Below are positions 1 to 64,000 of a DNA stretch of 64,000 nt, one piece after another (within the stretch, counting starts at the first letter, position 1; every line of letters begins with the position of its first letter). Both the position numbers and the translations under genes were made by a program. A model generated the notes under the pieces. It ran no database searches and had not been told where the DNA came from. It was given only the letters and a program-made list of their open reading frames with translations. This stretch comes from a virus: the IMG/VR virus record IMGVR_UViG_3300049489_001336, positions 1-64,000 of that record; one strand, given 5' to 3'.

Positions 1-140
1 CCGGTTTCACCAACCAAACAAACAGTGAGCTTCCGAGGCATGCGCCACGCAATGCTCAAAATCTTAGGGATTTGACCAATGCCCGTGGGCTGAATCCCTA
101 GTTTTTCCCAAGCCTCGACAATGTCTTTCTTATCTGCCAT
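1..140 (-). CDS. P-loop (AAA-like) ATPase, 5' part, truncated by window edge
   Basis: Manual translation of the minus strand from ATG at 140: MADKKDIVEAWEKLGIQPTGIGQIPKILSIAWRMPRKLTVCLVGETG. A hydrophobic strand followed by GETG is the start of a Walker A loop. Not in the ORF track. Confidence 0.6.
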   Translation of the reverse strand, partial: MADKKDIVEAWEKLGIQPTGIGQIPKILSIAWRMPRKLTVCLVGET

Positions 141-167
141 GATTTCTCACTATATTTTTACAGGTCA

Positions 168-1856
168 ATGAACATAAATAAGCCAGCACACGAGTCCCAA
201 GAATCGCTCTCCATTAGGAGATCTGATTGGGTCACTACTTTATTATACCTCGATGGGAAGTCATTTTCGCTTGACCATTTCCCCTTCTATAAACACATAT
301 ACGACAACATTTATCCAGCGCTCCTGCTAAAGACAGCGCGACAGGTTGCGAAGAGTACGACGCTCGCGAACTTCCTGATTATGGAAGCTTGTAGCACGCC
401 GCACTGGAAAAGCTTTTTTATCGCACCGAGCCAAGAGCAGACAACTAAGTTCTCACAAACGCGTGTCGGTAAAACGATCTTCTACTCCCCAGAAATCCGA
501 AAACGTTGGGTTTCTAAAGAGCTGTCCAGTCGTGTTTATCAGAAAATGTTCACGAACGGTTCTGAACTCGCCTTCTCGTACGCCAGCGACGACCCCGACC
601 GTGCTCGTGGTGTTTCTGCAGATCGCGTCGCGTATGACGAGGTGCAGGACATCCTTTACGACGAAGTTATTCCCGTTGTCAACGAGTGCATGGCGAACTC
701 AGACTTCGCCTATGAGACCTACTGCGGCACGCCCAAGTCAATGGAGAATACCATTGAACAACTTTGGCAGTGGAGCACGCAAACAGAATGGGCCATTAAA
801 TGCACAGGCTGCAACACCTGGCAGTTCTTTGTAGACGACCGTTGCATCGGTAAAAATGGGCCTATTTGCCTAAAATGTGGCAAATACATCAATGTACGCA
901 ATGGTGAATGGGTAGATACGCATATTTACCCAAAGGATCATACTGGTAAACGTATCAAAGGGTTTCACGTCCCGCAGGTCATTCTACCCAAGAACGTACC
1001 TGCGTCGATGCCCTCTGACTACAAAAACCAAGAAGTAGCAATTAACCGTTGGCGACGCATTTTAGAGAAACATGCGGTGTACCCACCCTCGAAATTTAAG
1101 AACGAGGTAATGGGAGTATCCGATGCCATCGGTACACGCCTTATATCAAAAGAAGAATTAGAGTCTTTCTGCAAAGACTACGTAATTACCGAGTATCCGC
1201 CACAAAATATGATGCTCTCGGATATTCGAGGCATTGTCGCAGGCGTGGACTGGTCCGGTGGGGGTATGAACGGTAATTCCCGAACCGTTTTTTGGATTTG
1301 GGGCATTGTCGCAGGAACTACCGAACACAACTTCAAACTCAAAACCCTTTACTTCAAGATTTACCCTGAGACTAACCCGATTTCGGGCGGTGTTATTGAC
1401 CATATTTGCGATATGTGCGAACGCTATAACGTGTCGCTCGTTATTGGCGACGCTGGCGAAGGCGCCTTGGCTAACTCTAATTTGCGCGAACGGTTAGGAC
1501 CACACCGCGCCATGCAAGTGCAGTATCGCGGTGGCGTAGGCGGCGGTGCAGGTGGAGGCAATTCCCGCCCATTTTACTGGAATCGTGTAGACCGCTTTTT
1601 AGCGGACCGCACTACGATGATTGACCACTTCTTTATGTACGTAAAAAGAGGTGGCGTCGTGTACCCCAACGTTCGTCAGATGCAAATTCCTATCAAGGAT
1701 ATGCTGAACGAATTTGAAGAGGTTACAAATCAAGGCCGTAAGGTTTGGCGGCACGCTCCATCACAACCTGATGACTGTTTACATGCGCAGATCTTCGGTT
1801 GGATGGCTGCTAAATTTATGACGCTGGACCCGATGTTTACGTATAACGGAAGCTAA
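168..1856 (+). CDS. terL: Terminase large subunit, GpA-like
   Basis: KTARQVAKST Walker A-like motif, RGVSADRVAYDEVQD Walker B, GTPKS coupling motif, CTGC...CLKC Zn ribbon, GVDW nuclease Asp and C-terminal PDDCLHA nuclease motif. Confidence 0.85.
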   Translation: MNINKPAHESQESLSIRRSDWVTTLLYLDGKSFSLDHFPFYKHIYDNIYPALLLKTARQVAKSTTLANFLIMEACSTPHWKSFFIAPSQEQTTKFSQTRVGKTIFYSPEIRKRWVSKELSSRVYQKMFTNGSELAFSYASDDPDRARGVSADRVAYDEVQDILYDEVIPVVNECMANSDFAYETYCGTPKSMENTIEQLWQWSTQTEWAIKCTGCNTWQFFVDDRCIGKNGPICLKCGKYINVRNGEWVDTHIYPKDHTGKRIKGFHVPQVILPKNVPASMPSDYKNQEVAINRWRRILEKHAVYPPSKFKNEVMGVSDAIGTRLISKEELESFCKDYVITEYPPQNMMLSDIRGIVAGVDWSGGGMNGNSRTVFWIWGIVAGTTEHNFKLKTLYFKIYPETNPISGGVIDHICDMCERYNVSLVIGDAGEGALANSNLRERLGPHRAMQVQYRGGVGGGAGGGNSRPFYWNRVDRFLADRTTMIDHFFMYVKRGGVVYPNVRQMQIPIKDMLNEFEEVTNQGRKVWRHAPSQPDDCLHAQIFGWMAAKFMTLDPMFTYNGS

Positions 1857-1948
1857 AAAAAGAGCAGCACCTTAGTACCGGGACATCCCGTTACCGCAGG
1901 ATGAACACAGAAGAGACTCTAACAAGGAGAAACCTAAGGTGCTGCTCA
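1857..1948 (-). ncRNA. Candidate small RNA / structured terminator between convergent genes
   Basis: Perfect 14-bp inverted repeat (1862-1875 / 1934-1947) enclosing an internal CAUCCUG/CGGGAUG hairpin and an anti-SD tract. On the minus strand it has a U7 tail and an upstream TGTGGTATAAG extended -10. Confidence 0.5.
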
Positions 1949-1950
1949 AT

Positions 1951-1981
1951 TGCTTATACCACAAACAGCTACTTTTTATGC
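1951..1981 (-). promoter_or_regulatory. Promoter, CATAAAAA-N11-TGGTATAA type
   Basis: Extended -10 TGnTATAA. The same bipartite motif recurs at 58402-58430. Confidence 0.5.
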
Positions 1982-2464
1982 AATGTCAACTTCTTGCATT
2001 GCGACTTTGCCTTTGAGCTGAAACTTAAACATGCGGTGCTGAATCACAAAACCCGGATACGCCGCTAGAATAATCTCTGCGGGCGCTTGTTGAGCTCTGA
2101 TGGCGCTTTTCTTAAGTACAAGCGTGCGTCCGACATTGAAAATAGGCATGAAGTTCAAGGTCTTCTGCATTTGAAGAACACAAGGGTCAAGAAGCACCAC
2201 GTCTTCGTCCGTCGTGTTCAAAATAATTCCAAGCATCGGGCCCTCTGCCGTCGAAAGCAGCTCCACACGACAGGGCTTTTGGCACAGGTCATCGTCTTGT
2301 ACGTACACATGGTCTACGTACGAGTTCGTCGTCATGGCGCCTGACAATTCCCACTCGGCTATTTTCCGTGGAGTCTCGTCAGGGACATTCGACGAAAGGA
2401 CTTCTTTAGTTACATATTTCCACTCAGGAATTGTCTCATGCACAACCCCGTACGTGAATTTCAT
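1976..2464 (-). CDS. Hypothetical protein
   Basis: Open frame directly downstream of polA; start taken at MKFTYGVV to avoid overlap with polA. Confidence 0.6.
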   Translation of the reverse strand: MKFTYGVVHETIPEWKYVTKEVLSSNVPDETPRKIAEWELSGAMTTNSYVDHVYVQDDDLCQKPCRVELLSTAEGPMLGIILNTTDEDVVLLDPCVLQMQKTLNFMPIFNVGRTLVLKKSAIRAQQAPAEIILAAYPGFVIQHRMFKFQLKGKVAMQEVDIA

Positions 2465-2489
2465 TCCGTACTTTTCGAAGGACTTTGTT

Positions 2490-5400
2490 TCAAGCCGCCT
2501 CGAAGGCGTGGTTTCTAAGCTCTGTGAGAAGCTCATGTTCTTCAATGACTCCTTCTTCTTCAATTTGAATAGGGTACTTGGCAAGGTACTTCGGAATAGC
2601 CTGACACTCGCCGTAATTAGGCCCTATCTCAATATCAGCTTTGAAGGGTACAGGCAACCAATTGTATTTCTCACTCACGCGCTTTTCTGCATGATATGTG
2701 ACGAAATCTTCTAATTGGTGAACGTATTTCTTCGGAAACTGGAAGACCAAAGAATCGTGCACTGTAAGAAGCATTCTGCCACCAAAGGCATGGCGCAGTG
2801 GCGCATCCATTTCTACAAGCTGCCCAATCACGATATCAGAGCTTGTAGACTGAATCTTGAAATTACGGGCTTGGCGTTTGGCGCGTCCTGCATAGCGAGA
2901 AATACGCGCCAAGGGGAAGCGTCGGCGACGACCAAAGTGAGTTTCGACCCAACCGTTGAGTTCGACTTCGCGCTCAACACGTTGTGCGTACAATTTGATT
3001 TCAGGGAACATCGCGTACAAGAGGTCAATGAGCTCTTGGGCTTTTTCTAGGCTTACGCCGATAGTCTCAGAGATTTTCTCGGGACCCGCGCCGTACAAAA
3101 TACCGAATACGACGCGTTTGATTTGAGAGCGCTCAACGTCGAGCAATGTACGGAAATTCTTGTCTGGGAACATTTCCGCATTATCGCGATTTGCATAGAC
3201 TTCGTAGGGCCGCTGAAAGACCTTGGAAGCGAAGAAGCTATGCATATCCAAGCCGTCATTAAGAGCTTGGATAAGGTCCTTGTCGCGCGCGTACGCAGTG
3301 AAAACACGAACCTCAGCGCCTTTGTAGTCGACGTTGGCAAATACGAAAGAGTCGTCGTCCGGCACGAACAACTTTTTGAGATTCCAACCTGCCAACATTT
3401 TGGGCAAGTTCTGCATGTTCATGTCACTACTGGACAACCGTCCAGTACCGGTCCCGTTTAAGTGAAACTGTGTATGTAAAAACCCATCGCGCTTCGAAAG
3501 GGCGCGTATGTTCACCAAAAACGTATCGCGTGCTTTGAGCGCTTTGCGGTACCGCAACAAACGCTCAACAAAGTAGGCTTCAGGCGCGGGTATTTTTCTG
3601 TCGTTGTCTTCGTACTTAAGGAACTGCCGCAATGTTTTTTCTGCGGTGCTCTCTTTCCCTTTCTTAGTGGTCTCTAAGACAGGGTAAGCGGGCATGCGCG
3701 TACCGTTAGGGTGCGTCCAACCTGTTTGGTAGAGCACCTCAATAATACCAGGGCCTGCCAGCTTTAGGGGTTTACCATTAGCTGTGGCATACCCCGCCAT
3801 CGAATAAAGCTCAGCCTCGGTGCTGTTAATTATCTTTGTCAGCGCGTCTTCGAGCACATCAATGTAGGGTTGATCAACGCGGGTACCGTAGTACTCCATG
3901 CGCCCAAGCACGCGAGAGGCAGGAATCGCATGCGTCTTCATCAAGGGCGCTACGCGTGACGACTCTTGCCTGATGCGCTGCATCTGGTTGCTTGAGAGCT
4001 GTCGCGTAACGTCGCCATCTACAGCGCCGTATACTTGAAGGTCATGGATCGGGATGTTTTCGAAACCCGCATCCTTGCTGATTTCCTGTTCTTTCTTGGA
4101 ACGCGGGTCTTTAGGTTTCTTGGGTTCTTTAACAGCGGTCGGCTTCTCAGGCTTTTTGTCAAACCACTTGGTGGGCTTTTTAGGCTTACCCTTCTTGCCC
4201 TTAGGCCAGTCGGCTACTTCGACTTGCCAAGCCGCTACAAGCCCTTCCAAGTGCGATTTCATGAACTCGTAATCGTCCAAAGCCATTTTATACTTGGCTT
4301 GGGCTTCTTCAAAAACGACGCGTTCACGTTCATAGACCACAAGCTGTTCTTTGTACTCTTTGAGCGCCTGAATAAACTCAGGATGTTCTTCAGCAACGTC
4401 TTTAAGGTCTTCGATTTCTTTTTCAGTTTCGTCAACCTTAGAAACTGTCTCGTCGTCCTGAAGCAAGTCATAGAGTTTGTCCTCGTACCCGCAATATTCC
4501 GGAAGCAGATTTGCGGTGAGAACCTTCAAACCATAATTGCCCTTTTTATCCTCATCAAGGAGGTGCTCTCCTAACAAGGTGTCCCACACCACTTTGTTTA
4601 CTGGGGTTTGATAACGCAGCTCAATGAATTTGAGATCGAATTTTGCGTTATGAAAAATCTTTGGTTTGGTACTCTGAAGAATTAGCTTTATCCACTCCCA
4701 AAGCTCCGGCAAACGGCGGAGGTACTCTTCACCGGCATGAGGGTGGTCATAAAGAATCGTCGTGGCTAGGCCCGTACCCCAGCCAAAACAAAACGCAATA
4801 ATCTTGGAGCTCTCTTTTTCAGGATGCAGCGTATTTGTTTCGGTATCGACCGAAATCATCCAATCATCCGGAGAGAGCTTCGAATCGGGGCCTTTGTACT
4901 CCAAGATCTCTTTGCAAACAGCAATGGCTTCATCAATTGTCTTTGGCGTGCGATAGTTCTTTGCGATGTCGTCGAGTGCTCGTTTTTCTTTGGACTCGAA
5001 AAGAACACGGTCATACACGTTTTTCAGATTGAATTTAAACGTCTCGAAAATCCCCGGCGCAGCCATCAATGCCTTCTCGCTGAAGGTGACAAAGATAGGC
5101 GCTTCGTACTGGATACTGGTCAAAAACTTGTTACGGACTTCACTGTACTGCTGCTTAAAACCAAGCTGTTTAAGCGCAGTAGCGCCCATCGCAACTATGA
5201 CCTTCGGCTGAAGGCTCTTAATAGAACCCGCCAAATAAGGTTGGCACTGCAACATCACTGTTTTAGGTGGTGCAGTGTCGTCAGGGCTTACGCATTGAAC
5301 CGCGTACGTCGTTGCATATCGCAGCGAAGCGTAGCGTTTATCTTTAGTCCGCAACCCCTCAACCGCTGTCTTTAAAATACGACCACTATGCCCCGACAAA

Positions 5401-5546
5401 GGCACATTCGCAGTTGCAGACACGTTGTCTGGCTGTTCCGCGATAAACAGAATGTCTACACTGCCTGGTAATTTATGGAATCCACAGCGAGCATTTTCAA
5501 AACGAGGACAACCATTACACATCTGTCCTTTTGTACCTTCTGACAT
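2490..5546 (-). CDS. polA: Family A DNA polymerase with N-terminal uracil-DNA-glycosylase-like domain and 3'-5' exonuclease
   Basis: N-terminal CxxC...FIAEQP...YAVQC...IVAMGATA (family 4 UDG-like). Exonuclease motifs VDTET, FHNAKFD, YGAVDGD. Polymerase motifs TGRLSS..NMQN, A (DYKGAE), B (RSQIKRVVFGILYG) and C (VHDS). Confidence 0.92.
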   Translation of the reverse strand: MSEGTKGQMCNGCPRFENARCGFHKLPGSVDILFIAEQPDNVSATANVPLSGHSGRILKTAVEGLRTKDKRYASLRYATTYAVQCVSPDDTAPPKTVMLQCQPYLAGSIKSLQPKVIVAMGATALKQLGFKQQYSEVRNKFLTSIQYEAPIFVTFSEKALMAAPGIFETFKFNLKNVYDRVLFESKEKRALDDIAKNYRTPKTIDEAIAVCKEILEYKGPDSKLSPDDWMISVDTETNTLHPEKESSKIIAFCFGWGTGLATTILYDHPHAGEEYLRRLPELWEWIKLILQSTKPKIFHNAKFDLKFIELRYQTPVNKVVWDTLLGEHLLDEDKKGNYGLKVLTANLLPEYCGYEDKLYDLLQDDETVSKVDETEKEIEDLKDVAEEHPEFIQALKEYKEQLVVYERERVVFEEAQAKYKMALDDYEFMKSHLEGLVAAWQVEVADWPKGKKGKPKKPTKWFDKKPEKPTAVKEPKKPKDPRSKKEQEISKDAGFENIPIHDLQVYGAVDGDVTRQLSSNQMQRIRQESSRVAPLMKTHAIPASRVLGRMEYYGTRVDQPYIDVLEDALTKIINSTEAELYSMAGYATANGKPLKLAGPGIIEVLYQTGWTHPNGTRMPAYPVLETTKKGKESTAEKTLRQFLKYEDNDRKIPAPEAYFVERLLRYRKALKARDTFLVNIRALSKRDGFLHTQFHLNGTGTGRLSSSDMNMQNLPKMLAGWNLKKLFVPDDDSFVFANVDYKGAEVRVFTAYARDKDLIQALNDGLDMHSFFASKVFQRPYEVYANRDNAEMFPDKNFRTLLDVERSQIKRVVFGILYGAGPEKISETIGVSLEKAQELIDLLYAMFPEIKLYAQRVEREVELNGWVETHFGRRRRFPLARISRYAGRAKRQARNFKIQSTSSDIVIGQLVEMDAPLRHAFGGRMLLTVHDSLVFQFPKKYVHQLEDFVTYHAEKRVSEKYNWLPVPFKADIEIGPNYGECQAIPKYLAKYPIQIEEEGVIEEHELLTELRNHAFEAA

Positions 5547-5548
5547 GC

Positions 5549-8500
5549 TCAATCTCCAAGAAGGTCAGGTTCTTCATAATACGTGTTATGTTGTTTTTTG
5601 CTAGCAGCGGCTTGTTCAGCAGCCACTTCACGCACAATACTCTCATGAAGCGCAATAAGGTTATTGGTAGTGATGACGGTATAAATATCGTTAGTGCCCG
5701 TCATACCATTCGCGAGTAGGCGTTTAACAATGCCCATTTTCTCAGCACTTTGACGTTCTAAAACCCAGTCAGAAGCCGTCTCAGCTTCGCTCTTTAGCGC
5801 GAATGCCGTTTTATTTCTGTGTACAGAACTACGTAAAAGATTTTGTTTTACTTCTGACCAAGCGATGCCAATGCACTGAGACACTTCGTCATAGTACACG
5901 CCGGTATGCGTCTGATTAATTTTCTCACGTTGCTGGGCCATAAGCAACATGCTCTTAATGTTCGTAACCTGGCTGTCTTCTTCTTTTGACGTAAAGTTGG
6001 TTGTCAAGATCGCATCGATAAGAGCATGTCCCGTAGTGGACTTACTCCGCTCACGTACGGCCTGTGCCCGAGAGTCTCGGTAATCATCGATGAATTTCTG
6101 GCCATTTATGCCAAATACGCTGAGAATTGCCGCCATCGGCATGAGGTTCTCAGTGAAACGATCTACGTTTTGTATGTGCGTTTTACCGCCGGCGTCATTC
6201 TCGCGGCGATTACCGTAGTAATCGTACAAGAACTGGTATTCTTTGGCGATGCGCGGTGCAAGATGCAAGCTGTGTTTTAACACGCTTATGCGCATGTTCT
6301 GAATCGTCTCGACAGGGAATTTATTTGCCAACAAGAGCTTGACGTTTCCGCGACTCGTGTTTTTACGCAAACAAATCGTATTAAAGCGCGACTCATCCAT
6401 GGGATGGTGAATGACGGTACCTGCTGCCGTAATCACTGAGTTGCGAATGACGTAGCGACGGCCCGTGCCGTCTTGCGTACCTTGGTTGAGCTGTGCTGCA
6501 CCTGAAGTCGCCAAAGCGCGACAGCGCGCATAAAAATCTTTCTTTTTATGCGATTCGTTGCTGCCGTCATCGTTGTCATTCATCTCGTCAAGGGCTGCTA
6601 CAAGACGCGAATTCGAGAACATCTGGTAGAACGCCGCTTGCGTAAACGTCTCCATTGCCAACGCATGGTCGCACAGAGAAAAGCGACGCATTTGCGAGTG
6701 GTTCGCCATAATCGACAAAAGCGACGTTTTGCCGGATTCGAATTGCGCGTAAAGGTGCGTGAGCATTCGACGCCCCGGCATTACGTCGAACAAATAATTG
6801 TAGAATACGAGCCCCGCGCAGTACAAAGAGTCTACGTCTTGATTCACGAATTCAAAACCCGTCTGAATCAAGTCATGGACCATTTTAAAGGTTTGCGGCG
6901 CCGTATATGGAGGCGGTGTGAGCAAATCCTTGGGATCCGAAATAAGACGGGTCCAGCCTACGGACATGTCATCGAATAGCGCAATTCGGTGCTCTAAATC
7001 GAAAACAACAGGGCCGTCTGCAGGCCCCCCTAATTCCGCTGCAGCAGACAACCCCGAGTGGTCTGGCTGCCACTCCAAGCGATAAACACGATTGCCATTG
7101 ACGATATATCCGCGTTCGCCGTTCTCGACACCCGCAAGGTGAATTCCTTGGCCCTTTAAGCTAGATACGTCATGCGTGGCTTCAGCAGCAAGGATACGCA
7201 ATGCACGCTGAATATCCTTGTCGATCATTGACTCTACTTTGTCAATGAGCGTGGACGTCACTTCCTCTTCAGCGTCCAAATCAGGGTAATACGCAGGCAG
7301 TCCTACGTCTTTAGCCCAGTAATACTTATTGCCTACTTTGCAGTCAGCGATAAAAGTCGTAATCGCAGTCGGATGGTCGACGCTCAAATGTAAGTAGTGC
7401 TTCTTCTCTTTATTCCAAAGCTTCAAAAGACAATCGCGACTATCCCAAGTGGTGACCTGGTATTTGCCGCGAATCCATTCAGCGATGGCTTCCATAAAGT
7501 CTAGAGCAGAACCTTGAAGACGTGCTGCTCCCTTAACAATTTCCCCAACACTGGCTTTAGGAAAGGCTTTTGAGAATTCTTCTGCAAAGGCTTTGCGCTC
7601 AGCTTCATTTCGAAGCAACGCACCCCACTCTGCGGCAATATCGTTGGTAGCAACGACATTGTCAGAGTGAACACCTTGCATTTGTTCTTTGGCACGCTCA
7701 AAACACCAACGAGGGGCGTATGTGTAGTTACGTGCGTGGCACAGCTCTGTAATAACGGTATCAAACCCGTGCAGCTTTACAGCTTCATCAGGGTCAATTT
7801 TCCCCTCTTTTGTGTTCTTAATTGAGAGGGGCCATTTGAATACCTGAAACGTAATTTTACGCGTTTTAGACAACAAATCTATAGGGTACTTACCCCCTGC
7901 TTCGTCGTCGTCGCCCACAACACGGCATTCAGAAAAACCAAGCTCCGCCATGAAGTCAACGCCGTCATGGCCACTACCGCCCAGCGCGATGATGGGCTCA
8001 ACGATTTGTCCTGAATTTTCCTGTCCCAGAAAGAGCGCGATTTGATCGTGTTCACCCTCAACGGCGATAAATCGCGTGACCTTTTCATGTCCATAAAACG
8101 GGTAAAAAGAAGGCGTTAATACGCCAAAGCCTCCTAAGGCTTCTTCGCTATCAGGACGCACAAAACGAATAAGGTCTTTATCAGGAGATGGAGGCCTAAG
8201 CTTAAACGCGCTGAGCACATCAGGAGAAAGCGCGTACGTATAAACAACACAATCTACGTAAGCATTATTGAGGTAATCTCCCAATAAACGCTTACACCAA
8301 CTGATGTCCTCATCGGTTGCTTTATTTAGCCGTGCAAGGCGTTCAAGCGCAGGTAGCCGTGGTAGGGCTCCGATAGATGGAATTGCCTGGATGTCCTGTA
8401 TTCCACGGATACGTAGCCAATTGACTGTTTTGCGCGCAGTCTCCGGCATTTGATCTGCGACCCAAATCTCGCAGAGGTACGTGTGGAAAATCTCATTCAG

Positions 8501-8890
8501 AAGCCGCATACGCCGCTGCGTAAGCTCTGCCTCTGTGATGTTCTTTATATCGACAGTCTTCGAAAGACCAAAATGCTGGCGGAATTGTGCAAAAGCTTCA
8601 TTATATCCGCCGCCAGGAAAATAGCGCGCTACGACTTTGATCGGGTCTTGGACATACGTATTACACGCATGACATTTGAAATAACCCTTGACTAAATGAA
8701 TCGTACCCGAAGGATTTTTATCAGCATGAAAGGGGCAGCAAAGTTTGATCGTATCGCCCGCTTCTCGAACGTGTTGTGCACCTAGTAAGTTAAGAAGGTC
8801 TGTCCATTTTTGTACTGGCTGTTTCCACAGTTTTCGCAGCTCAGCGTGATCAAATTTTACGCGCTCAGCTGTCTTCTCCTGCTTCGACAT
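5549..8890 (-). CDS. Primase-helicase fusion (CHC2 Zn finger, TOPRIM, C-terminal P-loop NTPase)
   Basis: CCPFHAD...KCHAC Zn finger, AVEGEHD and GDDDEAG TOPRIM motifs, AQFESGKTS Walker A-like and ALDEMND Walker B-like motifs. Confidence 0.75.
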   Translation of the reverse strand: MSKQEKTAERVKFDHAELRKLWKQPVQKWTDLLNLLGAQHVREAGDTIKLCCPFHADKNPSGTIHLVKGYFKCHACNTYVQDPIKVVARYFPGGGYNEAFAQFRQHFGLSKTVDIKNITEAELTQRRMRLLNEIFHTYLCEIWVADQMPETARKTVNWLRIRGIQDIQAIPSIGALPRLPALERLARLNKATDEDISWCKRLLGDYLNNAYVDCVVYTYALSPDVLSAFKLRPPSPDKDLIRFVRPDSEEALGGFGVLTPSFYPFYGHEKVTRFIAVEGEHDQIALFLGQENSGQIVEPIIALGGSGHDGVDFMAELGFSECRVVGDDDEAGGKYPIDLLSKTRKITFQVFKWPLSIKNTKEGKIDPDEAVKLHGFDTVITELCHARNYTYAPRWCFERAKEQMQGVHSDNVVATNDIAAEWGALLRNEAERKAFAEEFSKAFPKASVGEIVKGAARLQGSALDFMEAIAEWIRGKYQVTTWDSRDCLLKLWNKEKKHYLHLSVDHPTAITTFIADCKVGNKYYWAKDVGLPAYYPDLDAEEEVTSTLIDKVESMIDKDIQRALRILAAEATHDVSSLKGQGIHLAGVENGERGYIVNGNRVYRLEWQPDHSGLSAAAELGGPADGPVVFDLEHRIALFDDMSVGWTRLISDPKDLLTPPPYTAPQTFKMVHDLIQTGFEFVNQDVDSLYCAGLVFYNYLFDVMPGRRMLTHLYAQFESGKTSLLSIMANHSQMRRFSLCDHALAMETFTQAAFYQMFSNSRLVAALDEMNDNDDGSNESHKKKDFYARCRALATSGAAQLNQGTQDGTGRRYVIRNSVITAAGTVIHHPMDESRFNTICLRKNTSRGNVKLLLANKFPVETIQNMRISVLKHSLHLAPRIAKEYQFLYDYYGNRRENDAGGKTHIQNVDRFTENLMPMAAILSVFGINGQKFIDDYRDSRAQAVRERSKSTTGHALIDAILTTNFTSKEEDSQVTNIKSMLLMAQQREKINQTHTGVYYDEVSQCIGIAWSEVKQNLLRSSVHRNKTAFALKSEAETASDWVLERQSAEKMGIVKRLLANGMTGTNDIYTVITTNNLIALHESIVREVAAEQAAASKKQHNTYYEEPDLLGD

Positions 8891-9659
8891 TATTCCCTCT
8901 AACAGTGCATATTTTGCGGAAATCGCACCAATTGCAGTGCCAACCAGGATTTGCGTCTGGCTGTCTTACACGTTCGGCACGAGCGTTAAGGTAGTTCACC
9001 AACCACGGCTGAAGCACTTCACGAATACGCGCAGGCTTAACGGGGTTGGACCACTCTAACTTGCTGTGTGCTACGTAGTGTAGGGCGCATTGTGTCCCTT
9101 TTAAATCAGGGTAATGCGCCAACGCCATGACCGTATAAATGTCAAGTTGTGGCTGGTAGTAATTGGTGGGACGTACGCGGCCGGTTTTGTGGTCGACGAT
9201 GATAACATGACCGCTGTCTAAGATTAAGCCTAAATCGAGTACCCCACGAATCATGCTGTTCTCATCAGAGAACTCTGTCGGAGTAAAAGAAGGAGTAATT
9301 GCCCATTTTCTTTCTAAAAGAATTTCTCGTACTTTGAAGTTCGTTTTAAACTTCTTTATACGTATATCGAAATCAACAAGCGCTTTCGCAAAAGTCTTGA
9401 CTTGTTCTTTGTCAGAATGCGTCAAGTCATTTTCATTCTCCGAAAGCGCTTGGGAGATCGCGTCATCGACGTGAACACCCGATAAAACTAATTCTTGGGC
9501 CCGGTGAACTGTGACACCTATAACTGCAGCTTTTGACTTAGGCCCTGTAGGTACTCTATGCACGTACCTATAATTAAAAGCTAGTGCGCATGTCGTAGCT
9601 AAGCCCGCTTTAGAGGGAGACCAGGGGGCTTGTTCTAAGAGCGGAAGTAGTTTCGACAT
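8865..9659 (-). CDS. PD-(D/E)XK exonuclease (RecB/Cas4-like)
   Basis: WSPS...C N-terminus, GVTVH, GVLDL...IVDHKTG, QLDIY, and a C-terminal CNWCDFRKIC Cys cluster. Confidence 0.8.
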   Translation of the reverse strand: MSKLLPLLEQAPWSPSKAGLATTCALAFNYRYVHRVPTGPKSKAAVIGVTVHRAQELVLSGVHVDDAISQALSENENDLTHSDKEQVKTFAKALVDFDIRIKKFKTNFKVREILLERKWAITPSFTPTEFSDENSMIRGVLDLGLILDSGHVIIVDHKTGRVRPTNYYQPQLDIYTVMALAHYPDLKGTQCALHYVAHSKLEWSNPVKPARIREVLQPWLVNYLNARAERVRQPDANPGWHCNWCDFRKICTVRGNNVEAGEDS

Positions 9660-9672
9660 GCGTTACCTAAAT

Positions 9673-9703
9673 AAAAAACGGAGACCAAGGGCGTCTCCGT
9701 TTT
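9673..9703 (-). terminator. Rho-independent terminator after the SSB-like gene
   Basis: Stem AAAACGGAGAC/GTCTCCGTTTT with a 7-nt loop, followed by a U-rich tail on the minus strand. Confidence 0.75.
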
Positions 9704-9711
9704 ATGACACA

Positions 9712-10599
9712 TCACATCGCTTCGTTGAAATTAATTTCGTCCGTAGACTCTGCGATAGTGTCAATTGCACCCGCGTCGCCAGCGCTTGTACCACCGCCCG
9801 TTCCACGGCTCTTACGGTACTCTTCCTGCTGAAGGACGTACCGCTTGTGCTGAGCAGACGCGAACTCGTACAAAATGTGGCAAATCTTCGAAACGTTTTC
9901 CGGTGTACGCTTGGACTGCGGCGTAACCTTCATCGTGAAATACGTCGCGTTTTTCTGGCCTTGCTGCTTTTCCGAAGCAAGCGTAAACGCGCGACTCCAC
10001 AAGTACGGAGGACGCGCCAGCTGCTGTATAATCTTGCCAGCAGGCGCACTTGATTTGATAAATTCGATGCGATAAATCGCCGACAAGTCTTCGGCTACGA
10101 TGACGTAATTAGTCCCAGGGCTGCATTCAGGACGAACGCCAGGCGTGAATTGTCCGTAGGGACAGCTCTTGCAGTCGCCATATACGGAACCTGTCTTGCC
10201 GTCAAGCGACTGGCATTCAATCTTATCGTCAGCCCATTTACGCCGAATCCTATTCATATACAGCGGAATGAAACTCAAGGTATCGCCAATGAGATCTCCC
10301 GTTGACGTGTATAGCTGCCCCGGTTTACAATCCTCCGGGACGCGTTGCGAGTTAGAACTGTTCTGGCGCAGCATTACTTGGGGTAGCGCTTTTCGCTGCC
10401 CCTCATCCATGCCGATGATTTTAGGGCTCGTCTGTGCTGCCAGAGACAAGATCTTATTCGCAAGCTCTTCGTCGTTCTGCAGAGAATCGGCCAAGTCACT
10501 GAGAGTCGTCGGAACTGTGTTCAACGTATCGTCGAACAACTGGATAGCAGCTTCGGGGCTCATGTCTTTGCTTATGTCTTTGCTCATGTCTTTGCTCAT
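9712..10599 (-). CDS. Putative ssDNA-binding/annealing protein
   Basis: C.S.DG..G....C..CP..F....C Cys pattern, acidic C-terminal tail (AESTDEINFNEAM), and position beside nuclease, primase and polymerase. The function is inferred. Confidence 0.5.
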   Translation of the reverse strand: MSKDMSKDISKDMSPEAAIQLFDDTLNTVPTTLSDLADSLQNDEELANKILSLAAQTSPKIIGMDEGQRKALPQVMLRQNSSNSQRVPEDCKPGQLYTSTGDLIGDTLSFIPLYMNRIRRKWADDKIECQSLDGKTGSVYGDCKSCPYGQFTPGVRPECSPGTNYVIVAEDLSAIYRIEFIKSSAPAGKIIQQLARPPYLWSRAFTLASEKQQGQKNATYFTMKVTPQSKRTPENVSKICHILYEFASAQHKRYVLQQEEYRKSRGTGGGTSAGDAGAIDTIAESTDEINFNEAM

Positions 10600-10604
10600 G
10601 TCTT
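10559..10604. repeat. 12-bp tandem repeat (~3.8 copies) encoding MSKD-MSKD-ISKD-MS
   Basis: Units ctcatgtctttg / cttatgtctttg / ctcatgtctttg / ctcatgtctt read directly from the sequence. Confidence 0.9.
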
Positions 10605-10689
10605 AGTTTGGGTCTTTGTTTTTTAAGGACTACAAGACCGACGAGACTACTTCAAAGCTTCTCGCACTACAAACAAATTCGAGGAATAC

Positions 10690-11403
10690 ATGAGCTCCAA
10701 CGCATCTTCAGGTTCGCTTTCACGGTATTACAAAGAAGTGGAAGCAACCCGTATGCTGGGTGCTGAAGAAGAGCGAGAGCTAATCCTGTTGTACAAGAAG
10801 ACAAAGGATCCGCGCGCCAAAGACAAAATACTCAAGGGGGCCTTGCGCTACGTTATTTCTGAAGCGCGCAAACACCCTAGAAGCCTGATGGAGCGCACCA
10901 TCCTTGAGGACTTGATCGCTGCAGGTAACATAGGTTTACTTCGTGCTTTAAATAAGTTCGATACCAATGCAGGCACACGGTTTTTAACCTATGCAAGTTG
11001 GTGGGTCCGTCATGAGATGCGAGAAGAAGGACGCAGGCTCGGCTTAGTACACGTACCCGCGCATGCGATGGCTAAAGGAGCTAAATCTCCTAATACGACT
11101 GAGTTCAACGAAGCAGTCACTTCTGAGATGGACATTCTCGTAGAAGACTGCGCTATAGACATCGACATGCAGCAGAGTATGCTTAAGCTTTTTACTCTGA
11201 CAAATTTATCTGTAAGAGAAGTGTTTATCGTCAAAGCGTCTTTCGGGATTCACACAGCCCCCAAAACGCTAAAGCAAATCGGACGTATTCTTGAGATTAC
11301 AGGAGAGCGCGTGCGGCAACTACGTGAGTCGGCCGTAGCCAAATTACGTAGCACCGCAGCGCGCATGCGTGACGAATCAGATGACGCAGACGCCTGTTTT
11401 TAG
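10690..11403 (+). CDS. Sigma70-family RNA polymerase sigma factor
   Basis: Region 1.2 (LSRYYKEV...LGAEEERELI), region 2 (DLIAAGNIGLLRALNKFD...RFLTYASWWVR) and region 4 HTH (TLKQIGRILEITGERVRQL). Confidence 0.9.
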   Translation: MSSNASSGSLSRYYKEVEATRMLGAEEERELILLYKKTKDPRAKDKILKGALRYVISEARKHPRSLMERTILEDLIAAGNIGLLRALNKFDTNAGTRFLTYASWWVRHEMREEGRRLGLVHVPAHAMAKGAKSPNTTEFNEAVTSEMDILVEDCAIDIDMQQSMLKLFTLTNLSVREVFIVKASFGIHTAPKTLKQIGRILEITGERVRQLRESAVAKLRSTAARMRDESDDADACF

Positions 11404-12395
11404 CGGGCGTTCTCGACAGGGTTTTTACGCGGACGTCCTCTGCGTTTTACAGGTGTTTCGACTATACCTGTCACAGGGGTTTCGTCAGCGGCTTTTGTGT
11501 CTTCACCGTCTTCTGCGTCATCGACTTTGTTGTCTTTGCTGTGATAATTCGTGTCGGAGTACTTTACGCTGGGCTTAATTTCCTTAATCTCCGTGTCTCC
11601 CAACGCAATGCGCAAACCTGCTGCTACTCCGTTAAAAAATGCTTTTTCGTCTTTGGCATTGATTTTGGACTCGGCCTCATACGAGACGTCGCTCACATAC
11701 TGAACGAGGTTCTTCGCGGAAGGCCGGCCTTTGTTGGAGTACTTTCGGCGTTTACCGCTCTCGCTCGCGGCGTCTTTGAGGAGCTGTTTTGCCTCAGCAC
11801 GCGAGTCTGAGTTCAACACCTGGCCGACAAGTTCCTTTTGCTCTTCTTCAGGAACGTCAGCAATATACAATGCCTGGTCCAGCGTAATCGCGCCCGTGCG
11901 TAGCGCGGTCTGTGCCTCTGGAGCGAGCTGCGTTGCCACCTTGTAGTGGTAACTAACCCACGACTGGTTTCGCCCTAGCTTGGCTCCAATTTCACGCTGA
12001 TCCATTCCCGCTTGCACCATCCGGCGCACTTGCTGGGAAATCTCATATGTCGAAAGCTGTTTACGGTCGATGTTTTCACGCAGATTCCGAACGCGCATGT
12101 CTTCGAGGTTGCCCTCGTTGATCACAACATCGAGTACCGCATAAAAATCGGGCCCGTGCTCTTCACGAAGCTTCTTCAACGCATAATAACGTCTGAAACC
12201 GTACACTAGGAAATAACGGTCGGTGTCATTACCCCGTACCGTTACGCCTACTGGTTGCAGCAGTCCCTGGTCATAGATGGACTGCTTGAGCTCTTCGATT
12301 TCAATATAATCTTTACGACAATTGAAATCCGCATCAGCAACAATCGATTCAAACGGTACCTGGATGATGCGCTTCTTGACGGGCATTTCCGACAT
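11400..12395 (-). CDS. parB: ParB/Spo0J-like protein with HTH and C-terminal AT-hook-like motif
   Basis: IEELKQSIYDQGLLQPVGV, LVYGFRRY (G.RR box), ENIDRKQLS..E, HTH QREIGAKLGRNQSWVS, and C-terminal KRRGRPRK. Confidence 0.85.
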   Translation of the reverse strand: MSEMPVKKRIIQVPFESIVADADFNCRKDYIEIEELKQSIYDQGLLQPVGVTVRGNDTDRYFLVYGFRRYYALKKLREEHGPDFYAVLDVVINEGNLEDMRVRNLRENIDRKQLSTYEISQQVRRMVQAGMDQREIGAKLGRNQSWVSYHYKVATQLAPEAQTALRTGAITLDQALYIADVPEEEQKELVGQVLNSDSRAEAKQLLKDAASESGKRRKYSNKGRPSAKNLVQYVSDVSYEAESKINAKDEKAFFNGVAAGLRIALGDTEIKEIKPSVKYSDTNYHSKDNKVDDAEDGEDTKAADETPVTGIVETPVKRRGRPRKNPVENAR

Positions 12396-12611
12396 TCCCC
12401 TTTACCAGTTTCTGAATCAGGGCTAAAAAGTCCACTAAGGCTTTGCCTGTTTCACCCAGGGTCAAAGACTCGCAGATATGAAGAATTACTTCTAGTAAAA
12501 TTGCTAGAACTTTTCCCCAATTCATCGAAGCAGTTTGCGTAGACTGACTTTCGCCTCTCGGTTCTTTTCCATACCGAGACCCCGACTTAAAGTAGTATCG
12601 TGTCGTTATCG

Positions 12612-12860
12612 TTACTCTCTGCGTTCCCGTAACCAAGCAGCCTCCTCCCTTACCTTATCTTTGTTGATATAGGTAAGGTTGAGATTGGGTAACGCCACCC
12701 CCTCAAGTACGTCTCCCACAGCCTGGTGAAATTCCGAGAGAATTTCGTCTCTCGGACCATTCGCAGCGACACTCACAATATACAGAGCTCTGATAATGCT
12801 TGCGCGCTGCGTAATGAGCTCATTTATCGCACGAACAATATCACTTCGCTTCGTTTGCAT
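12612..12860 (-). CDS. Hypothetical protein
   Basis: Start taken at MQTKRSD so that it is coupled to the upstream ORF end. Confidence 0.55.
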   Translation of the reverse strand: MQTKRSDIVRAINELITQRASIIRALYIVSVAANGPRDEILSEFHQAVGDVLEGVALPNLNLTYINKDKVREEAAWLRERRE

Positions 12861-13410
12861 TCGACGTGTTCTCGAACGGCTTAGACCCGTGTTCAGGGCA
12901 TAAAACAACGCGCCCGTGCCGTTGGCACGTTGCCCCACAAAGGGGGCACTCGTCAATAGACTGGCCAAGTTTTTCACTTGGTCGGGGGGATTCATCTACG
13001 CCAAACTTCTCCATAAGACTGCTCTCTTCGGTAACCACGGCAGGAGAAGCGTACTCTCTTTTACCGCGTTTTGAGTTGGGTTTAGCTCTAGCACGCGGTT
13101 CCCTTTTTGGGAATAGCGTAGAACGCGTCAATTCTTGGAGAAGGCGAAACATGCCCCGTTCGGCACGAGGCACTACGGTATTCAAAATACTGAGTTTATT
13201 GCGATAAAGGACGGCTAGGTCTGGAAGAGGTCCTTCTAGCGTCCGAATAAACGCATTTATCTTAGACGCGTTCTCTTGCTTCTGTAAGAGTTCGCGCTGG
13301 CGTTTTTTAGCTTCTTCGAGGGAAAGCTTTAAGGTATACATGCGTCCGGTACGGTCACATTGGACGGGTAGCTCGACACGAATGTCACTCGTCAGACCGC
13401 TCTTCGGCAT
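12841..13410 (-). CDS. Hypothetical protein with C-terminal Zn ribbon
   Basis: CPLCG...CPEHG at the C-terminus; tightly coupled to both neighbours. Confidence 0.6.
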   Translation of the reverse strand: MPKSGLTSDIRVELPVQCDRTGRMYTLKLSLEEAKKRQRELLQKQENASKINAFIRTLEGPLPDLAVLYRNKLSILNTVVPRAERGMFRLLQELTRSTLFPKREPRARAKPNSKRGKREYASPAVVTEESSLMEKFGVDESPRPSEKLGQSIDECPLCGATCQRHGRVVLCPEHGSKPFENTSNANEAK

Positions 13411-13819
13411 AAATGACGCTTGCCTCGGTGTACACGTCTCGCTTAGAAGCAGCGATTACGTCTTCGACGTTACCGCCCATTTGCGTGTAGACCCGCAACA
13501 TACTCGAAAGTGTTTTTTCAAGCACGTCTTTTCCTAAGACCACGGTAGCCAAAGGAATGCGCCCTGTGTAATCTGCAAAGTCCAGCTGCGCACCAATAGG
13601 TACGTTCACCAACGCGTTTTCCTCGTTGCGATACAATGAGGCATTACAGCGCGCATTCGGGTGGTTTAACGCAGGTGTGCGCTGAAACAAAATAACCGTT
13701 GCGTAACCTTCTTCAGGTCGCAATGGCGTAGGGGCAGATAGATTCTCGCGTATCTCCCGCGGCAGCCTCGATAAATCTGGACGGAAATTAGAATTATCCC
13801 AATAATTGCTGCCAGCCAT
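13385..13819 (-). CDS. Hypothetical protein
   Basis: TAATG stop/start overlap with the upstream nuclease gene (MAGSNYW start). Confidence 0.65.
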   Translation of the reverse strand: MAGSNYWDNSNFRPDLSRLPREIRENLSAPTPLRPEEGYATVILFQRTPALNHPNARCNASLYRNEENALVNVPIGAQLDFADYTGRIPLATVVLGKDVLEKTLSSMLRVYTQMGGNVEDVIAASKRDVYTEASVIYAEERSDE

Positions 13820-14682
13820 TAGCGTTTCCTTCCGCGACAGTCGCCCCAGTACGGACACCACTTAGCCGAGCACCACCAGTTCTCTGGATTGGTCTTTCTG
13901 AAGCGGCCTCCAGCAATGTCCTCAGCCACTTGACCTACTACGTCCAAAGCATGTAACACTTCTTGCCGAGAACGAACAGCCTCTGTTCTCACAAAACGAA
14001 TAGGCAAGGTTTTGGTGGGCTTAACTAGCTGGTCAAGGCGTACGGCAGGCTTACCTGTCACGTGAGCGTATAGGCTCAACTGCAAGCTGTTGTCGGCCTC
14101 GGCTTGGGCTGCTGCTTTTTTCTTTGTCTTCAGGTCGGCGATCGCGTCCTCTTCTTCGAGGTCGATAACCCCAAGGAACGGTAGCGCCTGGCCTTCATTC
14201 GTAATGAGATTTACACGGATAATACGCTCAGCCGCCACAGGCTTGATAGGCGCGTATGTGCCGCCTTTCTCCTTAGGCTCATGCCCTAATGCAACTTTTC
14301 GATACTTCTTTGTGAGGTTAATACCGATATCTTTCAACTTAGAAGAATCGTCTTCCTCATCCAATAACGCGTCTTTTATTTCTTTATCGTGCAGCTCTGA
14401 GTACGTTTCGAGCATCTCTTCTTCGGAAAAAGGCTCGTTCGCAATCATAGCAAGGTGCAGTTTTTCTGCTGCCTTGTGCACCCCTCTGCCTTGGACCTGA
14501 AATCCCGTAGAAGGGACTTGGCGTTCCATGACATAACGAAAGTAATAAGCTTCGCCGCATTTCATGTACTGCGTAACTTGCGAAATGGACAAATATCCGC
14601 GCGGTAAGCGGTCCTTGTAATAGTCATCTTCAGCGGTCGTAGGAATAGAAACCATGTCCTCGCTGTCAATGGAATCAAACAT
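13819..14682 (-). CDS. Second PD-(D/E)XK nuclease (RecB/Cas4-like)
   Basis: YLSISQ...C...YYFRY, GRGVH, GVIDL...ADLKT, QLSLY, and C-terminal WCSAKWCPYWGDC. Confidence 0.8.
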   Translation of the reverse strand: MFDSIDSEDMVSIPTTAEDDYYKDRLPRGYLSISQVTQYMKCGEAYYFRYVMERQVPSTGFQVQGRGVHKAAEKLHLAMIANEPFSEEEMLETYSELHDKEIKDALLDEEDDSSKLKDIGINLTKKYRKVALGHEPKEKGGTYAPIKPVAAERIIRVNLITNEGQALPFLGVIDLEEEDAIADLKTKKKAAAQAEADNSLQLSLYAHVTGKPAVRLDQLVKPTKTLPIRFVRTEAVRSRQEVLHALDVVGQVAEDIAGGRFRKTNPENWWCSAKWCPYWGDCRGRKR

Positions 14683-15076
14683 TGCGCGGCCCCCTCTGCT
14701 CCAGTTCTCGGCTTCGTCGAATTACGTCTTGAATATCAGATCCGTCGACATCCCTATTGATGACAGCCTCCATCCGCCCCGTACGCCTAGACGGCGTCGG
14801 GTCTAGGAGCTGTGTGAACCCCAAAGGCGGATTGTCGTCCGTAGCTACAGGCTCGTCCTCATCATCCTCTACAGGCTGTGCACGCGCGCTGTGTCTAGGG
14901 GTTTCTGCCGGTTTATCCGGCAAAATATTAGCGTGTACTTTGATGCCGTCCGGGAATGCCCCCTTAAAGAGCTCGCAGAGTTCGTCAATGTTTTTGACCT
15001 CGAAACCTTCGCGTTCGAAGTAGTCAATGATCATTTTCCGGAGGTCTTCGTCTTCGAATTCTAGCTGGATTTTCAT
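14675..15076 (-). CDS. Hypothetical acidic protein
   Basis: Open frame coupled to the SNF2 gene and the nuclease gene. Confidence 0.65.
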   Translation of the reverse strand: MKIQLEFEDEDLRKMIIDYFEREGFEVKNIDELCELFKGAFPDGIKVHANILPDKPAETPRHSARAQPVEDDEDEPVATDDNPPLGFTQLLDPTPSRRTGRMEAVINRDVDGSDIQDVIRRSRELEQRGPRNV

Positions 15077-16983
15077 GGGATAGGCCTCACCGAAGAAATA
15101 TGCCGGAGCATTGTACGGTCATATTTACAATCAGGGTCATACAACTTTATGTTGTATTTCTGACAGCGTTTGTAGAAGTCAGGACACGTAGCACACAACG
15201 GATTCGTAGTTGTGACTAGTTTGCTGAAATCCATTTTTAAGTCAACGGCTTTAACTTTGGCCTCATCCAAAGTATGCCGTGCGACCAAACGATAAACGGT
15301 CACTTTTCTTTTCTGACCAATTCGGTAATTACGATCAAGAGACTGTAGATAATGATCCAAGCTCCAAGGCAAGTTATAATAAATTGTATAATTTGCGGCA
15401 TTGAGGGTAACGCCGATCCCTGTTGAAACTTGGCCAATGTAAACTCTACAATCTGGGTCATTATTGAGCTTGTGCATACACTGCTGGAGTTTCTCTCGTG
15501 TGAAACCTCCGTGTACGCGCACGTAGCCGTAGCCTAGCCCAGAAACAGCCTTTTCCAAGTCGTCTAATTCAGGATGATAATTAGCCCAAATAATTACTTT
15601 ATTTTCAGGCTCTTCCAAAATGGTTTCTAACAGACCCGTGCAATGTTCCAAGCGCGAATTATGCTTGAACCTATGTGTAACGACAGGCGCCCTGTTTTTT
15701 ACGATGTGACAAAACTGCGTATACGGCTTAATTTCTTTTGCGACACAATCATGTACATGGGGACACTTCGTGCAAAGAGCAGGGTTATCCGTCGTTAAAT
15801 TGATGAAGCCACTGCTTATTTGGTCTACTTTGCCGAGAACTACGATGGGCTCATCCGCCAACACATGCGGTGCAACCGTGGTGCCTTGCTCGAAAGACAG
15901 AGATCCCTCTAGGATGTTTTCACGCAGGGCAAGCCCTGCCCCATAAGCCTTATCTCGTACAACATCATTGTACGCTATTTTCTGTTCATGGCTAATAGGG
16001 AAGACTTCATCAATGATTTGTTGATCAGGTAAATCGAGACATTCTTCTTTTGTTTTACGTAGGCAGATGAGGCGTACGCGATCATTCATGATGTCAAGGT
16101 TTTTGAAACCCAAGAGCATCTTAGGAACTGCTTCATCCTTCTCATGATCGGGAAAAACCCCAAACATCTTACGAAACTTCCACCAGTCCTCAGGACAGAA
16201 ATACGTGCCTAAAAAGCGAAGTTGTCCGTACATATCAAAAGGGGACCCCAGAGAAGGTGTCCCTGAAAGCAAAACACGACGGTATGCGCGTGCAGCCAAT
16301 GCCGTAGCCGCTTTAGTTCGGTTAGAGAACCGCGTTTTCAATTGATGCGATTCGTCTGCAAAAATGGCGTTGTAGCCTATTTTCAACAGATCGTCTGTAT
16401 ATAACGAAGCGACCGTATACGTAACAATCGTTGCTGTAGGTGCCTGGGCTTGTGCCTTTGCAATCCGCGCGAGTTTCTCTTTCTTAGAGCCATCGATGAT
16501 TAAAACATCACGTATATTCCCGTGCTTTTCAAATTCCTCAGCCCAAGTACCAAGCATCACAAGAGGACAAAGAATGAGCAGTTTGTCCCCGGTAAGACGT
16601 TGCAAATCAACAGTGATTTTGCATTTACCCAAGCCTGGTGAATAAAATAGGCCTGCGCGAATATACCGATACAAATGCAACAAACCGTCTCTTTGGTGTT
16701 GGTAAGGCGGCGTAATGAAACTAAAATCATCAGGTAAACTGCGCAACTGCTCTAATCGTTGTACGTGTGCGTTAACTTCCGGAGACAGCACTAAGGATGG
16801 AAGTGCCTTCTTAAGGTCGCCTAGTACAATCTGATGGACAGGATAGAACGCAGGGAAGCGCCAGGATTTCGTGGGACCGTTAAAAATAGCCCCATAGACA
16901 CTTTTCACTGTAGGCGGAGCGCCTTGCAGTGTAAAGATTGGGGTACCGTAAACATCGTCTAGTTTTAGCGTGGGGTTCAGCAT
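15073..16983 (-). CDS. SNF2/SF2 family helicase
   Basis: SPGLGKC (motif I), ADESHQLK (II), LLSGTP (III), TGIGVTLNAA (V) and SLDRNYRIGQ (VI). Confidence 0.88.
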   Translation of the reverse strand: MLNPTLKLDDVYGTPIFTLQGAPPTVKSVYGAIFNGPTKSWRFPAFYPVHQIVLGDLKKALPSLVLSPEVNAHVQRLEQLRSLPDDFSFITPPYQHQRDGLLHLYRYIRAGLFYSPGLGKCKITVDLQRLTGDKLLILCPLVMLGTWAEEFEKHGNIRDVLIIDGSKKEKLARIAKAQAQAPTATIVTYTVASLYTDDLLKIGYNAIFADESHQLKTRFSNRTKAATALAARAYRRVLLSGTPSLGSPFDMYGQLRFLGTYFCPEDWWKFRKMFGVFPDHEKDEAVPKMLLGFKNLDIMNDRVRLICLRKTKEECLDLPDQQIIDEVFPISHEQKIAYNDVVRDKAYGAGLALRENILEGSLSFEQGTTVAPHVLADEPIVVLGKVDQISSGFINLTTDNPALCTKCPHVHDCVAKEIKPYTQFCHIVKNRAPVVTHRFKHNSRLEHCTGLLETILEEPENKVIIWANYHPELDDLEKAVSGLGYGYVRVHGGFTREKLQQCMHKLNNDPDCRVYIGQVSTGIGVTLNAANYTIYYNLPWSLDHYLQSLDRNYRIGQKRKVTVYRLVARHTLDEAKVKAVDLKMDFSKLVTTTNPLCATCPDFYKRCQKYNIKLYDPDCKYDRTMLRHISSVRPIP

Positions 16984-18709
16984 GTCGGGCTTAGGGGAAC
17001 CAGGAATTTTGGATCTTGCAGGGTCAAGGGGCCGTGGCAGCCATCCTAACCCCATGTTCGACTTTCTTACAGGGTTTGCACCTCGTAAGTTAAAAGACCT
17101 ATTCCGTTGGGTCGAGTACCTTTACTACAATTCCGCCCACATCTTCGCCGCGATGAAAAAATTCGCGGAATATCCCGTCACTACCGTTTCTATCAACTCA
17201 AACGATGAAGCGTTAAAAACAAATTGGGAACGTGTCCTTAAGAAGCGCATCAAAATAAAGAGCGTAGGTATCTCATCGGGTTTGGATCTGCAGTTATACG
17301 GAAATTCTTTTACCTCCGTATACCACCCTTTTAACAGATTTTTAATCTGCAATCAATGCAATAGCCGCACGGGCATTCGCAAAGTTAAGTACAATTTCCA
17401 TCTAAAGTCCCTTAGCTTTAATTACCACTGTCCGGCTTGTCATAAGCCCACGACAGGCGTCATTCATGACGAAAAAGCTTCGGACGAAAACCGAATCACG
17501 GTGATTCGGTGGGATCCGAAGTTGATGGACATTAACCACAACCCCATCACAAATGAATCCAAGTATTACTACACAATCCCGCAAGAACTAAAGCACAAAG
17601 TAGAAAAAGGGGATGCGCACATCATCAACAGCACCCCTATCGAGTTCTTGAAGGCAATCAAAGACGATAAAGTCTTTGAATTTGCCGATGGTCAAATCTA
17701 CCATATGAAACTAGGAGCCCCTGCGGGTATTTCTTCGCAGTGGGGCTTTCCGCCATTAACAGCGACTATCAAGCTGTTCTTTTATACAGCGGTACTCCGT
17801 AAAGCGAACGAAGCTATCGCTTTTGAGCACATCGTACCGTTCCGGGTATTGCATCCGGCACCCACAAGCGGTGCAGCTGACCCTGCCCAAGTCATGAACA
17901 TGATGAAGTGGCGCCAAGAACTGGCGAGCAACATCAAGCGATGGCGGCGTGACCCCTTGCACATCATGTTTGCTCCCGCTGCACTTGGCGTCACCATGAT
18001 GGGTGGCCAAGGCCGTGCGCTCCTCACATTAGGGGAGATTAAAGAGGCCGAAGAAGAAATCATCGCAGGTATGGGTATTCCCAAAGAATTCCTTTACGGC
18101 GGGCTGTCCTTTACAGGTTCTTCTATTACGTTGCGCATGTTGGAGAACCAACTAGAGACGCACACCGAACAGCTCAATGAGCAGCTGGGTTGGATTATGC
18201 AACAGACTGCCAAAATCCTGGGTTGGAAGTCTGTTGAAGCCGAATACTTGCCGTTCAAACTCATCGATGACGCTCAACAGAAACAAGCGATGTTGCAGCT
18301 TCATCAGCTCACAGGCGGCCAAATTTCGACGAGTACGTTGTTCGAAAACAACGATCTCGACATCAATGATGAGCGTAAAAAACGGCTTCAGGAATCCCTG
18401 GACGAAGCGCGCTTTCAAATGGACCTGCAAAAGAAAATGCAGCAACTCCAGAACTCGCTTACAGAACAAGCGCGTCAAGAGGCCCAATCAGGGACTGGGC
18501 TCAGTTACGACATCCAGGCTGTTTTGTCTGCGGCTGAACAAATGGTCATGCAAATCAGCCAAGCGGATCCTGGTACACAAAAGTCCATGTTGGCGCAGCT
18601 CTCTCAAGAAGATCCGGTCATGTACGCTGTCGTAAAAGACCGTTGGCAAACCATGCAAAGTATGGAAAAACAGCAAATGACTGCTTCCATGCAACCCGGA
18701 CAAGCGTGA
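16982..18709 (+). CDS. Putative portal protein with Zn-ribbon insert and M/Q-rich tail
   Basis: Size, helical character and position as the first gene of the plus-strand virion module; CNQC...CPAC insert. No diagnostic motif, so the call rests on context. Confidence 0.55.
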   Translation: MSGLGEPGILDLAGSRGRGSHPNPMFDFLTGFAPRKLKDLFRWVEYLYYNSAHIFAAMKKFAEYPVTTVSINSNDEALKTNWERVLKKRIKIKSVGISSGLDLQLYGNSFTSVYHPFNRFLICNQCNSRTGIRKVKYNFHLKSLSFNYHCPACHKPTTGVIHDEKASDENRITVIRWDPKLMDINHNPITNESKYYYTIPQELKHKVEKGDAHIINSTPIEFLKAIKDDKVFEFADGQIYHMKLGAPAGISSQWGFPPLTATIKLFFYTAVLRKANEAIAFEHIVPFRVLHPAPTSGAADPAQVMNMMKWRQELASNIKRWRRDPLHIMFAPAALGVTMMGGQGRALLTLGEIKEAEEEIIAGMGIPKEFLYGGLSFTGSSITLRMLENQLETHTEQLNEQLGWIMQQTAKILGWKSVEAEYLPFKLIDDAQQKQAMLQLHQLTGGQISTSTLFENNDLDINDERKKRLQESLDEARFQMDLQKKMQQLQNSLTEQARQEAQSGTGLSYDIQAVLSAAEQMVMQISQADPGTQKSMLAQLSQEDPVMYAVVKDRWQTMQSMEKQQMTASMQPGQA

Positions 18710-18716
18710 TTAAGCA

Positions 18717-19229
18717 ATGTTTGACGATTTCGTAAAAGCACTAGAAAGCGCACAGACGCTTCCCGAGGCTTCCGATAACGCGAGCCCTATTCCTGACTTA
18801 TTACAGGGCAACGTTGTAAATAACTTGGTGCGCACAGTCACTAGTAGCGACTCCGACAAAATTCCAGGAACATCCGAATATAACCTAAATTTTCATTGTG
18901 CTCGCCTTACGATAGGTAAAATCCAAGTAGATTTCCAACAGGGGCAAGCTATCTACGAAGATATCGATGATAGCGAGCGTTTGAAGGAAATCATGGACAA
19001 GTCCCTAAGTGGGGCAGCTATCGTTAGTAAGAAAATAGAAACCTTTCTTAAGGACGGGACAATTGTAATCTGGCTTGAGTGGCTTGAACGAAACGCTAAA
19101 CCAATTGTACCTAAAAAAGAGCGAGATTACATGATGACAGACGAGCTCCTTACGCCGGAACACTCGTCTGTCATTAATGATGGTACTGCGGAACAAACAG
19201 ATGCTTACGGCAATGATTATGACGAATGA
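18717..19229 (+). CDS. Hypothetical acidic protein
   Basis: Open frame directly downstream of the putative portal. Confidence 0.65.
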   Translation: MFDDFVKALESAQTLPEASDNASPIPDLLQGNVVNNLVRTVTSSDSDKIPGTSEYNLNFHCARLTIGKIQVDFQQGQAIYEDIDDSERLKEIMDKSLSGAAIVSKKIETFLKDGTIVIWLEWLERNAKPIVPKKERDYMMTDELLTPEHSSVINDGTAEQTDAYGNDYDE

Positions 19230-19294
19230 CCACATCCCCTGATTAAATATGCCTCTTGCAGAGGATGTCACTTCTCAGGACAGTGGGATGGGTC
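19227..19294. other. Imperfect inverted repeat between convergent genes
   Basis: tgacc(a)catcccctg pairs with cag(t)gggatgggtcg and encloses a cctct-tgc-agagg hairpin. Confidence 0.45.
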
Positions 19295-19309
19295 GTACTT
19301 CCATGACGC

Positions 19310-20035
19310 TCAACTCTCAGCCGTAGGCAATCCTACCGAAATTGCCCGAAGTTGATTATCGGTCAGGTCGTTTGGTTTAGATGTTTGTTGTTTGTTATGG
19401 GAAACTCCCATGCTCGGAACTGGTGAGTTTTTCGGAATCACAGGCGTACGCACCTGAGTCCTCGGCGGCGGCACCGTCGAGGGCTTACTGTATGCGCGGT
19501 TCTTGTAACACCGATGGCATAGTTTGGGCGTTACCCATGCAACGCCTTGCTTGACTTTCGAGAACACGACCCCTGCATTGACCTCGGCGATCTCTTTGCA
19601 TGCCGGATTTTTGCACTGATAGACTTCCGCTTGGACGTCTGCCCAGTTTTGGGGAAATGCTACCTGTAGCCGTTCAAGGCCATGCAGAGAGCAGTCGATT
19701 TTCCTCCCGATTTCAATCTCTCGGAAGCACCTGCAAAGATACTCCTCCTGACGCGGAAGCGTATCTCGGCACAATACACACGTGCTGCGCTCCGTGCGAG
19801 GTGCATCGAGCTGCCACAACAACCTGTACAAGGCCGCCCACGCGTAGAGCTCATCGTAGGACCAGTGACGTCCTCGATCTGCGGCCAACAGGATTGCTTG
19901 GTCTAGTTTGGAGTTGTGAACCCCCCATACTGCGATTTTACCCAGCTGGTTGTCCATCTCCAGAAAGATTTCATCCGATAGGATGCTCAATCTGTCGACA
20001 GCCTCCAACAAAGTATCTACTCGTGATTTTGTCAC
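19310..20035 (-). CDS. Cys-rich (Zn-finger) hypothetical protein
   Basis: CVLC, CRC, CSLH, CKNPAC and CHRC motifs; GTG start preceded by AGGAGG. Confidence 0.65.
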   Translation of the reverse strand: MTKSRVDTLLEAVDRLSILSDEIFLEMDNQLGKIAVWGVHNSKLDQAILLAADRGRHWSYDELYAWAALYRLLWQLDAPRTERSTCVLCRDTLPRQEEYLCRCFREIEIGRKIDCSLHGLERLQVAFPQNWADVQAEVYQCKNPACKEIAEVNAGVVFSKVKQGVAWVTPKLCHRCYKNRAYSKPSTVPPPRTQVRTPVIPKNSPVPSMGVSHNKQQTSKPNDLTDNQLRAISVGLPTAES

Positions 20036-20106
20036 GTTCCCTCCTAGGGGTTTTGGTGCAGCGAAAACACCCGCCAGGTGTTTCCATATCCTTTTACCAG
20101 TAACGG

Positions 20107-20136
20107 TTGTGTAATTAGGAGGGGGGCGTGTATACT
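20107..20136 (+). promoter_or_regulatory. Sigma70-like promoter of the RNAP gene
   Basis: TTGTGT-N18-TATACT; the ATG lies 8 nt after the -10 box. Confidence 0.5.
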
Positions 20137-20144
20137 AAGGCGCC

Positions 20145-23100
20145 ATGGCCTTAAATTTGCAACCTGCGATGCTCAGTGCGTCTGAACGGCGCGAACAAAT
20201 TCGTCAAAAGACCATCACAGGGCTGAAAGACCTATTTCCGCTCATTGGTAAGAATTCAACGCTTGATATTCGTAATATCGCTATCAAGCGAAAAGAATAT
20301 TCTACGAACGAGCAAAAAGACGCGCTCATGAGTGGGCGTACGTTGCACGAGCCTATCCAAGCAACGCTTGTTCTTAAGGATAACAAGACAGGCAAAGTGC
20401 TTGATGAAAAGCAACGCACGTTGCTTCACCTTCCTTATTTCACACAACGCTACACGTTTATCGTAGGCGGCAACGAGTACGACATTCCTAGCCAGCTCCG
20501 TTTGAAGCCCGGTGTCTATACGCGCGAGCGCAACAACGGTGAATTTGAAGCCGCTTTCAACTTGAGCAAAGGCGATAACTTCCGTATCGCCATGGAGCCC
20601 GAGTCCGGCAAAATACACATGGAGCTGGACGCTTCAAAAATCCCGCTTTATCCCCTTTTACGTTCTCTCGGGGCGACTGACACAGAGATTAAGAACTACT
20701 GGGGCGCAGAACTGAAAGACGTAAATGCGACTCTCGGTAAAGACAAAGAAGAAGTCGTATTAAACAAAATTATTAACAAGATCAAGCGCGCAGGAGACGC
20801 CGTTCCAGGTACCCTTGAAGGCAAGCGGGATTTTGTACGCAATTATTTTGAAAACACTGCGATGGACGGGGAGGTAAATGAGCGTACGCTAGGTAAGCCT
20901 GTAACTAAAGCAAACGCCTTAGCGCTGCTCACAGCTTCTAAAAAGCTTATCGACGTACACCGGGGTCACGCAAAAGGCGATGATCGTGACAGTCTTGAGT
21001 TTAAGACGATGCACGGTGTTGAAGACTTTTTCCGTGAGCGCTTAGACAAAGAAGCACGCCGCACGATCTCCAAAAAGATTGTCGCACGGCTAAACCAGTC
21101 AAAGACAAACGATATTGGTACTATCGTACCGAATTCTGCGTTTTCTAAGTCGATTAACATGTTTTTGACAAATGCGGCGCTATCGTCCCAGCCCGCACAA
21201 ATTAACCCCGTAGAGATTATCGATTACGCGTCTAAAGTCACTTCGCTTGGCGAAGGCGGCATGAGCAGCGAACGTCAAGTAACCAACGAATCTCGTAAAA
21301 TTCACAATACCCATTTCGGTATTTTAGATCCAGTACGTACCCCTGAAACAGGGCGTGCTGGAATTGACGTACGCAGTAGTTTAGCCGCATTTAAAGACGA
21401 AAAGGGAAACCTTTACTCTTTAATGCAAGACGCGAAAACAGGGAAAATGACCCACGTGCCGGTCATGACCCTGGCGAAAAGTGTTGTTGCGTTTCCTCGG
21501 CAAGATCATCGTAAGCTATTAGACGCGTTCAAAAACGGAGATATACATTCCGTTCAACGTAAAGACGTTGATTATATCCTGCCTGATCCCACGTACATGC
21601 TTAGCCCTGCTACCGCATTAGTGCCTCTGCTAAACGGAATGCAAGGTAACCGCTCTATGATGGGCGCCAAGTTTCAGACACAAGCGTTGCCTTTAGTAGA
21701 TCGCGAAGCGCCTTTCGTACAAGCCGCAGCTCCAAGAAAAGGGCAAAGCATGGAGCGTGAAGTCGCGCGCCTCGTAGTGCCCACATCCCCTGTCGACGGA
21801 ACCATTGATAAGATTGACGACGACTATATCTACATTCGTCCCTCTGCCAAAACAGCGGCAGCGGCCAGTGATCTCGTTAAGCTGCCTTACGACAGCTATT
21901 TTCCTTTGGCGTCTAAAACGTATCTACACAATGAAATAAAAGTAAAACCAGGGCACGTGGTCAAACAAGACCAGATGCTAGCAGAGTCTAACTTCACAAA
22001 AGACGGAACACTAGCATTAGGTAAAAACCTTTCTGTCGCATACCTCGCTTACTACGGTAAAAACTCCAACGACGCAGTCGTGATTAGCGAAGACGCAGCT
22101 AAAAAGCTGACGTCTGAGCACATGTACAAAGAGTCTTTGCCGAAGACGAGTGATGTCGTCACAGGTAAAGATAAATACCGCGCGTACTACGGAATGCGTT
22201 TTACGCAAGCGCAATTAGATAAACTGGATGAAAACGGCGTTGCCAAAAAAGGGGCAATTCTCGCTAAAGGCGACCCCCTCATTCTTGCGTTACGCAAGGC
22301 GGCGCCCACGCCAGAAGCAACACTGTTGGGTAATTTTCATAAGTCCCTTGTTAAGCCGTATCGTGATGCCACGATTACCTGGGACAAAGTAACTCCTTGC
22401 GTAGTGCAAGACGCCGTAAACGCGGCACGACAAATCATGGTTACTGTGCGTACGCAAGAGCCTATGAAAATCGGCGACAAACTCTCTAACCGCTTTGGCG
22501 GTAAAGGCGTTGTCTCTGAGATTATTCCCACGAACCGCATGGTTCGTGACGAGAGCGGTAAACCTATTGACGTACTCTTTACGTCTGCAGGTATCGTCAG
22601 TCGTATCAATCCGGCACAGGTCGTGGAAGCTGCTTTAGGCAAAGTAGCAGAAAAGACAGGCAAGCCTATCATCTTGCCCCAGTTTCACTCAGACGACAAT
22701 GTGCAGTTTGCAAAAAAGCTCTTAAAAGAGCACGGTGTTAAAGACAAAGAAACAGTTTACGACCCAATCTCTGACCGGGAAATCAAAGATATTTTCGTAG
22801 GACGTTCCTACATTCACAAATTATTTAAGTCTACAGAGACTAACTATGCAGCCCGTGGCGTTTCTGATTATGACATTAATCAGCAACCTACCCGTGGCGG
22901 TGAAGAAGGTGCAAAAGGGTTGGGCAAGATGGAGATTAACGCTCTTCTTGCGCATAACGCTCGCAATGTCCTCAAAGAGGCTTTAACCCTCAAAAGTGAG
23001 AAAAGCGATGCCTTCTGGCGTGCGTACGAATTTGGCTTGCCGACTCCGCCGCCTAAAACGCCTTTTGTATCTGAAAAATTGGTATCAATGCTCCAAGGTG

Positions 23101-24536
23101 CAGGCATTAACGTCAATAAACAAGGGACGTTAGTAAGCCTCGCCCCCATGACCGACACGGAAGTAACGAAGATCTCAGCAGGAGGACTTTCGGTTCCCAG
23201 CTTAGAAAAAAGTAAGTCGTTCATGGTCAACGCCAAGAACATGGCTCCCGAGACAGGTGGATTATTCGATCCTAACCTTACCGGGGGTATGTCGGGCACT
23301 AAATGGGCTCATATTGACTTGACCGAGCCTATTGTTAATCCCGTGTTTGAGGACAGCGTACGCCGTCTTCTCGACTTGAGCAAAAAGAAGCTCAAAGACG
23401 AAATAAATACGATTGGTGGCGAAGGCATCAAGAACAAACTCAATGCCTTAAACCTTGACCAATTAGAAAAAGACCTTTTGGCTAAATCTAAAACAGCCAG
23501 AGGGCCTGAACTCGATAACGTCGTAAAGAAAATAAAGTATATCAGAGCGCTAAAAGCGGCAGGGCATACTAAAGCAGGTGACGCCTACACGCTGTCCAAG
23601 CTTCCGGTAATCCCTCCGGTAATGCGGCCTATTTTGCCTTCGGCACGGGGTAATGAGCTACAGGTATCAGACATAAACTATTTGTATCGCGATGCTGCGT
23701 TAGCCAGTGTGGCGTTGGCTAATGCAAAAGAAACCGAAGTGCCCACGTTAGTGCAAAACGCACGTGCGCATCTTCACGACACGACGAGTGCTCTGTTTGG
23801 CCTTACTACACCCACGAGTCCACAATTACAGGGACGTGATGTAAAAGGCTTTATCGAACAAATCGCAGGTTCGGGGTCCCCTAAGAGTGGTTTCTTGCAC
23901 AAGAAAGTACTCAAGCGCCAGCAAGATCTTACCGGACGTGCAACGGCTACGCCCGATAATACTTTGGATATTGATCAAATAGGTATTCCAGAGGATATGC
24001 TTTGGACGACCTATTCTAAGTTCATTATGCGGGGCCTCATCAGTCAAGGGTACAAGCCTTTGGACGCACAAAAAATGATCGAGGAGCGTCACCCTGCAGC
24101 AAAAACGGTGCTTGACCAAGAAACAAAACAACGTCCGGTTTTCGTAAACCGTGCACCGTCACTACATAAGCACAATTTCGTTGCAGCGTACCCTGTGCCT
24201 GTATCGGGTAAATCTCTGCGTGTAAACCCGTTTATGGAGCGTGGTCAAAACCTTGACTACGACGGCGACGCCATGCAGATCCACGTACCTGTCACAACTA
24301 AGGCGGTGGAAGAGGCCCGAAAGCTAACGCTTTCTAATCTGTTGTTTACGGATAGTCACGCCGATGACTTGGTTATTTTCCCACAGCACGAAGCTCTTTT
24401 AGGTACGTATTTGGCGACAAAACCACAGGTGACGAGTGCGGTTCGTAAATTCAAAACCAAAAAAGAAGCTATGGACGCGTATCATCGCGGGGAGATCACT
24501 ATGAATACTCCCGTCGAGATACTAGAATTGACATAA
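20145..24536 (+). CDS. rpoBC: Phage multi-subunit RNA polymerase: beta subunit fused to the N-terminal (catalytic) half of beta'
   Basis: Beta motifs RKIHNTHFG.LDPV.TPE, NRSMMGAKFQTQA, GKN..VAY....G.N.NDA, GDKLSNRFGGKGVV, QQPTRGG...GKME. Beta' motifs GGLFD, LPVIPPVMRP, SDINYLY, NRAPSLH and catalytic NLDYDGD (24249-24269). Confidence 0.92.
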   Translation: MALNLQPAMLSASERREQIRQKTITGLKDLFPLIGKNSTLDIRNIAIKRKEYSTNEQKDALMSGRTLHEPIQATLVLKDNKTGKVLDEKQRTLLHLPYFTQRYTFIVGGNEYDIPSQLRLKPGVYTRERNNGEFEAAFNLSKGDNFRIAMEPESGKIHMELDASKIPLYPLLRSLGATDTEIKNYWGAELKDVNATLGKDKEEVVLNKIINKIKRAGDAVPGTLEGKRDFVRNYFENTAMDGEVNERTLGKPVTKANALALLTASKKLIDVHRGHAKGDDRDSLEFKTMHGVEDFFRERLDKEARRTISKKIVARLNQSKTNDIGTIVPNSAFSKSINMFLTNAALSSQPAQINPVEIIDYASKVTSLGEGGMSSERQVTNESRKIHNTHFGILDPVRTPETGRAGIDVRSSLAAFKDEKGNLYSLMQDAKTGKMTHVPVMTLAKSVVAFPRQDHRKLLDAFKNGDIHSVQRKDVDYILPDPTYMLSPATALVPLLNGMQGNRSMMGAKFQTQALPLVDREAPFVQAAAPRKGQSMEREVARLVVPTSPVDGTIDKIDDDYIYIRPSAKTAAAASDLVKLPYDSYFPLASKTYLHNEIKVKPGHVVKQDQMLAESNFTKDGTLALGKNLSVAYLAYYGKNSNDAVVISEDAAKKLTSEHMYKESLPKTSDVVTGKDKYRAYYGMRFTQAQLDKLDENGVAKKGAILAKGDPLILALRKAAPTPEATLLGNFHKSLVKPYRDATITWDKVTPCVVQDAVNAARQIMVTVRTQEPMKIGDKLSNRFGGKGVVSEIIPTNRMVRDESGKPIDVLFTSAGIVSRINPAQVVEAALGKVAEKTGKPIILPQFHSDDNVQFAKKLLKEHGVKDKETVYDPISDREIKDIFVGRSYIHKLFKSTETNYAARGVSDYDINQQPTRGGEEGAKGLGKMEINALLAHNARNVLKEALTLKSEKSDAFWRAYEFGLPTPPPKTPFVSEKLVSMLQGAGINVNKQGTLVSLAPMTDTEVTKISAGGLSVPSLEKSKSFMVNAKNMAPETGGLFDPNLTGGMSGTKWAHIDLTEPIVNPVFEDSVRRLLDLSKKKLKDEINTIGGEGIKNKLNALNLDQLEKDLLAKSKTARGPELDNVVKKIKYIRALKAAGHTKAGDAYTLSKLPVIPPVMRPILPSARGNELQVSDINYLYRDAALASVALANAKETEVPTLVQNARAHLHDTTSALFGLTTPTSPQLQGRDVKGFIEQIAGSGSPKSGFLHKKVLKRQQDLTGRATATPDNTLDIDQIGIPEDMLWTTYSKFIMRGLISQGYKPLDAQKMIEERHPAAKTVLDQETKQRPVFVNRAPSLHKHNFVAAYPVPVSGKSLRVNPFMERGQNLDYDGDAMQIHVPVTTKAVEEARKLTLSNLLFTDSHADDLVIFPQHEALLGTYLATKPQVTSAVRKFKTKKEAMDAYHRGEITMNTPVEILELT

Positions 24537-24537
24537 C

Positions 24538-24738
24538 ATGGCTGACTTTTATAAACGGGGTAGAACGCTAGCCCTGGCTAAACTAGGGTTTCTTAGTTCG
24601 ATTGACCCGGAAGATCTCCCCGAGTTTTTAGCTGTCTCCAAACGGCGGCAGTTACAAAAACTTTATGAAGCGAATGCGGCAACAGGACTACCTGCAGGTG
24701 GTCTCATCGAAACTCCTAATTACCCCACAACGTTCTGA
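24538..24738 (+). CDS. Small protein with Y-x-x-G-x3-AL-x-KLG N-terminal motif
   Basis: MADFYKRGRTLALAKLGF; the motif is shared with ORFs at 25143 and 41451. Confidence 0.6.
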   Translation: MADFYKRGRTLALAKLGFLSSIDPEDLPEFLAVSKRRQLQKLYEANAATGLPAGGLIETPNYPTTF

Positions 24739-24750
24739 ACAGAGGTAAGT

Positions 24751-25146
24751 ATGGCAACGCCAGGACAAGCATTTTGGCAAACGGCGGTCACCCAATTACT
24801 TGACTTGGTGTTTGTTATCGCCACACCTATTGCGATTACCTTGACACGGCGTCTTATTGCTGTGCTCGAAACCAAGACAGGCGTGGACGTTGCCGAACGT
24901 CACGAACGGTTGATTGACAGTGCCATAGAAAAAGGCATTGCATACGCGCACGAGCAGTCACGCAAAGCCTTAAAAGCCTCCGAAAAACCCATCCCCGGTG
25001 ATGAAAAGAAACGCGCGGCCTTAGCTTTCGCCACAGGGCTGTTAGAAGAGGCGGGAGGCGTAACCTATGTCAAAGACACGTTAGAACGTCTTATCGAAGC
25101 CAAACTCAACATGAGCCGTCCTGCTGACAAACGAGATACGTTATGA
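24751..25146 (+). CDS. Putative holin (LL-H-like) / single-TM membrane protein
   Basis: N-terminal hydrophobic helix LLDLVFVIATPIAI, then IEKGIAYAHEQ...G.EKKRAA...LIEAKL, a pattern typical of LL-H-family holins. Confidence 0.55.
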   Translation: MATPGQAFWQTAVTQLLDLVFVIATPIAITLTRRLIAVLETKTGVDVAERHERLIDSAIEKGIAYAHEQSRKALKASEKPIPGDEKKRAALAFATGLLEEAGGVTYVKDTLERLIEAKLNMSRPADKRDTL

Positions 25147-25385
25147 ATAATTACCAGGCAGGGTGTTTGTCTGCGTTAACCAAACTCGGATTTTCCGCAG
25201 ACGAATTTGCTGAGCTTGTACAGCAAGACGATACAGACGAGTTTGTGAATCAAACGAGCACAAACCCAGAGATTCTTAAAAAGCTAAACACAACGCCTGC
25301 GTGGTCTGATAAGTCTACGCTAGACGCAGGTGACGTAGGCACGCGGGTCCATGAAATGGGCTTACCTCGGTTTGGTGGTGTCTAA
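25143..25385 (+). CDS. Small protein with Y-x-x-G-x3-AL-x-KLG N-terminal motif
   Basis: MNNYQAGCLSALTKLGF. Confidence 0.6.
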   Translation: MNNYQAGCLSALTKLGFSADEFAELVQQDDTDEFVNQTSTNPEILKKLNTTPAWSDKSTLDAGDVGTRVHEMGLPRFGGV

Positions 25386-27190
25386 TGGCAAAAACGCTGG
25401 GTCAGTATCTTTTAGATGAAGTTATTCCTGCGCCCTATCGCCCTAAAGACGGCGTTTACGGTACCAAAGAGCTCAAGAAGAGCATGGTGCAACTCGCCAA
25501 GGATGACCCAGCGAAATACGTAAAAACAATCACGCAAGTAAAACGACTAGGCGATGAGTTTGCCACCAGCATGGGTATCTCGGTTGGCCTAGACGACATC
25601 GCGCCGCAGTACAAGGAGCGCGACGCCATCACTAAGCCAGCGCTTGCTCAAGTTAAAAAAGCAAAGACACCCGAAGACCGTCAAAAGATAATCGCAGAGA
25701 CCCAAGAAAAGCTTTTGCAGTATGCGATTAACCACCCAGGAACCATGGGTGAAATGGCGCGTTCGGGCGCTCGCGGTTCTGCTTTGCAGTTAATGCGTGC
25801 AGTAGGCGCCCCTGCAGCAAGTAACGACGAACATGACCAGTTGCAGCCCTGGCTCACTACGAGAAGTTATTCTGAAGGGTTACGGCCTTCAGAATGGTGG
25901 GCGAATGGGCGTGAAGCCCGTATGTCTGCGGTTAAATCAAACATTGAGGTAACCGAGCCAGGAGATCTCTCAAAAATCCTCGTTAACAACACGAGCGATC
26001 AAGTTGTAACTACCGCTGACTGTGGCACACGAAATGGCCTTTTATTTAAGACTACAGAATCAGCGCCTATCGATAGATTTACTGCGCGTGATGAGCATGG
26101 AATTACACGCAATACGTTAGTTACGCCGCGCATACTCGGAGATTTAAATAAAAAGGGAATTGCCAAAATAATGGTTAGGTCCCCGATGACCTGCGAGTCC
26201 ATGCAGGGCGTATGCCAGAAGTGTATTGGCCTTAACTCGGTAGGGGCATTGAATCGCATCGGCGATAACGTCGGAATTCGCGCGAGTCAGGCCTTGAGTG
26301 AGCCTCTTACACAGCTTGCGCTAAATGCGAAGCACGGCGTGCGTATGTCAGGCCAGAATCCGCTGGACGTGTCGGGTTTGGCAGGATTTCGCATGTTGCT
26401 AGAATCCCCGTCTGCCTTCAAAAACAAGGCTACGCTCGCACCTGAGAACGGAAAAATAACTGATATAAAAAAGGCACCGCAAGGTGGTCACTTTATTACC
26501 CTTAATAGTAATAAAGTATATGTCATGGCAGGGCTTAACCCCGTAGTCTCTGTAGGAGACACGGTTCACGCGGGAGACGTGCTGTCTGAAGGCGTCCCTA
26601 AGCCCGACGAAGTTGTTAAGTACAAAGGGCTCGGTGCAGGACGCGAATATCTCGTAGATAAATTGACGGGTATCTACCAAAACAAAACGGATAGGCGTCA
26701 CTTAGAGGTTTTGGCCAAGTCCCTACTAAATCACGTACAAATAGAAGAAGTCGATGATGATGACTCTGCAGAGCACGGGTTAGTGCGTGGAGATATCATT
26801 GACTACAACCGTTTTAGAAATATTGCGTCAACCAAAGCAGTGGAAACGCCCTTAAATCAAGCAGAGGGGTTGTATTTAGGGGAAGGAATTCTACATCATC
26901 TTGTAGGTACGCGAATTACCGCGCCCCTTATTAATGAGTTGCGCCAGGCAGGCATCACCAAGGTCAAAACCGCAATCAAGGCGCCTGTCGTTTCTCCTGT
27001 AATGGAACCCGCGACGAGAAACCCTTTACTCAACCCTGATTGGCTCGTACGCTTGGGCCACCGCTACTTAAAGAAGTCCATACTGGATGGTGCCCAGCAT
27101 GGTCAAGCTTCAAACGTTCACGGGACGCACCCCCTACCCGGTTTAGTTTTTAGCACTGAGTTCGGTGACGGCGAAGATGGCCGTTACTAA
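25385..27190 (+). CDS. rpoC: RNA polymerase beta' C-terminal half
   Basis: SGARGS, bridge-helix-like SYSEGL...GREAR...EPGDLSKILV, Zn site ADCGT + RSPMTCE..GVCQKC, trigger-loop-like GIRASQALSEPLTQLAL...H, and RRHLEVL. Confidence 0.88.
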   Translation: MAKTLGQYLLDEVIPAPYRPKDGVYGTKELKKSMVQLAKDDPAKYVKTITQVKRLGDEFATSMGISVGLDDIAPQYKERDAITKPALAQVKKAKTPEDRQKIIAETQEKLLQYAINHPGTMGEMARSGARGSALQLMRAVGAPAASNDEHDQLQPWLTTRSYSEGLRPSEWWANGREARMSAVKSNIEVTEPGDLSKILVNNTSDQVVTTADCGTRNGLLFKTTESAPIDRFTARDEHGITRNTLVTPRILGDLNKKGIAKIMVRSPMTCESMQGVCQKCIGLNSVGALNRIGDNVGIRASQALSEPLTQLALNAKHGVRMSGQNPLDVSGLAGFRMLLESPSAFKNKATLAPENGKITDIKKAPQGGHFITLNSNKVYVMAGLNPVVSVGDTVHAGDVLSEGVPKPDEVVKYKGLGAGREYLVDKLTGIYQNKTDRRHLEVLAKSLLNHVQIEEVDDDDSAEHGLVRGDIIDYNRFRNIASTKAVETPLNQAEGLYLGEGILHHLVGTRITAPLINELRQAGITKVKTAIKAPVVSPVMEPATRNPLLNPDWLVRLGHRYLKKSILDGAQHGQASNVHGTHPLPGLVFSTEFGDGEDGRY

Positions 27191-27265
27191 ATCGGTAGTA
27201 AAGACTTGGGCTAAACAATAAACCGGACTATGATTAACGCGTTACCTCTAGAGGAGCAGGTACAA

Positions 27266-28507
27266 ATGTCGAATTCACCGCTGTTCAAGCGCGCCTTCGT
27301 TCGTGGATTAAATGCTGAGCTGATTCGTCAAGGTGTTGTTGTTTATCCGTCGAAGGAAGCCGCGGATGCGACAGCCGATTTCGTCGCGGACGAATCGGGA
27401 ATGCCTGATCCCTACCTGGAAAACGATAAGCTCAACCTTAAAGTCGCGAGCGTACTCGTCGAACACCTGACGAAAGGTGCTGAATACCAGTGCCAGCAGG
27501 CCGGTAATAAGTTCAACCCCGCCGTAACCAAGACAGCACAGGCCGAAACGGCTGTTAGCCTCGCCAATAGCGACGCTTGGGCCATCATGGAAAAGTGCGC
27601 AGCCGAGACGGGTTCTCTGGTCGAAGGCGGCGACAACAAGAATGACATGCCCGCCGCTGCGTCGAATAACGCAGAAGCCGCACTCGAAAACAAGCAGCGC
27701 CCCGAAAACTACGCCAACCTGGGCGAAAAGGGCGTCGGCAATTACGAGGGCAAGGGCGAAGGCACCGTCGGCACTGAGCAGAAACACCCTGAAGCGCCTA
27801 AGAGCACTGACAGCGGTTCCAACTCAGTAACGGAACAGAGCAGCAAGTCAGCTTCTCTGGCTTCGATTATTCGCCGAATCGGCAAGACTGCCGAGAGCAC
27901 CGGTAGCCTTATCACCGGCGGCGGTAACCCCAATGACCTGCCCGCTGCCGCAGCCAGCAACGCGGAAGCCGCACTTGAACAGAGCATGCGCCCCGAAGGT
28001 TACGCCAACCTGGGCGAACGCGGCGTAGGTCAGACCGAGATGCAAGTTCCTGGCAACGCGGTCGTAGGCACCGAGCAGCCGCACAGCCTTGCCCCTGGCG
28101 CCACGGACTCCGGATCCAACTCTATCATCGAGCACTCAAAGAACGCGTTTGATCAACTCTTTGAGAATACAGCTAAGCAGGTAGTTCCTTACCTGCCTGA
28201 GAACATGCAGGATGAGCAGAAGGTTGCACACGTTCGAGCCATGATGGGCCTCGAAACGTCTGACCGCGCTGGTTACCTGCAGAACTTGTACACAGGCCTC
28301 GGCGCCAAGAAGGAAGCCGCCGCTGCAGTGCGCAACCACTTTATCAAGGCCGCCGAAGAGTCCTGTGATTCTTCTGAAGAAAAGAAGGAGGAGGGCCCTG
28401 GCCTCCCCGCCTTCATGAAGAAAGAAGAAAAATCTGAGGAGAAGAAGGAAGAAAAGTCCGCTTCTCTCAGCGCGCTCCGCAGTCGCCTTAAGACCGTCAA
28501 TGCCTGA
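27266..28507 (+). CDS. Putative inner-head/scaffold protein with internal duplication and many K-x-A motifs
   Basis: GAGGAG RBS 9 nt before ATG 27266; C/G-ending codons like the capsid gene; TKTAQ, EKCAA, SKSAS, GKTAE, SKNAF, EKSAS. Confidence 0.6.
   Translation: MSNSPLFKRAFVRGLNAELIRQGVVVYPSKEAADATADFVADESGMPDPYLENDKLNLKVASVLVEHLTKGAEYQCQQAGNKFNPAVTKTAQAETAVSLANSDAWAIMEKCAAETGSLVEGGDNKNDMPAAASNNAEAALENKQRPENYANLGEKGVGNYEGKGEGTVGTEQKHPEAPKSTDSGSNSVTEQSSKSASLASIIRRIGKTAESTGSLITGGGNPNDLPAAAASNAEAALEQSMRPEGYANLGERGVGQTEMQVPGNAVVGTEQPHSLAPGATDSGSNSIIEHSKNAFDQLFENTAKQVVPYLPENMQDEQKVAHVRAMMGLETSDRAGYLQNLYTGLGAKKEAAAAVRNHFIKAAEESCDSSEEKKEEGPGLPAFMKKEEKSEEKKEEKSASLSALRSRLKTVNA
27596..28140 (+). repeat. 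Intragenic tandem duplication of a ~85-aa unit
   Basis: AETGSLVEGG..NDMPAAASNNAEAALE..RPENYANLGEKGVG...VGTEQ.H..AP..TDSGSNS occurs twice in the translation. Confidence 0.85.
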
Positions 28508-28514
28508 TTAAAAC

Positions 28515-28703
28515 ATGGCGCTTACGCGAGCAGCACTCAAGCTCGGGCTCCAGCTTGTCCAAACGAAGCTTGGGCAAGTCATGGGGGACCCGAGTTTTTC
28601 TATTCTACCTCAGCAACCCGTAGCGTTTGAGCACGCTTTAGCTCGCCCAAAACGCACAGGTACTGCTAACATCAAACCGCCCAAAATCGTAAACACCCGG
28701 TAG
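28515..28703 (+). CDS. Small hypothetical protein
   Basis: Fills the gap between two plus-strand genes; has an ALKLG motif near the N-terminus. Confidence 0.45.
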   Translation: MALTRAALKLGLQLVQTKLGQVMGDPSFSILPQQPVAFEHALARPKRTGTANIKPPKIVNTR

Positions 28704-28710
28704 AGAACCC

Positions 28711-31700
28711 ATGGCCACTGTCAAGCACGCTCTTCTTTCACCGGCGATCAATGCTCAGCCGGGTATTCCCAACGCTGAGGATGAAAAGCAGCTGTTCGAA
28801 GAGAAGTTCGGACAGATGGCTTATCAAGCGTTCTCTTCAAAATTTCCGGACTTGGTTCCCAATATCGTTACGTTCAAGATTTTGGATTCTGATCTTGAAA
28901 ACGGGACAGGTATTGGCGCGTTCATTATTGAACAAGAAGGGGACTACGTTTATGTCCCCGCTATTGTATCCGAAAATGAATTAAAGCCCTTTGATTTGAT
29001 GTACGTAAAGTCAAAAGACATCTTTTTGCCACTCTCCAACGAGTGGTTAGAAGAAGTCGCAAAGGGCACCATTAACTCCCTCGGGGAGGGCGTTAAGTTG
29101 CCCGATACCGTTGCGACCGACGTCGATATTCGCAATATCGTAGTTCCTCCAACTACGGGTCGTTATAGCTACGCAAGCTTTGAAGTGTCCCCGCGTGCAC
29201 GTATGCACGCTACCGCTTCGGAACCTCTTGGCCGTAGACTGACCAAGCTCGCGGAACTGGGTCCATTTCCGGGTGGCGGTGGCACGGGTGCCGGCGGTGG
29301 TGAAAATACGTTTGACCCTGAGCTTTGGGCCACGTTTGTGGAGCAGTTTCAGCGCATCCAACAGATGACGCCTGGACAGGCGCTCGACAGCAACATGGCA
29401 GATGTTGAGACGCTCTCCAAGATGTACAAGTCCCACCAAAAAACGTGGGAATTGATGAATACATCGGGACCTGCAGGCGCTGCCGTACAGCAACAAGCGG
29501 TACAGCAAGGGCAACCCATGCAGGCTCCCGCAAGCCCCCAAGGTATGCCTCCGGCACAACAAGGCATGCAGGTTACGGCATCTGCGAAAACGGCTAATGC
29601 ACCGCGCACCGTAGGCAGTAAACTCGACTCGCTTTTAGTAAATATCGCCAAAGGAGGCGCCTTAGGTGGTGGTGTTGGCGGCATAGCAGCGGCTGCCGAT
29701 GGCGACTCCTCCGACGTACCCAGCGGCATCGTGCATGGCGCTATAGGCGGTTTGTTAGCTGCCCCTCTAGGGGCTATAGCAGGAGAAGATATCGCAGCGC
29801 GCCATTTCCCCCACACCGGAGCTGTAAAAAGTAGAGCATTGGGTGCCGGCCTTGGCGTAGCTGCAGGCGGTTATTTAGGAGGTACTTCTGAACCTCCTGA
29901 AGTCGTCAATAACTACAACACATTCTCACTTGGAGATGCGGCGCGCTCGCTCATTCCTGGGCTGGGAATGTTGCGCACAGGCGCAGACCATGCCCAAGGT
30001 CTGCGTGACATGATTCGACATGCTCAAAAGAGCACCAAGCACGCGTCGTGTCTTCCTGAGTTTTTGACGCGTGCACCTAATACGGTAAAGCGCGCCTTTA
30101 CTAAGGTACTCGACAAAAATCCCCGGTTACTTAAGCACGCGGTTGATCAATACGGTGAAGACGCGTTGGTTGCTGCGCTCCGCGACACAAAGACTGCGGG
30201 CATGAGTAATACGGGTGGCGCTCTCCTTGTTGCTGACAAGGGAACTGACGCCAAGGCGTACTCAGACTTTTTCGGCGAAGCCGCACCCGAGGCTTTTACA
30301 GGAGTTCTTACGCGCGGCTATTACTTCAAAGATACGCGTAAATCTTTGAATTTAGCTGCGCAAGTTCAGGAATACCATGATTTCCAGGATACGCTGGATT
30401 CTGGTGTTTATAACCTGTACACTGAAGAAGGTGCTCCCAAAGCCGCGCTCGTTTTCGTAGAGCCTTTTGACCTCTTGTCGGCAGATCGCTTTACGTTCCC
30501 GCGCGACGAAAACCGCGTTAAACCCATCAAAAGTAGGGTCCCGGTAGACGCGCATCGCCGCGAGCCCCACAATCTTGGGCCTATTGAGCGTGACCTTCCC
30601 GACGCTCCCGACGTTGAACGGTCCCATAAATACAGCAGAATGGCCATTCTCGGAAATGGCGATTACGTGCTCACACACAAGCTTTTCGGCGAAAAAACAA
30701 CGGAAAGCCTGCTTAAGGGCACCGCTCTCTATTCTGCAATTTTGACAGAAAAGAAAGCACAGGTTTCTCGTGGCGTAGGTTGTTTCGTGGCCAAAAGAGG
30801 CGCGTCCTATTTAGGTACGCTGCCTGTCGAAGTCACAGAGATGACAACCGGCTCTGACGGCGTTATTCGCGGCAAACTTGGCGCTGTTGGTGGTTGGGAC
30901 GTACAGAGCTTCGTAATTGATCCAAAGGCGAACCTGAATCGCCCTATGAAACTCCGTGACCAGCGGTTGGTCCTTATCCCCGCAAGCTGGAAATGGGTTT
31001 CACTCAAAGACAGTAAAGAAGACAGCGACTTCTTGCGTACCGCCGACGCGCTGCACCGCATGGTTCTTAACACTCTGAAAAATGACGGAGTGAAAGAAGC
31101 CGCGGTGAAGAACGCGGGTCACAACATGTTTGCGGTGGACGGTGAGCGTGCACTGGGCAAAAAAGATGCGCTCGTAAAGATCGCACAGAAATACCACGTG
31201 CACGCATCTGCTGCAGAAGCAATGTTGAAAATTGCTTCACACGAAGGCGTATGCCGTGCCTACGTGATGTCTCCTACACGGTATCAGGCTTTAACTGAAC
31301 GCGTGAAAATTGCGCAGGGGCAAGCAGTCCCGCAAACGCCAATGGGCGCTCCTCCTGCAATGCAACAGGCACCTCAGATGCCTATGCAAGCAGCCCCTGC
31401 CCCGATGCCGCAAGAGCCTGCGGCACCTCCGGCACCTTCTCCAGTGGATCAAGCCTTTGGGGAATCTATGGGAATGCTGCAGCAACAAATGCAGCAACTC
31501 CAAGCACAGCTTGATGTGCTGATGATGGTACAACAGCGCGCTCAGCAAATTGAGTCTGGCGAAGCTGGCCAAATGGATCCTTCCCAAAGTATGCAAGGTA
31601 TGCCGCAAGGCATGGACCCTTCTATGGGCATGGACCCGGCTGCTATGGGCGGTCAAATGGACCCCTCAATGATGGGTATGGACCCTGCGGCACAACAGCA

Positions 31701-32082
31701 GCCTCCCATGCCGATCATGAATACGGAAGAGCCTTCTGCGGATGAAATTGCGCAGCAAATTAACCCCGCGTTTTTAGAAAACGCAGCGCAGTTGCACGAA
31801 ACAGGGGCTTTTGACGCGGGCACCATGGCCTCCCTCGCACAGAACTCGACATTAAAGTCGATCACGTCGCAGTTTGCTGCGAATTTTGAAAGCAGCATTG
31901 ACGACTTGGGGCGTTCCCTGTTGACGCTTTACATGCAAGAGCCGCAGCTCAAAGAGCAGTTAGGCGACCAAACATTTATTGATCTTGAGACACAGTTGCG
32001 TGATACATTTCATGGGCTTGGAAAACTGGTACTTTCTATGACCCACAACGCAACGATGTTAGATCCCAATGCGGTCGCCTAA
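28711..32082 (+). CDS. Large putative inner-head/ejection protein
   Basis: 1123 aa with glycine-zipper hydrophobic segments, M/Q/P-rich low-complexity tracts and multiple K-x-A motifs. The function is inferred from context. Confidence 0.55.
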   Translation: MATVKHALLSPAINAQPGIPNAEDEKQLFEEKFGQMAYQAFSSKFPDLVPNIVTFKILDSDLENGTGIGAFIIEQEGDYVYVPAIVSENELKPFDLMYVKSKDIFLPLSNEWLEEVAKGTINSLGEGVKLPDTVATDVDIRNIVVPPTTGRYSYASFEVSPRARMHATASEPLGRRLTKLAELGPFPGGGGTGAGGGENTFDPELWATFVEQFQRIQQMTPGQALDSNMADVETLSKMYKSHQKTWELMNTSGPAGAAVQQQAVQQGQPMQAPASPQGMPPAQQGMQVTASAKTANAPRTVGSKLDSLLVNIAKGGALGGGVGGIAAAADGDSSDVPSGIVHGAIGGLLAAPLGAIAGEDIAARHFPHTGAVKSRALGAGLGVAAGGYLGGTSEPPEVVNNYNTFSLGDAARSLIPGLGMLRTGADHAQGLRDMIRHAQKSTKHASCLPEFLTRAPNTVKRAFTKVLDKNPRLLKHAVDQYGEDALVAALRDTKTAGMSNTGGALLVADKGTDAKAYSDFFGEAAPEAFTGVLTRGYYFKDTRKSLNLAAQVQEYHDFQDTLDSGVYNLYTEEGAPKAALVFVEPFDLLSADRFTFPRDENRVKPIKSRVPVDAHRREPHNLGPIERDLPDAPDVERSHKYSRMAILGNGDYVLTHKLFGEKTTESLLKGTALYSAILTEKKAQVSRGVGCFVAKRGASYLGTLPVEVTEMTTGSDGVIRGKLGAVGGWDVQSFVIDPKANLNRPMKLRDQRLVLIPASWKWVSLKDSKEDSDFLRTADALHRMVLNTLKNDGVKEAAVKNAGHNMFAVDGERALGKKDALVKIAQKYHVHASAAEAMLKIASHEGVCRAYVMSPTRYQALTERVKIAQGQAVPQTPMGAPPAMQQAPQMPMQAAPAPMPQEPAAPPAPSPVDQAFGESMGMLQQQMQQLQAQLDVLMMVQQRAQQIESGEAGQMDPSQSMQGMPQGMDPSMGMDPAAMGGQMDPSMMGMDPAAQQQPPMPIMNTEEPSADEIAQQINPAFLENAAQLHETGAFDAGTMASLAQNSTLKSITSQFAANFESSIDDLGRSLLTLYMQEPQLKEQLGDQTFIDLETQLRDTFHGLGKLVLSMTHNATMLDPNAVA

Positions 32083-32800
32083 TCCACGGCATCGATTCGA
32101 GGCGCTCAGCCTTAAACGCGCTGCCCCGGAAACAGAACACGAACGCTCCTTGTTCGTGCTGCTTCATGGGGCAGCCGCGTTAAACACGCTTTGTCCGTTA
32201 CGGCCATGGTCGAAGGACGCTGTAATCGACCCCAGCGTTGAATACCCTTACTTAGTTTTTAGGACAGGCTCTATTCGCGCTGTGCTTGAGTCTTTTTTAC
32301 TCGCTTCTTCTAACGACGCAGAAGTTGCAGATTCTGTGTCTATGCCTCCTGAAGAGGTAGATATTTATCGTAATTTATTTTTTGATACGACCGTATTTAG
32401 AACTGAATTAGAGATTATAGTCTTCATGCAGTCTATTCCTGAAGACGATCCTTACAAGAACTTCTACCGAATTGCTTACCATCAGGGGTTGGGAGCCCTT
32501 CGCTGGCATTTCTGTCGTAACAAAGGCCAGATACCCGCTGAAGACGTGGTGCGAACTATCATGACGGATGCCTACTTCCGTTCTTTAGAGCACCGCGGGC
32601 AAGTTATTACGGGTAAATTGGCCAAAGAGGCTGCCAAATACGCTAAACTCTCTCTGGAGTGTGCGCGTGCCATTCTACAAAAGAATGACCTCCCTGAGGG
32701 AAGCACCGAGGATCTCCGGATTAAGTTCGAGGAAGCCCGCCAGAATCGAACAATCGCAGATCTACAGCGTGAAGTAGGTCCTGAGAAGGTGGTGCACTGA
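32069..32800 (+). CDS. Hypothetical protein (head module)
   Basis: Coupled open frame. Confidence 0.7.
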   Translation: MRSPNPRHRFEALSLKRAAPETEHERSLFVLLHGAAALNTLCPLRPWSKDAVIDPSVEYPYLVFRTGSIRAVLESFLLASSNDAEVADSVSMPPEEVDIYRNLFFDTTVFRTELEIIVFMQSIPEDDPYKNFYRIAYHQGLGALRWHFCRNKGQIPAEDVVRTIMTDAYFRSLEHRGQVITGKLAKEAAKYAKLSLECARAILQKNDLPEGSTEDLRIKFEEARQNRTIADLQREVGPEKVVH

Positions 32801-33582
32801 TGGCTTACGTCACTGAAAATGACTACAAGAAGATGGCGGAGGCTATCGCGGACGATCTCGTTAATAACGGGATTTCGCTCAATGATAGCGTTTCCAAGCT
32901 GGCTTCTTCGATGGACATGAACCACGAGCAAATTCGTCGCCTTTGCGAAACGACGAACAACGTGACGTTCAATAAAATGTTCCAATCAAAAGATAAAACA
33001 GCGTCTGATCGAATGATTGAATTCGATGTAGCAGATGCTGATAAAGTTCTTGGCAGCCTTATTAAGCGCGCGTCTTGGATTACTGTAGAAAGCCAAGACG
33101 TCGTATCGCTGTCAGAATACAGGTCTTTACGTGAGGACGTAGCTCCTATTCCTCTTGAAAAGACCGCCAGTACCTTTGAGTTGCGCCCCGAGGCTCGCGC
33201 GAATAAAGAGGTTGACCAGCGTACGCTGCGTAAAACACTCGACCATCTGCGGCATGAAAAAATTGCCACAGAGCTTTTACATACAGATGCTGTCAGTGAA
33301 CTGCGTAGCCAATTTCGGCGCTTGTATCGTGACATGTCTTTCGAGACGTTCGAAAAGAACGCGGTTGCGCTTTACGGCGAAAAAGCGGCGCCTGTTCTCA
33401 ACACGCTTCGCTCTCACATGCGACTTCCTGAAGTTACGTACAACTGTGCGTTGCTACAGAAAACGGCAGGTTATGTGGACGACAGCGCTATCGAATTTAA
33501 GCTTTTAGCTGAGGCGCTTTCTTCGGCAGAAAAGCTAAGAAACATCAACGCAGGCATCGCCAAGCTGGAGACTCTCGTATGA
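32800..33582 (+). CDS. Putative head assembly protein (K-x-A rich)
   Basis: SKLAS, DKTAS, IKRAS, EKTAS, QKTAG. Confidence 0.65.
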   Translation: MAYVTENDYKKMAEAIADDLVNNGISLNDSVSKLASSMDMNHEQIRRLCETTNNVTFNKMFQSKDKTASDRMIEFDVADADKVLGSLIKRASWITVESQDVVSLSEYRSLREDVAPIPLEKTASTFELRPEARANKEVDQRTLRKTLDHLRHEKIATELLHTDAVSELRSQFRRLYRDMSFETFEKNAVALYGEKAAPVLNTLRSHMRLPEVTYNCALLQKTAGYVDDSAIEFKLLAEALSSAEKLRNINAGIAKLETLV

Positions 33583-34175
33583 GTTTCGAAGATACCGTTA
33601 AAAAAATTGCGGCTTCACCTCTTATGCGAGAGCTTTTTGGTGAAGTGCCGTCTTATCTTTACAAAGAAGCAACAGGACAAGGACCAGCCCCTGGTCTTTT
33701 AGGGCGTATCTTTGGTGGCGCAAAAGACTCCACCACAGGGATGCAAGACGTTTATCGCAATATTGCAGGTAATGTCGGTGCAGGCGCACTGATGGCTGGC
33801 GGCGGTTATCTCGCGGGCAAGGCCGTAGATCGTGTAGGCGAACCGGACGAACAAATTCGCGCTAAGCAGCAGTCCCTCGGGCGGCTCATGGCGGAGCAAG
33901 ATTTCCGTAACACGAGCTTACAAAAGCTCAACCCGTTGCATGAGCAAGTTTTCACGGAATTGGGGGCAGACCCAATCATCGCTAAAGCCGATCCCCAATT
34001 GATTCAATCTGCCTACAGCACCATGAAGCGTATCGCGCCTCATTTAAGTGCGGACCCCAACGCAGCACGTAGTTTCTTACGTGAACATGCGATTTACGGT
34101 ACAGGGCCCAGTTACGCGTCTTTGAAAACTCTCGCAGACGCTGAGCAAGCAGTGTCGCGCGCTGGCGGAGGCTGA
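33579..34175 (+). CDS. Putative inner-head protein with glycine-rich hydrophobic segment
   Basis: KKIAA, YKEAT, and NVGAGALMAGGGYLAG. Confidence 0.6.
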   Translation: MSFEDTVKKIAASPLMRELFGEVPSYLYKEATGQGPAPGLLGRIFGGAKDSTTGMQDVYRNIAGNVGAGALMAGGGYLAGKAVDRVGEPDEQIRAKQQSLGRLMAEQDFRNTSLQKLNPLHEQVFTELGADPIIAKADPQLIQSAYSTMKRIAPHLSADPNAARSFLREHAIYGTGPSYASLKTLADAEQAVSRAGGG

Positions 34176-34177
34176 GC

Positions 34178-34936
34178 ATGGACTTCGATAAGTTGATGGA
34201 GAAAGTCAGTTCCGCTGAGTTACACATGAGTCCTGCACTGCAGGATGTAATGGCGCGTGTTCGCACGGTGGGTCTGCATAAGGCAGCTGCTGCCGTGAAC
34301 GGCATGCCTGAGATCACTGTAAAGACAGCGGCTCAACGCTTAGGTGCGCGCCTAGTTGAGCGCCATCGGCGTTATGAAAAAATCGCGTCAGGGCTTCAGT
34401 CTTTGGTCTTTATCGAAAAGACGGCAGTGTTGCCGTTTATGGGCTTGGGAGCAGTGGGTGCGCACCGCGCTAATCCAGAAGACCCCGCTTACATGGAGGG
34501 CGCAATGCTTGGTGCTCCAGGAGCCCTTTTGGGCGCTATACCTGCTACGCTAGCCGGGCACGCCATTGATAAATTGACAAAAACAGAAGGCGCAACACTC
34601 CCCGCAGGGGTACTAGGCGCGCTGTACGGCTCTTATAAACTTCCCGAAGTTTTGCTAAGGCCTAAGCAGAATAAAGAAGCGAGCGTACTGCCTCGCCCCA
34701 CAGCAGCTGTACCCAATCCTTCGCGTGTTGAAGGCCTTAAGCGCCTGTTAAAAGAGATGCAGGAAACCCCTCCCCAAATGCCGCAAGCGATGGGTGGCGC
34801 TATTGGCAGTGGTGGATCTTCCGGCATGTTTTCGGCATTTGATAATGCTGCCGAAGGCGTGAATCCCAAGGCAACACTGCGGGGTTCCATGCTGCCGCAT
34901 GAACTTCCTGCGATTCGCGCACTTCCTGGCCGCTGA
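34178..34936 (+). CDS. Putative inner-head protein with glycine zipper
   Basis: HKAAA, VKTAA, EKIAS, EKTAV, NKEAS, and GAMLGAPGALLGAIP. Confidence 0.6.
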   Translation: MDFDKLMEKVSSAELHMSPALQDVMARVRTVGLHKAAAAVNGMPEITVKTAAQRLGARLVERHRRYEKIASGLQSLVFIEKTAVLPFMGLGAVGAHRANPEDPAYMEGAMLGAPGALLGAIPATLAGHAIDKLTKTEGATLPAGVLGALYGSYKLPEVLLRPKQNKEASVLPRPTAAVPNPSRVEGLKRLLKEMQETPPQMPQAMGGAIGSGGSSGMFSAFDNAAEGVNPKATLRGSMLPHELPAIRALPGR

Positions 34937-34942
34937 GGATTT

Positions 34943-36802
34943 ATGAGCTATTCGAAAATCATTACGCTTGATGAGCACTTCGCTACGGGTGAACCGACCG
35001 TCCAGTTGGTTTCTACGTGGGGGCGTAATGGTAAGCTTTTGCGTGAAGCAACGTCGCTTCACAAGATCGCTAGTACGAATAGCCCCGCGCTTGATTACAT
35101 CCGTAATGTGGCACCTGAACCCGGCAAGAGCATCGTGCTTGTCGTTGGTTTAGGTGACCACGAAACGTATGGCCCGAATCGCAATGGTGACGGATTTCCT
35201 TCTCAACCAATGCGCGGGAAAATTGCAGCGGATGAAGTGCTAACAAAGCACTATCAAACGTACGATAACGCGCACGTATTTGAGCATCACGTAAATAACG
35301 ATCCCAGTAAAGCCATCGGTAAAGTTAAAAAGGCTTTCTGGAATCCTGCAATGCGGCGCGTTGAGCTCATCGAGGATTTCGATCACGAAAAGGCGCCGCA
35401 TCTTTTAGAGAAAATCGCAAGCGGTGAGTATCCAGCTAAGAGCATGGGGGCGCGCATCAAATACGATGTATGTTCCAATTGCGCCAATAAAGCCCGCACA
35501 CGCTCGGAATACTGTGACCATCTAAAATTCGCAATGAGTCGTATTGACCCCGAAACCGGGATTCAAAATGCTGCGCTTAACCCCAGTCCTCATTTTTTCG
35601 ATAGTTCTTGGGTTATTCGGCCTGCAGATCGTACTGGCTACATGCTTAAAAAGGTAGCTAAAGAGCACCCCTACGAGATTCGCTTGGGTGGCTTTGAATT
35701 CGGTGAAATCGTCAATGATTTATCTCAGAAAGCAGCTGAGATCGGTAAAGCTGCGGATATTGAGAAAATCATTCAAGGTGAACCCGCCGCGAGTGTGTCT
35801 AATTTAGACCCCGCCGACGCACGTCTTGTCGAGCGTTATATGCAGGAGTGCGCTTGTTCTGACGAGCCGAAAGACAATTCCGGCGTCGTCAATATCATGA
35901 TTTCTTACAAGCCCAATGAGGCGATGGACACTGCCGAAGCTGCAGGCCTTCCATTAGGTTTGAAAGAAATCATGCAAATGTTCTTGGGCAAATTGGATCC
36001 TGAACAAGGTCCAAGTTGTGCTTCACCTGAATTACTGAAGTCTGCGAATGACCATTTAGGTCTTATTTTCTCGGTATTTAATGCGTACCCGCGCTTTTAT
36101 TCAGACTTAATCAAAGAGGCGAATTTAGATCAACCTTTCGCGGTAAATGAAGACTTACTGCAAAAAATCGCGATTTGGGATAGTCCGACAGGAGACTACG
36201 TAAAGCGCACGGTGTTGCCGTCTAGCCTATATAGCGGGCGCCCCAAAACGGACGTACTTACGTGGACTGACCCTAATTCGGGCGTTCAGTACAAAACTAA
36301 CTACAATCACGTTCAACAAACCCAAGACGCGCTCATCCGTAAAGGTCTTAAAGACAAAGCAACCGTCAGTGGTGCTTTGTTAGGGACAGGCGCTTTACTA
36401 GGTGGCGCCGCTTACGGTCTTCGTCGTACGCGTGTACCGACGAACTTGCGCCGCGGAATGGGGCTTGTCGGTGCAGGTCTTGGTTTAGTTGGCGGCAAAA
36501 AGTTGATCGACCCTACACCTATTGCCGGACCAAAAATCGTAACTGATCAAGGCGAAACTATTTCTGGTTGGACGCCGATGGTTCAAAACAAAGCCGCCGG
36601 CTACAACCCCGACTTCGCTTACGTCGTAAAGCGCGCGTCAGAGAAACCCTCCAAGATGGATTCTCAGTACATTAAGGGATTCATATCTGGATTGAAGCAG
36701 GCTGAAATCCATGATGCTATGAGCCCCTTTATTGGACCGAACTTAGACTTCGACAAAGTTGCGCAAGCCCTTGGTACGTCGATATTAAAGCGTTCCGAGT
36801 AA
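34943..36802 (+). CDS. Prohead (maturation) protease with long C-terminal extension
   Basis: N.NGDGF, FEHH, KSMG, CSNC...YCDH and FFDSSWVIRPAD, which resembles the HK97/assemblin-type F.E.S.V..PA motif. Lies upstream of scaffold-like genes and the capsid gene. Confidence 0.75.
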   Translation: MSYSKIITLDEHFATGEPTVQLVSTWGRNGKLLREATSLHKIASTNSPALDYIRNVAPEPGKSIVLVVGLGDHETYGPNRNGDGFPSQPMRGKIAADEVLTKHYQTYDNAHVFEHHVNNDPSKAIGKVKKAFWNPAMRRVELIEDFDHEKAPHLLEKIASGEYPAKSMGARIKYDVCSNCANKARTRSEYCDHLKFAMSRIDPETGIQNAALNPSPHFFDSSWVIRPADRTGYMLKKVAKEHPYEIRLGGFEFGEIVNDLSQKAAEIGKAADIEKIIQGEPAASVSNLDPADARLVERYMQECACSDEPKDNSGVVNIMISYKPNEAMDTAEAAGLPLGLKEIMQMFLGKLDPEQGPSCASPELLKSANDHLGLIFSVFNAYPRFYSDLIKEANLDQPFAVNEDLLQKIAIWDSPTGDYVKRTVLPSSLYSGRPKTDVLTWTDPNSGVQYKTNYNHVQQTQDALIRKGLKDKATVSGALLGTGALLGGAAYGLRRTRVPTNLRRGMGLVGAGLGLVGGKKLIDPTPIAGPKIVTDQGETISGWTPMVQNKAAGYNPDFAYVVKRASEKPSKMDSQYIKGFISGLKQAEIHDAMSPFIGPNLDFDKVAQALGTSILKRSE

Positions 36803-36805
36803 AGC

Positions 36806-36834
36806 TTGTACAAACAAAGACTACGCCCTAAGAT
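36806..36834 (+). promoter_or_regulatory. Sigma70-like promoter of the scaffold/capsid operon
   Basis: TTGTAC-N17-TAAGAT in an intergenic gap. Confidence 0.6.
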
Positions 36835-36861
36835 TAACCACGAAACCCTTGAGAGGGACAC

Positions 36862-37413
36862 ATGGCTGAAGAGAGCGCATTTACCCGTATTTTGAACAGC
36901 CTCAACGCTGCTGATACCGGGGTATCCGAAAAAACCGCGTCTGCTAACACAACGCCAAACGCGGCCACACGTCTTGTGGAAACCGTGCGTTCTGTCGCAG
37001 CCTCCACAAATAAGACAGCTTCCGCTAAGGCAGCTCCCGTGACGCCCGCTGCTTCGTTGGAGCAGATGGCCAAGCAGGCGCAAGCTGCTGAGCAGGAGCA
37101 GTTGGTCAAAGAGGCCCATCTCATGGGCGCCGCGATGGCTGACGGTTTTATGGAGCGCTTTGCACAGTATGACGTTGCGCTTTCTGGCGTAAAGACAGCA
37201 TCGCCGGCTGTACTTCCAGAAGCTCAGATTCAGAAAATTGCGGAAGCCGCTTACAGCCGCGCCGTCCAGGACATGGAAAAACACGCTGAAGCGGAGTTCG
37301 AGCGGGGTTATCAAGACCAGCTCCAAGAGATTCACAAGATCGCGGCTGACATGCATTTCATTGGTCAGACCGCCGCCAGCACGCTCATTAACGAGGCGCG
37401 TAAGGCCCAATGA
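36862..37413 (+). CDS. Scaffold-like protein
   Basis: Ala/Glu-rich and helical; EKTAS, NKTAS, VKEAH, VKTAS, QKIAE, HKIAA. Confidence 0.6.
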   Translation: MAEESAFTRILNSLNAADTGVSEKTASANTTPNAATRLVETVRSVAASTNKTASAKAAPVTPAASLEQMAKQAQAAEQEQLVKEAHLMGAAMADGFMERFAQYDVALSGVKTASPAVLPEAQIQKIAEAAYSRAVQDMEKHAEAEFERGYQDQLQEIHKIAADMHFIGQTAASTLINEARKAQ

Positions 37414-38039
37414 GCCGCTACGTAAACATCAGCGAGCTTGCAGACCAGGTACTTGCGTCAGTAGCTACTGAAGCGAGTACAAAGGTAGCGTCTGCACCTG
37501 CTCCAGCTAAGGCTTCGGTTCCGGTAGCGCGTGACATCAAAAAGCTTGCTGATGATTTACGTGCAATGCCCGAACAAGATGAAGTAGGCGACGAAGACCT
37601 CCAAGCGGTTCTCAATGACCCTGAGGTTTTAGAGCTTCTTCAAGCATTAGAAAATGACCCTGAGCTCCTCCAGGCTCTTCTCAGCGAAGAGGACTTTGGG
37701 GAAGCTGAGCCTGGCATGGAAGAAATGCAAGGCATGGAGGGCATGCAAGGCATGGAGGGGCTCGATCCTTCCGCCGACCCCCTTTCTGCGCAACAAGGTC
37801 CTTCGGAAAAATCCGAAGGTAAGCGCGAAAAAGACAAAGGTGAATCTGATTCACCCGAAGGTAAGGATAAACCTGCGCCTTTTGGTCAAAAATCAGGGTC
37901 TCTCAGCGCAGACCTCCGTAAAATCGCCGCGTATTTACGCCAACAAGAAACACAAGCCAAGCGAGTACGCTTGGTAAAGGCAGCGGCAATGTTAAATGCC
38001 GCGACTGGCCTTCAGCACCTCATTGGGGGTTCAAAGTGA
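37410..38039 (+). CDS. Scaffold-like acidic protein with MQGMEG repeat
   Basis: TKVAS, RKIAA, VKAAA; 18-bp tandem repeat atgcaaggcatggaggg(c/g) near 37725-37760. Confidence 0.6.
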   Translation: MSRYVNISELADQVLASVATEASTKVASAPAPAKASVPVARDIKKLADDLRAMPEQDEVGDEDLQAVLNDPEVLELLQALENDPELLQALLSEEDFGEAEPGMEEMQGMEGMQGMEGLDPSADPLSAQQGPSEKSEGKREKDKGESDSPEGKDKPAPFGQKSGSLSADLRKIAAYLRQQETQAKRVRLVKAAAMLNAATGLQHLIGGSK

Positions 38040-38395
38040 GCAAGGTAAGTAGAACAAAGCTTGCTGGTGTGCTCGAAGCCGTCGCTGATTATATCGACGA
38101 AAACGAGAGCCAAAAGCTGGCTTCTGAAAAAGTTGCGCGTGAAGAGCGCATTCAAAAGCTCGCCAAGAGCTACGAAACCTCCACGGGTGAAACCTTGGCG
38201 CCTGCTTTTAAAGAAAAGCTGGCGAACCTTGATCCCGAAACCCTTGATCATTTACTCAAGGTTGCCAAAAATAACGATGAGTCTCCGGTCTCCTTAGGCG
38301 GGCCGGCGGATACAAGCGATACCCCGGCTCCCCGCACAGTCAAGGAAGCCGCGGCTCAAGCAGAAAACCGATTCCTTGACTGGCTCATTAGCTGA
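38036..38395 (+). CDS. Scaffold-like protein
   Basis: QKLAS, QKLAK, VKEAA; directly upstream of the capsid genes. Confidence 0.6.
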   Translation: MSKVSRTKLAGVLEAVADYIDENESQKLASEKVAREERIQKLAKSYETSTGETLAPAFKEKLANLDPETLDHLLKVAKNNDESPVSLGGPADTSDTPAPRTVKEAAAQAENRFLDWLIS

Positions 38396-38420
38396 AAACA
38401 GGCTCAGGAGATAAGTTCCA

Positions 38421-38888
38421 ATGGCAAGTCTCAATGACAAGTTCGACGTACTCCGCGGCTGGGAACCTGGTGGCGACGCTGGTGTTGACCAATCGCTCCC
38501 TCCGGTGAAGGTCAGTAACGTTCCCGTTACCCTTTTGCCAGGGTATATCGTTGCTCTTAATTCCAGCGGCGAAGTTAACGTCGCTACGACTGCTGCTGAC
38601 GTCACCCTGGGTACGGCACAGCCCCAGCGTGTGTATGTCGTAGTGGAAGGCAATGGCGCCGACTATTCGACCGTATTTACGGAGAAGGTCGTGTGCCTTC
38701 GCGGCAAGCTCACCGTGAAGACTGACAAGCTTGGTGCTTCGCAGTCGTTCCCGGTTAACGGCAAGGTGTCGTTCAGCGCGGGTCTCTTGGTTGACGCCGG
38801 CGCTACAGCGACCACGCAAGTCATTGGTACGGTACTCGCGAACAACGTGTCCGCGAACGGTACCATCACAGTCGAACTCGACCTGTGA
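38421..38888 (+). CDS. Putative capsid decoration/cement protein
   Basis: Small beta-rich protein immediately before the capsid gene, with the same strong C/G-ending codon bias. Confidence 0.55.
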   Translation: MASLNDKFDVLRGWEPGGDAGVDQSLPPVKVSNVPVTLLPGYIVALNSSGEVNVATTAADVTLGTAQPQRVYVVVEGNGADYSTVFTEKVVCLRGKLTVKTDKLGASQSFPVNGKVSFSAGLLVDAGATATTQVIGTVLANNVSANGTITVELDL

Positions 38889-38934
38889 TCGAACCCTAGT
38901 AATTACCCTGTAAAAAGGACACGGAGTTAAAATA

Positions 38935-39870
38935 ATGTCTTCGACCGCGTACCGCACCGAGACCGAAAAGGTTTCCGCTCAGTTCATTAACTCGAACTTT
39001 GTTCGTAAGCTTGAGCAGGGTCGAGTAAAGGAAGCTACGGAAGAGGGCTCTGCCTTTATCCGCACGAAAATGCGCCAGGAGGCGTTTGTTCGTGAGGTGC
39101 TTCCTCCGATCATGCTCGCGGACGACGAAATCGACCGCGACGAGAATACGGACCAGCCCAAGAAGATCGTCGAGAAGGAGCCTGACTCCGAGGCGACGTT
39201 CGTACCTTTCCATGGTACAGGTCCGCGCACCATTTTCCGTGGTCCCCGCTACGCGGTGTACTTCGGAAAGACCGAGTCTCAGCGCTTCCGTAAGTCGAAG
39301 TTTGAGCTGATGACCTATCAGAACGACATCCGCAAAATCCTTTCGGATAACTCCGTGAAGGACATGGCGGACCAGGAAGACCTGAAGTTCATCACCACGA
39401 TCAACACCATCCTCGCGGGTGCTGCTCCGCAGGTGAAGACGAACGCTGGCTTTACCTCGGCGGCCTTCAAGAAGGGCTTCCAGAACCTGGTCTCGCGTCG
39501 CCTGCCTATCGGCAAGGTGCTTATGACGAAGACCTGCTACTACGAGGCCCTCGACCTGCCGGCGACCTCGGTTGGTGACGACATTGCGTCGGGTCACTAC
39601 CGTGACGGTATCGAGAAGGAAGAGCGCCTTTGGGGCATTCCGGTCGTGACCACGATCAAGAATGACATCCTCACGGCCCAGGGCGGCGCCACCCACTCGG
39701 TGTATTTCTTCGCTCCGGAGAATTACCTGGGTAACTTCTTCCTTCTCCAGGATGCTACGTTGTTCATCAAGCAGGAAGCGGATATGATCTTCTTCCACAG
39801 CTACGCAGCGCCTGGCATCGGTATCGGTAACACCGCCGCGATGGCCCGCGTAGATATCACTATCGCGTGA
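38935..39870 (+). CDS. Major capsid protein (HK97 fold)
   Basis: 311 aa, strongest C/G-ending codon bias in the window, protease-scaffold-cement-capsid gene order, N-terminal EKVSA processing-like motif. Confidence 0.8.
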   Translation: MSSTAYRTETEKVSAQFINSNFVRKLEQGRVKEATEEGSAFIRTKMRQEAFVREVLPPIMLADDEIDRDENTDQPKKIVEKEPDSEATFVPFHGTGPRTIFRGPRYAVYFGKTESQRFRKSKFELMTYQNDIRKILSDNSVKDMADQEDLKFITTINTILAGAAPQVKTNAGFTSAAFKKGFQNLVSRRLPIGKVLMTKTCYYEALDLPATSVGDDIASGHYRDGIEKEERLWGIPVVTTIKNDILTAQGGATHSVYFFAPENYLGNFFLLQDATLFIKQEADMIFFHSYAAPGIGIGNTAAMARVDITIA

Positions 39871-39875
39871 GGCTC

Positions 39876-40337
39876 ATGAAACTGCATTGGCTACAACTTA
39901 ATCGTTCTGGAGTAGTGCTTGAGATTTCGCATCTCAAGGATTACGGCGGTCAACCTCTGGTGTTTCGGCCCCCGAGCTTGACTCGACGTTGTGTAACAGA
40001 TGAGGTTTTTAATAACCCGCTTGTTGCCGACTACAGAACGCAAAGGCTACTCATTGAAGTAGACAGTAGCGGTGCAGTTTCGCCTCCGCCTGCGGCTCCT
40101 ACCCCACCTAAAGCGGTAGAGCCGCCGGCAGAGCTATCGGTTGTGCAAACGACGACGGTGCCGCCCACGGTTACCGAACCTGCTTCTACGGAACCAGTTT
40201 CTGAGCCTGCTGTTGAGGAACCTAAGGCCAATGCAGCAGAGCCTACGTCTTCTGAGCCTACTCCGGACTCCTCCGTGTCCAACGATGAGGCTGCTCCCAA
40301 AAGTGGGTTCGAGCTCAAGCGTCGCAACAAGCGCTAA
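39876..40337 (+). CDS. Hypothetical protein with Pro/Glu-rich tail
   Basis: Follows the capsid gene, with a GAGG RBS. Confidence 0.6.
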   Translation: MKLHWLQLNRSGVVLEISHLKDYGGQPLVFRPPSLTRRCVTDEVFNNPLVADYRTQRLLIEVDSSGAVSPPPAAPTPPKAVEPPAELSVVQTTTVPPTVTEPASTEPVSEPAVEEPKANAAEPTSSEPTPDSSVSNDEAAPKSGFELKRRNKR

Positions 40338-40378
40338 CACAACCTCTAGTTCTTGAGAGGAGCGCGCACATCTTAGAT

Positions 40379-40960
40379 GTGACGCGCTTTTTCTTTATGG
40401 GCACACAAACAATCAAATGGTTTCCAGCAACGTCTCCCAACGTTATCGCTTATGAAGTATTAAAAAGCGATACAGGTATCGACGGTCCCTACACGTTGCT
40501 GACACAGGTATTGCACCAAATTCCTGGCGTAAATTGGGACAACACAGGTAGTTATTTCTTCTTTAATGATGAAGAAATAAGTTACCGCTACTACCGCTTA
40601 CGCGTTTTAGACCGCTACGGCAACGTAGCTGAAGACGAAGCGCCAACGCCGTTCAAAGCAGGAAATGACCCTGTCATTGCCCCTACGCTTTACGTAGTAG
40701 CGCTGACCGAAAATACGGGGGGCGCCAACGCACTTCAGTACATCACGAACGGAGGTACTCCTGTTGCAGGGGCTGCGATTCGCGTGTACCGAAAAATAGA
40801 TTACGACACAAATAACCTTAGCCGCGTAGTGGGCACGTCAGTCACCACTGCCACCGGCGGTTGGGCGGTTCCTGTATTTGTTGAGCCTGGAGACACTTAC
40901 ACGATCGTTTATCATAAGGTAAACGAGTACGGACCTGATAAAACCGAAGTCACGGTGTGA
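40379..40960 (+). CDS. Putative Ig/FnIII-like virion protein
   Basis: TIKW......VIAYEVLKS...GPYTLL...YRYYRLRVLD.YGN pattern. Confidence 0.5.
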   Translation: MTRFFFMGTQTIKWFPATSPNVIAYEVLKSDTGIDGPYTLLTQVLHQIPGVNWDNTGSYFFFNDEEISYRYYRLRVLDRYGNVAEDEAPTPFKAGNDPVIAPTLYVVALTENTGGANALQYITNGGTPVAGAAIRVYRKIDYDTNNLSRVVGTSVTTATGGWAVPVFVEPGDTYTIVYHKVNEYGPDKTEVTV

Positions 40961-40966
40961 GGTTCC

Positions 40967-41446
40967 ATGCCTATCGTAGCGACTCCTACCACTCCTGTTA
41001 TTTTGACCGTTGATCAAATTCGACGGTTTATGCGGGACTATCCAAATCAAAACATTTTACTGGATGCAGTCGAGTACTCTCAGGACGACGTAAATCAGGG
41101 CGTTGAAATGGTTACCTCGCGTTATAACGCGATTACGCCCCAAACTAATCTGATAGCGTCCTCCTGGCCTTCTCACCTTCAATACATTCTTCTACTCGGT
41201 GTCGCGGCGTATTTGCTTAAAAGCAACGCAATTCTTCAATTAAGAAATCAAGCCACTTACCAAGACGGCGACGTCGCTCCCATCGGTATCGATGACAAGT
41301 ACGCGCAGCATTTACAGCTTGCGCAAGTGCTTGATGCAGAGTGGCTCGACATGGTTACAAAAATCAAAATTCAAAATAACCTTGAAGAAGGTTATGGCAG
41401 CCTGAGTTCAGGCTACGTTAACGTCAGTCGTTACCACCACCGGTGA
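40967..41446 (+). CDS. Putative head-tail adaptor
   Basis: ~160-aa helical protein in the usual position after the capsid gene. Confidence 0.5.
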   Translation: MPIVATPTTPVILTVDQIRRFMRDYPNQNILLDAVEYSQDDVNQGVEMVTSRYNAITPQTNLIASSWPSHLQYILLLGVAAYLLKSNAILQLRNQATYQDGDVAPIGIDDKYAQHLQLAQVLDAEWLDMVTKIKIQNNLEEGYGSLSSGYVNVSRYHHR

Positions 41447-41450
41447 ACCC

Positions 41451-42074
41451 ATGTACTACGAATACGGACAGCGCGCAGCCTTACAAAAGCTTGGCATGGG
41501 TGCCGCACCTATCCCTTACGCAGGTGCGTCTACACCGACTAACGACATGTTCTCCGCAAACAAACGGCAGGACATTTGGAGCGAAGTGGACAGCACGCCT
41601 ATCGCAATGAGTGGCGAAGAGTCTGCACAAGGAATGCCGAGTGCTCCAAAAAGCGCGAGCTACACAGGCGTAGTCGCTCAGGGCAGTGGCGACGGATTTC
41701 GCGGAGATCCTGAACGTAAAAACAAGTTTGAAGATGGGGTGCGGCGAGCGTTTCAAAGCAACGCCGATATCGATAACAGCACCACCTCTGAACCCGGATT
41801 TGCGTCTCCTAAATTAGCCAATAGCTTTTTCAACATCGGCAAAGGCCTACGTCCGAGCAGCTTAGGTCCGCGCAGTACTTCTTCATTAATGGGTAAGACG
41901 TCACCCAGCATGCCAAAACCTGGCGGCAATTTAAATGCGTCTTTGAACCCCATGAAGTCCCCGGTGATTAAACCCCCGACACCCATGCAGCCTAATTTAG
42001 CGCGGGGAGCTCACATGTCCCTTATGGGATCAAGCGTCAACTCTCCAATGCATCGGTTTACGAGTCCTTTATGA
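41451..42074 (+). CDS. Low-complexity protein with Y-x-x-G-x3-AL-x-KLG N-terminus
   Basis: MYYEYGQRAALQKLGM; PKSAS and PKLAN motifs. Confidence 0.6.
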   Translation: MYYEYGQRAALQKLGMGAAPIPYAGASTPTNDMFSANKRQDIWSEVDSTPIAMSGEESAQGMPSAPKSASYTGVVAQGSGDGFRGDPERKNKFEDGVRRAFQSNADIDNSTTSEPGFASPKLANSFFNIGKGLRPSSLGPRSTSSLMGKTSPSMPKPGGNLNASLNPMKSPVIKPPTPMQPNLARGAHMSLMGSSVNSPMHRFTSPL

Positions 42075-43453
42075 GCTTCGCTTATTACTGTAAGTACGCG
42101 ATGAGCACGCAATTTCAAACCATGGTTAGTGCCACTGGTGAGGATGGGCGCGTGCATTCTCGCACTACAGATAATCCTCGTAATCAGGTATCCAGCGCTT
42201 TTGAACAACAAGCGCTACAAATGGCGAATGAGCCTAGTGAGTCCAATCAATTTTCTGTGGGATCAGATCAAAGTAAAACTGCCATTGATTTAGAGACACT
42301 GAAACAACACAGTAAAACACCTGTGCGCGTAGACTCTCGTGCAGATTTTACAGGTGGCGGTTTTTACCATCCTAAAGAGGATTTTATAGGGATCAGCGAA
42401 GGCGTCGACCCTAACATTTTGGCACATGAAATAGGCCACACTAAATTCCAAAACAGTCTCCTAGGAAAAATTACACAGAGTGCCCCCGCACGTCTGATGC
42501 ATAACTTATCCCCTCTTGGGATGTTAGCTTTGGGTGGTAAACTGCAGGGTGATTTCAAAAAGCGTTTATTAAAATCGATGGGACTAAGCTTTGGAATGAG
42601 TGCCCCTACCCTGATTTCCGAAGGCGGGGCCGACTATCACGGCTATCAGACCTTAAAAGAATTAGGCGCGGACGACGCTCGATTAAAAGAATTTAGAAAT
42701 AAAATGATACTACCGGCTGCATCGTATTTAGCAGCCCCTATTGCAAATACTGCATTTGGCATGCATCTTAGTCGCCCCACGAAACCTGCGAATACTAAGA
42801 CGGCAGGCCGTGCCCTGGCACGCACCCTGAAATTCCGTGATCTCGACGTTTCAATCGAGACCGATAAAGGCAGCTACCGCCGTTGGTATGACCCGCATAC
42901 CAAGCAAGAAGGCAAAACACTAATGCAGTACCCGTACGGGTATATCCGCCGTACGCAAGGCATGGACGGCGATCACATCGATTGTTTTGTTGGACCCAAC
43001 GAAAAGTCTGACAAGATATTTGTTATTTTAACGAATAAAGCACCTAATTTTGACAGAATCGATGAAGAAAAGTGCATGTTAGGTTTTGACTCGGCCGAAC
43101 AAGCCAAGAAGGTATTCTTGGACCATTATTCGGACCGCAAATTCTTTAATTCCATGAAGATCATGTCTTACAACGACTTCAAGGACAAAGCGTTAGCAAC
43201 GCTTAATGGCGGTGTAAAGAAACTCAGCGCTGCGCAAGACGCGTCTTCGCTAGCTGGATTTGACAGTCAAAATTCAGACTTTTTAGAGACACCTAGGGGC
43301 CGGGCTTTTATTGCATGGAACGGGTTTCAACCGGGTACTTTTATGAGTCCGTCAACGCGTGTTGACCGGATGTTCCGTGCGCATGACAATGCGCCTTCTA
43401 CGGATGCTGTAGAAGGTAACACCAACGCACATCCTGCAGAGCCGAGTCTCTAA
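42071..43453 (+). CDS. Multidomain 'polyvalent' protein: HExxH metallopeptidase plus InPase-like domain
   Basis: LAHEIGH...SEGGADYHG zincin motif, and SIETDKG..R...GKTLMQYPYGYIRRTQGMDGDHIDCFVGP...DEEKCMLGF, matching the InPase domain of phage polyvalent proteins. Confidence 0.7.
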   Translation: MSFAYYCKYAMSTQFQTMVSATGEDGRVHSRTTDNPRNQVSSAFEQQALQMANEPSESNQFSVGSDQSKTAIDLETLKQHSKTPVRVDSRADFTGGGFYHPKEDFIGISEGVDPNILAHEIGHTKFQNSLLGKITQSAPARLMHNLSPLGMLALGGKLQGDFKKRLLKSMGLSFGMSAPTLISEGGADYHGYQTLKELGADDARLKEFRNKMILPAASYLAAPIANTAFGMHLSRPTKPANTKTAGRALARTLKFRDLDVSIETDKGSYRRWYDPHTKQEGKTLMQYPYGYIRRTQGMDGDHIDCFVGPNEKSDKIFVILTNKAPNFDRIDEEKCMLGFDSAEQAKKVFLDHYSDRKFFNSMKIMSYNDFKDKALATLNGGVKKLSAAQDASSLAGFDSQNSDFLETPRGRAFIAWNGFQPGTFMSPSTRVDRMFRAHDNAPSTDAVEGNTNAHPAEPSL

Positions 43454-44283
43454 TGCAAATCACCCTTACAAAAACGACGCCAATCTACAGGTCTCCTGCA
43501 GACATGGGCGTATTTTTGCAGTGGGTAGTTACCAACGCACCCTCTGCGGATTTATCATTTAAGGTAGAACGTGCAGGAAGTCCTGAAGGCCCTTTTGAGC
43601 TTGTCTTAGACAAAGTAAAAGGATTCCATTTCATGGATTCTTTCAGACATACACCAACACCTGGCGTTGGTGAGACCAGAGAGAATCTCAACTTTTTATC
43701 CTTGACGCGCGAAGTTTATTACCGCGTAACTGCCTACGCGGGTTCTGATGAAGCTTCAGTAGTAGATGAAGTCGGTAATAAATTACCGAAACGCCAAGCT
43801 TTATTATTGCGTAAAATACAAAGAGACTTGGGTCTTTCGTTTAAGTTCAACGGTACCGACCTTGCAGTGGTAAAGAGAAAACACTGGGGTATTCGCTGTA
43901 CCAAATGTTTTGATAAACTCACGAAAAAAGTAACGAATAGTAAGTGCCCTGTTTGTTACGGGACAGGTATTGTAGACGGTTACTGGAACCCTGTGCGTAT
44001 CAAAGCTCGGCTTGGTGCGCCTAGCTCTGATACACAAACAACCCCACAAGGTAAATCCGACATAACACAATTACGGGTTACATGTTTGCCGTATCCGAAT
44101 ATTGAGCCTGACGATATCCTTGTCGATATCGCGCTTAACCAGCGGTTCATCGTAAAGAATCAGGCACAGACTGAGATAAAGCGAGAAACGGCGCACCAAA
44201 TACTCGTTATATCCGAGTTAAGCCGTGACTCTATCGAATATCAAATACCCGTCAACAAAGACCACAGTCCGGTGATTTACTAA
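43453..44283 (+). CDS. Putative neck/head-closure protein with Zn finger
   Basis: WGIRCTKC...KCPVCYGTG..DGY motif; position between adaptor and tail-completion genes. Confidence 0.55.
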   Translation: MQITLTKTTPIYRSPADMGVFLQWVVTNAPSADLSFKVERAGSPEGPFELVLDKVKGFHFMDSFRHTPTPGVGETRENLNFLSLTREVYYRVTAYAGSDEASVVDEVGNKLPKRQALLLRKIQRDLGLSFKFNGTDLAVVKRKHWGIRCTKCFDKLTKKVTNSKCPVCYGTGIVDGYWNPVRIKARLGAPSSDTQTTPQGKSDITQLRVTCLPYPNIEPDDILVDIALNQRFIVKNQAQTEIKRETAHQILVISELSRDSIEYQIPVNKDHSPVIY

Positions 44284-44960
44284 TGGCTGGTCATGAAACC
44301 CGTGCAGTGCGCCCTAAAGGGGAACAAGACAAGCTGCGTATTGCAGCGGGGTCTCCGTTGGCTATTCAGGGTCTGTTTTTAGAAATTATTCGAGAACGAT
44401 TTAACGCAAATGCGAGATTGGACTGGGTGTGGGACGCAGACCCGACACTTACTAAGATTTTAATTGAGACCAGTTACAACGAACACACAGAAGCGCGTGA
44501 CGTATCTCCGGCAGTCTATGTAACCCGACTACAGTCCGCGCCGGTTAAAATGGCGGTAGGTGATCGTGCAGGTGTGCACCTTCCAGATCACAAGGAAGGT
44601 TTTAAAGCCCTCATGGACATCGCCATGGTGGTTGAGTGCATGAGCAACGACGAAGGTGAGAGCGCGATTGTCGGGGATATCGTGCAGTTCATGCTTCTCG
44701 CATCTCAAGACATTATTCAACGTGAATTCGGATTCCACGATTTTACACACCCAATACTTGGCCAAACACAGCCCGTTGAACGCGGGCAACTAAAATGGTC
44801 AACTCCGATCAACTTCAATGTTCAGTTTTGGCTTCACTGGAGCAGTGTGCCGATAGCGCCACTGCTACAACAGTTAGTGCAGAAAATCACCACAAAAGGC
44901 AGTGACCTATTCAAAGAGAGTGTACTAAACTCTATGCGTAGGGGCTCTTCCTCGGAGTAA
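44283..44960 (+). CDS. Putative tail completion/terminator protein (paralog 1)
   Basis: Position in the neck module; strongly similar to the N-terminal ~225 aa of the next ORF. Confidence 0.5.
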   Translation: MAGHETRAVRPKGEQDKLRIAAGSPLAIQGLFLEIIRERFNANARLDWVWDADPTLTKILIETSYNEHTEARDVSPAVYVTRLQSAPVKMAVGDRAGVHLPDHKEGFKALMDIAMVVECMSNDEGESAIVGDIVQFMLLASQDIIQREFGFHDFTHPILGQTQPVERGQLKWSTPINFNVQFWLHWSSVPIAPLLQQLVQKITTKGSDLFKESVLNSMRRGSSSE

Positions 44961-44961
44961 C

Positions 44962-46026
44962 GTGCCTAAGCCAAAAAACACCTTGGTTCGTCCGAAGCAA
45001 TTCGTGCAGGACCCTTTGAAAATCGCGGCGGGCTCCCCGCTAGCGATACAAGGTGTTTTTCTGGAAATTTTGCGTGAAAGATTCCGTGAGGATTCGGGTC
45101 TTGGTATTGTTTGGCGTCCCGATATTACACAAACAGACCTCCTCATTGAGACGGGCTTCAACGAAGAGCTCGAAAGCCGTAATAAGGTTCCTGCAATTTA
45201 CGTAAATAGATTGCAAACAGTTCCCGGCAAAATGATTGTCGGTGATCGCGTTGGCGTCCATTTACCGGACCATAAAGAAGCATTTGGCGCATTAAATACC
45301 GTCGTTATTTCTATTGAATGTGTATCCAATGACGAGGGCGAAAGCGCCATTTTAGGCGATATCGTCCAATATATGCTGTTGGCTTCTCAAGACATTATCC
45401 AAAGTGAGTTTGGATTCAATGATATGTCGCATCCGTCGTTAGGGCAGACAGCGCCTTACGAACGGGATCAAACAAAATGGGCAACGACAATCGATTTCCA
45501 GGTACAATTCTGGATTCGGTGGAGTCAGGTACCCATCGCTCCTTTGTTGCAGCAAATTGCACAACGCATCTCGCACAAAGGTGTGGACGCGGGCGGACAT
45601 TTTGTAGACATAGCTATCAATTCTTTAAAGCGTGGCGAGGTACTAGACCCAAGTACGATTACTCCGGGCACGGAACCCCCGCCTAGTCGTGTAAGTATCG
45701 TTGGACCGCAAGGGCCTCAGGGCCCGCAAGGAATTCCTGGCCCTGCAGGGCCCCCCGGTCAAACGGTCTATTTAAAAACAGAAACTACGACACTTACAGG
45801 CACAATAAACGGTGTCAACAGTACGTTTGTAAGCCCCGTCCCATTTATCCATAATTTACAAATCAAAGAACGAGTTTATCTAAACGGCATACGGCTGCGA
45901 GAAGGCGCAGGCAATGATTATACAGTCGCGCAAAGTGTCCCCTTGGGGGGTTACGACACTATCGTATTCGCAGTCGCCCCACGGCCTGGGGATTTAGTCG
46001 AACTCGAATACTATGAGGATACGTAA
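44962..46026 (+). CDS. Paralog 2 with collagen-like linker and C-terminal fibre/Ig-like domain
   Basis: Shares AAGSPLAIQG.FLEI.RERF and SNDEGESAI.GDIVQ.MLLASQDIIQ with paralog 1; (G-X-Y)6 at 45703-45759. Confidence 0.6.
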   Translation: MPKPKNTLVRPKQFVQDPLKIAAGSPLAIQGVFLEILRERFREDSGLGIVWRPDITQTDLLIETGFNEELESRNKVPAIYVNRLQTVPGKMIVGDRVGVHLPDHKEAFGALNTVVISIECVSNDEGESAILGDIVQYMLLASQDIIQSEFGFNDMSHPSLGQTAPYERDQTKWATTIDFQVQFWIRWSQVPIAPLLQQIAQRISHKGVDAGGHFVDIAINSLKRGEVLDPSTITPGTEPPPSRVSIVGPQGPQGPQGIPGPAGPPGQTVYLKTETTTLTGTINGVNSTFVSPVPFIHNLQIKERVYLNGIRLREGAGNDYTVAQSVPLGGYDTIVFAVAPRPGDLVELEYYEDT

Positions 46027-46062
46027 GTAATTGTATTCCTAACATATATTACGCCACTGTAA

Positions 46063-46110
46063 TTGTTAAACTGAGACAGGGCTCCTATCATTCAACTGAC
46101 AAGGAGCCCT
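46063..46110 (+). promoter_or_regulatory. Promoter plus SD-sequestering hairpin
   Basis: TTGTTA-N17-TATCAT. AGGGCTCCT (46078-46086) is the perfect reverse complement of AGGAGCCCT (46102-46110), which contains the SD. Confidence 0.6.
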
Positions 46111-46114
46111 CGCG

Positions 46115-47668
46115 ATGGCTAGAACTTTAATTCGTCAAGAGACTCAGATCCGCAACAGCGAGAATTACACCGACAACCTCGCGGCGGGCAGTACCCTCGA
46201 ATCCGGCGCCGTTAGCATCGAAGACGACCTTAACGGGTTGCGCTCGCAGATTGCGCGCATCCTTAATGACGCCGGGGGCAATAATTGGTATGATGATATT
46301 TCTACGGTAAATGGCAAAAAGCGCAGCCTTTTTGACCTTAATACCGACCTCAATGATATTGAGGAAAAGAAGGTTCTTGGGCGCGCGCAGATCTTAACTG
46401 ACGTTACGGTTACAGCTGCGCAAAACTGGGAAATCCTCTCTGTATCCGGGTCTGAAGCACCTACCCTCGTAGCCGCCGTGGCTACCACCCAAAACGGTGC
46501 AGTAGTCGCGCAATCGGCGCTTCAAGACGCTGCCTTCAACGTACACGAATTGATCGAAATCGCGGGTGCTAACGCAATTAGCCCTAAGAACCTAGTTGTC
46601 GTTCGTGACGCGACTACAGGTCAACCCATCCAATCGTCGGGTCGAGATGTATTCGGCCTTCTTCAGTACGAAGCTACCGGTGTTGACGGCGCGGCCTTTA
46701 ACGATACCGCTGAGGGTAATCGCGTAAAAATCAGCTTCGTACGTATGAATGCAGGCCTTGATGACCTTGAAGCGTGCCCCGTCGGCGATATTGCGGGTAA
46801 AACGATTAATTACAATTACGTCCTGCGTACAAACCTCGATGCGATTACCGAGGAGGCGTTCCTCAGTAACCTCATCTTTACAGATCTCACCGCTGCCGTT
46901 GACGTCACGCTCGACAACGCTATCGACAACCAAGGGTCCACGCCCGCGACGTCGACTACGAACATCCGCATCCAGTTAACGGATGGCACGTCTTGGCAAT
47001 TTGAAGACCCAAGCGGCGCTACGGACATTGTTCGTATTGAAGCCAGCGGAGGTGGGGATAGCTTCCAATTCAACGGCACAACCTTTGACATCAACAATTC
47101 GTCGGATGCCGATTTCCTCAACGGCGCCATCTTTGATTCTGGCGGCACGCCTGTTCGCGTTGGCGTCACTGCAGGTTATATCGACACCGCTTCTGCAGAC
47201 CTGGGTATTCGCGCTGGCGGCGAATTGTACCTTGATGACAGTAATCAAACAGGGTCTACATGGTCTCAGACAGCAGGTATTAAGCTCTCTGAAACCACTG
47301 CTGAATGGGATCAATTCGAGACCAAATTCGGCGAAGTGTCGTTGCTTCAAGCCATTTATACGGCAGCGACAACAGGTGCACGCGGTACCAAGGTTTACGC
47401 GAACGTAACAGCCAACGTCGCAGAAGACGTAGATGTCGGCGGCGTTGCAGGCGGCGCCAACCTGGATGCACAGCTTCCAGACATGAGCACAGGCACATTC
47501 ACCGCTGACTACGACGTATACGTGAACGGTGAGTTGCAGCGCCCTGGCGCCAACGCAGGCGCGAACAACGACTACTACCCCGGCACCAGCCTCGCGAATG
47601 GTCAATTAAAGTTTGAGTACAAGCTCCGGATTGGTGACGTGGTTTGCGTCGTACCGTATAGTGCCTGA
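46115..47668 (+). CDS. Virion structural protein (fibre/appendage-like)
   Basis: Acidic, beta-rich, strong codon bias. Its C-terminal VYVNG.L..PG...NDY...GD.V domain resembles the C-terminus of ORF 44962. Confidence 0.55.
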   Translation: MARTLIRQETQIRNSENYTDNLAAGSTLESGAVSIEDDLNGLRSQIARILNDAGGNNWYDDISTVNGKKRSLFDLNTDLNDIEEKKVLGRAQILTDVTVTAAQNWEILSVSGSEAPTLVAAVATTQNGAVVAQSALQDAAFNVHELIEIAGANAISPKNLVVVRDATTGQPIQSSGRDVFGLLQYEATGVDGAAFNDTAEGNRVKISFVRMNAGLDDLEACPVGDIAGKTINYNYVLRTNLDAITEEAFLSNLIFTDLTAAVDVTLDNAIDNQGSTPATSTTNIRIQLTDGTSWQFEDPSGATDIVRIEASGGGDSFQFNGTTFDINNSSDADFLNGAIFDSGGTPVRVGVTAGYIDTASADLGIRAGGELYLDDSNQTGSTWSQTAGIKLSETTAEWDQFETKFGEVSLLQAIYTAATTGARGTKVYANVTANVAEDVDVGGVAGGANLDAQLPDMSTGTFTADYDVYVNGELQRPGANAGANNDYYPGTSLANGQLKFEYKLRIGDVVCVVPYSA

Positions 47669-47680
47669 TAGAGGTGACTA

Positions 47681-48262
47681 ATGACGGTAGAGAAATCAGT
47701 TCTTCGCGCGCAGTTGTTTGAAGAAGTGGGTTCAAGTATTAGAAGTACATTAGATGCGTATCAGCGGGAACTGAAAGAGCACGAGGGGGCCCTCAACGGA
47801 CTTCATAACGCCGTTCAAAGCGTTGAGGGCCTCCTCGCACACATTTCAAAAGATATCGATGAAAATAAGCTCGATATCGAGGTTGCAAAAATTGTAAAAC
47901 TTTGGATGCAGCGTGCCGTTACTGTTGTCGGCAATTTAAAACAAGCCTCCGCAAACCGTATTCTCATTTCTAAAGGTAAAATCGAAGCTGTTGAAAAACA
48001 GCTCGATACCATTAAAAAGGCCTTTGATGTAGAAAAAGGCCGTCTTCGCCTTTATACGCAACAGCCGGACAGTCCCGTAGTTACAGCCGATAATGTCGTT
48101 GACATAACTTCTGCGGAACGTGAAGCGCCTCGTTCGCTTAAAGAGCGGCGCATACAGGAAGAGATCTCGCAAAAGGACGTGCCTGCGGTGCCTACCGCGC
48201 CACCAGCCAACGCTCCTATTCAACTTAAACGCCGTGGACGTAAACCCAAAAACGCGAGTTAA
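47681..48262 (+). CDS. Coiled-coil protein with basic AT-hook-like C-terminus
   Basis: Heptad-like helices; ends in KRRGRKPK. Confidence 0.6.
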   Translation: MTVEKSVLRAQLFEEVGSSIRSTLDAYQRELKEHEGALNGLHNAVQSVEGLLAHISKDIDENKLDIEVAKIVKLWMQRAVTVVGNLKQASANRILISKGKIEAVEKQLDTIKKAFDVEKGRLRLYTQQPDSPVVTADNVVDITSAEREAPRSLKERRIQEEISQKDVPAVPTAPPANAPIQLKRRGRKPKNAS

Positions 48263-48265
48263 CGC

Positions 48266-49138
48266 ATGCGCGCCTTGGTTATTAGCGGAGGGGGCTCTCG
48301 GGGCCAATATCACGTAGGTGCCTTAAAATATCTGTATTTAGATAAAGGCTACCAACATCAAATCCTCTGCGGTAACAGCGTAGGCGCCCTCATCGCAGCG
48401 TTTATTGCACAATACCCGTACGGAAAAGAAGCAGATGCTATTAACACCCTAGCCAATCTGTTTCTACACATCCGTACGGAAAACGTTAAAAAGCCGTGGC
48501 GCCCTTTTGGCCTTTTCACAGGATTTAGGTCCAAGAAAAGTTTGTGGAATAGTCATCCACTTCAAGAGCTTATTTCGACGCATATAGACGTTCATAAAAT
48601 ACAAAGCACAGGCCGGGCGGTGCGCGTAGGCATGACCCGTATTTCTCCTAGAGATAGGAGTAATTACGAAGTCGCCACAGAAAACCACCCTGAGCTTATC
48701 CAAGCTATTCAAGCGTCTGCGGCGCTTGTACCTTTTTTTGAACCCGTACGAGTTGATCAAGACTGGGCCATTGACGGGGGCGTACAGCAAATAACGCCTA
48801 TTCGCTCCGCGATAGACGCAGGGGCTACCGTCATTGACGTCTTAATGTGTTATCCGCCCATGCTCAAGTTTCCGGCTACCCGTGAGATGTCTGTACTGAA
48901 TCTAGGTTTCTTTACCTTTGATCTTCTCTTGCACAATCTCGCTTGGACCGATGTGCGGCGCACACAGTTTATTAACCGCATGGTCACCGACTACAATATC
49001 GCGGATAAACGCCGCGTAGAGCTCAACCTTATTTATCCCAGCAAGGATCTGGGCGTAAACGCGCTTGAGTTCAATTACGTGGACGCCTTACGCCTACAAA
49101 ACCAAGGGTACGTAGACGCGCGAGAAACTCACAGATAA
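48266..49138 (+). CDS. Patatin-like phospholipase
   Basis: SGGGSRG oxyanion loop, GNSVG nucleophile motif, SAA and IDGG motifs. Confidence 0.88.
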   Translation: MRALVISGGGSRGQYHVGALKYLYLDKGYQHQILCGNSVGALIAAFIAQYPYGKEADAINTLANLFLHIRTENVKKPWRPFGLFTGFRSKKSLWNSHPLQELISTHIDVHKIQSTGRAVRVGMTRISPRDRSNYEVATENHPELIQAIQASAALVPFFEPVRVDQDWAIDGGVQQITPIRSAIDAGATVIDVLMCYPPMLKFPATREMSVLNLGFFTFDLLLHNLAWTDVRRTQFINRMVTDYNIADKRRVELNLIYPSKDLGVNALEFNYVDALRLQNQGYVDARETHR

Positions 49139-49153
49139 TAAAAGCGCCGTTCC

Positions 49154-49182
49154 TTGTAGCGAAAGAACTCGCTACCTATAAT
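49154..49182 (+). promoter_or_regulatory. Sigma70-like promoter of the tail operon with a palindrome in the spacer
   Basis: TTGTAG-N17-TATAAT; GTAGCGA/TCGCTAC inverted repeat at 49156-49175. Confidence 0.65.
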
Positions 49183-49228
49183 CTGACACAAATACGCTGC
49201 TTTATTGAAGGCAAGCCGGAGCAAAACG

Positions 49229-51958
49229 ATGGTACGACCGATTGTTCTACTTTTCCAGGAGTTTGCGACCACGACGGCGACTCCTTCTACGCCTGACCTC
49301 AATTGTTTGATTGTCGGGCCGGCGTACCAAATTAAAGACTACCCGGATGACAAGGAAAGCATCCAGGTCTCTGATTATGGCGACTTAAACCTCGACAACC
49401 CGTACACGCCCCCGGTGGCGAATACAGCTGCTATCACGTTAGCGGCGCCTCCGGACATCGAGGCAGGTAGTTGGGTTGTTCCGTCGTCCATCAAGGTTTA
49501 CTTCGACGAAGCGCGCGTAATTTTGGCGTCGGGTACAAACGGCGTAACGGTAACGTCTTCGCCTAATGAAAACACCCTGACTTCGTCAGGTGCGACTTTC
49601 GTTACGGCAGGTGTTCAAGCGGGCGATACGCTTATCGTCGACAACCCCGCAGGTCCCGCGACGCCCAACCTCGTATTAACTGTGTTGAGCGTCGACAGTG
49701 AAACTGTCCTGCGGGTATCTTCAAATTTCTCCGCAGCTGACACCGGTCTCAACTACCGCGTTGAGCGCAAGCTATCTAATCAGTTGGTTGATAGTTCTTT
49801 CGTTGTAGCGCCCACGTACACGCAGTCTAATCAAATAGAAATTCTGGGCGGCGTGACACTTACTGTGGGCGCTACTCCGCGCACAGTTTCGTATGCGAAG
49901 GTCTATGTCGAATATCGAGCCTTCCGTACAGACCTCCAAACCCTGGACTCTGTAAACAGCACCTCGGATATTGAAACTAAGGTTGGACGCATTGACAGTC
50001 GCAATCCGCTTGCGGGTGCATTGTTTGTCGCAAAGCAGAACTCGGGCCAGGCCCCTGTTCAGTTTTATGGCATCGCGTCTAATGACCTCGAAGGCTATGT
50101 AAAAGCCAAAGAGGCGGTCTCAAACGATGAAAGCATTTATGCCATCGTCGTTTGTACGACCGACCTTGCGGTCGTGGCTGCGTTCAATGCAGACAACGTG
50201 ACTCTTGCAGATCCTACTGAGGCTCTAGATAGCGGTGTCCCCCAGAAATTCCGCGTTGTTATTGGTGCGGGTGAGTTGACAACCACGACCGATATCGTGG
50301 ATGAAAACACCGACGCGACAACAGAAGCCTTGACCGGCGCGATTCCGCCGGGAGTCAAGACGATCAACATCGCGTCGTTGGACGCTCTGGGCGACAATTT
50401 AAAGCCTGGAGATAAATTGGTGCTGTCAGCCAGTGAAAACGTTGCGACGTTGGACGGTACTTACACCATCGCGCATATCAACAGCGCAACACAGTTGGAG
50501 CTCGATGAAGCTCTTCCAGCTACGGTGAGCAGCGCCGAAGGCATTAACTACACGGTTACGCGTCCGTCCACAGGGGCTACGATTGTTTCGCTAGTTGACA
50601 ATCGCGCATACCTTACGACGGAAGCTGTTACCTACAAATCCCGTGTCGCAGGCGTAACCCCTGGCGCTCGTACCATTGCTAAGGTACAAAATGGTACCAC
50701 TGCAAACGGCATTTACAGCATCGTAGAAGTCGCAGGGGTATCAACTGTCATTAACGGTGATTTCTCTTCTAACAATATCTCCGCACAGGAGATAGTGGAT
50801 GCGATCAATACAGGGTCTGGCGTTACTTTAACGTTCACAGGTTCTGTAAATCTAGTGGCGTCCACAAGCGCGGGTACAACAGTACAAACGGCGGCTGCCG
50901 CTGCGGCGCTTTCCACGGGTACTGCAGGTGTAGACGACCTGACATCAACTGCGGCACTCAACGCCGCGTTTATCCGCCTTTTCGATTCGAACGCTACGTT
51001 CATTACTGACGGAGTGCTCGCAGGGGATATCATTGAAATTCCCGCGAATCCAAATGGCGTATTCGGTGCAAGCACCAAGCGGTTTGTGGTGGATCAAGTT
51101 GTCAGCGAGCAACGGCTACAGATCGAAAACATCGCGTCGGGGGCCTATCAAAACAACACCTCGACCGTTGAAAACGAGCTGCCCCACACGGACAACCGCC
51201 TTGGAACAGGTACTACTGTTTCTCAAGGATCTATCCGCTACCGCGTTATCCGCGAATTAAGCAAAGATCAACAAGTCGCTGAATTGGTGTCTCAAGCACA
51301 GAGCATCAATTCACGGCGTGCGATTTTGGCTTGGCCAGATCTCGTAACAGTGTCGGGTCTTGTTGATGGGTCTAAGCCTGCCAACGCGGACGGCACCGCT
51401 GCCGCAGCTGACCCGCAGCCGGGTTGGTATCTGTCTGCGGCTATCGGCGGTATGACCGCGGGCTTGCCCAGCCATCAGGGCTTTAGCCGATTGGGTATTG
51501 CTGGCGTCAGTCGCGTTGAACACTCCAGCGAATACTTCACCGCTCGACAGCTTTCGGACTTGTCGGATGGTGGCTGGTACGTGTTCCAGCAGAACACGCC
51601 GTCGTCACTGCCGTATAGCATTCACCAACTCACGACAGACCCCAGCACGCTGGAGTCCGGTGAGTACTCCATTGTTAAAAACTTTGACTTCGTGTCGTTG
51701 TTCTTCCTTGGAGTGCTTGAGCCCTTCCTTGGTGTTTGGAACGTCAATAACGACACCCTTGGCTTTATGCGCCAAGCTATGAGCACCGGCATTGAGCAGC
51801 TTAAACTGCGCCGCGTCGCTAAGATCGGTGCGCCTTTGAATGGCGCTACGATTACTTCGTTGGAAGTATCCCCTGCCTCCGCAGACCGTGTAGAGATTTA
51901 CGTCGAGGTTGATTTGCCCAAGCCCTTGAACGTAATTGGTCTCCACCTTGTTGCGTGA
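49229..51958 (+). CDS. Tail sheath protein with large inserted surface domains
   Basis: C-terminal sheath-like region (AAIGGM...GFSR.GIAG...LSDGGW...HQLTTD...EYSIVKNFDFVS...VDLPKPLNVIGL), followed by a tube-like gene. Confidence 0.8.
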   Translation: MVRPIVLLFQEFATTTATPSTPDLNCLIVGPAYQIKDYPDDKESIQVSDYGDLNLDNPYTPPVANTAAITLAAPPDIEAGSWVVPSSIKVYFDEARVILASGTNGVTVTSSPNENTLTSSGATFVTAGVQAGDTLIVDNPAGPATPNLVLTVLSVDSETVLRVSSNFSAADTGLNYRVERKLSNQLVDSSFVVAPTYTQSNQIEILGGVTLTVGATPRTVSYAKVYVEYRAFRTDLQTLDSVNSTSDIETKVGRIDSRNPLAGALFVAKQNSGQAPVQFYGIASNDLEGYVKAKEAVSNDESIYAIVVCTTDLAVVAAFNADNVTLADPTEALDSGVPQKFRVVIGAGELTTTTDIVDENTDATTEALTGAIPPGVKTINIASLDALGDNLKPGDKLVLSASENVATLDGTYTIAHINSATQLELDEALPATVSSAEGINYTVTRPSTGATIVSLVDNRAYLTTEAVTYKSRVAGVTPGARTIAKVQNGTTANGIYSIVEVAGVSTVINGDFSSNNISAQEIVDAINTGSGVTLTFTGSVNLVASTSAGTTVQTAAAAAALSTGTAGVDDLTSTAALNAAFIRLFDSNATFITDGVLAGDIIEIPANPNGVFGASTKRFVVDQVVSEQRLQIENIASGAYQNNTSTVENELPHTDNRLGTGTTVSQGSIRYRVIRELSKDQQVAELVSQAQSINSRRAILAWPDLVTVSGLVDGSKPANADGTAAAADPQPGWYLSAAIGGMTAGLPSHQGFSRLGIAGVSRVEHSSEYFTARQLSDLSDGGWYVFQQNTPSSLPYSIHQLTTDPSTLESGEYSIVKNFDFVSLFFLGVLEPFLGVWNVNNDTLGFMRQAMSTGIEQLKLRRVAKIGAPLNGATITSLEVSPASADRVEIYVEVDLPKPLNVIGLHLVA

Positions 51959-52902
51959 TAGGGTCAGTTGTGGCCTTTACTCCTGACGAACAAATCCCCC
52001 CAGATTTTGTCGCTTCTTTCGAAAAGGCGGCATTCTGGGGTGCTTTAAGCGGCCTTGCGCAAAAGGCTATGCCTTTTCTGCGTAAATACGGACCAGGAGT
52101 AGGAAGCGCAGCAGCGCGCGCGGGTGCTCGTGGTGCTCAGCGTTTTACGCCTGAATTCCTACGTCCGACCGTAAACGCGCTTAAAATGGTCGGCGGTAAA
52201 TACGGTCCTAACGCAGTGGGCCAGGCGTTTGCGCCTTATGGCAAACAACTTGAGCGAGGCATTGTAAACGCGTCAGGTAGCTTGTTTGGACAAAATGCTA
52301 AGCCGCTTACGCACCGACTCATTCGAGGATTACCTCAAGAGATGGTGCGGCAGAGCGCAGGCGGCGCTATCGCAGGCGGCCTTCTTGAAGGTGGCTTAGG
52401 TGCTGCCTTTGCGGAAGACGGTGAGGGTTTATCCGCTTTCGCGAAGGGGTTAGGTAGTGGCGCGCTGTCTGGTGCTGCGTTTGGTGCGGTGTCTGGTGGA
52501 ATCGGCAAAGGCATTACAAATGCCCGTTCTGAAGCTACGCGGCGCATGGCATTGAACCAGGGTGTCGCACCTAAAAACCTAAATAAGGTTCTAAAAGAAC
52601 AAAACGAGCGTGGCTTCTTTGGAAGTATCAAAGACGTTTATACAGGCAAAGGTTCTTTAGGGCGCGCAGGGGCAGGTCTAGGGGCTACGGGAGCTCTTGC
52701 TCAGTTTGGCGGTGAGTGGTTTTTGCCTAGCATGATTCTACCTGGCGGAGATACAGAACCACCAACACCGCCACCGCCTCAGCCTTATCAAGCACCGCCA
52801 TCCCTACAACAAGCACAACAACCACAACCTAAGCTTGGGGCTTATGGTCTGAGGCCTATCGATTTTACAAGGCTTCCAGGCTATTATACTAAGCGAAATT
52901 AA
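51955..52902 (+). CDS. Gly/Ala-rich glycine-zipper protein
   Basis: FEKAA motif, GGAIAGGLLEGGLG and GAAFGAVSGGIG zippers, P/Q-rich tail. Confidence 0.55.
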   Translation: MIGSVVAFTPDEQIPPDFVASFEKAAFWGALSGLAQKAMPFLRKYGPGVGSAAARAGARGAQRFTPEFLRPTVNALKMVGGKYGPNAVGQAFAPYGKQLERGIVNASGSLFGQNAKPLTHRLIRGLPQEMVRQSAGGAIAGGLLEGGLGAAFAEDGEGLSAFAKGLGSGALSGAAFGAVSGGIGKGITNARSEATRRMALNQGVAPKNLNKVLKEQNERGFFGSIKDVYTGKGSLGRAGAGLGATGALAQFGGEWFLPSMILPGGDTEPPTPPPPQPYQAPPSLQQAQQPQPKLGAYGLRPIDFTRLPGYYTKRN

Positions 52903-52932
52903 GTTTGAGCTACTCAACTTTAGGAGTCAGCG

Positions 52933-53676
52933 ATGTCGCTCGGTATTACCCGCAATTTGACGACTTGGCGTTTCCAAGATCAGTACGTAGAACGAGTCAT
53001 GGATAACGCTGCGTATACGTCGGCTCATCCCGACGATACGCTCGTCCTGGCGGGACCCGCGCGTTCGCACCAGGCTTCCCCTTCGGCCACGGACACTATC
53101 GGGTCGTTGTTGGCTATCGGCATGATGCAGAATTTGTCGATTAACCAAGTTAAATCTACGACACCTGTTATGGCCATCGGTTCTGGCCGTTCGTTCTTCG
53201 TGAGCGGCAAAGCGCAAGGCAGTGGATCTATCGCTCGTCTTTTTGTGAATGGGCGCAATTTACTTCGCGTTCTGTATCACAATGCGCGTACGCAAAATCT
53301 CGCAGTAAATGAGCTAGACGATCCTGCTGCGCTGTCGGGCACGAGTAAATTTTACATCAATTTAGACTCTGAGTTGTACCTAATTCCTTTTGGGTTAGGG
53401 ACTATTTTCAGAACTAAATCACGCGATTTTATCGGCGGCATGTACGCAGAACTTACGATGATTCAGTCGTATAACATCAGTGTACAAGCAGGTTCTAACA
53501 TGATTGCCGAGCAAGTCGGCTTCATGTTTGATCGCTTGATGCCCTTTTCAGACCCGACCAACATGACCGGTGTACCCCGCGCCACCTTAGACGAGGTAGT
53601 TGGGTTCCTCGACAAGACAGATGAGGAAGTTGCTAACGAGTCCTTAGGCTCCGCAACTGTGGCTGCAGTGGTCTAA
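52933..53676 (+). CDS. Tail tube protein (putative)
   Basis: IGMMQNLSINQ....PVMAIGSGR.F..SGK.QGSGSIARL and IQSYNISVQAG..MIAEQV pattern; located after the sheath gene; AGGAG RBS. Confidence 0.7.
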   Translation: MSLGITRNLTTWRFQDQYVERVMDNAAYTSAHPDDTLVLAGPARSHQASPSATDTIGSLLAIGMMQNLSINQVKSTTPVMAIGSGRSFFVSGKAQGSGSIARLFVNGRNLLRVLYHNARTQNLAVNELDDPAALSGTSKFYINLDSELYLIPFGLGTIFRTKSRDFIGGMYAELTMIQSYNISVQAGSNMIAEQVGFMFDRLMPFSDPTNMTGVPRATLDEVVGFLDKTDEEVANESLGSATVAAVV

Positions 53677-54086
53677 TGCGTTTGTCTGCACGTACTGCAG
53701 GAGCCTATGCCGCAGCGGCTCGACTTGGGCTTATCAAGTTGAGCGCTGCGGGCTCTTCTGCGCTTGTGCATGTACCTCGAAGTGCACCTTCATTTACGCC
53801 CGCGCGACTACTCGGGGGCGCAGCGGTAGGCGCTCTTACAGGGGGCTATTTAGCTCCAGAGGACCGTACAGGAACAGGCACCCTGTATGGCGCAGCGCTT
53901 GGCGCTTTGGGCGCGGGCACAGGCCACGCACTCAGTCCATTACTGCAAGACGCCCGCAGTATTCGTAAAAGCAACGCAATTCCTGCGATGGGCACCGCGT
54001 TAGGAACTCTCTCAGGAATCGGGGCTACGCAGGCCTTGATTAATAAAGATGTAGCGGATACTTCAGAGAACCCATACCGCTACTAG
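53676..54086 (+). CDS. Small glycine-zipper protein
   Basis: LLGGAAVGALTGG, LYGAALGALGAG, and N-terminal A...ARLG.IKLS. Confidence 0.55.
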   Translation: MRLSARTAGAYAAAARLGLIKLSAAGSSALVHVPRSAPSFTPARLLGGAAVGALTGGYLAPEDRTGTGTLYGAALGALGAGTGHALSPLLQDARSIRKSNAIPAMGTALGTLSGIGATQALINKDVADTSENPYRY

Positions 54087-54094
54087 TCGAAATC

Positions 54095-54200
54095 CTCTAA
54101 AGGGCTTTGCTTGTAAATTAGTTATTCACCAATTCACAAGCTTCTATCAAGCACTCTTTTGCAAGAGTTCTCTCATTGCGCTCCAGCCGAGCGCGTGAAT
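54095..54200 (-). ncRNA. Candidate TnpB omegaRNA scaffold (3' end of tnpB and downstream)
   Basis: Three hairpins on the minus strand: GCGCTC/GAGCGC (54178-54194), ACTCTT-GCAA-AAGAGT GNRA hairpin (54153-54168), and an 11-bp stem (54109-54141). Confidence 0.45.
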
Positions 54201-55253
54201 ATTAATCGCAGCATTGAGATCTCTGTGCATGCGTAAGCCACAGAAAGAGCAAATATGCTCTCGCATGTCTAAAGTCTTTTTAGTTACTTTTTGACATTGC
54301 GAACAACGTTGCGTTGTGCCTTTTGGGTCCACTGCAATGGCGTATTTCCCAGCTTCTTCCGCTTTGGAAATTAAACATTGCGTGAATTTGCCCCAAGCGG
54401 CGTCATAGATCGATTTCGAGAAACGGCTTTGAGCCATTCCTTTGATATTCAGTTTCTCGTAAGCGACAAAGTCGTATTTAGTGACTAGCGCCTTTGCTAG
54501 CTTACGGACAAAGTCTAGCCGTTGATTTCTGATTTTTTCGTGTGCTTTAACGACCAAAAGCTTTGCCCGCTTGCGAGAATTGGACCCTTTCTTTTTCCGA
54601 CTGAGCGCTTGCTGTCGTTTGGCAAGGACGTCTTCAGACTTATGGTAGAATCGAGGATTCTCGATTACGTCAGCGTTAGAAAGAGTCGCAAAGTCTGTTA
54701 GACCAACATCAATGCCAATAGAATTCTTGATTTGGCTGACTTTGGTAGGAGCTTCTCCAAGGTCACATACGATAGAGACAGCCCAGCCTTTGGATGTTCG
54801 CATGACTTGTGCGTGCTTCGGGATGCCTTGGAGCGGCCGATACTTTTTGAATTTTACAGAGCCTAGTTTAGGAACAATAATAGTATTACCAGAGATCCTT
54901 GGCACAGAAAATTCAAATGAATCGTAGCGATCAAGGCTGCGAAACCGCGGGTAACCTGGCGTTTGTCCTGCTTTGATTCTTCTAAAGAACGCTTTAAAAG
55001 ACCTATCTAATCTAATCAAAGTCTGTTGTAGAACAACAGCAGATACCTTACGGAAGTCTTCGTTATCGTGCCTAAGTTGGGTGAGCTCTTTGTGTTGATC
55101 GTAAACGTTAATAGCCTTTTTTTGTTTACGATAAGCGTCTCTACGTTGCTCCAACCCTGCGTTGTATAATTGCTGACACGCTTTCAATATAAACATTAGC
55201 TCAATTTCTTGAGCTTGAGTTGGTTGTAGAGGGTATCGGAAAGCGCGTATCAC
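54147..55253 (-). mobile_element. tnpB: IS200/IS605-family TnpB RNA-guided endonuclease, solo (no tnpA)
   Basis: N-terminal RAFRYPLQPT..Q, RuvC residues GIDVG / AYEKL / HRDLNAAINI, Zn finger CSQC...CSFCG. Confidence 0.9.
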
Positions 55254-55275
55254 TTGACTGGTTTGGTAACATAAG

Positions 55276-55305
55276 TTGATTTTACAGGCAAGGCCCGTCT
55301 AAAGT
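55276..55305 (+). promoter_or_regulatory. Sigma70-like promoter of the spike gene
   Basis: TTGATT-N18-TAAAGT; the ATG lies 6 nt after the -10 box. Confidence 0.45.
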
Positions 55306-55311
55306 AACGGC

Positions 55312-56832
55312 ATGTCGCGAACACATGCCACGCCCTCTGATATGAACGCTCCAAACCGTGGCAATAGACACGGTGGTGTGGGCGATCGTTTTCGTAGAGG
55401 CGAATTTGCTACCGTTATTTCTTATCAGGCTGATACGTATACCGCAAACGTGCGTACTGAGAACGGACGTCCTTTAACGGGCGTTCCGCGGTTACGAACT
55501 TCGCCAGGCGATGTCACTGCGTTAGAGCCTGGAACTGAAGTGCTTATTACGCATGAATACGGCGAACCCCTTATTTTAGGAATTGTGTCCATTCCCGGTA
55601 AAACGGTGAGTGCAGCTCGATTTTCTGCGACGGATGTACAAGGATTTGGTGGCCAAGGGCTAAATAAAAGCCAGACCCTTACCGAGGGTAATTACAGACA
55701 ACCCGCAGAGCCTGACGACATTGCCCCTGGTGATTGGGCTCACGTAGGCTCTGATGGAAACTTGGTCGCCGTATTAGGTGGCGGTGTTAACGTCCTAAAA
55801 TCGAGTGCTTTGGCGCAAATAAGAACGCACCTCATCAATGACCTCGTCGAAGTAATCTCCAGGAACTATCGCCATGTCTCTGATATGGGAGAGTTCACGA
55901 TTCAAAACAATGATGGCCGCATTAATATGCGATTTCGAGGCGGCACCGATCAACGCTCCGAAGCAGGTCCTGACGAAGAAAATTGGACTGTGAAATTCGA
56001 TTTAGGCTCCGAAGGAGATATGCTCAATTTAGAGCTGTGCACACCTCTTGGGCAGACGTTATTTAAATTTCACGTAAATGCCGATGGACAGTGCGAAATC
56101 TACGGGATTAACGGAGTCTCCATTAATTCGGGATCTCAAAGCGGAACTCCCAGCGTTGAACAGAGTACAGGGAGTAAACGCAGAGAAATTGGCGGCGACC
56201 AAACCGTAGTCATCCAAGGAGACAAACGTACTACCGTAGGTGGTAACGAAAGTACCGAAACGTCTGCCGATCATACCGTTAGCGCAGGCAACGATTTGCG
56301 CAACCAAGCATTACGTGACCTAGCCCTTGGCTGCGGACGTAATATGTACGTGCAAGCAACTGGCGATGGTCTTAACGACGCGCTCACGTTTGATATTGAA
56401 CACGGCAGTTGGGTCGTTGATATCGGAGGGCCTACGTCGTTGAACCCATTAAGCGGTTTTTCAATGAAAACCTTTTCTGGAGATATGACTTTTGAGTCTA
56501 CGTTAGGGGGTAATTTCAAGGTTACTACCTTGTTAGGTAACCTTGAAACCTCTACGCTCAAAACTATTATAAATACCAATTTTATGCCTGATTCGGTCAT
56601 CCTAGGCGGGAATGTACTGGCAAGTCATATCGTCAAATATGAACAATTAGAGCAGCATCTTCGTCTTCTTTATCAGCTACTAGATACACATATTCACATC
56701 GAATCAGGAACAAGTGTAGCTGCAGGTATCCCTGTGACAGGAACAAGTGGGCCGCCCGTCCTTCCCATCAGTCCTATCCTTAGTCCCACGCTGCTTACCT
56801 TTAAGAGTTTAACTACAGGGGTGTCACTTTGA
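55312..56832 (+). CDS. Baseplate central spike (gp5/gpV-like)
   Basis: N-terminal OB-fold-like region, beta-helix repeats (IGGDQTVVIQGDKRTTVGGNE...), and C-terminal HIH metal-binding motif. Confidence 0.75.
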   Translation: MSRTHATPSDMNAPNRGNRHGGVGDRFRRGEFATVISYQADTYTANVRTENGRPLTGVPRLRTSPGDVTALEPGTEVLITHEYGEPLILGIVSIPGKTVSAARFSATDVQGFGGQGLNKSQTLTEGNYRQPAEPDDIAPGDWAHVGSDGNLVAVLGGGVNVLKSSALAQIRTHLINDLVEVISRNYRHVSDMGEFTIQNNDGRINMRFRGGTDQRSEAGPDEENWTVKFDLGSEGDMLNLELCTPLGQTLFKFHVNADGQCEIYGINGVSINSGSQSGTPSVEQSTGSKRREIGGDQTVVIQGDKRTTVGGNESTETSADHTVSAGNDLRNQALRDLALGCGRNMYVQATGDGLNDALTFDIEHGSWVVDIGGPTSLNPLSGFSMKTFSGDMTFESTLGGNFKVTTLLGNLETSTLKTIINTNFMPDSVILGGNVLASHIVKYEQLEQHLRLLYQLLDTHIHIESGTSVAAGIPVTGTSGPPVLPISPILSPTLLTFKSLTTGVSL

Positions 56833-57295
56833 ACGTGTCTTCGTTAACAGTGATAACACCTTTGCAGCCCTCAACGGCACAGCGATAGCAAAGCGTCACA
56901 GTATCACGTTCCTCGGTATTGAGTGTGTCCTGTTCTATGCTGTTACCCTGGGAGGTAATCTCTACATTTTGAATTTGCGCCACTAGGGCTAGTCGCTCTT
57001 TTACAAAAAACTGTGCGTTCTTGCATTCGGGACAAATAATAGGTTTTCTACGACCGTTTACTGCGCGTTCCCACAAAACGGCTTTATCTACGTACGCGGT
57101 GGCTTCAGCTTCACGCAATGGAAAATGGTGCTGGCATACTTCACAGCGCATTAATTGCTGAGACGCAAATGTAGAAGGGCTTTCAAGATCTAAAAAAGAA
57201 AATTGTTGAGAATAAGGAACACCTGTTTCCATATAAATAAAACAACCGACGATGCGCACAGCTTGCTCATGACATTTCGGGCAACGTATAGACAT
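56813..57295 (-). CDS. Double Zn-ribbon protein
   Basis: CPKC...CEVC and CPEC...CAVEGC; start taken at MSIRCPKC. Confidence 0.6.
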   Translation of the reverse strand: MSIRCPKCHEQAVRIVGCFIYMETGVPYSQQFSFLDLESPSTFASQQLMRCEVCQHHFPLREAEATAYVDKAVLWERAVNGRRKPIICPECKNAQFFVKERLALVAQIQNVEITSQGNSIEQDTLNTEERDTVTLCYRCAVEGCKGVITVNEDTFKVTPL

Positions 57296-57344
57296 TGTCC
57301 TTACGTACATGATCTTTTGACAAAAAGCAACGTCAGGTGTTTCT

Positions 57345-57725
57345 TCATTTGAAGCAATATTGCTTCTTATATGTTTTTGCAGTCCACAGACGGATCGCTG
57401 TGACTTTCTCAAAGGGCAATTCCTCGACCGTGAAAGGATCCACTTTCGGAGGTGAAAATACGCCCTTTTCAGGGGTATAACGCGGACGCAACGGAGCCAA
57501 CAGCACAACAGAACCGCGAACCCCAACAAGGTATCCGCGTTTCTCTCGATCTCCCAAGGAGAGATATACAAACGCAGGAGCGACGCGCTGAAGCTCCTTG
57601 TAAAGCGCTTCGCGCACTGCATTTGCGTATGCATGTTGCGCATCTACTTCTTTCACGCCTTGGTGTACAACTAGGCCCGTTACGGTAACCAGCGACGCTG
57701 CTGCAGCCACGCCGAGCCACAGCAT
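57345..57725 (-). CDS. Small N-terminally membrane-anchored protein
   Basis: MLWLGVAAAASLVTVTGLVV; start codon directly follows the upstream stop. Confidence 0.6.
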   Translation of the reverse strand: MLWLGVAAAASLVTVTGLVVHQGVKEVDAQHAYANAVREALYKELQRVAPAFVYLSLGDREKRGYLVGVRGSVVLLAPLRPRYTPEKGVFSPPKVDPFTVEELPFEKVTAIRLWTAKTYKKQYCFK

Positions 57726-58109
57726 TTACGCGTCTTCCTGGTCGTTGTGTGCTTGCCTTCGTGCTAGCTCAGGCAAGAACACGTGTTGGATGATGTACTG
57801 GCCGTGGTGCCAGTCTTTAGCAACGCCGTTGTCGATCAGGTGGGCGTATACACCTAATTCGCCGGCGTCCCTGTATAAGCGCTCCAGCTCCTCGAAATCG
57901 AGGGCTATGGCATTCACAGCCGGGTCGGGTTTTGCAGTTTCTGCCGCGTTGACAACGGCCTCTACGACCGTCTTAGCAGCCTTGGCTGCGTCGTCTGCCG
58001 TTGTGTGGGGTCGCGTTAAATCCAATACAATGCGCGCGCACCCATAAATAGCTAACCCTAGAAGAACGGGGTTGGTAGCAGTAGCCCCTATCAACAATAA
58101 AGGGAACAT
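57726..58109 (-). CDS. Small membrane-anchored protein
   Basis: AGGAGG RBS and hydrophobic N-terminus. Confidence 0.7.
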   Translation of the reverse strand: MFPLLLIGATATNPVLLGLAIYGCARIVLDLTRPHTTADDAAKAAKTVVEAVVNAAETAKPDPAVNAIALDFEELERLYRDAGELGVYAHLIDNGVAKDWHHGQYIIQHVFLPELARRQAHNDQEDA

Positions 58110-58120
58110 GAAAACCTCCT

Positions 58121-58145
58121 AAAAAAGGACGCACACGGCGCCCTT
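58121..58145 (-). terminator. Rho-independent terminator after the 57-aa peptide gene
   Basis: AAGGGCGC-CGTGT-GCGTCCTT followed by a T tract on the minus strand. Confidence 0.6.
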
Positions 58146-58173
58146 CTATGACGTTAGACGAGCAGCGCGCCGC

Positions 58174-58347
58174 TCAGCTTTTCGCCGGAGCAGGCTGGGC
58201 CTTCACAGCGTTGTAGACGCGGTTTCCGATGTGGTAGACGCCCACTGCGGCCACCGTGCCGCCGGCGATAACCGCCCACTGCGGCAGCGTCATCGCTGCG
58301 CCCGCTGTCACCAGAACCGGAGCCATTGCTTTGAAAAGATTACCCAT
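58174..58347 (-). CDS. 57-aa hydrophobic membrane peptide
   Basis: AAGGAGA RBS before MGNLFKAMAPVLVTAGAAMTLPQWAVIAGGTVAAVGVY...; has its own promoter and terminator. Confidence 0.7.
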   Translation of the reverse strand: MGNLFKAMAPVLVTAGAAMTLPQWAVIAGGTVAAVGVYHIGNRVYNAVKAQPAPAKS

Positions 58348-58371
58348 GGAAGTTCTCCTTGTTAGAGAGTT

Positions 58372-58431
58372 CAAAAAGTGAGAGGCATTTCTCACTACTA
58401 TATTATACCAAATAATCATTGGTTTTTATGA
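58372..58431 (-). promoter_or_regulatory. CATAAAAA-N12-TGGTATAAT promoter with 5' hairpin and U-tract
   Basis: Consensus extended -10, followed by an AGTGAGA/TCTCACT stem and TTTTT. Confidence 0.6.
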
Positions 58432-58453
58432 CACCCGCTAAGTACAATACGGG

Positions 58454-58618
58454 ATGCCCAAGGCTAAGTGGAACAGACCGCCTGTACTTGATTTGCTCCT
58501 AAAAATGAGGCTTCTAATCGAGCGTAAACGTAAAGAAGACATTGAACAAAAACTGAGCAGTGCGCACCGATTACTCAATTTACAGATTAAGACTTTGAAG
58601 AGGTCCTCTAATGGCTAA
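58454..58618 (+). CDS. Small basic protein (54 aa)
   Basis: MPKAKWNRPPVLDLLLKMRLL...; overlaps the next gene's start. TACAAT lies 5 nt upstream. Not in the ORF track. Confidence 0.5.
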   Translation: MPKAKWNRPPVLDLLLKMRLLIERKRKEDIEQKLSSAHRLLNLQIKTLKRSSNG

Positions 58619-60371
58619 ATGGCATAAATACGACGCAGGGCGCGCAGTACCCGAACCCCTGCGCCAGGCCGCGAGTACCGTAAAAGAAATAAATGATACG
58701 CTTGAGACTGTTTTTGGAACAATAAAAGAAGCGCTGGAAATTGCGCGGCTACTGGCGTCAAACCTAGCAAACAATCCTGTAGAAGCGGCGTTACGAGAAG
58801 CCCTTGAACAGATTCAGCAATACATAGACGATTTGATCGGGGGGACCACTGCCCACGCCATCATGATCCCCATCCAAAAACAGCATTACGGGATCGGGGA
58901 ACCTATCCCCGCAGACGCCACAGATCGTCTATCCCTTACGCCATCTTTCGATCAATTGGCTCAAGACGGAAGTTACTCTCAACGGGTAATTAAGGATATC
59001 ACCCCAGAGACTATTTCTTTTATCAACACCTCCGTCACATCATTAGGAGGTAACCGTGGATATTGGCGCGCTCTCGTGCTCTCTCTTTACGATGAAGGTG
59101 ACTTTGCAAGGCCCGACTTTCCCAACAACTTTGCTGTTACGGGTGCTTGTGTAATTTTTGGCTCTAAACAGTTAGCGGATTTGTATAAAATCATCGCGCT
59201 TCTTACCAAATGGATTCGTCTTGGCTTTAGAGCCGATATGGGAGCGCGCAGTCAGCCTATTCCCAGCACGCTTAAGGCTACGACAATACCCATTCCAACG
59301 GAAGGGCGCATAGGTGTCCAACTTGATTGGACCCCCATCCCACCCGTAATAACCAAAGCACTATTTAGCTCCGAACGGATGTTCGTTCGTGAGATTTTCA
59401 TAGTCAGATCGACAGACCCTCTGTTACGCGAACGTTTTGGTTGGGGTCAAGTTTTCACAGAAGAACCCGAAGCCAGCGGCCTGCCCGTTAGCGCTGACGG
59501 ACGCACCCGCGTAATCGCGCGACTTCCCAATGATGGATTAATCGCACGTTACGTAGATAAAGATACAAGTCTAAAAGTTGACACGTCGTACTACTACGCA
59601 CTAGCGCTGCGTTACGGCATCGGCTCCGACATTAAAACGCTGCTCATCCAACCTATGACGGAGTTTTCCAACGTAGTTTGGGTTCACTACATGGCGCGTC
59701 CAAACACGACACGTTTGAGCGAGCCACCTGACTGGTTTGCTACACCTTCGTTAATTCAGTTATTTCCCATCATCCAAAGCTTTGTAAATATCATAAAACT
59801 CTACGTAAACGGCGCAATAAACCGCACTCTATCTAACAACGGAATTGTTGCGCTCATCACGCAAACAATAAACCAAATTGAATCCCTTATAGCACAAGCC
59901 GCTGAAGTTAAAAAAGACCTCGATGCTTTAGAACAAATTTTACGTTCATTGTCAGGCTTAGATGGGCTAGGTATTTACGCAACGACGTTCGACGTAACCA
60001 CAGGGGGCATGCAAGCGTGGGTGGGTAAGCTTGCTCAACAGTTTTCTGATAGCACGGATACGTCGCGACCTCCGTTTGACCGTGGGGATGAATTCACTGC
60101 GGGATTTGTTATTGTGGCGGGGGCTCCTAGGCTTCCCGATCTCGCTAAAATTAGAGCGTTACTTAAACTTCTGTTCGGCGATGGCAGTGACGAAGAAACT
60201 ATCAAACTGCGAACTGCTTTAGACGTATTTACAGACCCTGAAGGTCCTTCGAAATTTACCTTCGATAATCAAATGCAAGCAACGCGTGTCTCTGATGATG
60301 CCGCCGGAGAAGGTAAACCCGTAGTTTTCGATGAAACCATGACGCCAGCGGAGCGCGACGCAAACTGTTAA
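58611..60371 (+). CDS. Putative baseplate/virion structural protein
   Basis: 586 aa with helical ends and an FnIII-like core (VQLDW...YYYAL); follows the spike region. Confidence 0.5.
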   Translation: MAKWHKYDAGRAVPEPLRQAASTVKEINDTLETVFGTIKEALEIARLLASNLANNPVEAALREALEQIQQYIDDLIGGTTAHAIMIPIQKQHYGIGEPIPADATDRLSLTPSFDQLAQDGSYSQRVIKDITPETISFINTSVTSLGGNRGYWRALVLSLYDEGDFARPDFPNNFAVTGACVIFGSKQLADLYKIIALLTKWIRLGFRADMGARSQPIPSTLKATTIPIPTEGRIGVQLDWTPIPPVITKALFSSERMFVREIFIVRSTDPLLRERFGWGQVFTEEPEASGLPVSADGRTRVIARLPNDGLIARYVDKDTSLKVDTSYYYALALRYGIGSDIKTLLIQPMTEFSNVVWVHYMARPNTTRLSEPPDWFATPSLIQLFPIIQSFVNIIKLYVNGAINRTLSNNGIVALITQTINQIESLIAQAAEVKKDLDALEQILRSLSGLDGLGIYATTFDVTTGGMQAWVGKLAQQFSDSTDTSRPPFDRGDEFTAGFVIVAGAPRLPDLAKIRALLKLLFGDGSDEETIKLRTALDVFTDPEGPSKFTFDNQMQATRVSDDAAGEGKPVVFDETMTPAERDANC

Positions 60372-60412
60372 CAGAAAACAAAATGAACTAAAATACGACT
60401 CAAGGAGAACCA

Positions 60413-60802
60413 ATGGCTACTCTCACGGTTTCGGCAACACTTACGTACGGTGACACAACCCCTGATGGCGCTGTGCCCTCTCGTGAGCCGTTGACTTTCT
60501 CTCTTTCTTACACAGAGAGCTCTTGTAAGACGGTCCAAATTCCGGCCAACACTACCGACTTTTCTATTGAGCTCGATACAGTAAGCGCGCCGAAATTCCT
60601 TTTCGCCAAAGCGCTTGACACCGATGTCACCGTAAAATTATCCGATGGGGTAGTCGTAACACCAACGCCTACGTCTTTGGCCGCTGCGAGTGGTTGGATC
60701 ATGCTGGCGAACCCCAATGGTCAAGCCATTAAAGAGTTGCTTGTAACTACGCCAGTATCTCCCGCTTCAGGCGCGCGCGTCAAAGTGTTAGCCTTCGAGT
60801 GA
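60413..60802 (+). CDS. Small beta-rich structural protein
   Basis: AAGGAG RBS; Thr/Val-rich. Confidence 0.6.
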   Translation: MATLTVSATLTYGDTTPDGAVPSREPLTFSLSYTESSCKTVQIPANTTDFSIELDTVSAPKFLFAKALDTDVTVKLSDGVVVTPTPTSLAAASGWIMLANPNGQAIKELLVTTPVSPASGARVKVLAFE

Positions 60803-61098
60803 TGGAGAACATCCTACCAGTACTGCTGCAGCAGGGCTCGCTCGGTATCGTTGCGAGCATATTTATTTACTTATACTTAAATGAACGTAACAAAAATCAA
60901 GAGCTGCAGAACAAAATAAGTACTACGTACGAACATCATTACCGTAAGCTAGATGAAGTCCGCCAAGCCCAAATCGAGCGTGAGCAAGAAGTAGCGCAAA
61001 CGCTCGAAGCCTACGGTAAAGGGGTAGTTGAAGCCGTTCGGCACACTACGGCGGTCGCTGACGAGTTGCGGAGGCTGCACCATGAGCAACGACCATAA
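60799..61098 (+). CDS. Single-TM holin-like protein
   Basis: LLQQGSLGIVASIFIYLY followed by a coiled coil. Confidence 0.45.
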   Translation: MMENILPVLLQQGSLGIVASIFIYLYLNERNKNQELQNKISTTYEHHYRKLDEVRQAQIEREQEVAQTLEAYGKGVVEAVRHTTAVADELRRLHHEQRP

Positions 61099-61399
61099 CG
61101 ACCAAGCAGGACGTTCTTCGTCCTCTCTTGAGCTCACCAATAAAAAGCTTGCAGCTACGCAAGTGCGTATGATCAACAAAGAACTCACAGAGCTCAAGAA
61201 GCGTACGTCCACTGCAGAAGAAAAGCCACAGTGTGCCCCGATGGAATCGGACAAAACGGGGCAATTTGTATTGCTGCCTCTCAAAGCCTGTAAGAATGAA
61301 AAAATTGAAGAAGCGTACAAAGAGGCAAAAGAAGTGAGTGACAGTTCTCCGCCTGCTCAAGAATCTAAAAAAAGAAAAAAATGGTATTTGTTTAGCTGA
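61082..61399 (+). CDS. Hypothetical charged protein
   Basis: Start taken at MSNDHND; overlaps the previous ORF end. Confidence 0.45.
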   Translation: MSNDHNDQAGRSSSSLELTNKKLAATQVRMINKELTELKKRTSTAEEKPQCAPMESDKTGQFVLLPLKACKNEKIEEAYKEAKEVSDSSPPAQESKKRKKWYLFS

Positions 61400-61691
61400 T
61401 TGTCCCTGTGCCCGTTCCTGTGCCTCCTAACGTCTTGTTCGCGGTAGGCGCTAGGGTTGCTGTAAAAGGCGTAACGGGGTCTCGCTGAAGCCCTGCATCC
61501 GACGTAGTGACTGTCGTTGTAGTTGTGACATTTACTGCGACTTCGGCATTCGCTTTGAAATAAGTAACCACAGCCTCAGCTAGAGCATCTGTAAATTTAC
61601 GCAAATCAGGGCGTGCCGCTTTTCCGGGCTTAAACGTCTCCTTTAATTGCTCGTAAATCGCATCAGATAAGCCCTCAGTAGATAAAGCCAT
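61392..61691 (-). CDS. Small hypothetical (possibly virion) protein
   Basis: DALAEAVVTYFKANAEV helix and Thr/Gly-rich tail. Confidence 0.55.
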   Translation of the reverse strand: MALSTEGLSDAIYEQLKETFKPGKAARPDLRKFTDALAEAVVTYFKANAEVAVNVTTTTTVTTSDAGLQRDPVTPFTATLAPTANKTLGGTGTGTGTIS

Positions 61692-61700
61692 GGTTGCTAC

Positions 61701-61970
61701 TCACTTACTTTTGGGATTATACATCGATACTTGCGAATCTTTTTTCTCAGCCGGCCGATTATGCGTGTGCACATACCCTGCTTTAAGACGCTTAGAGCCA
61801 GGGTAGTCCACGACTATGGTAGTCGGGAAAGACCACGTACTAGGTAACTTTTTAAAGGCATCCGAAGCGCCACATGCAGGACATTGCTCGGGCTTGCCTT
61901 CCACACCCTCTACGTAATCGTCAAACGTATGCGCACATGCGGCACATTCAAAATCGTAGTGTTTGAGCAT
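61701..61970 (-). CDS. FmdB-like Zn-ribbon protein
   Basis: YDFECAACAHTF...CPACG...KKLPS pattern. Confidence 0.7.
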   Translation of the reverse strand: MLKHYDFECAACAHTFDDYVEGVEGKPEQCPACGASDAFKKLPSTWSFPTTIVVDYPGSKRLKAGYVHTHNRPAEKKDSQVSMYNPKSK

Positions 61971-61981
61971 CGCTAACACCT

Positions 61982-62008
61982 AAAAAAGAAGCCCTCCATA
62001 GAGGGCTC
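61982..62008 (-). terminator. Rho-independent terminator
   Basis: GAGCCCTC-TATG-GAGGGCTT followed by CTTTTTT on the minus strand. Confidence 0.7.
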
Positions 62009-62014
62009 GTTATT

Positions 62015-62407
62015 TCACTTGTTACGTCGCATTGACACGTCAGGGCCGTCGTTATCGTCCATCGGCGACTCATCGTCAAACCGATCCTCGCGAGAATCAA
62101 AATCTCTTTGACGTTCTTCGCGAACAGCGAGGTACTTGTCTCCAATTTCCCGCAACAACTCCGCAGCGTCGCTGACGTTGTAAATGTTGAGGTACGGGTT
62201 TACCTCAATGATTTGACCATTTTCATCAAATTTCACGGTGCCCAATTTGAATGAGTACTTCGGCACCTGCAACGGAAGTTCATTGACTTCACAAACCACA
62301 TTTCCACGAACTTTCTTTTCGACGGGACGCCATGCCGGCGGCTTACGCGCCTGCATCGGAAACCGAGGCTTTCCAGAGAATTTATTAGGTCCACGTTTAG
62401 GGTACAT
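62015..62407 (-). CDS. Hypothetical protein (basic N-terminus, acidic C-terminus)
   Basis: GGAG RBS before MYPKRGP. The longer ORF in the track runs through the tRNA and is implausible. Confidence 0.6.
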   Translation of the reverse strand: MYPKRGPNKFSGKPRFPMQARKPPAWRPVEKKVRGNVVCEVNELPLQVPKYSFKLGTVKFDENGQIIEVNPYLNIYNVSDAAELLREIGDKYLAVREERQRDFDSREDRFDDESPMDDNDGPDVSMRRNK

Positions 62408-62466
62408 TATAGGGCGCTCCACGATTATTTTACGTTGTAACATGTTGAATAAACTTTTAAGTTGCC

Positions 62467-62541
62467 TGGTGGGTTCGACGGGAATTGAACCCGTAATGCT
62501 CCGGTTAAAAGCCGGGTGCCTTACCATTAGGCCACGAACCC
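62467..62541 (-). tRNA. trnK: tRNA-Lys(UUU)
   Basis: GGGTTCG/CGAACCC acceptor stem, D arm GCCT/AGGC, anticodon loop CT-TTT-AA, T arm ACGGG-TTCAATT-CCCGT, encoded ACCA. Confidence 0.95.
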
Positions 62542-62551
62542 CAAGGATTCC

Positions 62552-62953
62552 ATGCAGCACGAAACCCTCAAAAAACCTGCGTGTACAGAGTATGTACTAC
62601 GACATCTCTATTACATTGAAGACGCGTTAATACGCAATCAATTTCTAGAAGCACTTAACTATACAGGAGATGCACTCGCTAAGGTGCAAAACGAAATTGA
62701 TTGGTGCTATCGCACCGATGTAACGTTGCCTTTCATCTTAGAGTACCTGTTATTGCTGTCAGACACTCTACAGAAACTACAACATCTTATGCCATCGTAC
62801 AGGAAAGAGCAAGTGCCTTTGCTGATCAATGTGATACGAGACACGCGTCATTTAGTAGAGAAAGTGACTGCAAATCAGGCGCAATACGAAGAGCCTGACA
62901 GGTATATCGATGTACTAGAAAGCGAGCACCGCGCTACCATATATCAAAAGTAG
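62552..62953 (+). CDS. Hypothetical helical protein
   Basis: 133-aa open frame filling the gap between the tRNA and the denV-like gene. Confidence 0.5.
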   Translation: MQHETLKKPACTEYVLRHLYYIEDALIRNQFLEALNYTGDALAKVQNEIDWCYRTDVTLPFILEYLLLLSDTLQKLQHLMPSYRKEQVPLLINVIRDTRHLVEKVTANQAQYEEPDRYIDVLESEHRATIYQK

Positions 62954-63413
62954 CCGCTATTAAACAGGCAATCGGGGTATGTTTAGGCCACACGTAATTG
63001 TACTGCGGAAATGCGTGTAAATCCAACCCTAATGGACCCGTATTAAATAAGGGCCCGTAGTGTTTAGGATCTTTGTACAAAAGGGAACAGCGATGCGAGT
63101 AATGGAACATTTCGTCGCCTAACCAACTAGGAACGCTATCTTCCGTTAAAGCACGTGCTCTTAAGTCAGAATCTAAAGACATATTGTGCTTATAACCACG
63201 ACGAATCCATTCAGCACAAATCGCATCGTAATAAATAACAAGTCCATAGGCACACCCTCGCCACATAGTGACTGCAGGATGCTTTGACCAGGAGCTCTTT
63301 GTATACATCGCACGAAGAATTTGTTTACACTCGACGCGTTGTTTACCTAGGCGTTGTCTATCTAAGAGCTTTGCGGTTTCTTCGTAACTAGCGACAGGTA
63401 AAAAAGTTTGCAT
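62934..63413 (-). CDS. denV: Pyrimidine-dimer DNA glycosylase (T4 endonuclease V-like)
   Basis: MQTFLP......AKLLDRQRLGKQRVECKQI, HPAVTMWRG and EWIRRGYKH. Confidence 0.8.
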   Translation of the reverse strand: MQTFLPVASYEETAKLLDRQRLGKQRVECKQILRAMYTKSSWSKHPAVTMWRGCAYGLVIYYDAICAEWIRRGYKHNMSLDSDLRARALTEDSVPSWLGDEMFHYSHRCSLLYKDPKHYGPLFNTGPLGLDLHAFPQYNYVWPKHTPIACLIAATFDIW

Positions 63414-63415
63414 GC

Positions 63416-63456
63416 GGTGGGCTAGGCAGGACTCGAACCTGCAACGTTCCGGTTCC
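63416..63456 (-). tRNA. 3' exon of intron-containing tRNA, probably tRNA-Pro(UGG)
   Basis: GG-AA-CCGGA-ACGTT-GCAGG-TTCGAGT-CCTGC-CTAGCCC-A-CC maps to tRNA positions 35-75. The 5' exon lies beyond the window. Confidence 0.75.
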
Positions 63457-64000
63457 CATTACGTACTGTTTCCAGTACTAGGTCGACTATCTCATCATCC
63501 TATTTACTAGGATGCAGGGCGCTAAATCCGGTAATTAAGAGGACTCAACCTCTCCGGTAGTCTGTGCACCTTTCCAAGGTGTACCTTGGACTTGGCTCAG
63601 GGTTCTCATAACAAATCGTACTTGCGTGCCCATCTACGTACCGCATTACACGTGACGCCATACTTACGCCCGATAGCAGCCCACGATAATGTTGCTATAT
63701 CCTGCTCTAGCGTTTGCTTAGAAGGTAACGGTACTTTCCGTTTCCCTCCTTTGATTGCATGACAAGCTTTAGAGCAAAAAGTAGTCTGCTTAGGTTTTAA
63801 TACCGCGTCACACACAGCACAGTACGTATTTCGACTTGCGTTAGAATTCCCTGAATTCACCCTGTTCACACCTAGATTTTGCAATCCAGGGGCACCATTC
63901 CTAAGCCAGTTGTGCAACTTTGTGTGTTGCGTCTTCTCAAGAACGAGCAAATTCTTGTGACTGTTATCTGCACGATCACCGTTCAAATGATGAACATCTT
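63457..64000 (-). mobile_element. Group I intron (3' part) interrupting the tRNA
   Basis: CCCTGAGCCAAG (Q-like), P6a TCCAAGG/CCTTGGA, P7 GACTA/TAGTC, P7.1-type stems, P8 CATCCTA/TAGGATG, P9 GTACTG-GAAA-CAGTAC, and terminal TAATG. Confidence 0.85.
63606..63998 (-). CDS. Intron-encoded HNH homing endonuclease (3' part; 5' end beyond window)
   Basis: DVHHLNGDRADNSHKNL...HTKLH HNH motif, CAVC...FCSKAC Zn finger and C-terminal HTH. Confidence 0.85.
   Translation of the reverse strand, partial: DVHHLNGDRADNSHKNLLVLEKTQHTKLHNWLRNGAPGLQNLGVNRVNSGNSNASRNTYCAVCDAVLKPKQTTFCSKACHAIKGGKRKVPLPSKQTLEQDIATLSWAAIGRKYGVTCNAVRRWARKYDLL

What the first reader, a model, noticed from the sequence alone, without database searches (positions are those of the whole stretch)
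1857..1981. Candidate trans-acting sRNA with 15-nt complementarity to the RBS of a membrane-peptide gene 56 kb away
Seen: on the minus strand an extended -10 promoter (TGTGGTATAAG) points at a ~90-nt unit closed by a perfect 14-bp stem and a U7 tail. Its unpaired part contains UUCUCCUUGUUAGAG, the exact reverse complement of CUCUAACAAGGAGAA (plus-strand 58353-58367), which covers the SD of the 57-aa hydrophobic peptide gene at 58174-58347. Both loci are preceded by the same CATAAAAA-N11/12-TGGTATAA motif. The SD-like word is inverted relative to the promoter at locus 1, so simple cassette duplication does not explain it. Rough chance for one 15-mer is about 1e-4 over 128,000 positions, and less impressive because SD words are enriched. 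Inference: a phage-encoded, type I toxin-antitoxin-like or timing circuit (sRNA plus small membrane peptide) with unlinked components.
Basis: partly seen in the sequence, partly recalled or inferred. Interest (0 to 1): 0.75.

Follow-up and report, generated by a model that had tools for sequence, protein, structure and literature searches.

The report
Phage small RNA against cassette leaders
Between the terminase and DNA-polymerase operons of an uncultured 190-kb phage lies a conserved small-RNA gene whose exposed stretch matches the ribosome-binding sites of about nine phage genes that share one promoter-leader cassette. The reported match to a membrane-peptide gene is therefore real but not specific, and it gives no support for a toxin-antitoxin pair.

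Summary
The sequence features are all there: the promoter-like motif, the 14-bp closing stem, the U7 tail and the exact 15-nt complementarity to the leader of the 57-aa peptide gene. That gene and its leader word lie on the minus strand, not the plus strand.

The match is not unique. The same stretch of the RNA matches another gene's ribosome-binding site (RBS) over 15 nt, two over 13 nt and three over 11 nt. All carry the RBS word TAACAAGGAGA, most within a repeated terminator-promoter-RBS cassette of PeSL type. The peptide gene ranks fifth or sixth among 262 predicted targets.

The element itself looks like a real minus-strand RNA gene:
- Seven sequence types in related phages keep it at the same convergent junction.
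- A GGTAnAAG motif always sits 5-6 nt before a closing stem that covaries strongly.
- Most types end in a U-rich tail, and the interior is 86-193 nt and variable.
- No Rfam family matches.

The peptide was not found in any relative checked. One that keeps the RNA has a different first gene at that site. Nothing supports a type I toxin-antitoxin reading.

Best reading (about 35%): a phage sRNA that pairs with the shared cassette leader and damps translation of that gene set. Rivals are an elaborate terminator or an RNA with another role. Everything is in silico, and covariation between seed and targets across genomes could not be tested.

The parts
1973..1980 (-). Upstream box (CATAAAAA) of the promoter-like motif. 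It contains the stop codon of the 202-aa gene (1976-2584).
   Evidence: The box recurs in 12 two-box sites of the genome, all on the minus strand, against 0.75 expected. It is not kept in the most distant RNA types L057 and L061.
1953..1961 (-). Extended -10-like box TGGTATAAG. This is the most conserved part of the unit.
   Evidence: GGTA[T/C/A]AAG lies 5-6 nt before the closing stem in all seven sequence types. The same box class precedes cassette genes in this genome and in relative G002. Promoter function is inferred, not shown.
1934..1947 (-). 5' arm of the closing stem. The inferred 5' end of the RNA is at 1947.
   Evidence: Two other units of this promoter class (58410 and 87146) also start a hairpin about 6 nt after the box.
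1917..1934 (-). Exposed C/U-rich word (RNA nt 14-31), antisense to the cassette RBS word; the candidate seed.
   Evidence: 15-nt matches to 58353-58367 and to genome 112264-112278, plus 13- and 11-nt matches to five more RBSs. Unpaired probability 0.71.
1884..1903 (-). Inner 7-bp hairpin of the RNA.
   Evidence: Fold. It is not conserved in sequence among the types.
1862..1875 (-). 3' arm of the closing stem.
   Evidence: Covariation with the 5' arm is seen across the seven types.
1855..1861 (-). U7 tail followed by AGC, the phage's usual terminator tail. It overlaps the terminase stop codon (1854-1856, + strand) by 2 nt.
   Evidence: TTTTTAGC occurs 37 times against 5.8 expected, and by my reading of the list many sites sit behind hairpins and ahead of the next promoter.
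58402..58430 (-). Same-class promoter-like motif in front of the peptide operon.
58372..58395 (-). 6-bp hairpin plus U5 lying between that promoter and the RBS of the peptide gene (a 5' stabiliser or an attenuator).
   Evidence: Read; not analysed further.
58353..58367 (-). Leader and SD word of the peptide gene, complementary to RNA nt 17-31.
58174..58347 (-). 57-aa hydrophobic peptide gene, first of a minus-strand operon of membrane-anchored ORFans (57726-58109, 57345-57725).
   Evidence: No Pfam, PHROG or Atlas relative.

Best explanation
The intergenic element is a self-contained small-RNA gene on the minus strand. It has a phage-class promoter, a transcript of about 86-93 nt whose first and last 14 nt pair, and the phage's usual terminator tail. 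The transcript exposes a C/U-rich word antisense to the leader and Shine-Dalgarno word shared by a family of terminator-promoter-RBS cassettes. At least nine or ten genes carry this word, mostly small ORFans at 104-113 kb, plus the 57-aa peptide operon at 58 kb.

Inferred mechanism: the RNA is made from the same promoter class as its targets, accumulates, pairs with their very short leaders across the SD, and lowers their translation. This would be an RNA-based shut-off or damping of one temporal gene class. The peptide gene would be one target among many, not a partner.

Shown: the anatomy, conservation of the unit, stem covariation, the strand bias and the complementarities.

Inferred: transcription, the 5' end, pairing in vivo and repression.
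For: 1. Conservation. Seven sequence types lie at the same terminase / 187-202-aa gene junction in related phages (terminase 77-84% identical). Each has the GGTAnAAG box 5-6 nt before a closing stem, and most have a U-rich tail.
2. Covariation. The closing stem is 11-12 of 12 paired in six of seven types, with 2-5 different pair types at positions 3-12.
3. Strand. The minus-sense fold is more stable in six of nine sequences, most clearly L021 (-54.5 against -38.9 kcal/mol). The box and the U-tail also point the same way.
4. Promoter class. Twelve two-box sites, all on the minus strand, against 0.75 expected. Ten are followed by an RBS and a gene. The class is also present in the more distant complete relative G002.
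5. Size. The unit is far larger than this phage's ordinary terminators, which by my reading have short stems and small loops. It is the only such unit in the genome.
6. Targets. In duplex ranking of 262 translation start regions, eight cassette-type leaders plus the peptide gene fill nine of the top ten places. With folding costs included, only 8 of 262 bind better than -3 kcal/mol; one is a spurious ORF antisense to the RNA itself, and six of the other seven carry the cassette RBS word.
7. Constraint. Within the L002-type group the 5' 50 nt, including the C/U-rich loop, has 3 variable columns against 20 in the middle 75 nt.
Against: - There is no expression data of any kind.
- The interior of the RNA is not alignable between types.
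- Merely carrying an anti-SD-like word is not unusual: dinucleotide shuffles do as well (p 0.04-0.77).
- Two types (L002-type, L061) lack a U-tail.
- Covariation of seed and cassette leader across genomes could not be tested. The relatives' contigs do not reach the cassette region, and no relatives of the cassette were found.
- In G006 the best own-genome matches are only SD-core length.
- The box ends in G where sigma-70 -10 hexamers have T, so the polymerase or sigma factor that would read it is unknown.
- Several related phages do without the element altogether.
Confidence: 0.35

Rival explanations
1. It is only an elaborate minus-strand terminator or insulator. It closes the DNA-polymerase / 202-aa operon and shields the convergent terminase gene. 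The RBS-like word has no trans function.
For: The closing stem plus U7-AGC is the phage's usual terminator tail. Only the stem is conserved and the interior drifts and changes size. A generic anti-SD content is not significant. The element is dispensable in several relatives.
Against: A conserved promoter-like box sits 5-6 nt before the stem in all seven types, which would make a futile transcript. By my reading, this phage's ordinary terminators are short hairpins, whereas this one encloses 58-170 structured nt (z down to -9). Two types have no U-tail yet keep the stem and the box. The 13-15-nt identity to the cassette RBS word is very unlikely by chance; my estimate is about 0.02 expected 15-mers for the RNA's interior against the whole genome, from the counts.
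Confidence: 0.25
2. It is a real structured RNA with a different job. Examples: a protein-bound RNA whose paired ends are what is recognised, or an antisense or stabilising element acting on the 3' end of the convergent terminase transcript.
For: Conservation is concentrated in the paired 5' and 3' ends with an invariant GA start, as in RNAs recognised by their terminal helix. Earlier notes of this scan report Ro60 with Y-like RNAs and a retron-type enzyme with detached RNAs in this genome. The plus-strand terminase transcript has no terminator before the element, so it would be fully complementary to the RNA.
Against: No Rfam family matches, including Y-like RNAs, even at permissive thresholds. 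I did not see the motifs that those earlier notes report for the Y-like and retron-like units in this RNA (reading). This reading gives no reason for the exact match to the cassette RBS word.
Confidence: 0.2
3. One reading: a dedicated two-part circuit, like a type I toxin-antitoxin pair, in which this RNA specifically represses the 57-aa membrane peptide.
For: Exact 15-nt complementarity over the SD of the peptide gene. Both units carry the same promoter class. The peptide is small and hydrophobic.
Against: The match is shared with at least seven other RBSs, and the peptide ranks fifth or sixth as a target. The two loci are 56 kb apart and share only 15 nt. The peptide heads a multi-gene operon. 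The peptide was not found in the relatives, including ones that keep the RNA (control 89). There is no sign of toxicity and no family assignment.
Confidence: 0.05
4. The functional strand is the plus strand: a leftover or working RBS for a tiny ORF, or part of the terminase 3' UTR.
For: On the plus strand the word reads as a strong SD followed 9 nt later by GTG (25-codon ORF 1939-2016). An SD-like word is kept at the same place in most relatives.
Against: From the sequences, the relatives have no start codon at a usable distance and the downstream reading frame is not conserved. G-U pairs and fold energies favour the minus strand. The promoter box and the U-tail face the minus strand.
Confidence: 0.05

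Closest known systems
c4 antisense RNA of phages P1/P7 (and sar RNA of P22), which block the ribosome-binding region of the ant mRNA (c4 as summarised in PMC12197685; sar from my own knowledge)
   Same: A small structured phage-encoded RNA that presents short complementary stretches in unpaired regions, pairs around an RBS of a phage gene and blocks translation.
   Different: c4 and sar act on one neighbouring operon of a temperate phage. Here the candidate targets are nine or more dispersed genes that share a cassette leader, 56-110 kb away, in a large phage showing no sign of lysogeny in what I examined. There is no sequence or Rfam relationship.
T4 RegB endoribonuclease and RegA translational repressor (my own knowledge)
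   Same: The proposed logic: shutting off a class of early mRNAs by attacking or occupying their Shine-Dalgarno region.
   Different: RegB and RegA are proteins. Here an RNA would do the job. That the cassette genes are early genes is itself an inference.
PeSL composite terminator/early-promoter cassettes of T4-like phages (Comeau, Arbiol & Krisch 2014, PMC4122927)
   Same: Repeated hairpin-terminator plus promoter units flank small variable genes. The RNA unit uses the same promoter class and the same terminator tail as these cassettes.
   Different: The motif sequences differ. The cassette here also fixes the RBS word and carries a cis anti-SD stretch in the promoter spacer. PeSLs are described as recombination joints, not as targets of an RNA.
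Type I toxin-antitoxin systems (hok/sok, tisB/istR-1; my own knowledge)
   Same: A small hydrophobic peptide gene whose RBS region is complementary to a small RNA.
   Different: See the membership test: linkage, length and specificity of the complementarity, and co-conservation are not met.
Bacterial sRNAs with C/U-rich seeds that pair with SD sequences of many mRNAs (RsaE/RoxS type; my own knowledge)
   Same: An unpaired C/U-rich seed, a Rho-independent terminator and multiple RBS targets.
   Different: These are chromosomal, and their seed motifs and structures are conserved. Here the seed differs between relatives, and the whole transcript is enclosed by one terminal stem.

Membership tests
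Type I toxin-antitoxin system | The antitoxin RNA is encoded overlapping or next to the toxin gene. | tested here: not met
   The two loci are 56 kb apart.
Type I toxin-antitoxin system | The RNA has extended complementarity that is specific to its own toxin mRNA. | tested here: not met
   The match is 15 nt only, and is equal or near-equal to at least seven other RBSs. The peptide ranks fifth or sixth of 262.
Type I toxin-antitoxin system | The RNA and the peptide are conserved together. | tested here: not met
   The peptide was not found in eight relatives' records (control). G006 keeps the RNA but has a different first gene at the homologous site. Most of these records are fragments.
Type I toxin-antitoxin system | The peptide is toxic when expressed. 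| not testable with these tools
   Only hydrophobicity is seen; no family match.
Trans-acting base-pairing sRNA | Own promoter and a defined 5' end. | tested here: inconclusive
   A conserved box lies 5-6 nt before the stem in seven types and belongs to a 12-member motif class. There is no transcript data.
Trans-acting base-pairing sRNA | Rho-independent terminator at the 3' end. | tested here: met
   14-bp stem plus U7 in the window. U-rich tails are present in five of seven types and absent in two.
Trans-acting base-pairing sRNA | An accessible seed complementary to target RBS regions. | tested here: met
   Unpaired probability 0.71; matches of 11-15 nt at RBSs; favourable net binding for cassette leaders.
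Trans-acting base-pairing sRNA | Seed and targets co-vary in relatives. | tested here: inconclusive
   The relatives' contigs do not cover the cassette region. In G001, G003 and G006 only SD-core-length matches were found.
Intrinsic (Rho-independent) terminator, bidirectional | A stem followed by a U-run on both strands. | tested here: not met
   The U7 is on the minus strand only. The plus strand continues with mixed sequence in the window and in the relatives.
PeSL-type composite terminator-promoter cassette | A repeated hairpin terminator directly followed by a conserved promoter in front of small variable genes. | tested here: met
   The RNA unit carries the cassette's promoter class and terminator tail, but holds an RNA in place of an ORF (the only such unit).
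Any Rfam family (including Y-like RNA, pRNA, 6S) | A score at or near the family's gathering threshold. | tested here: not met
   No match in the element at the gathering threshold. Only chance-level miRNA and sbrA hits at E 0.3-1.
Retron-like or Y-like RNA units of this same genome (earlier notes) | The shared internal motifs reported for those units. | tested here: not met
   I did not see those motifs when reading the RNA against the earlier notes and one array. This was a visual check only.

The most novel reading that the evidence does not exclude
One small phage RNA, made from the same promoter class as its targets, silences a whole family of promoter-leader cassette genes by pairing with the leader they share. 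That would be a built-in, RNA-based delayed shut-off of a temporal gene class, and the cassettes' own cis anti-SD stretch shows that this SD is meant to be masked. The 264-nt ORF-less unit at genome 106228-106491, which starts with another C/U-rich stretch, would be a second such RNA.
Probability: 0.25. Interest if true: 0.7.

Novelty: new member of a known kind. Interest (0 to 1): 0.45.

Why it matters
Almost all known phage sRNAs come from temperate coliphages and act on one neighbouring operon or on host genes. If this reading holds, a conserved sRNA family in large uncultured phages would act on the shared leader of a modular gene-cassette family. That would show that cassette architecture (PeSL-type joints) can be regulated as a block by a single RNA, and it would be an RNA counterpart to T4 RegA/RegB. 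Even without a function, the family is a clean, testable ncRNA candidate: fixed position, promoter box, covarying terminal stem. For the scan, the lesson is that a long sRNA-to-RBS match has to be checked against repeated RBS words before a specific partner is named.

Tried and rejected
- Rfam at gathering and at permissive thresholds, on the window and on five relatives: nothing.
- Nucleotide search of the phage collection with window 1-5000: no match. By protein, the terminase is at most 30% identical to named phages.
- Peptide homologue search in eight relatives' records: none, with a working positive control.
- Pfam, PHROGs and Atlas for the peptide, its operon and eight cassette genes: nothing except a CxxCxxCC domain in one 212-aa protein.
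- Search for the relatives' own copies of their RNA's word or of the promoter class elsewhere in their contigs: only the element itself.
- Search of IMG/VR for the cassette sequence: two unrelated contigs. Search for relatives of the cassette-driven 309-aa protein: none.
- Generic test of whether the RNAs carry an unusually good anti-SD: not significant.
- Small ORFs on either strand of the element (30 aa minus strand; 25 and 55 aa plus strand): rejected. Frames read are not conserved between types.
- Retron-like or Y-like membership: rejected on motifs.
It was replaced by scans of 262 predicted start regions.
- Not done: no covariance model was built, because the interiors of the types cannot be aligned. 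The large protein-database searches were not spent on the peptide.

Full report
**Setting.** The window is the first 64 kb of a 189,879-bp virus record with 48.7% G+C. The finding lies in the 119-nt spacer between two convergent genes. One is the large terminase subunit (168-1856, +; 24-30% identical to named phage terminases). The other is a 202-aa ORF (1976-2584, -) that follows a family-A DNA polymerase gene (2490-5552, -).

**Check of the observation.**
- The 15-mer is present exactly twice in the window and in the genome: 1917-1931 on the plus strand and 58353-58367 on the minus strand.
- The peptide gene (58174-58347) is on the minus strand.
- The minus strand of 1855-1947 folds into a perfect 14-bp closing stem around a partly open interior with one 7-bp hairpin, followed by U7. 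MFE is -37.5 kcal/mol and z is about -5.
- The two-box motif in front of both loci is confirmed and is absent from shuffles.

**Is the match more than chance, and is it specific?**
- Exact inverted 15-mer pairs are not rare. Composition-shuffled genomes give 14-25 per 190 kb, about two per 64 kb. The window has three, two of them palindromes.
- More important, the match is not unique. The same stretch of locus 1 matches 112264-112278 (-) over 15 nt, 104417 and 112665 over 13 nt, and 106178, 111049 and 67404 over 11 nt. Every one lies at the RBS of a minus-strand gene.
- Aligning these sites shows a repeated cassette: a hairpin terminator with the tail TTTTTAGC, then CATAAA, a 14-nt spacer, TGGTATAGG, five bases, then the RBS word TAACAAGGAGA and a start codon.
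- The two-box motif has 12 sites in the genome, all on the minus strand, against 0.75 in simulated sequence. Locus 1 and locus 2 are two of them.
- TTTTTAGC occurs 37 times against 5.8 expected. By my reading of that list, many sites sit behind hairpins and ahead of the next promoter.
- This is the layout described for PeSL terminator/early-promoter cassettes of T4-like phages (PMC4122927).
- The cassette genes are small ORFans with no Pfam or PHROG family, except one CxxCxxCC protein.
The extra flanking bases that make it 15 nt at two different targets are what a family of similar leaders would give.

**Is the element itself real?** Related phages were fetched through the terminase (77-84% identity).
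- The terminase / 187-202-aa gene / polymerase layout was checked directly in L002, L004 and L008 and is conserved.
- In seven sequence types the spacer holds an element with the same plan on the minus strand. The types are the window, L002-L007, L019/L031, L021, L052, L057 and L061.
- The plan is a GGTA[T/C/A]AAG box, 5-6 nt, and then a stem formed by the first and last 11-14 nt of an 86-193-nt segment. A U-rich tail follows in five of the seven types.
- Stem sequences differ between types but stay paired: 11-12 of 12 in six types, with 2-5 pair types at positions 3-12. The first two pairs are invariant.
- Fold energies favour the minus sense in six of nine sequences, strongly so in L021 (-54.5 against -38.9 kcal/mol, z -9.2 against -4.3).
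- The plus strand has no U-run after the stem, so the element is not a bidirectional terminator.
- By my reading, ordinary terminators in this genome are short hairpins. This is the only unit where a promoter box is followed by a long closing stem and a tail.
- Two other units of the promoter class (58410, 87146) also begin a hairpin about 6 nt after the box. That fits a start site there.
- No Rfam family matches in the window or in the relatives.
- The element is missing where the two genes abut (L054, L055, L059, L060, L026). It is replaced by unrelated sequence in L027/L028 and G002.
- I conclude that a minus-strand RNA gene is likely (about 0.65-0.7), and that it is an accessory feature of this phage group.

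**What might it do?**
- In six of the seven types, by my reading of the folds, a C/U-rich stretch lies in the 5' third of the RNA and is mostly unpaired there.
- In the L002-type group the first 50 nt, including that loop, are much less variable than the middle (3 against 20 variable columns).
- However, a generic anti-SD content is no better than in dinucleotide shuffles, so this feature alone proves little.
- The strong statement holds only for this genome. Against 262 predicted start regions, eight cassette-type leaders and the peptide gene fill nine of the ten best duplexes, with the peptide fifth.
- With intramolecular folding costs counted, only 8 of 262 regions bind better than -3 kcal/mol. 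One of those is a spurious ORF antisense to the RNA itself. Six of the other seven carry the cassette RBS word, and the peptide is sixth.
- Similarity to the cassettes is confined to the short word, which argues against a recent inverted duplication.
- The cassettes carry their own anti-SD stretch in the promoter spacer. In two homologous sites it changes together with the SD (genome 67.4 kb against G006 66.3 kb). Masking of this SD therefore seems to matter to the phage.
- These points make a trans-acting anti-leader RNA the best single mechanism. I give it only about 0.35.

**Why the toxin-antitoxin reading fails.**
- The loci are unlinked and the complementarity is short and shared.
- The peptide heads an operon of three or more membrane-anchored ORFans and has no family.
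- The peptide was not found in eight relatives' records (control).
- G006 keeps the RNA. At the site homologous to locus 2 it has a similar -10 box, but a different first gene (170 aa). From the sequence, that gene's leader matches G006's own RNA over only 7-8 nt.
- G002 has neither the module nor this RNA.

**Limits.** There is no expression evidence, and the host is unknown. The polymerase or sigma factor that would read the box is unknown; the box ends in G where sigma-70 hexamers have T. The relatives' contigs do not reach the region homologous to 100-113 kb, so the key test, covariation of seed and cassette leader, remains open. Earlier notes of this scan on the same genome (Ro60 with Y-like RNAs, retron-like RNA arrays) were used as leads. 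I did not see their reported motifs in this RNA.

**Verdict.** I class it as a new member of a known kind, a phage-encoded RBS-pairing sRNA candidate, of moderate interest.

Noticed in passing
genome 103,800-112,750, minus strand (outside the window; locus L064): An array of at least ten PeSL-like units (hairpin terminator with TTTTTAGC tail, CATAAA-N14-TGGTATAGG, fixed RBS word) in front of small ORFans. A second box variant, TGGTAAAAG, occurs at 103864, 104154, 111098 and 67.4 kb.
   Followed up: partly
genome 104441-112710 cassette spacers; 67405 against G006:66302: The spacer between the two promoter boxes carries an anti-SD stretch that can pair with the cassette's own SD. The homologous sites in two genomes differ on both sides yet stay complementary (6 bp against 10 bp). 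This would mask the SD in read-through transcripts only.
   Followed up: partly
genome 106228-106491, minus strand (L064:6228-6491): A 264-nt unit between a cassette-class promoter (106497-106525) and a terminator, with no ORF longer than a few codons. It is moderately structured (z -2.3) and starts with a C/U-rich stretch. It is a possible second non-coding RNA of the same kind.
   Followed up: partly
window 58372-58395 (-): A 6-bp hairpin followed by U5 lies between the promoter box and the RBS of the peptide gene. It could be a 5' stabiliser or a small attenuator.
   Followed up: no
window 54147-55253 (-): A TnpB/IS605 OrfB-type gene (PF01385, PF07282; PHROG transposase, E 1e-101) sits among the tail and baseplate genes.
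   Followed up: no
window 63462-63912 (-) and 62470-62541 (-): A group I intron (Rfam RF00028, 76 bits) and a tRNA gene.
   Followed up: no
L030:3163-3384 (G002) and L027/L028 downstream of the terminase: At the same convergent junction, more distant relatives carry unrelated structured spacers of about 220-300 nt. G002's has a TGTATAAAT box and folds to -64 kcal/mol. The junction seems to be a general home for variable RNA-like elements.
   Followed up: partly
window 56813-58610 against L009 (G002) and L032 (G006): The minus-strand membrane-protein module between the gp5-like spike gene (55312-56832) and the 586-aa gene (58611-60371) is absent in G002. In G006 different membrane-anchored genes take its place, so the slot is variable.
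   Followed up: partly

Follow-up and report, generated by a model that had tools for sequence, protein, structure and literature searches.

Fusion of the two largest RNA polymerase (RNAP) subunits is known from Helicobacter and Wolbachia, where the cellular RpoBC polypeptide of ~2,850 aa occurs together with alpha, omega and the beta' zinc ribbon. Large phages are described in reviews as encoding either their own multisubunit RNAP without a sigma factor, or a sigma factor used with the borrowed host core (PMC7824862, PMC13282480). The phiKZ/AR9-type enzymes are phage-owned, lack alpha and omega, include a virion-packaged form, and carry beta' in two pieces and beta in two to three, in two paralogous sets (virion and non-virion) without a sigma70 homolog (PMC7598289, PMC7824862). 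The gp66-type RNAP of crAss-like phages is a giant single chain, in which similarity to beta/beta' is undetectable by HMM (PMC7481178). A further lineage, mReC, comprises environmental tailed phages with a cellular-like RNAP, built from a separate beta of ~920-1560 aa and an unsplit beta' of ~900-1300 aa (Supplementary Data 2 of PMC7481178). The design considered here is shared by the cultured Salmonella phage Arash and the Vibrio phages D69, D181 and D148; in the Arash paper, the two chains gp206 and gp216 are labeled plainly beta and beta', and the fusion is unmentioned (PMC10585845).

The locus analyzed here belongs to a freshwater phage with a genome of 189,879 bp, which encodes its own bacterial-type RNAP. 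Within the window, i.e., the whole analyzed stretch of 64,000 nucleotides, the polymerase is made of two chains separated by three small ORFs (Table 1); the positions that the earlier note had assigned to both chains, and its count of the ORFs between them, were borne out. All five genes are translationally coupled from chain 1 to chain 2, and the two chains are therefore considered one functional unit. The two genes likely represent the catalytic core of a phage-owned bacterial-type RNAP, derived by splitting from a widespread family of single-chain enzymes of ~2,050 aa. Chain 1 would join beta covalently to the half of beta' bearing the clamp helices and the Mg-binding aspartates, and chain 2 would add the bridge helix, the trigger loop and the second Zn site, so that both chains rebuild one beta::beta' unit. 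The polymerase genes are located between the portal and the prohead-protease-like gene, and the order of portal, polymerase and gp218-like protein is kept in the relatives. The whole genome contains one Rpb2_6 match and thus a single polymerase set.

Table 1. Features of the polymerase locus and its surroundings (window coordinates)
Feature	Position	Strand	Basis or remark
sigma70-family factor, regions 2 and 4	10690..11403	+	ortholog of Arash gp196
SNF2-family helicase	15073..17055	-	divergent from portal gene; syntenic in relatives
portal protein homolog	16970..18709	+	33% identical to Arash gp204
RNAP chain 1, 1463 aa	20145..24536	+	Pfam, PDB, NCBIfam, alignments
rifampicin pocket equivalent (E. 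coli beta 510-533)	21180..21248	+	alignment; D516A, H526Y, S531T-type residues
beta/beta' junction	23088..23165	+	MAFFT against Salmonella rpoB+rpoC with 10 relatives
site of deleted beta' zinc ribbon	23256..23321	+	alignment
beta' clamp helices (residues 1163-1213)	23631..23783	+	aligned to E. coli beta' ~252-305
Mg-binding loop NLDYDGD (canonical NADFDGD)	24249..24269	+	all three Asp kept
66-aa ORF	24538..24738	+	translationally coupled; N-terminal tag Y..G...AL.KLGF
131-aa ORF	24751..25146	+	membrane helix at N-terminus; weak holin-family matches
80-aa ORF	25143..25385	+	N-terminal tag Y..G...AL.KLGF as in 66-aa ORF; stop overlaps chain 2 start
RNAP chain 2, 601 aa	25385..27190	+	Pfam Rpb1_5, PDB, NCBIfam, alignment
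bridge helix, chain 2	25913-25999	+	alignment
second Zn site, Cys213/270/277/280, chain 2	26015-26224	+	alignment
trigger loop, chain 2	26273-26407	+	alignment
region H, chain 2	near 27038	+	alignment
1123-aa protein	28711..32082	+	N-terminus matches Arash virion protein gp218
prohead-protease-like protein	34943..36802	+	marks head module surrounding polymerase genes

Chain 1 consists of a complete beta up to ~residue 995, followed by the N-terminal half of beta' to ~position 548 of the E. coli subunit. Pfam places Rpb2_3/6/7 at residues 352-954 and Rpb1_1/Rpb1_2 at 1114-1395 (8.8e-43 for Rpb2_6 and 4.1e-19 for Rpb1_2), the best PDB matches are bacterial beta (1.8e-67) and beta' residues ~157-562, and NCBIfam rpoB matches at 4.7e-99. 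Taken together, Pfam, NCBIfam and PDB matches cover beta over 46-993, and beta' is covered as two abutting pieces of the rpoC model, positions 159-533 in chain 1 and 550-1070 in chain 2. E-values of 1e-43 to 1e-99 exclude chance as the source of the RNAP identity. The claim that beta is fused to the catalytic N-terminal part of beta', with the C-terminal part on a separate gene, is confirmed by Pfam and by alignment to Salmonella rpoB/rpoC, and the same alignment supports the junction proposed near 23100-23135. The end of beta, MLQGAGINV (23088-23114), directly precedes SLAPMTDTEV (23136-23165), which corresponds to beta' from residue ~19; the last beta helix passes straight into beta', without a linker or a stop. 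The clamp helices, the docking site for sigma region 2, lie within the beta' part. The motif RFGGKGV aligns to E. coli beta 1061-1068, and NRAPSLHK and the Mg-binding loop align to beta' 424-431 and 458-464, respectively; in this loop, Arash and D69 carry AADYDGD, and the fully fused relatives the canonical form.

Chain 2 represents the C-terminal half of beta', starting from ~E. coli residue 572, with Pfam matches to Rpb1_5/Rpb1_4 and a PDB match to beta' at 3e-35. Its alignment places the bridge helix, the trigger loop and the second Zn site on this separate gene, as the earlier note had claimed. No SI3 insert is present in chain 2, and each of its four cysteines belongs to the second Zn site. 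Across the two chains, the catalytic Asp triad, the lysine of beta GxKG, NRAPSLH, the bridge helix, the trigger-loop His and the four Zn-site Cys are all kept. Two substitutions in the alignment characterize the clade of the window, beta E813 to Asn (GKNSNDA) and beta H1237 to Ala, and these could lower or alter catalysis. The residues at known resistance positions of the rifampicin pocket suggest that the enzyme is probably insensitive to rifampicin.

The first beta' zinc finger, reported missing in the earlier note, is absent. Where bacteria have ~45 residues with four Cys, the window encodes GGLFD, 12 residues and WAHIDL, which leaves a gap of ~32 residues against Salmonella at the position of the C70/C72/C85/C88 ribbon. 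A zinc ribbon is impossible in chain 1, because the chain holds a single cysteine in 1463 residues, and the deletion is common to every family member examined. Loss of the ribbon would imply altered RNA exit and termination control. The lack of alpha, noted before for the window, extends to the whole 189,879-bp genome: neither alpha (PF01000) nor omega (PF01192) is matched there by searches that are positive in 14/14 control genomes, a sequence-profile result compatible with a non-homologous or host-derived assembly factor. The covalent link between beta and beta' may replace the alpha-dimer assembly platform, which would make alpha and omega dispensable. One alpha-like candidate at 57450-57650 (- strand) was rejected: its PF01193 match scores 14.9 bits where the cut-off is 24 (E-value per genome 0.006), and the 126-aa ORF that contains it carries a membrane helix at its N-terminus and has no phage homologs.

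The non-canonical NLDYDGD, the E813N change and the lost ribbon could also be expected from a host rpoBC that is decaying or was captured recently, or from assembly contamination, without polymerase function. Such an origin is very improbable, since identity to Salmonella rpoB/rpoC is only ~26% and the scores fall far under the NCBIfam equivalog thresholds (333 against the curated cut-off of 896 for rpoB, NF001616; 185 and 176 against 963.5 for rpoC_TIGR). A search of 185,579 bacterial species genomes found no relatives, and so indicates no host. The phage context is conserved, and the relatives, numbering in the hundreds, are diverged with intact frames and invariant catalytic residues. Judged from its sequence, the polymerase is a real and probably active enzyme.

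The family to which this polymerase belongs is large and barely described; its members have their own sigma factors and are devoid of alpha, omega and the beta' zinc finger. At least 869 relatives of chain 1 were found, of which the best 120, down to 51% identity, are all fused. Chain 2 is matched by 1108 cluster representatives at E<=1e-30, bacterial beta' included, and the best 150 all come from the family of the window. Hundreds of metagenomic relatives have the same design as the cultured phages. In addition, the IMG/VR loci L017 and L019 carry the same parts in one ORF (2096 and 2140 aa), uninterrupted across the break, and a single frame of at least 1975 aa is found in 79/80 IMG/VR loci; these single frames are a further reason to regard the two chains as one functional unit. 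The family thus occurs as one beta::beta' chain, in which the whole enzyme occupies one open frame of ~2,000-2,170 aa, as two chains, and also with inteins. When the beta'C tree is rooted on bacteria, the family forms one clade (98), with the fused forms basal and the split forms within one clade (97); the full beta' tree gives the family a support of 100 and groups the window, Arash and D69 at 99. These trees come from quick searches, have long branches and use just two bacterial sequences as outgroup, and the direction from fusion to later split therefore depends on the root. On this evidence, the layout in the window seems to have arisen by the splitting of a single-chain beta::beta' phage polymerase. 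New with respect to the earlier note are the existence of fully fused single-chain relatives, the presence of two sigma factors and the breadth of the family.

Comparison with the known systems places the enzyme in the Arash-like family of fused phage RNAPs, with the junction at beta' ~19, the zinc ribbon deleted and the genes adjacent to the portal. Arash gp206 and gp216 (PMC10585845) and their counterparts in D69, D181 and D148 share the two-chain layout, the junction, the deletion and the break point. Their gene order also agrees, running from the portal through a small ORF, chain 1 and chain 2 to the gp218-like protein, and they likewise have two sigma-like genes and SNF2 helicases. They differ in the catalytic loop and are only 30-35% identical, and their chains are separated by nine (Arash) or two (D69) unrelated genes. 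The single-chain IMG/VR polymerases (L017, L019, L024-L103) likewise share the family, the junction, the absence of the ribbon and the portal-adjacent position, whereas they form one polypeptide with NADFDGD and the enzyme of the window is encoded by two genes. Helicobacter/Wolbachia RpoBC has the same beta-beta' order, and chain 1 matches both of its models (NCBIfam NF007172, NF011417), but at 271-315 bits against cut-offs of 4632-5372.

The break within beta' has parallels in two further systems. The affected surface loop would correspond to E. coli beta' ~550-570; phage enzymes of the RP13 type are interrupted in this loop too, and the cyanobacterial rpoC1/rpoC2 break lies within ~20-40 residues of it. 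Cyanobacterial and plastid beta' (rpoC1 gamma and rpoC2) is broken in the same region: in the alignment, chain 2 residue 24 is the counterpart of RpoC2 residue 14 from a cyanobacterium, and in the gamma model, which has 619 positions, chain 1 stops at position 549. The break in the window is upstream of theirs, and in contrast to the phage enzyme, their beta and gamma are separate chains, and they possess alpha, omega and the zinc ribbon. The phiKZ/AR9-type RNAPs resemble the enzyme in their ownership by the phage, the absence of alpha and omega, the virion-packaged form, the two-part beta' and the SNF2 helicase linked to the RNAP genes. The earlier statement that they split both subunits differently holds for beta and fails for beta', since the beta'C-like ORF150 of Ralstonia phage RP13 begins within one residue of the chain 2 start. 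In the window, however, beta is intact and fused, the polymerase set is single and sigma genes are present; similarity to this type is also much lower (PHROG matches of 24-76 bits against 248). Unlike the crAss-like gp66 type, the enzyme has strong Pfam, NCBIfam and PDB similarity to beta/beta'.

The earlier note also suggested membership in mReC, understood as a lineage with a fused RNAP. That description is not supported by the mReC table itself, which lists beta and unsplit beta' as separate genes (PMC7481178). Membership in the published lineage is improbable, even though this large phage is of environmental origin, its RNAP can be aligned to the cellular enzymes and its TerL matches PF03237 (4.7e-08), as mReC does. 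None of the 12 sample ids of the relatives' contigs appears in the mReC RNAP lists, one occurring only as a capsid-tree reference contig, and the genome has no match to the capsid family PF07068 in a search run without a positive control. A codon-pattern scan for NADFDGD, aimed at mReC sequences, returned mostly giant-virus contigs among the matches listed, and four size-matched candidates of unproven mReC identity (L145, L146, L170, L183) served as stand-ins. These group with the family as its sister (SH-aLRT 93, from a quickly computed tree that includes two bacteria), which speaks for membership; on the other side, they keep 3/4 zinc-ribbon cysteines, and their scores are higher with bacterial beta' than with the family of the window. 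The enzyme is thus not mReC as described, and at most belongs to a sister lineage.

Promoter recognition would be provided by two sigma70-family factors of the phage itself, one encoded in the window and a second, divergent one at genome 162143-162820, the ortholog of Arash gp10 (E 1e-37). The predicted co-fold of the divergent sigma with chain 1 residues 1000-1463 scores 0.86 against 0.00 for the best control, a mark reached by 58/80 solved complexes and 2/110 mismatched pairs. Three runs share at least 50% of contacts, with a partner pLDDT of at least 72, and the predicted interface lies on the clamp helices. The co-fold indicates likeness rather than binding, because sigma/clamp-helix complexes have already been solved. 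A sigma70 consensus scan around the RNAP genes stays at shuffle level, and the motif GGYAYAAGA occurs in 11 copies against 6 expected, with a shuffle maximum of 13, so that the count is not significant. The motif stands out only by its bias in strand and position.

Virion packaging, previously suggested from the position among inner-head genes, has indirect backing from the head-module location and, by homology only, from the Arash orthologs. In sucrose gradient-purified Arash virions, gp206 is the most detected protein (3516 spectra) and gp216 the fifth (1210), and the sigma gp10 (467 spectra) and the SNF2 protein gp217 (1148) are also found (PMC10585845). By analogy, it is reasonably likely that the core and the divergent sigma are packed in the capsid and injected, which would make early transcription independent of the host RNAP and insensitive to rifampicin. 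With one polymerase set, a host-independent early phase would need the polymerase inside the particle. Alternatively, the enzyme may be real but unpackaged, made after infection for middle and late transcription, with the host RNAP, perhaps together with a phage sigma, reading the early genes and the Arash signal reflecting carry-over. The Arash virion list comprises 116 of 272 proteins, ribonucleotide reductases among them, and its authors state that abundant infection-phase enzymes may carry over into the preparation (PMC10585845). Such a course is also in line with the use of sucrose rather than CsCl gradients and with the clear sigma of the window, whose ortholog gp196 is absent from that list (PMC10585845). 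It is rather unlikely in view of the top rank of gp206, the high detection of gp216, gp10 and gp217, the position of the polymerase genes inside the head module in all relatives, and the single polymerase set.

Beyond packaging, a broader and more tentative reading, just short of an even call, is that of a natural minimal bacterial-type machine. It would consist of one or two polypeptides and a phage sigma, with the covalent link in place of the alpha dimer, and one core would be reprogrammed by two sigmas, one of them packed in the capsid for immediate host-independent early transcription. If true, it would break the rule that RNAP-encoding phages are without sigma and sigma-encoding phages without RNAP: members of this family encode both, and in Arash, the nearest cultured relative, polymerase and a sigma are carried in the particle. 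The one-chain, two-chain and intein forms provide a natural experiment on core assembly without alpha and omega and on the need for the zinc ribbon. Because laboratory hosts exist for Arash and the Vibrio phages, these questions are directly testable, and a compact, sigma-dependent and probably rifampicin-insensitive polymerase could serve as a tool enzyme.

Some relatives of chain 2 are longer than the chain itself. Matches of ~1000 aa, considered as unsplit mReC-type beta', were rejected, as each is a beta'C enlarged by an insert of ~380 aa, either at residue ~190 or at ~316. The downstream gene at 27230-28507 was considered as a fused partner and also rejected, since BLAST and jackhmmer found no link to the C-terminal extensions of beta'C. 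Such extensions, of 350-800 aa, are carried by beta'C in 18 representative clusters, and one of them is a GNAT domain.

The RNA polymerase encoded in the window is a phage multisubunit enzyme of a new layout, which has cultured, testable members. The proposal of the earlier note, that beta is fused to the catalytic N-terminal part of beta' (chain 1) and the C-terminal part of beta' is separate (chain 2), is borne out by the ORFs, Pfam, NCBIfam and the Salmonella alignment. Rpb2 domains 3, 6 and 7 cover residues 352-954 of chain 1 and Rpb1 domains 1 and 2 residues 1114-1395, and chain 2 carries Rpb1 domains 4 and 5. On the NCBIfam rpoC model, chain 1 stops at position 533 and chain 2 begins at 550, all scores of both chains being far under the equivalog cut-offs. 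The closest solved structures are bacterial polymerases (Thermus beta, 1.8e-67, for chain 1); the match of chain 1 to a cyanobacterial beta structure spans 57-1059 of 1104, and Firmicute beta' structures match both chains. The 60 best listed solved-structure matches of either chain include no phiKZ/AR9 enzyme. The source record, an IMG/VR virus entry (189,879 bp, rated complete, freshwater sediment) whose first 64 kb make up the window, encodes one polymerase set only, and the same DNA also occurs in a second freshwater study.

Coordinates of the polymerase genes and other features of the genome
Feature	Coordinates	Description
RNAP chain 1	window 20145-24536	ORF, 1463 aa
RNAP chain 2	window 25385-27190	ORF, 601 aa
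Tagged small ORFs wedged between the polymerase genes	window 24538-24738; 25143-25385	
Membrane-helix protein within the polymerase operon	window 24751-25146	131 aa; helix N-terminal; weak holin-family matches
Further tagged genes	window 41451-42074; 53676-54086	plus six genes past the window
Clear sigma70-family gene	window 10690-11403	regions 2 and 4; ortholog of Arash gp196, 37% identity
Divergent sigma-like gene	genome 162143-162820 (L220:8144-8821), beyond the window	ortholog of Arash gp10, 34% identity, E 1e-37
SNF2-family helicase	window 15073-17055(-)	
SNF2-family helicase	genome 72156-73604 (L221:657-2105), outside the window	ortholog of virion-abundant Arash gp217
IS605 OrfB/TnpB-like gene	window 54147-55253(-)	OrfB_IS605, Cas12f1-like TNB and HTH domains
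Family A DNA polymerase	window 2490-5552(-)	N-terminal uracil-DNA-glycosylase-superfamily domain

The anatomy was read against Salmonella rpoB/rpoC (locus L006). At the junction, beta' residue ~19 joins the final beta helix directly. Since chain 1 ends at beta' position ~548 and chain 2 starts at ~572, only a loop is lost at the break. Clamp helices, lid/rudder region, NRAPSLH, the Asp triad (NLDYDGD), bridge helix, trigger-loop His and region H are retained; SI3 is missing, as are the large beta inserts. Judged from sequence, the two chains jointly hold every catalytic element of the bacterial core, which relatives carry on a single polypeptide. The noted deletion of the first beta' Zn finger, the zinc ribbon, is confirmed: ~32 residues with Cys70/72/85/88 are gone, leaving GGLFD, 12 residues and WAHIDL. 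Chain 1 contains one cysteine in 1463 residues, and chain 2 exactly four, all in the second Zn site. In bacteria the zinc ribbon helps to form the RNA exit channel, and its loss is predicted to alter termination or antitermination behaviour. Deviations within the clade of the window enzyme include beta E813 to Asn and H1237 to Ala. D516A, H526Y and S531T-type residues line the rifampicin pocket; judged by the known resistance positions, the enzyme would be insensitive to the drug.

Of the phages in culture, Salmonella phage Arash (35% identity, full length) and Vibrio phages D69, D181 and D148 are closest; all have two chains as in the window. Ten closer metagenomic loci likewise have the gene order SNF2 helicase, portal, small ORF, chain 1, 0-9 small genes, chain 2 and gp218-like protein. 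Chain 1 has at least 869 relatives in the protein database. The best 120, which reach down to 51% identity, are all fused, with domains of beta as well as beta' on the same protein, and some contain inteins. With bacterial beta' included, the exhaustive chain 2 search gave 1108 cluster representatives (E<=1e-30). Among the best 150, the 95 intein-free classed representatives comprise 54 stand-alone ~600-aa forms, 18 C-terminally extended forms, 16 full fusions (2,000-2,600 aa) and 7 others; the remainder are mostly forms with a ~380-aa insert. Such inserts are found repeatedly at two sites of chain 2, residues ~190 and ~316, the latter in the trigger loop. Inteins (PF14528) and homing endonucleases have often invaded the polymerase genes of the family (protein relatives P0022, P0054, P0086, P0093 and others; P0161-type beta'C; Vibrio phages D181/D148 (H2, H3)), and in some relatives one of the polymerase chains bears a fused GNAT domain. 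Loci L017 and L019 are fully fused, their uninterrupted ORFs measuring 2096 and 2140 aa; both have the canonical NADFDGD and lack the zinc ribbon. Likewise, 79/80 further IMG/VR loci have a single frame of at least 1975 aa.

The suggested membership in mReC, as a lineage with a fused polymerase, was not supported. In the mReC authors' lists beta is separate and beta' unsplit, and their paper applies 'fused' to crAssphage only (PMC7481178). None of 12 sample ids of the relatives' contigs is in the mReC RNAP lists, one id being a capsid-tree reference contig only. Four size-matched mReC-like enzymes have a separate beta of ~1000 aa and a beta' of ~900-1010 aa; the zinc-ribbon cysteines are kept in 3/4 of these candidates, whereas the window enzyme has lost them. 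IMG/VR phage contigs L170 and L183, with adjacent separate genes for beta' (~904-924 aa) then beta (~1002-1022 aa) and a zinc ribbon, probably encode enzymes of mReC type. The literature searched yielded no published account of a fused or single-chain architecture, an absence that is no proof.

With two bacteria as root, the beta'C tree unites the family in one clade (98) with fused forms as a basal grade, and the window, Arash and D69 fall in a 71-row clade of nearly all split forms (97). When giant-virus RPB1 serves as root for a tree of full beta', support is 100 for the family and 99 for these three split enzymes, with the four mReC-like enzymes as sister to the family at 93. Both trees, quick searches with long branches, favour, without proving, a single split of an ancestral one-chain enzyme. 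By alignment, the beta' break point is a recurrent one: ORF150 of Ralstonia phage RP13 starts within one residue of the chain 2 start, and the cyanobacterial rpoC1/rpoC2 boundary lies ~20-40 residues from the window break.

The reported lack of alpha in the window extends to the whole genome, where six-frame profile searches found neither alpha (PF01000) nor omega (PF01192) and were positive in 14/14 control genomes. A PF01193 match (14.9 bits) within a membrane-anchored 126-aa ORF was rejected as alpha. The covalent beta-beta' link may replace the alpha-dimer assembly platform. The genome has two sigma70-family genes, the divergent one with weak but consistent RpoD-family matches. It sits in a structural module by amidase and gp6/gp8/gp13-like genes and has 127 database relatives. 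Its co-fold with chain 1 residues 1000-1463 scored 0.86 (best control 0.00), a mark reached by 58/80 solved complexes and 2/110 mismatched pairs; the runs had at least 50% of their contacts in common, and the partner reached a pLDDT of at least 72. The predicted interface is residues 1163-1213, the clamp helices. Because sigma/clamp-helix complexes are already solved, this model shows likeness to known complexes and not proof of binding. According to reviews, phages with an RNA polymerase of their own encode no sigma, and large phages with sigma encode no polymerase (PMC7824862, PMC13282480); the family described here has both.

In Arash virions from a sucrose gradient, the chain 1 counterpart gp206 is the most detected protein (3516 spectra), with 1210 spectra for the second chain gp216, 467 for sigma gp10 and 1148 for SNF2 gp217; the authors warn of possible carry-over of abundant enzymes, and the paper is silent on a beta/beta' fusion (PMC10585845). 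In the window, the portal gene precedes the polymerase genes and a prohead-protease-like gene follows them. It is somewhat probable that the head contains the core together with the gp10-like sigma and that both are injected to serve early transcription. The phage sigmas would bind the core at its retained clamp helices and flap, the gp196-like sigma taking over in a later phase. The gp217 gene directly follows the beta'C gene in Arash, which echoes the SNF2-polymerase link reported for phiKZ-type phages.

From the chain 1 stop to the chain 2 start, five genes abut or overlap (TAAcATG, ATGA, TAATG) and therefore form one translationally coupled unit. The 131-aa membrane-helix protein is kept in the close clade. 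An N-terminal tag, Y..G...AL.KLG[FM], opens about ten otherwise unrelated proteins of the genome; counterparts of the small ORFs in relatives L008, L010, L012 and L013 are also tagged, and Arash and D69 lack it. Its role may lie in capsid targeting or assembly. The motif GGYAYAAGA, whose total count shows no excess over shuffles, may mark a second promoter class: 10 of its 11 copies are minus-strand ones (genome 62785-117603), and most of them precede the start of a minus-strand gene by 14-66 nt.
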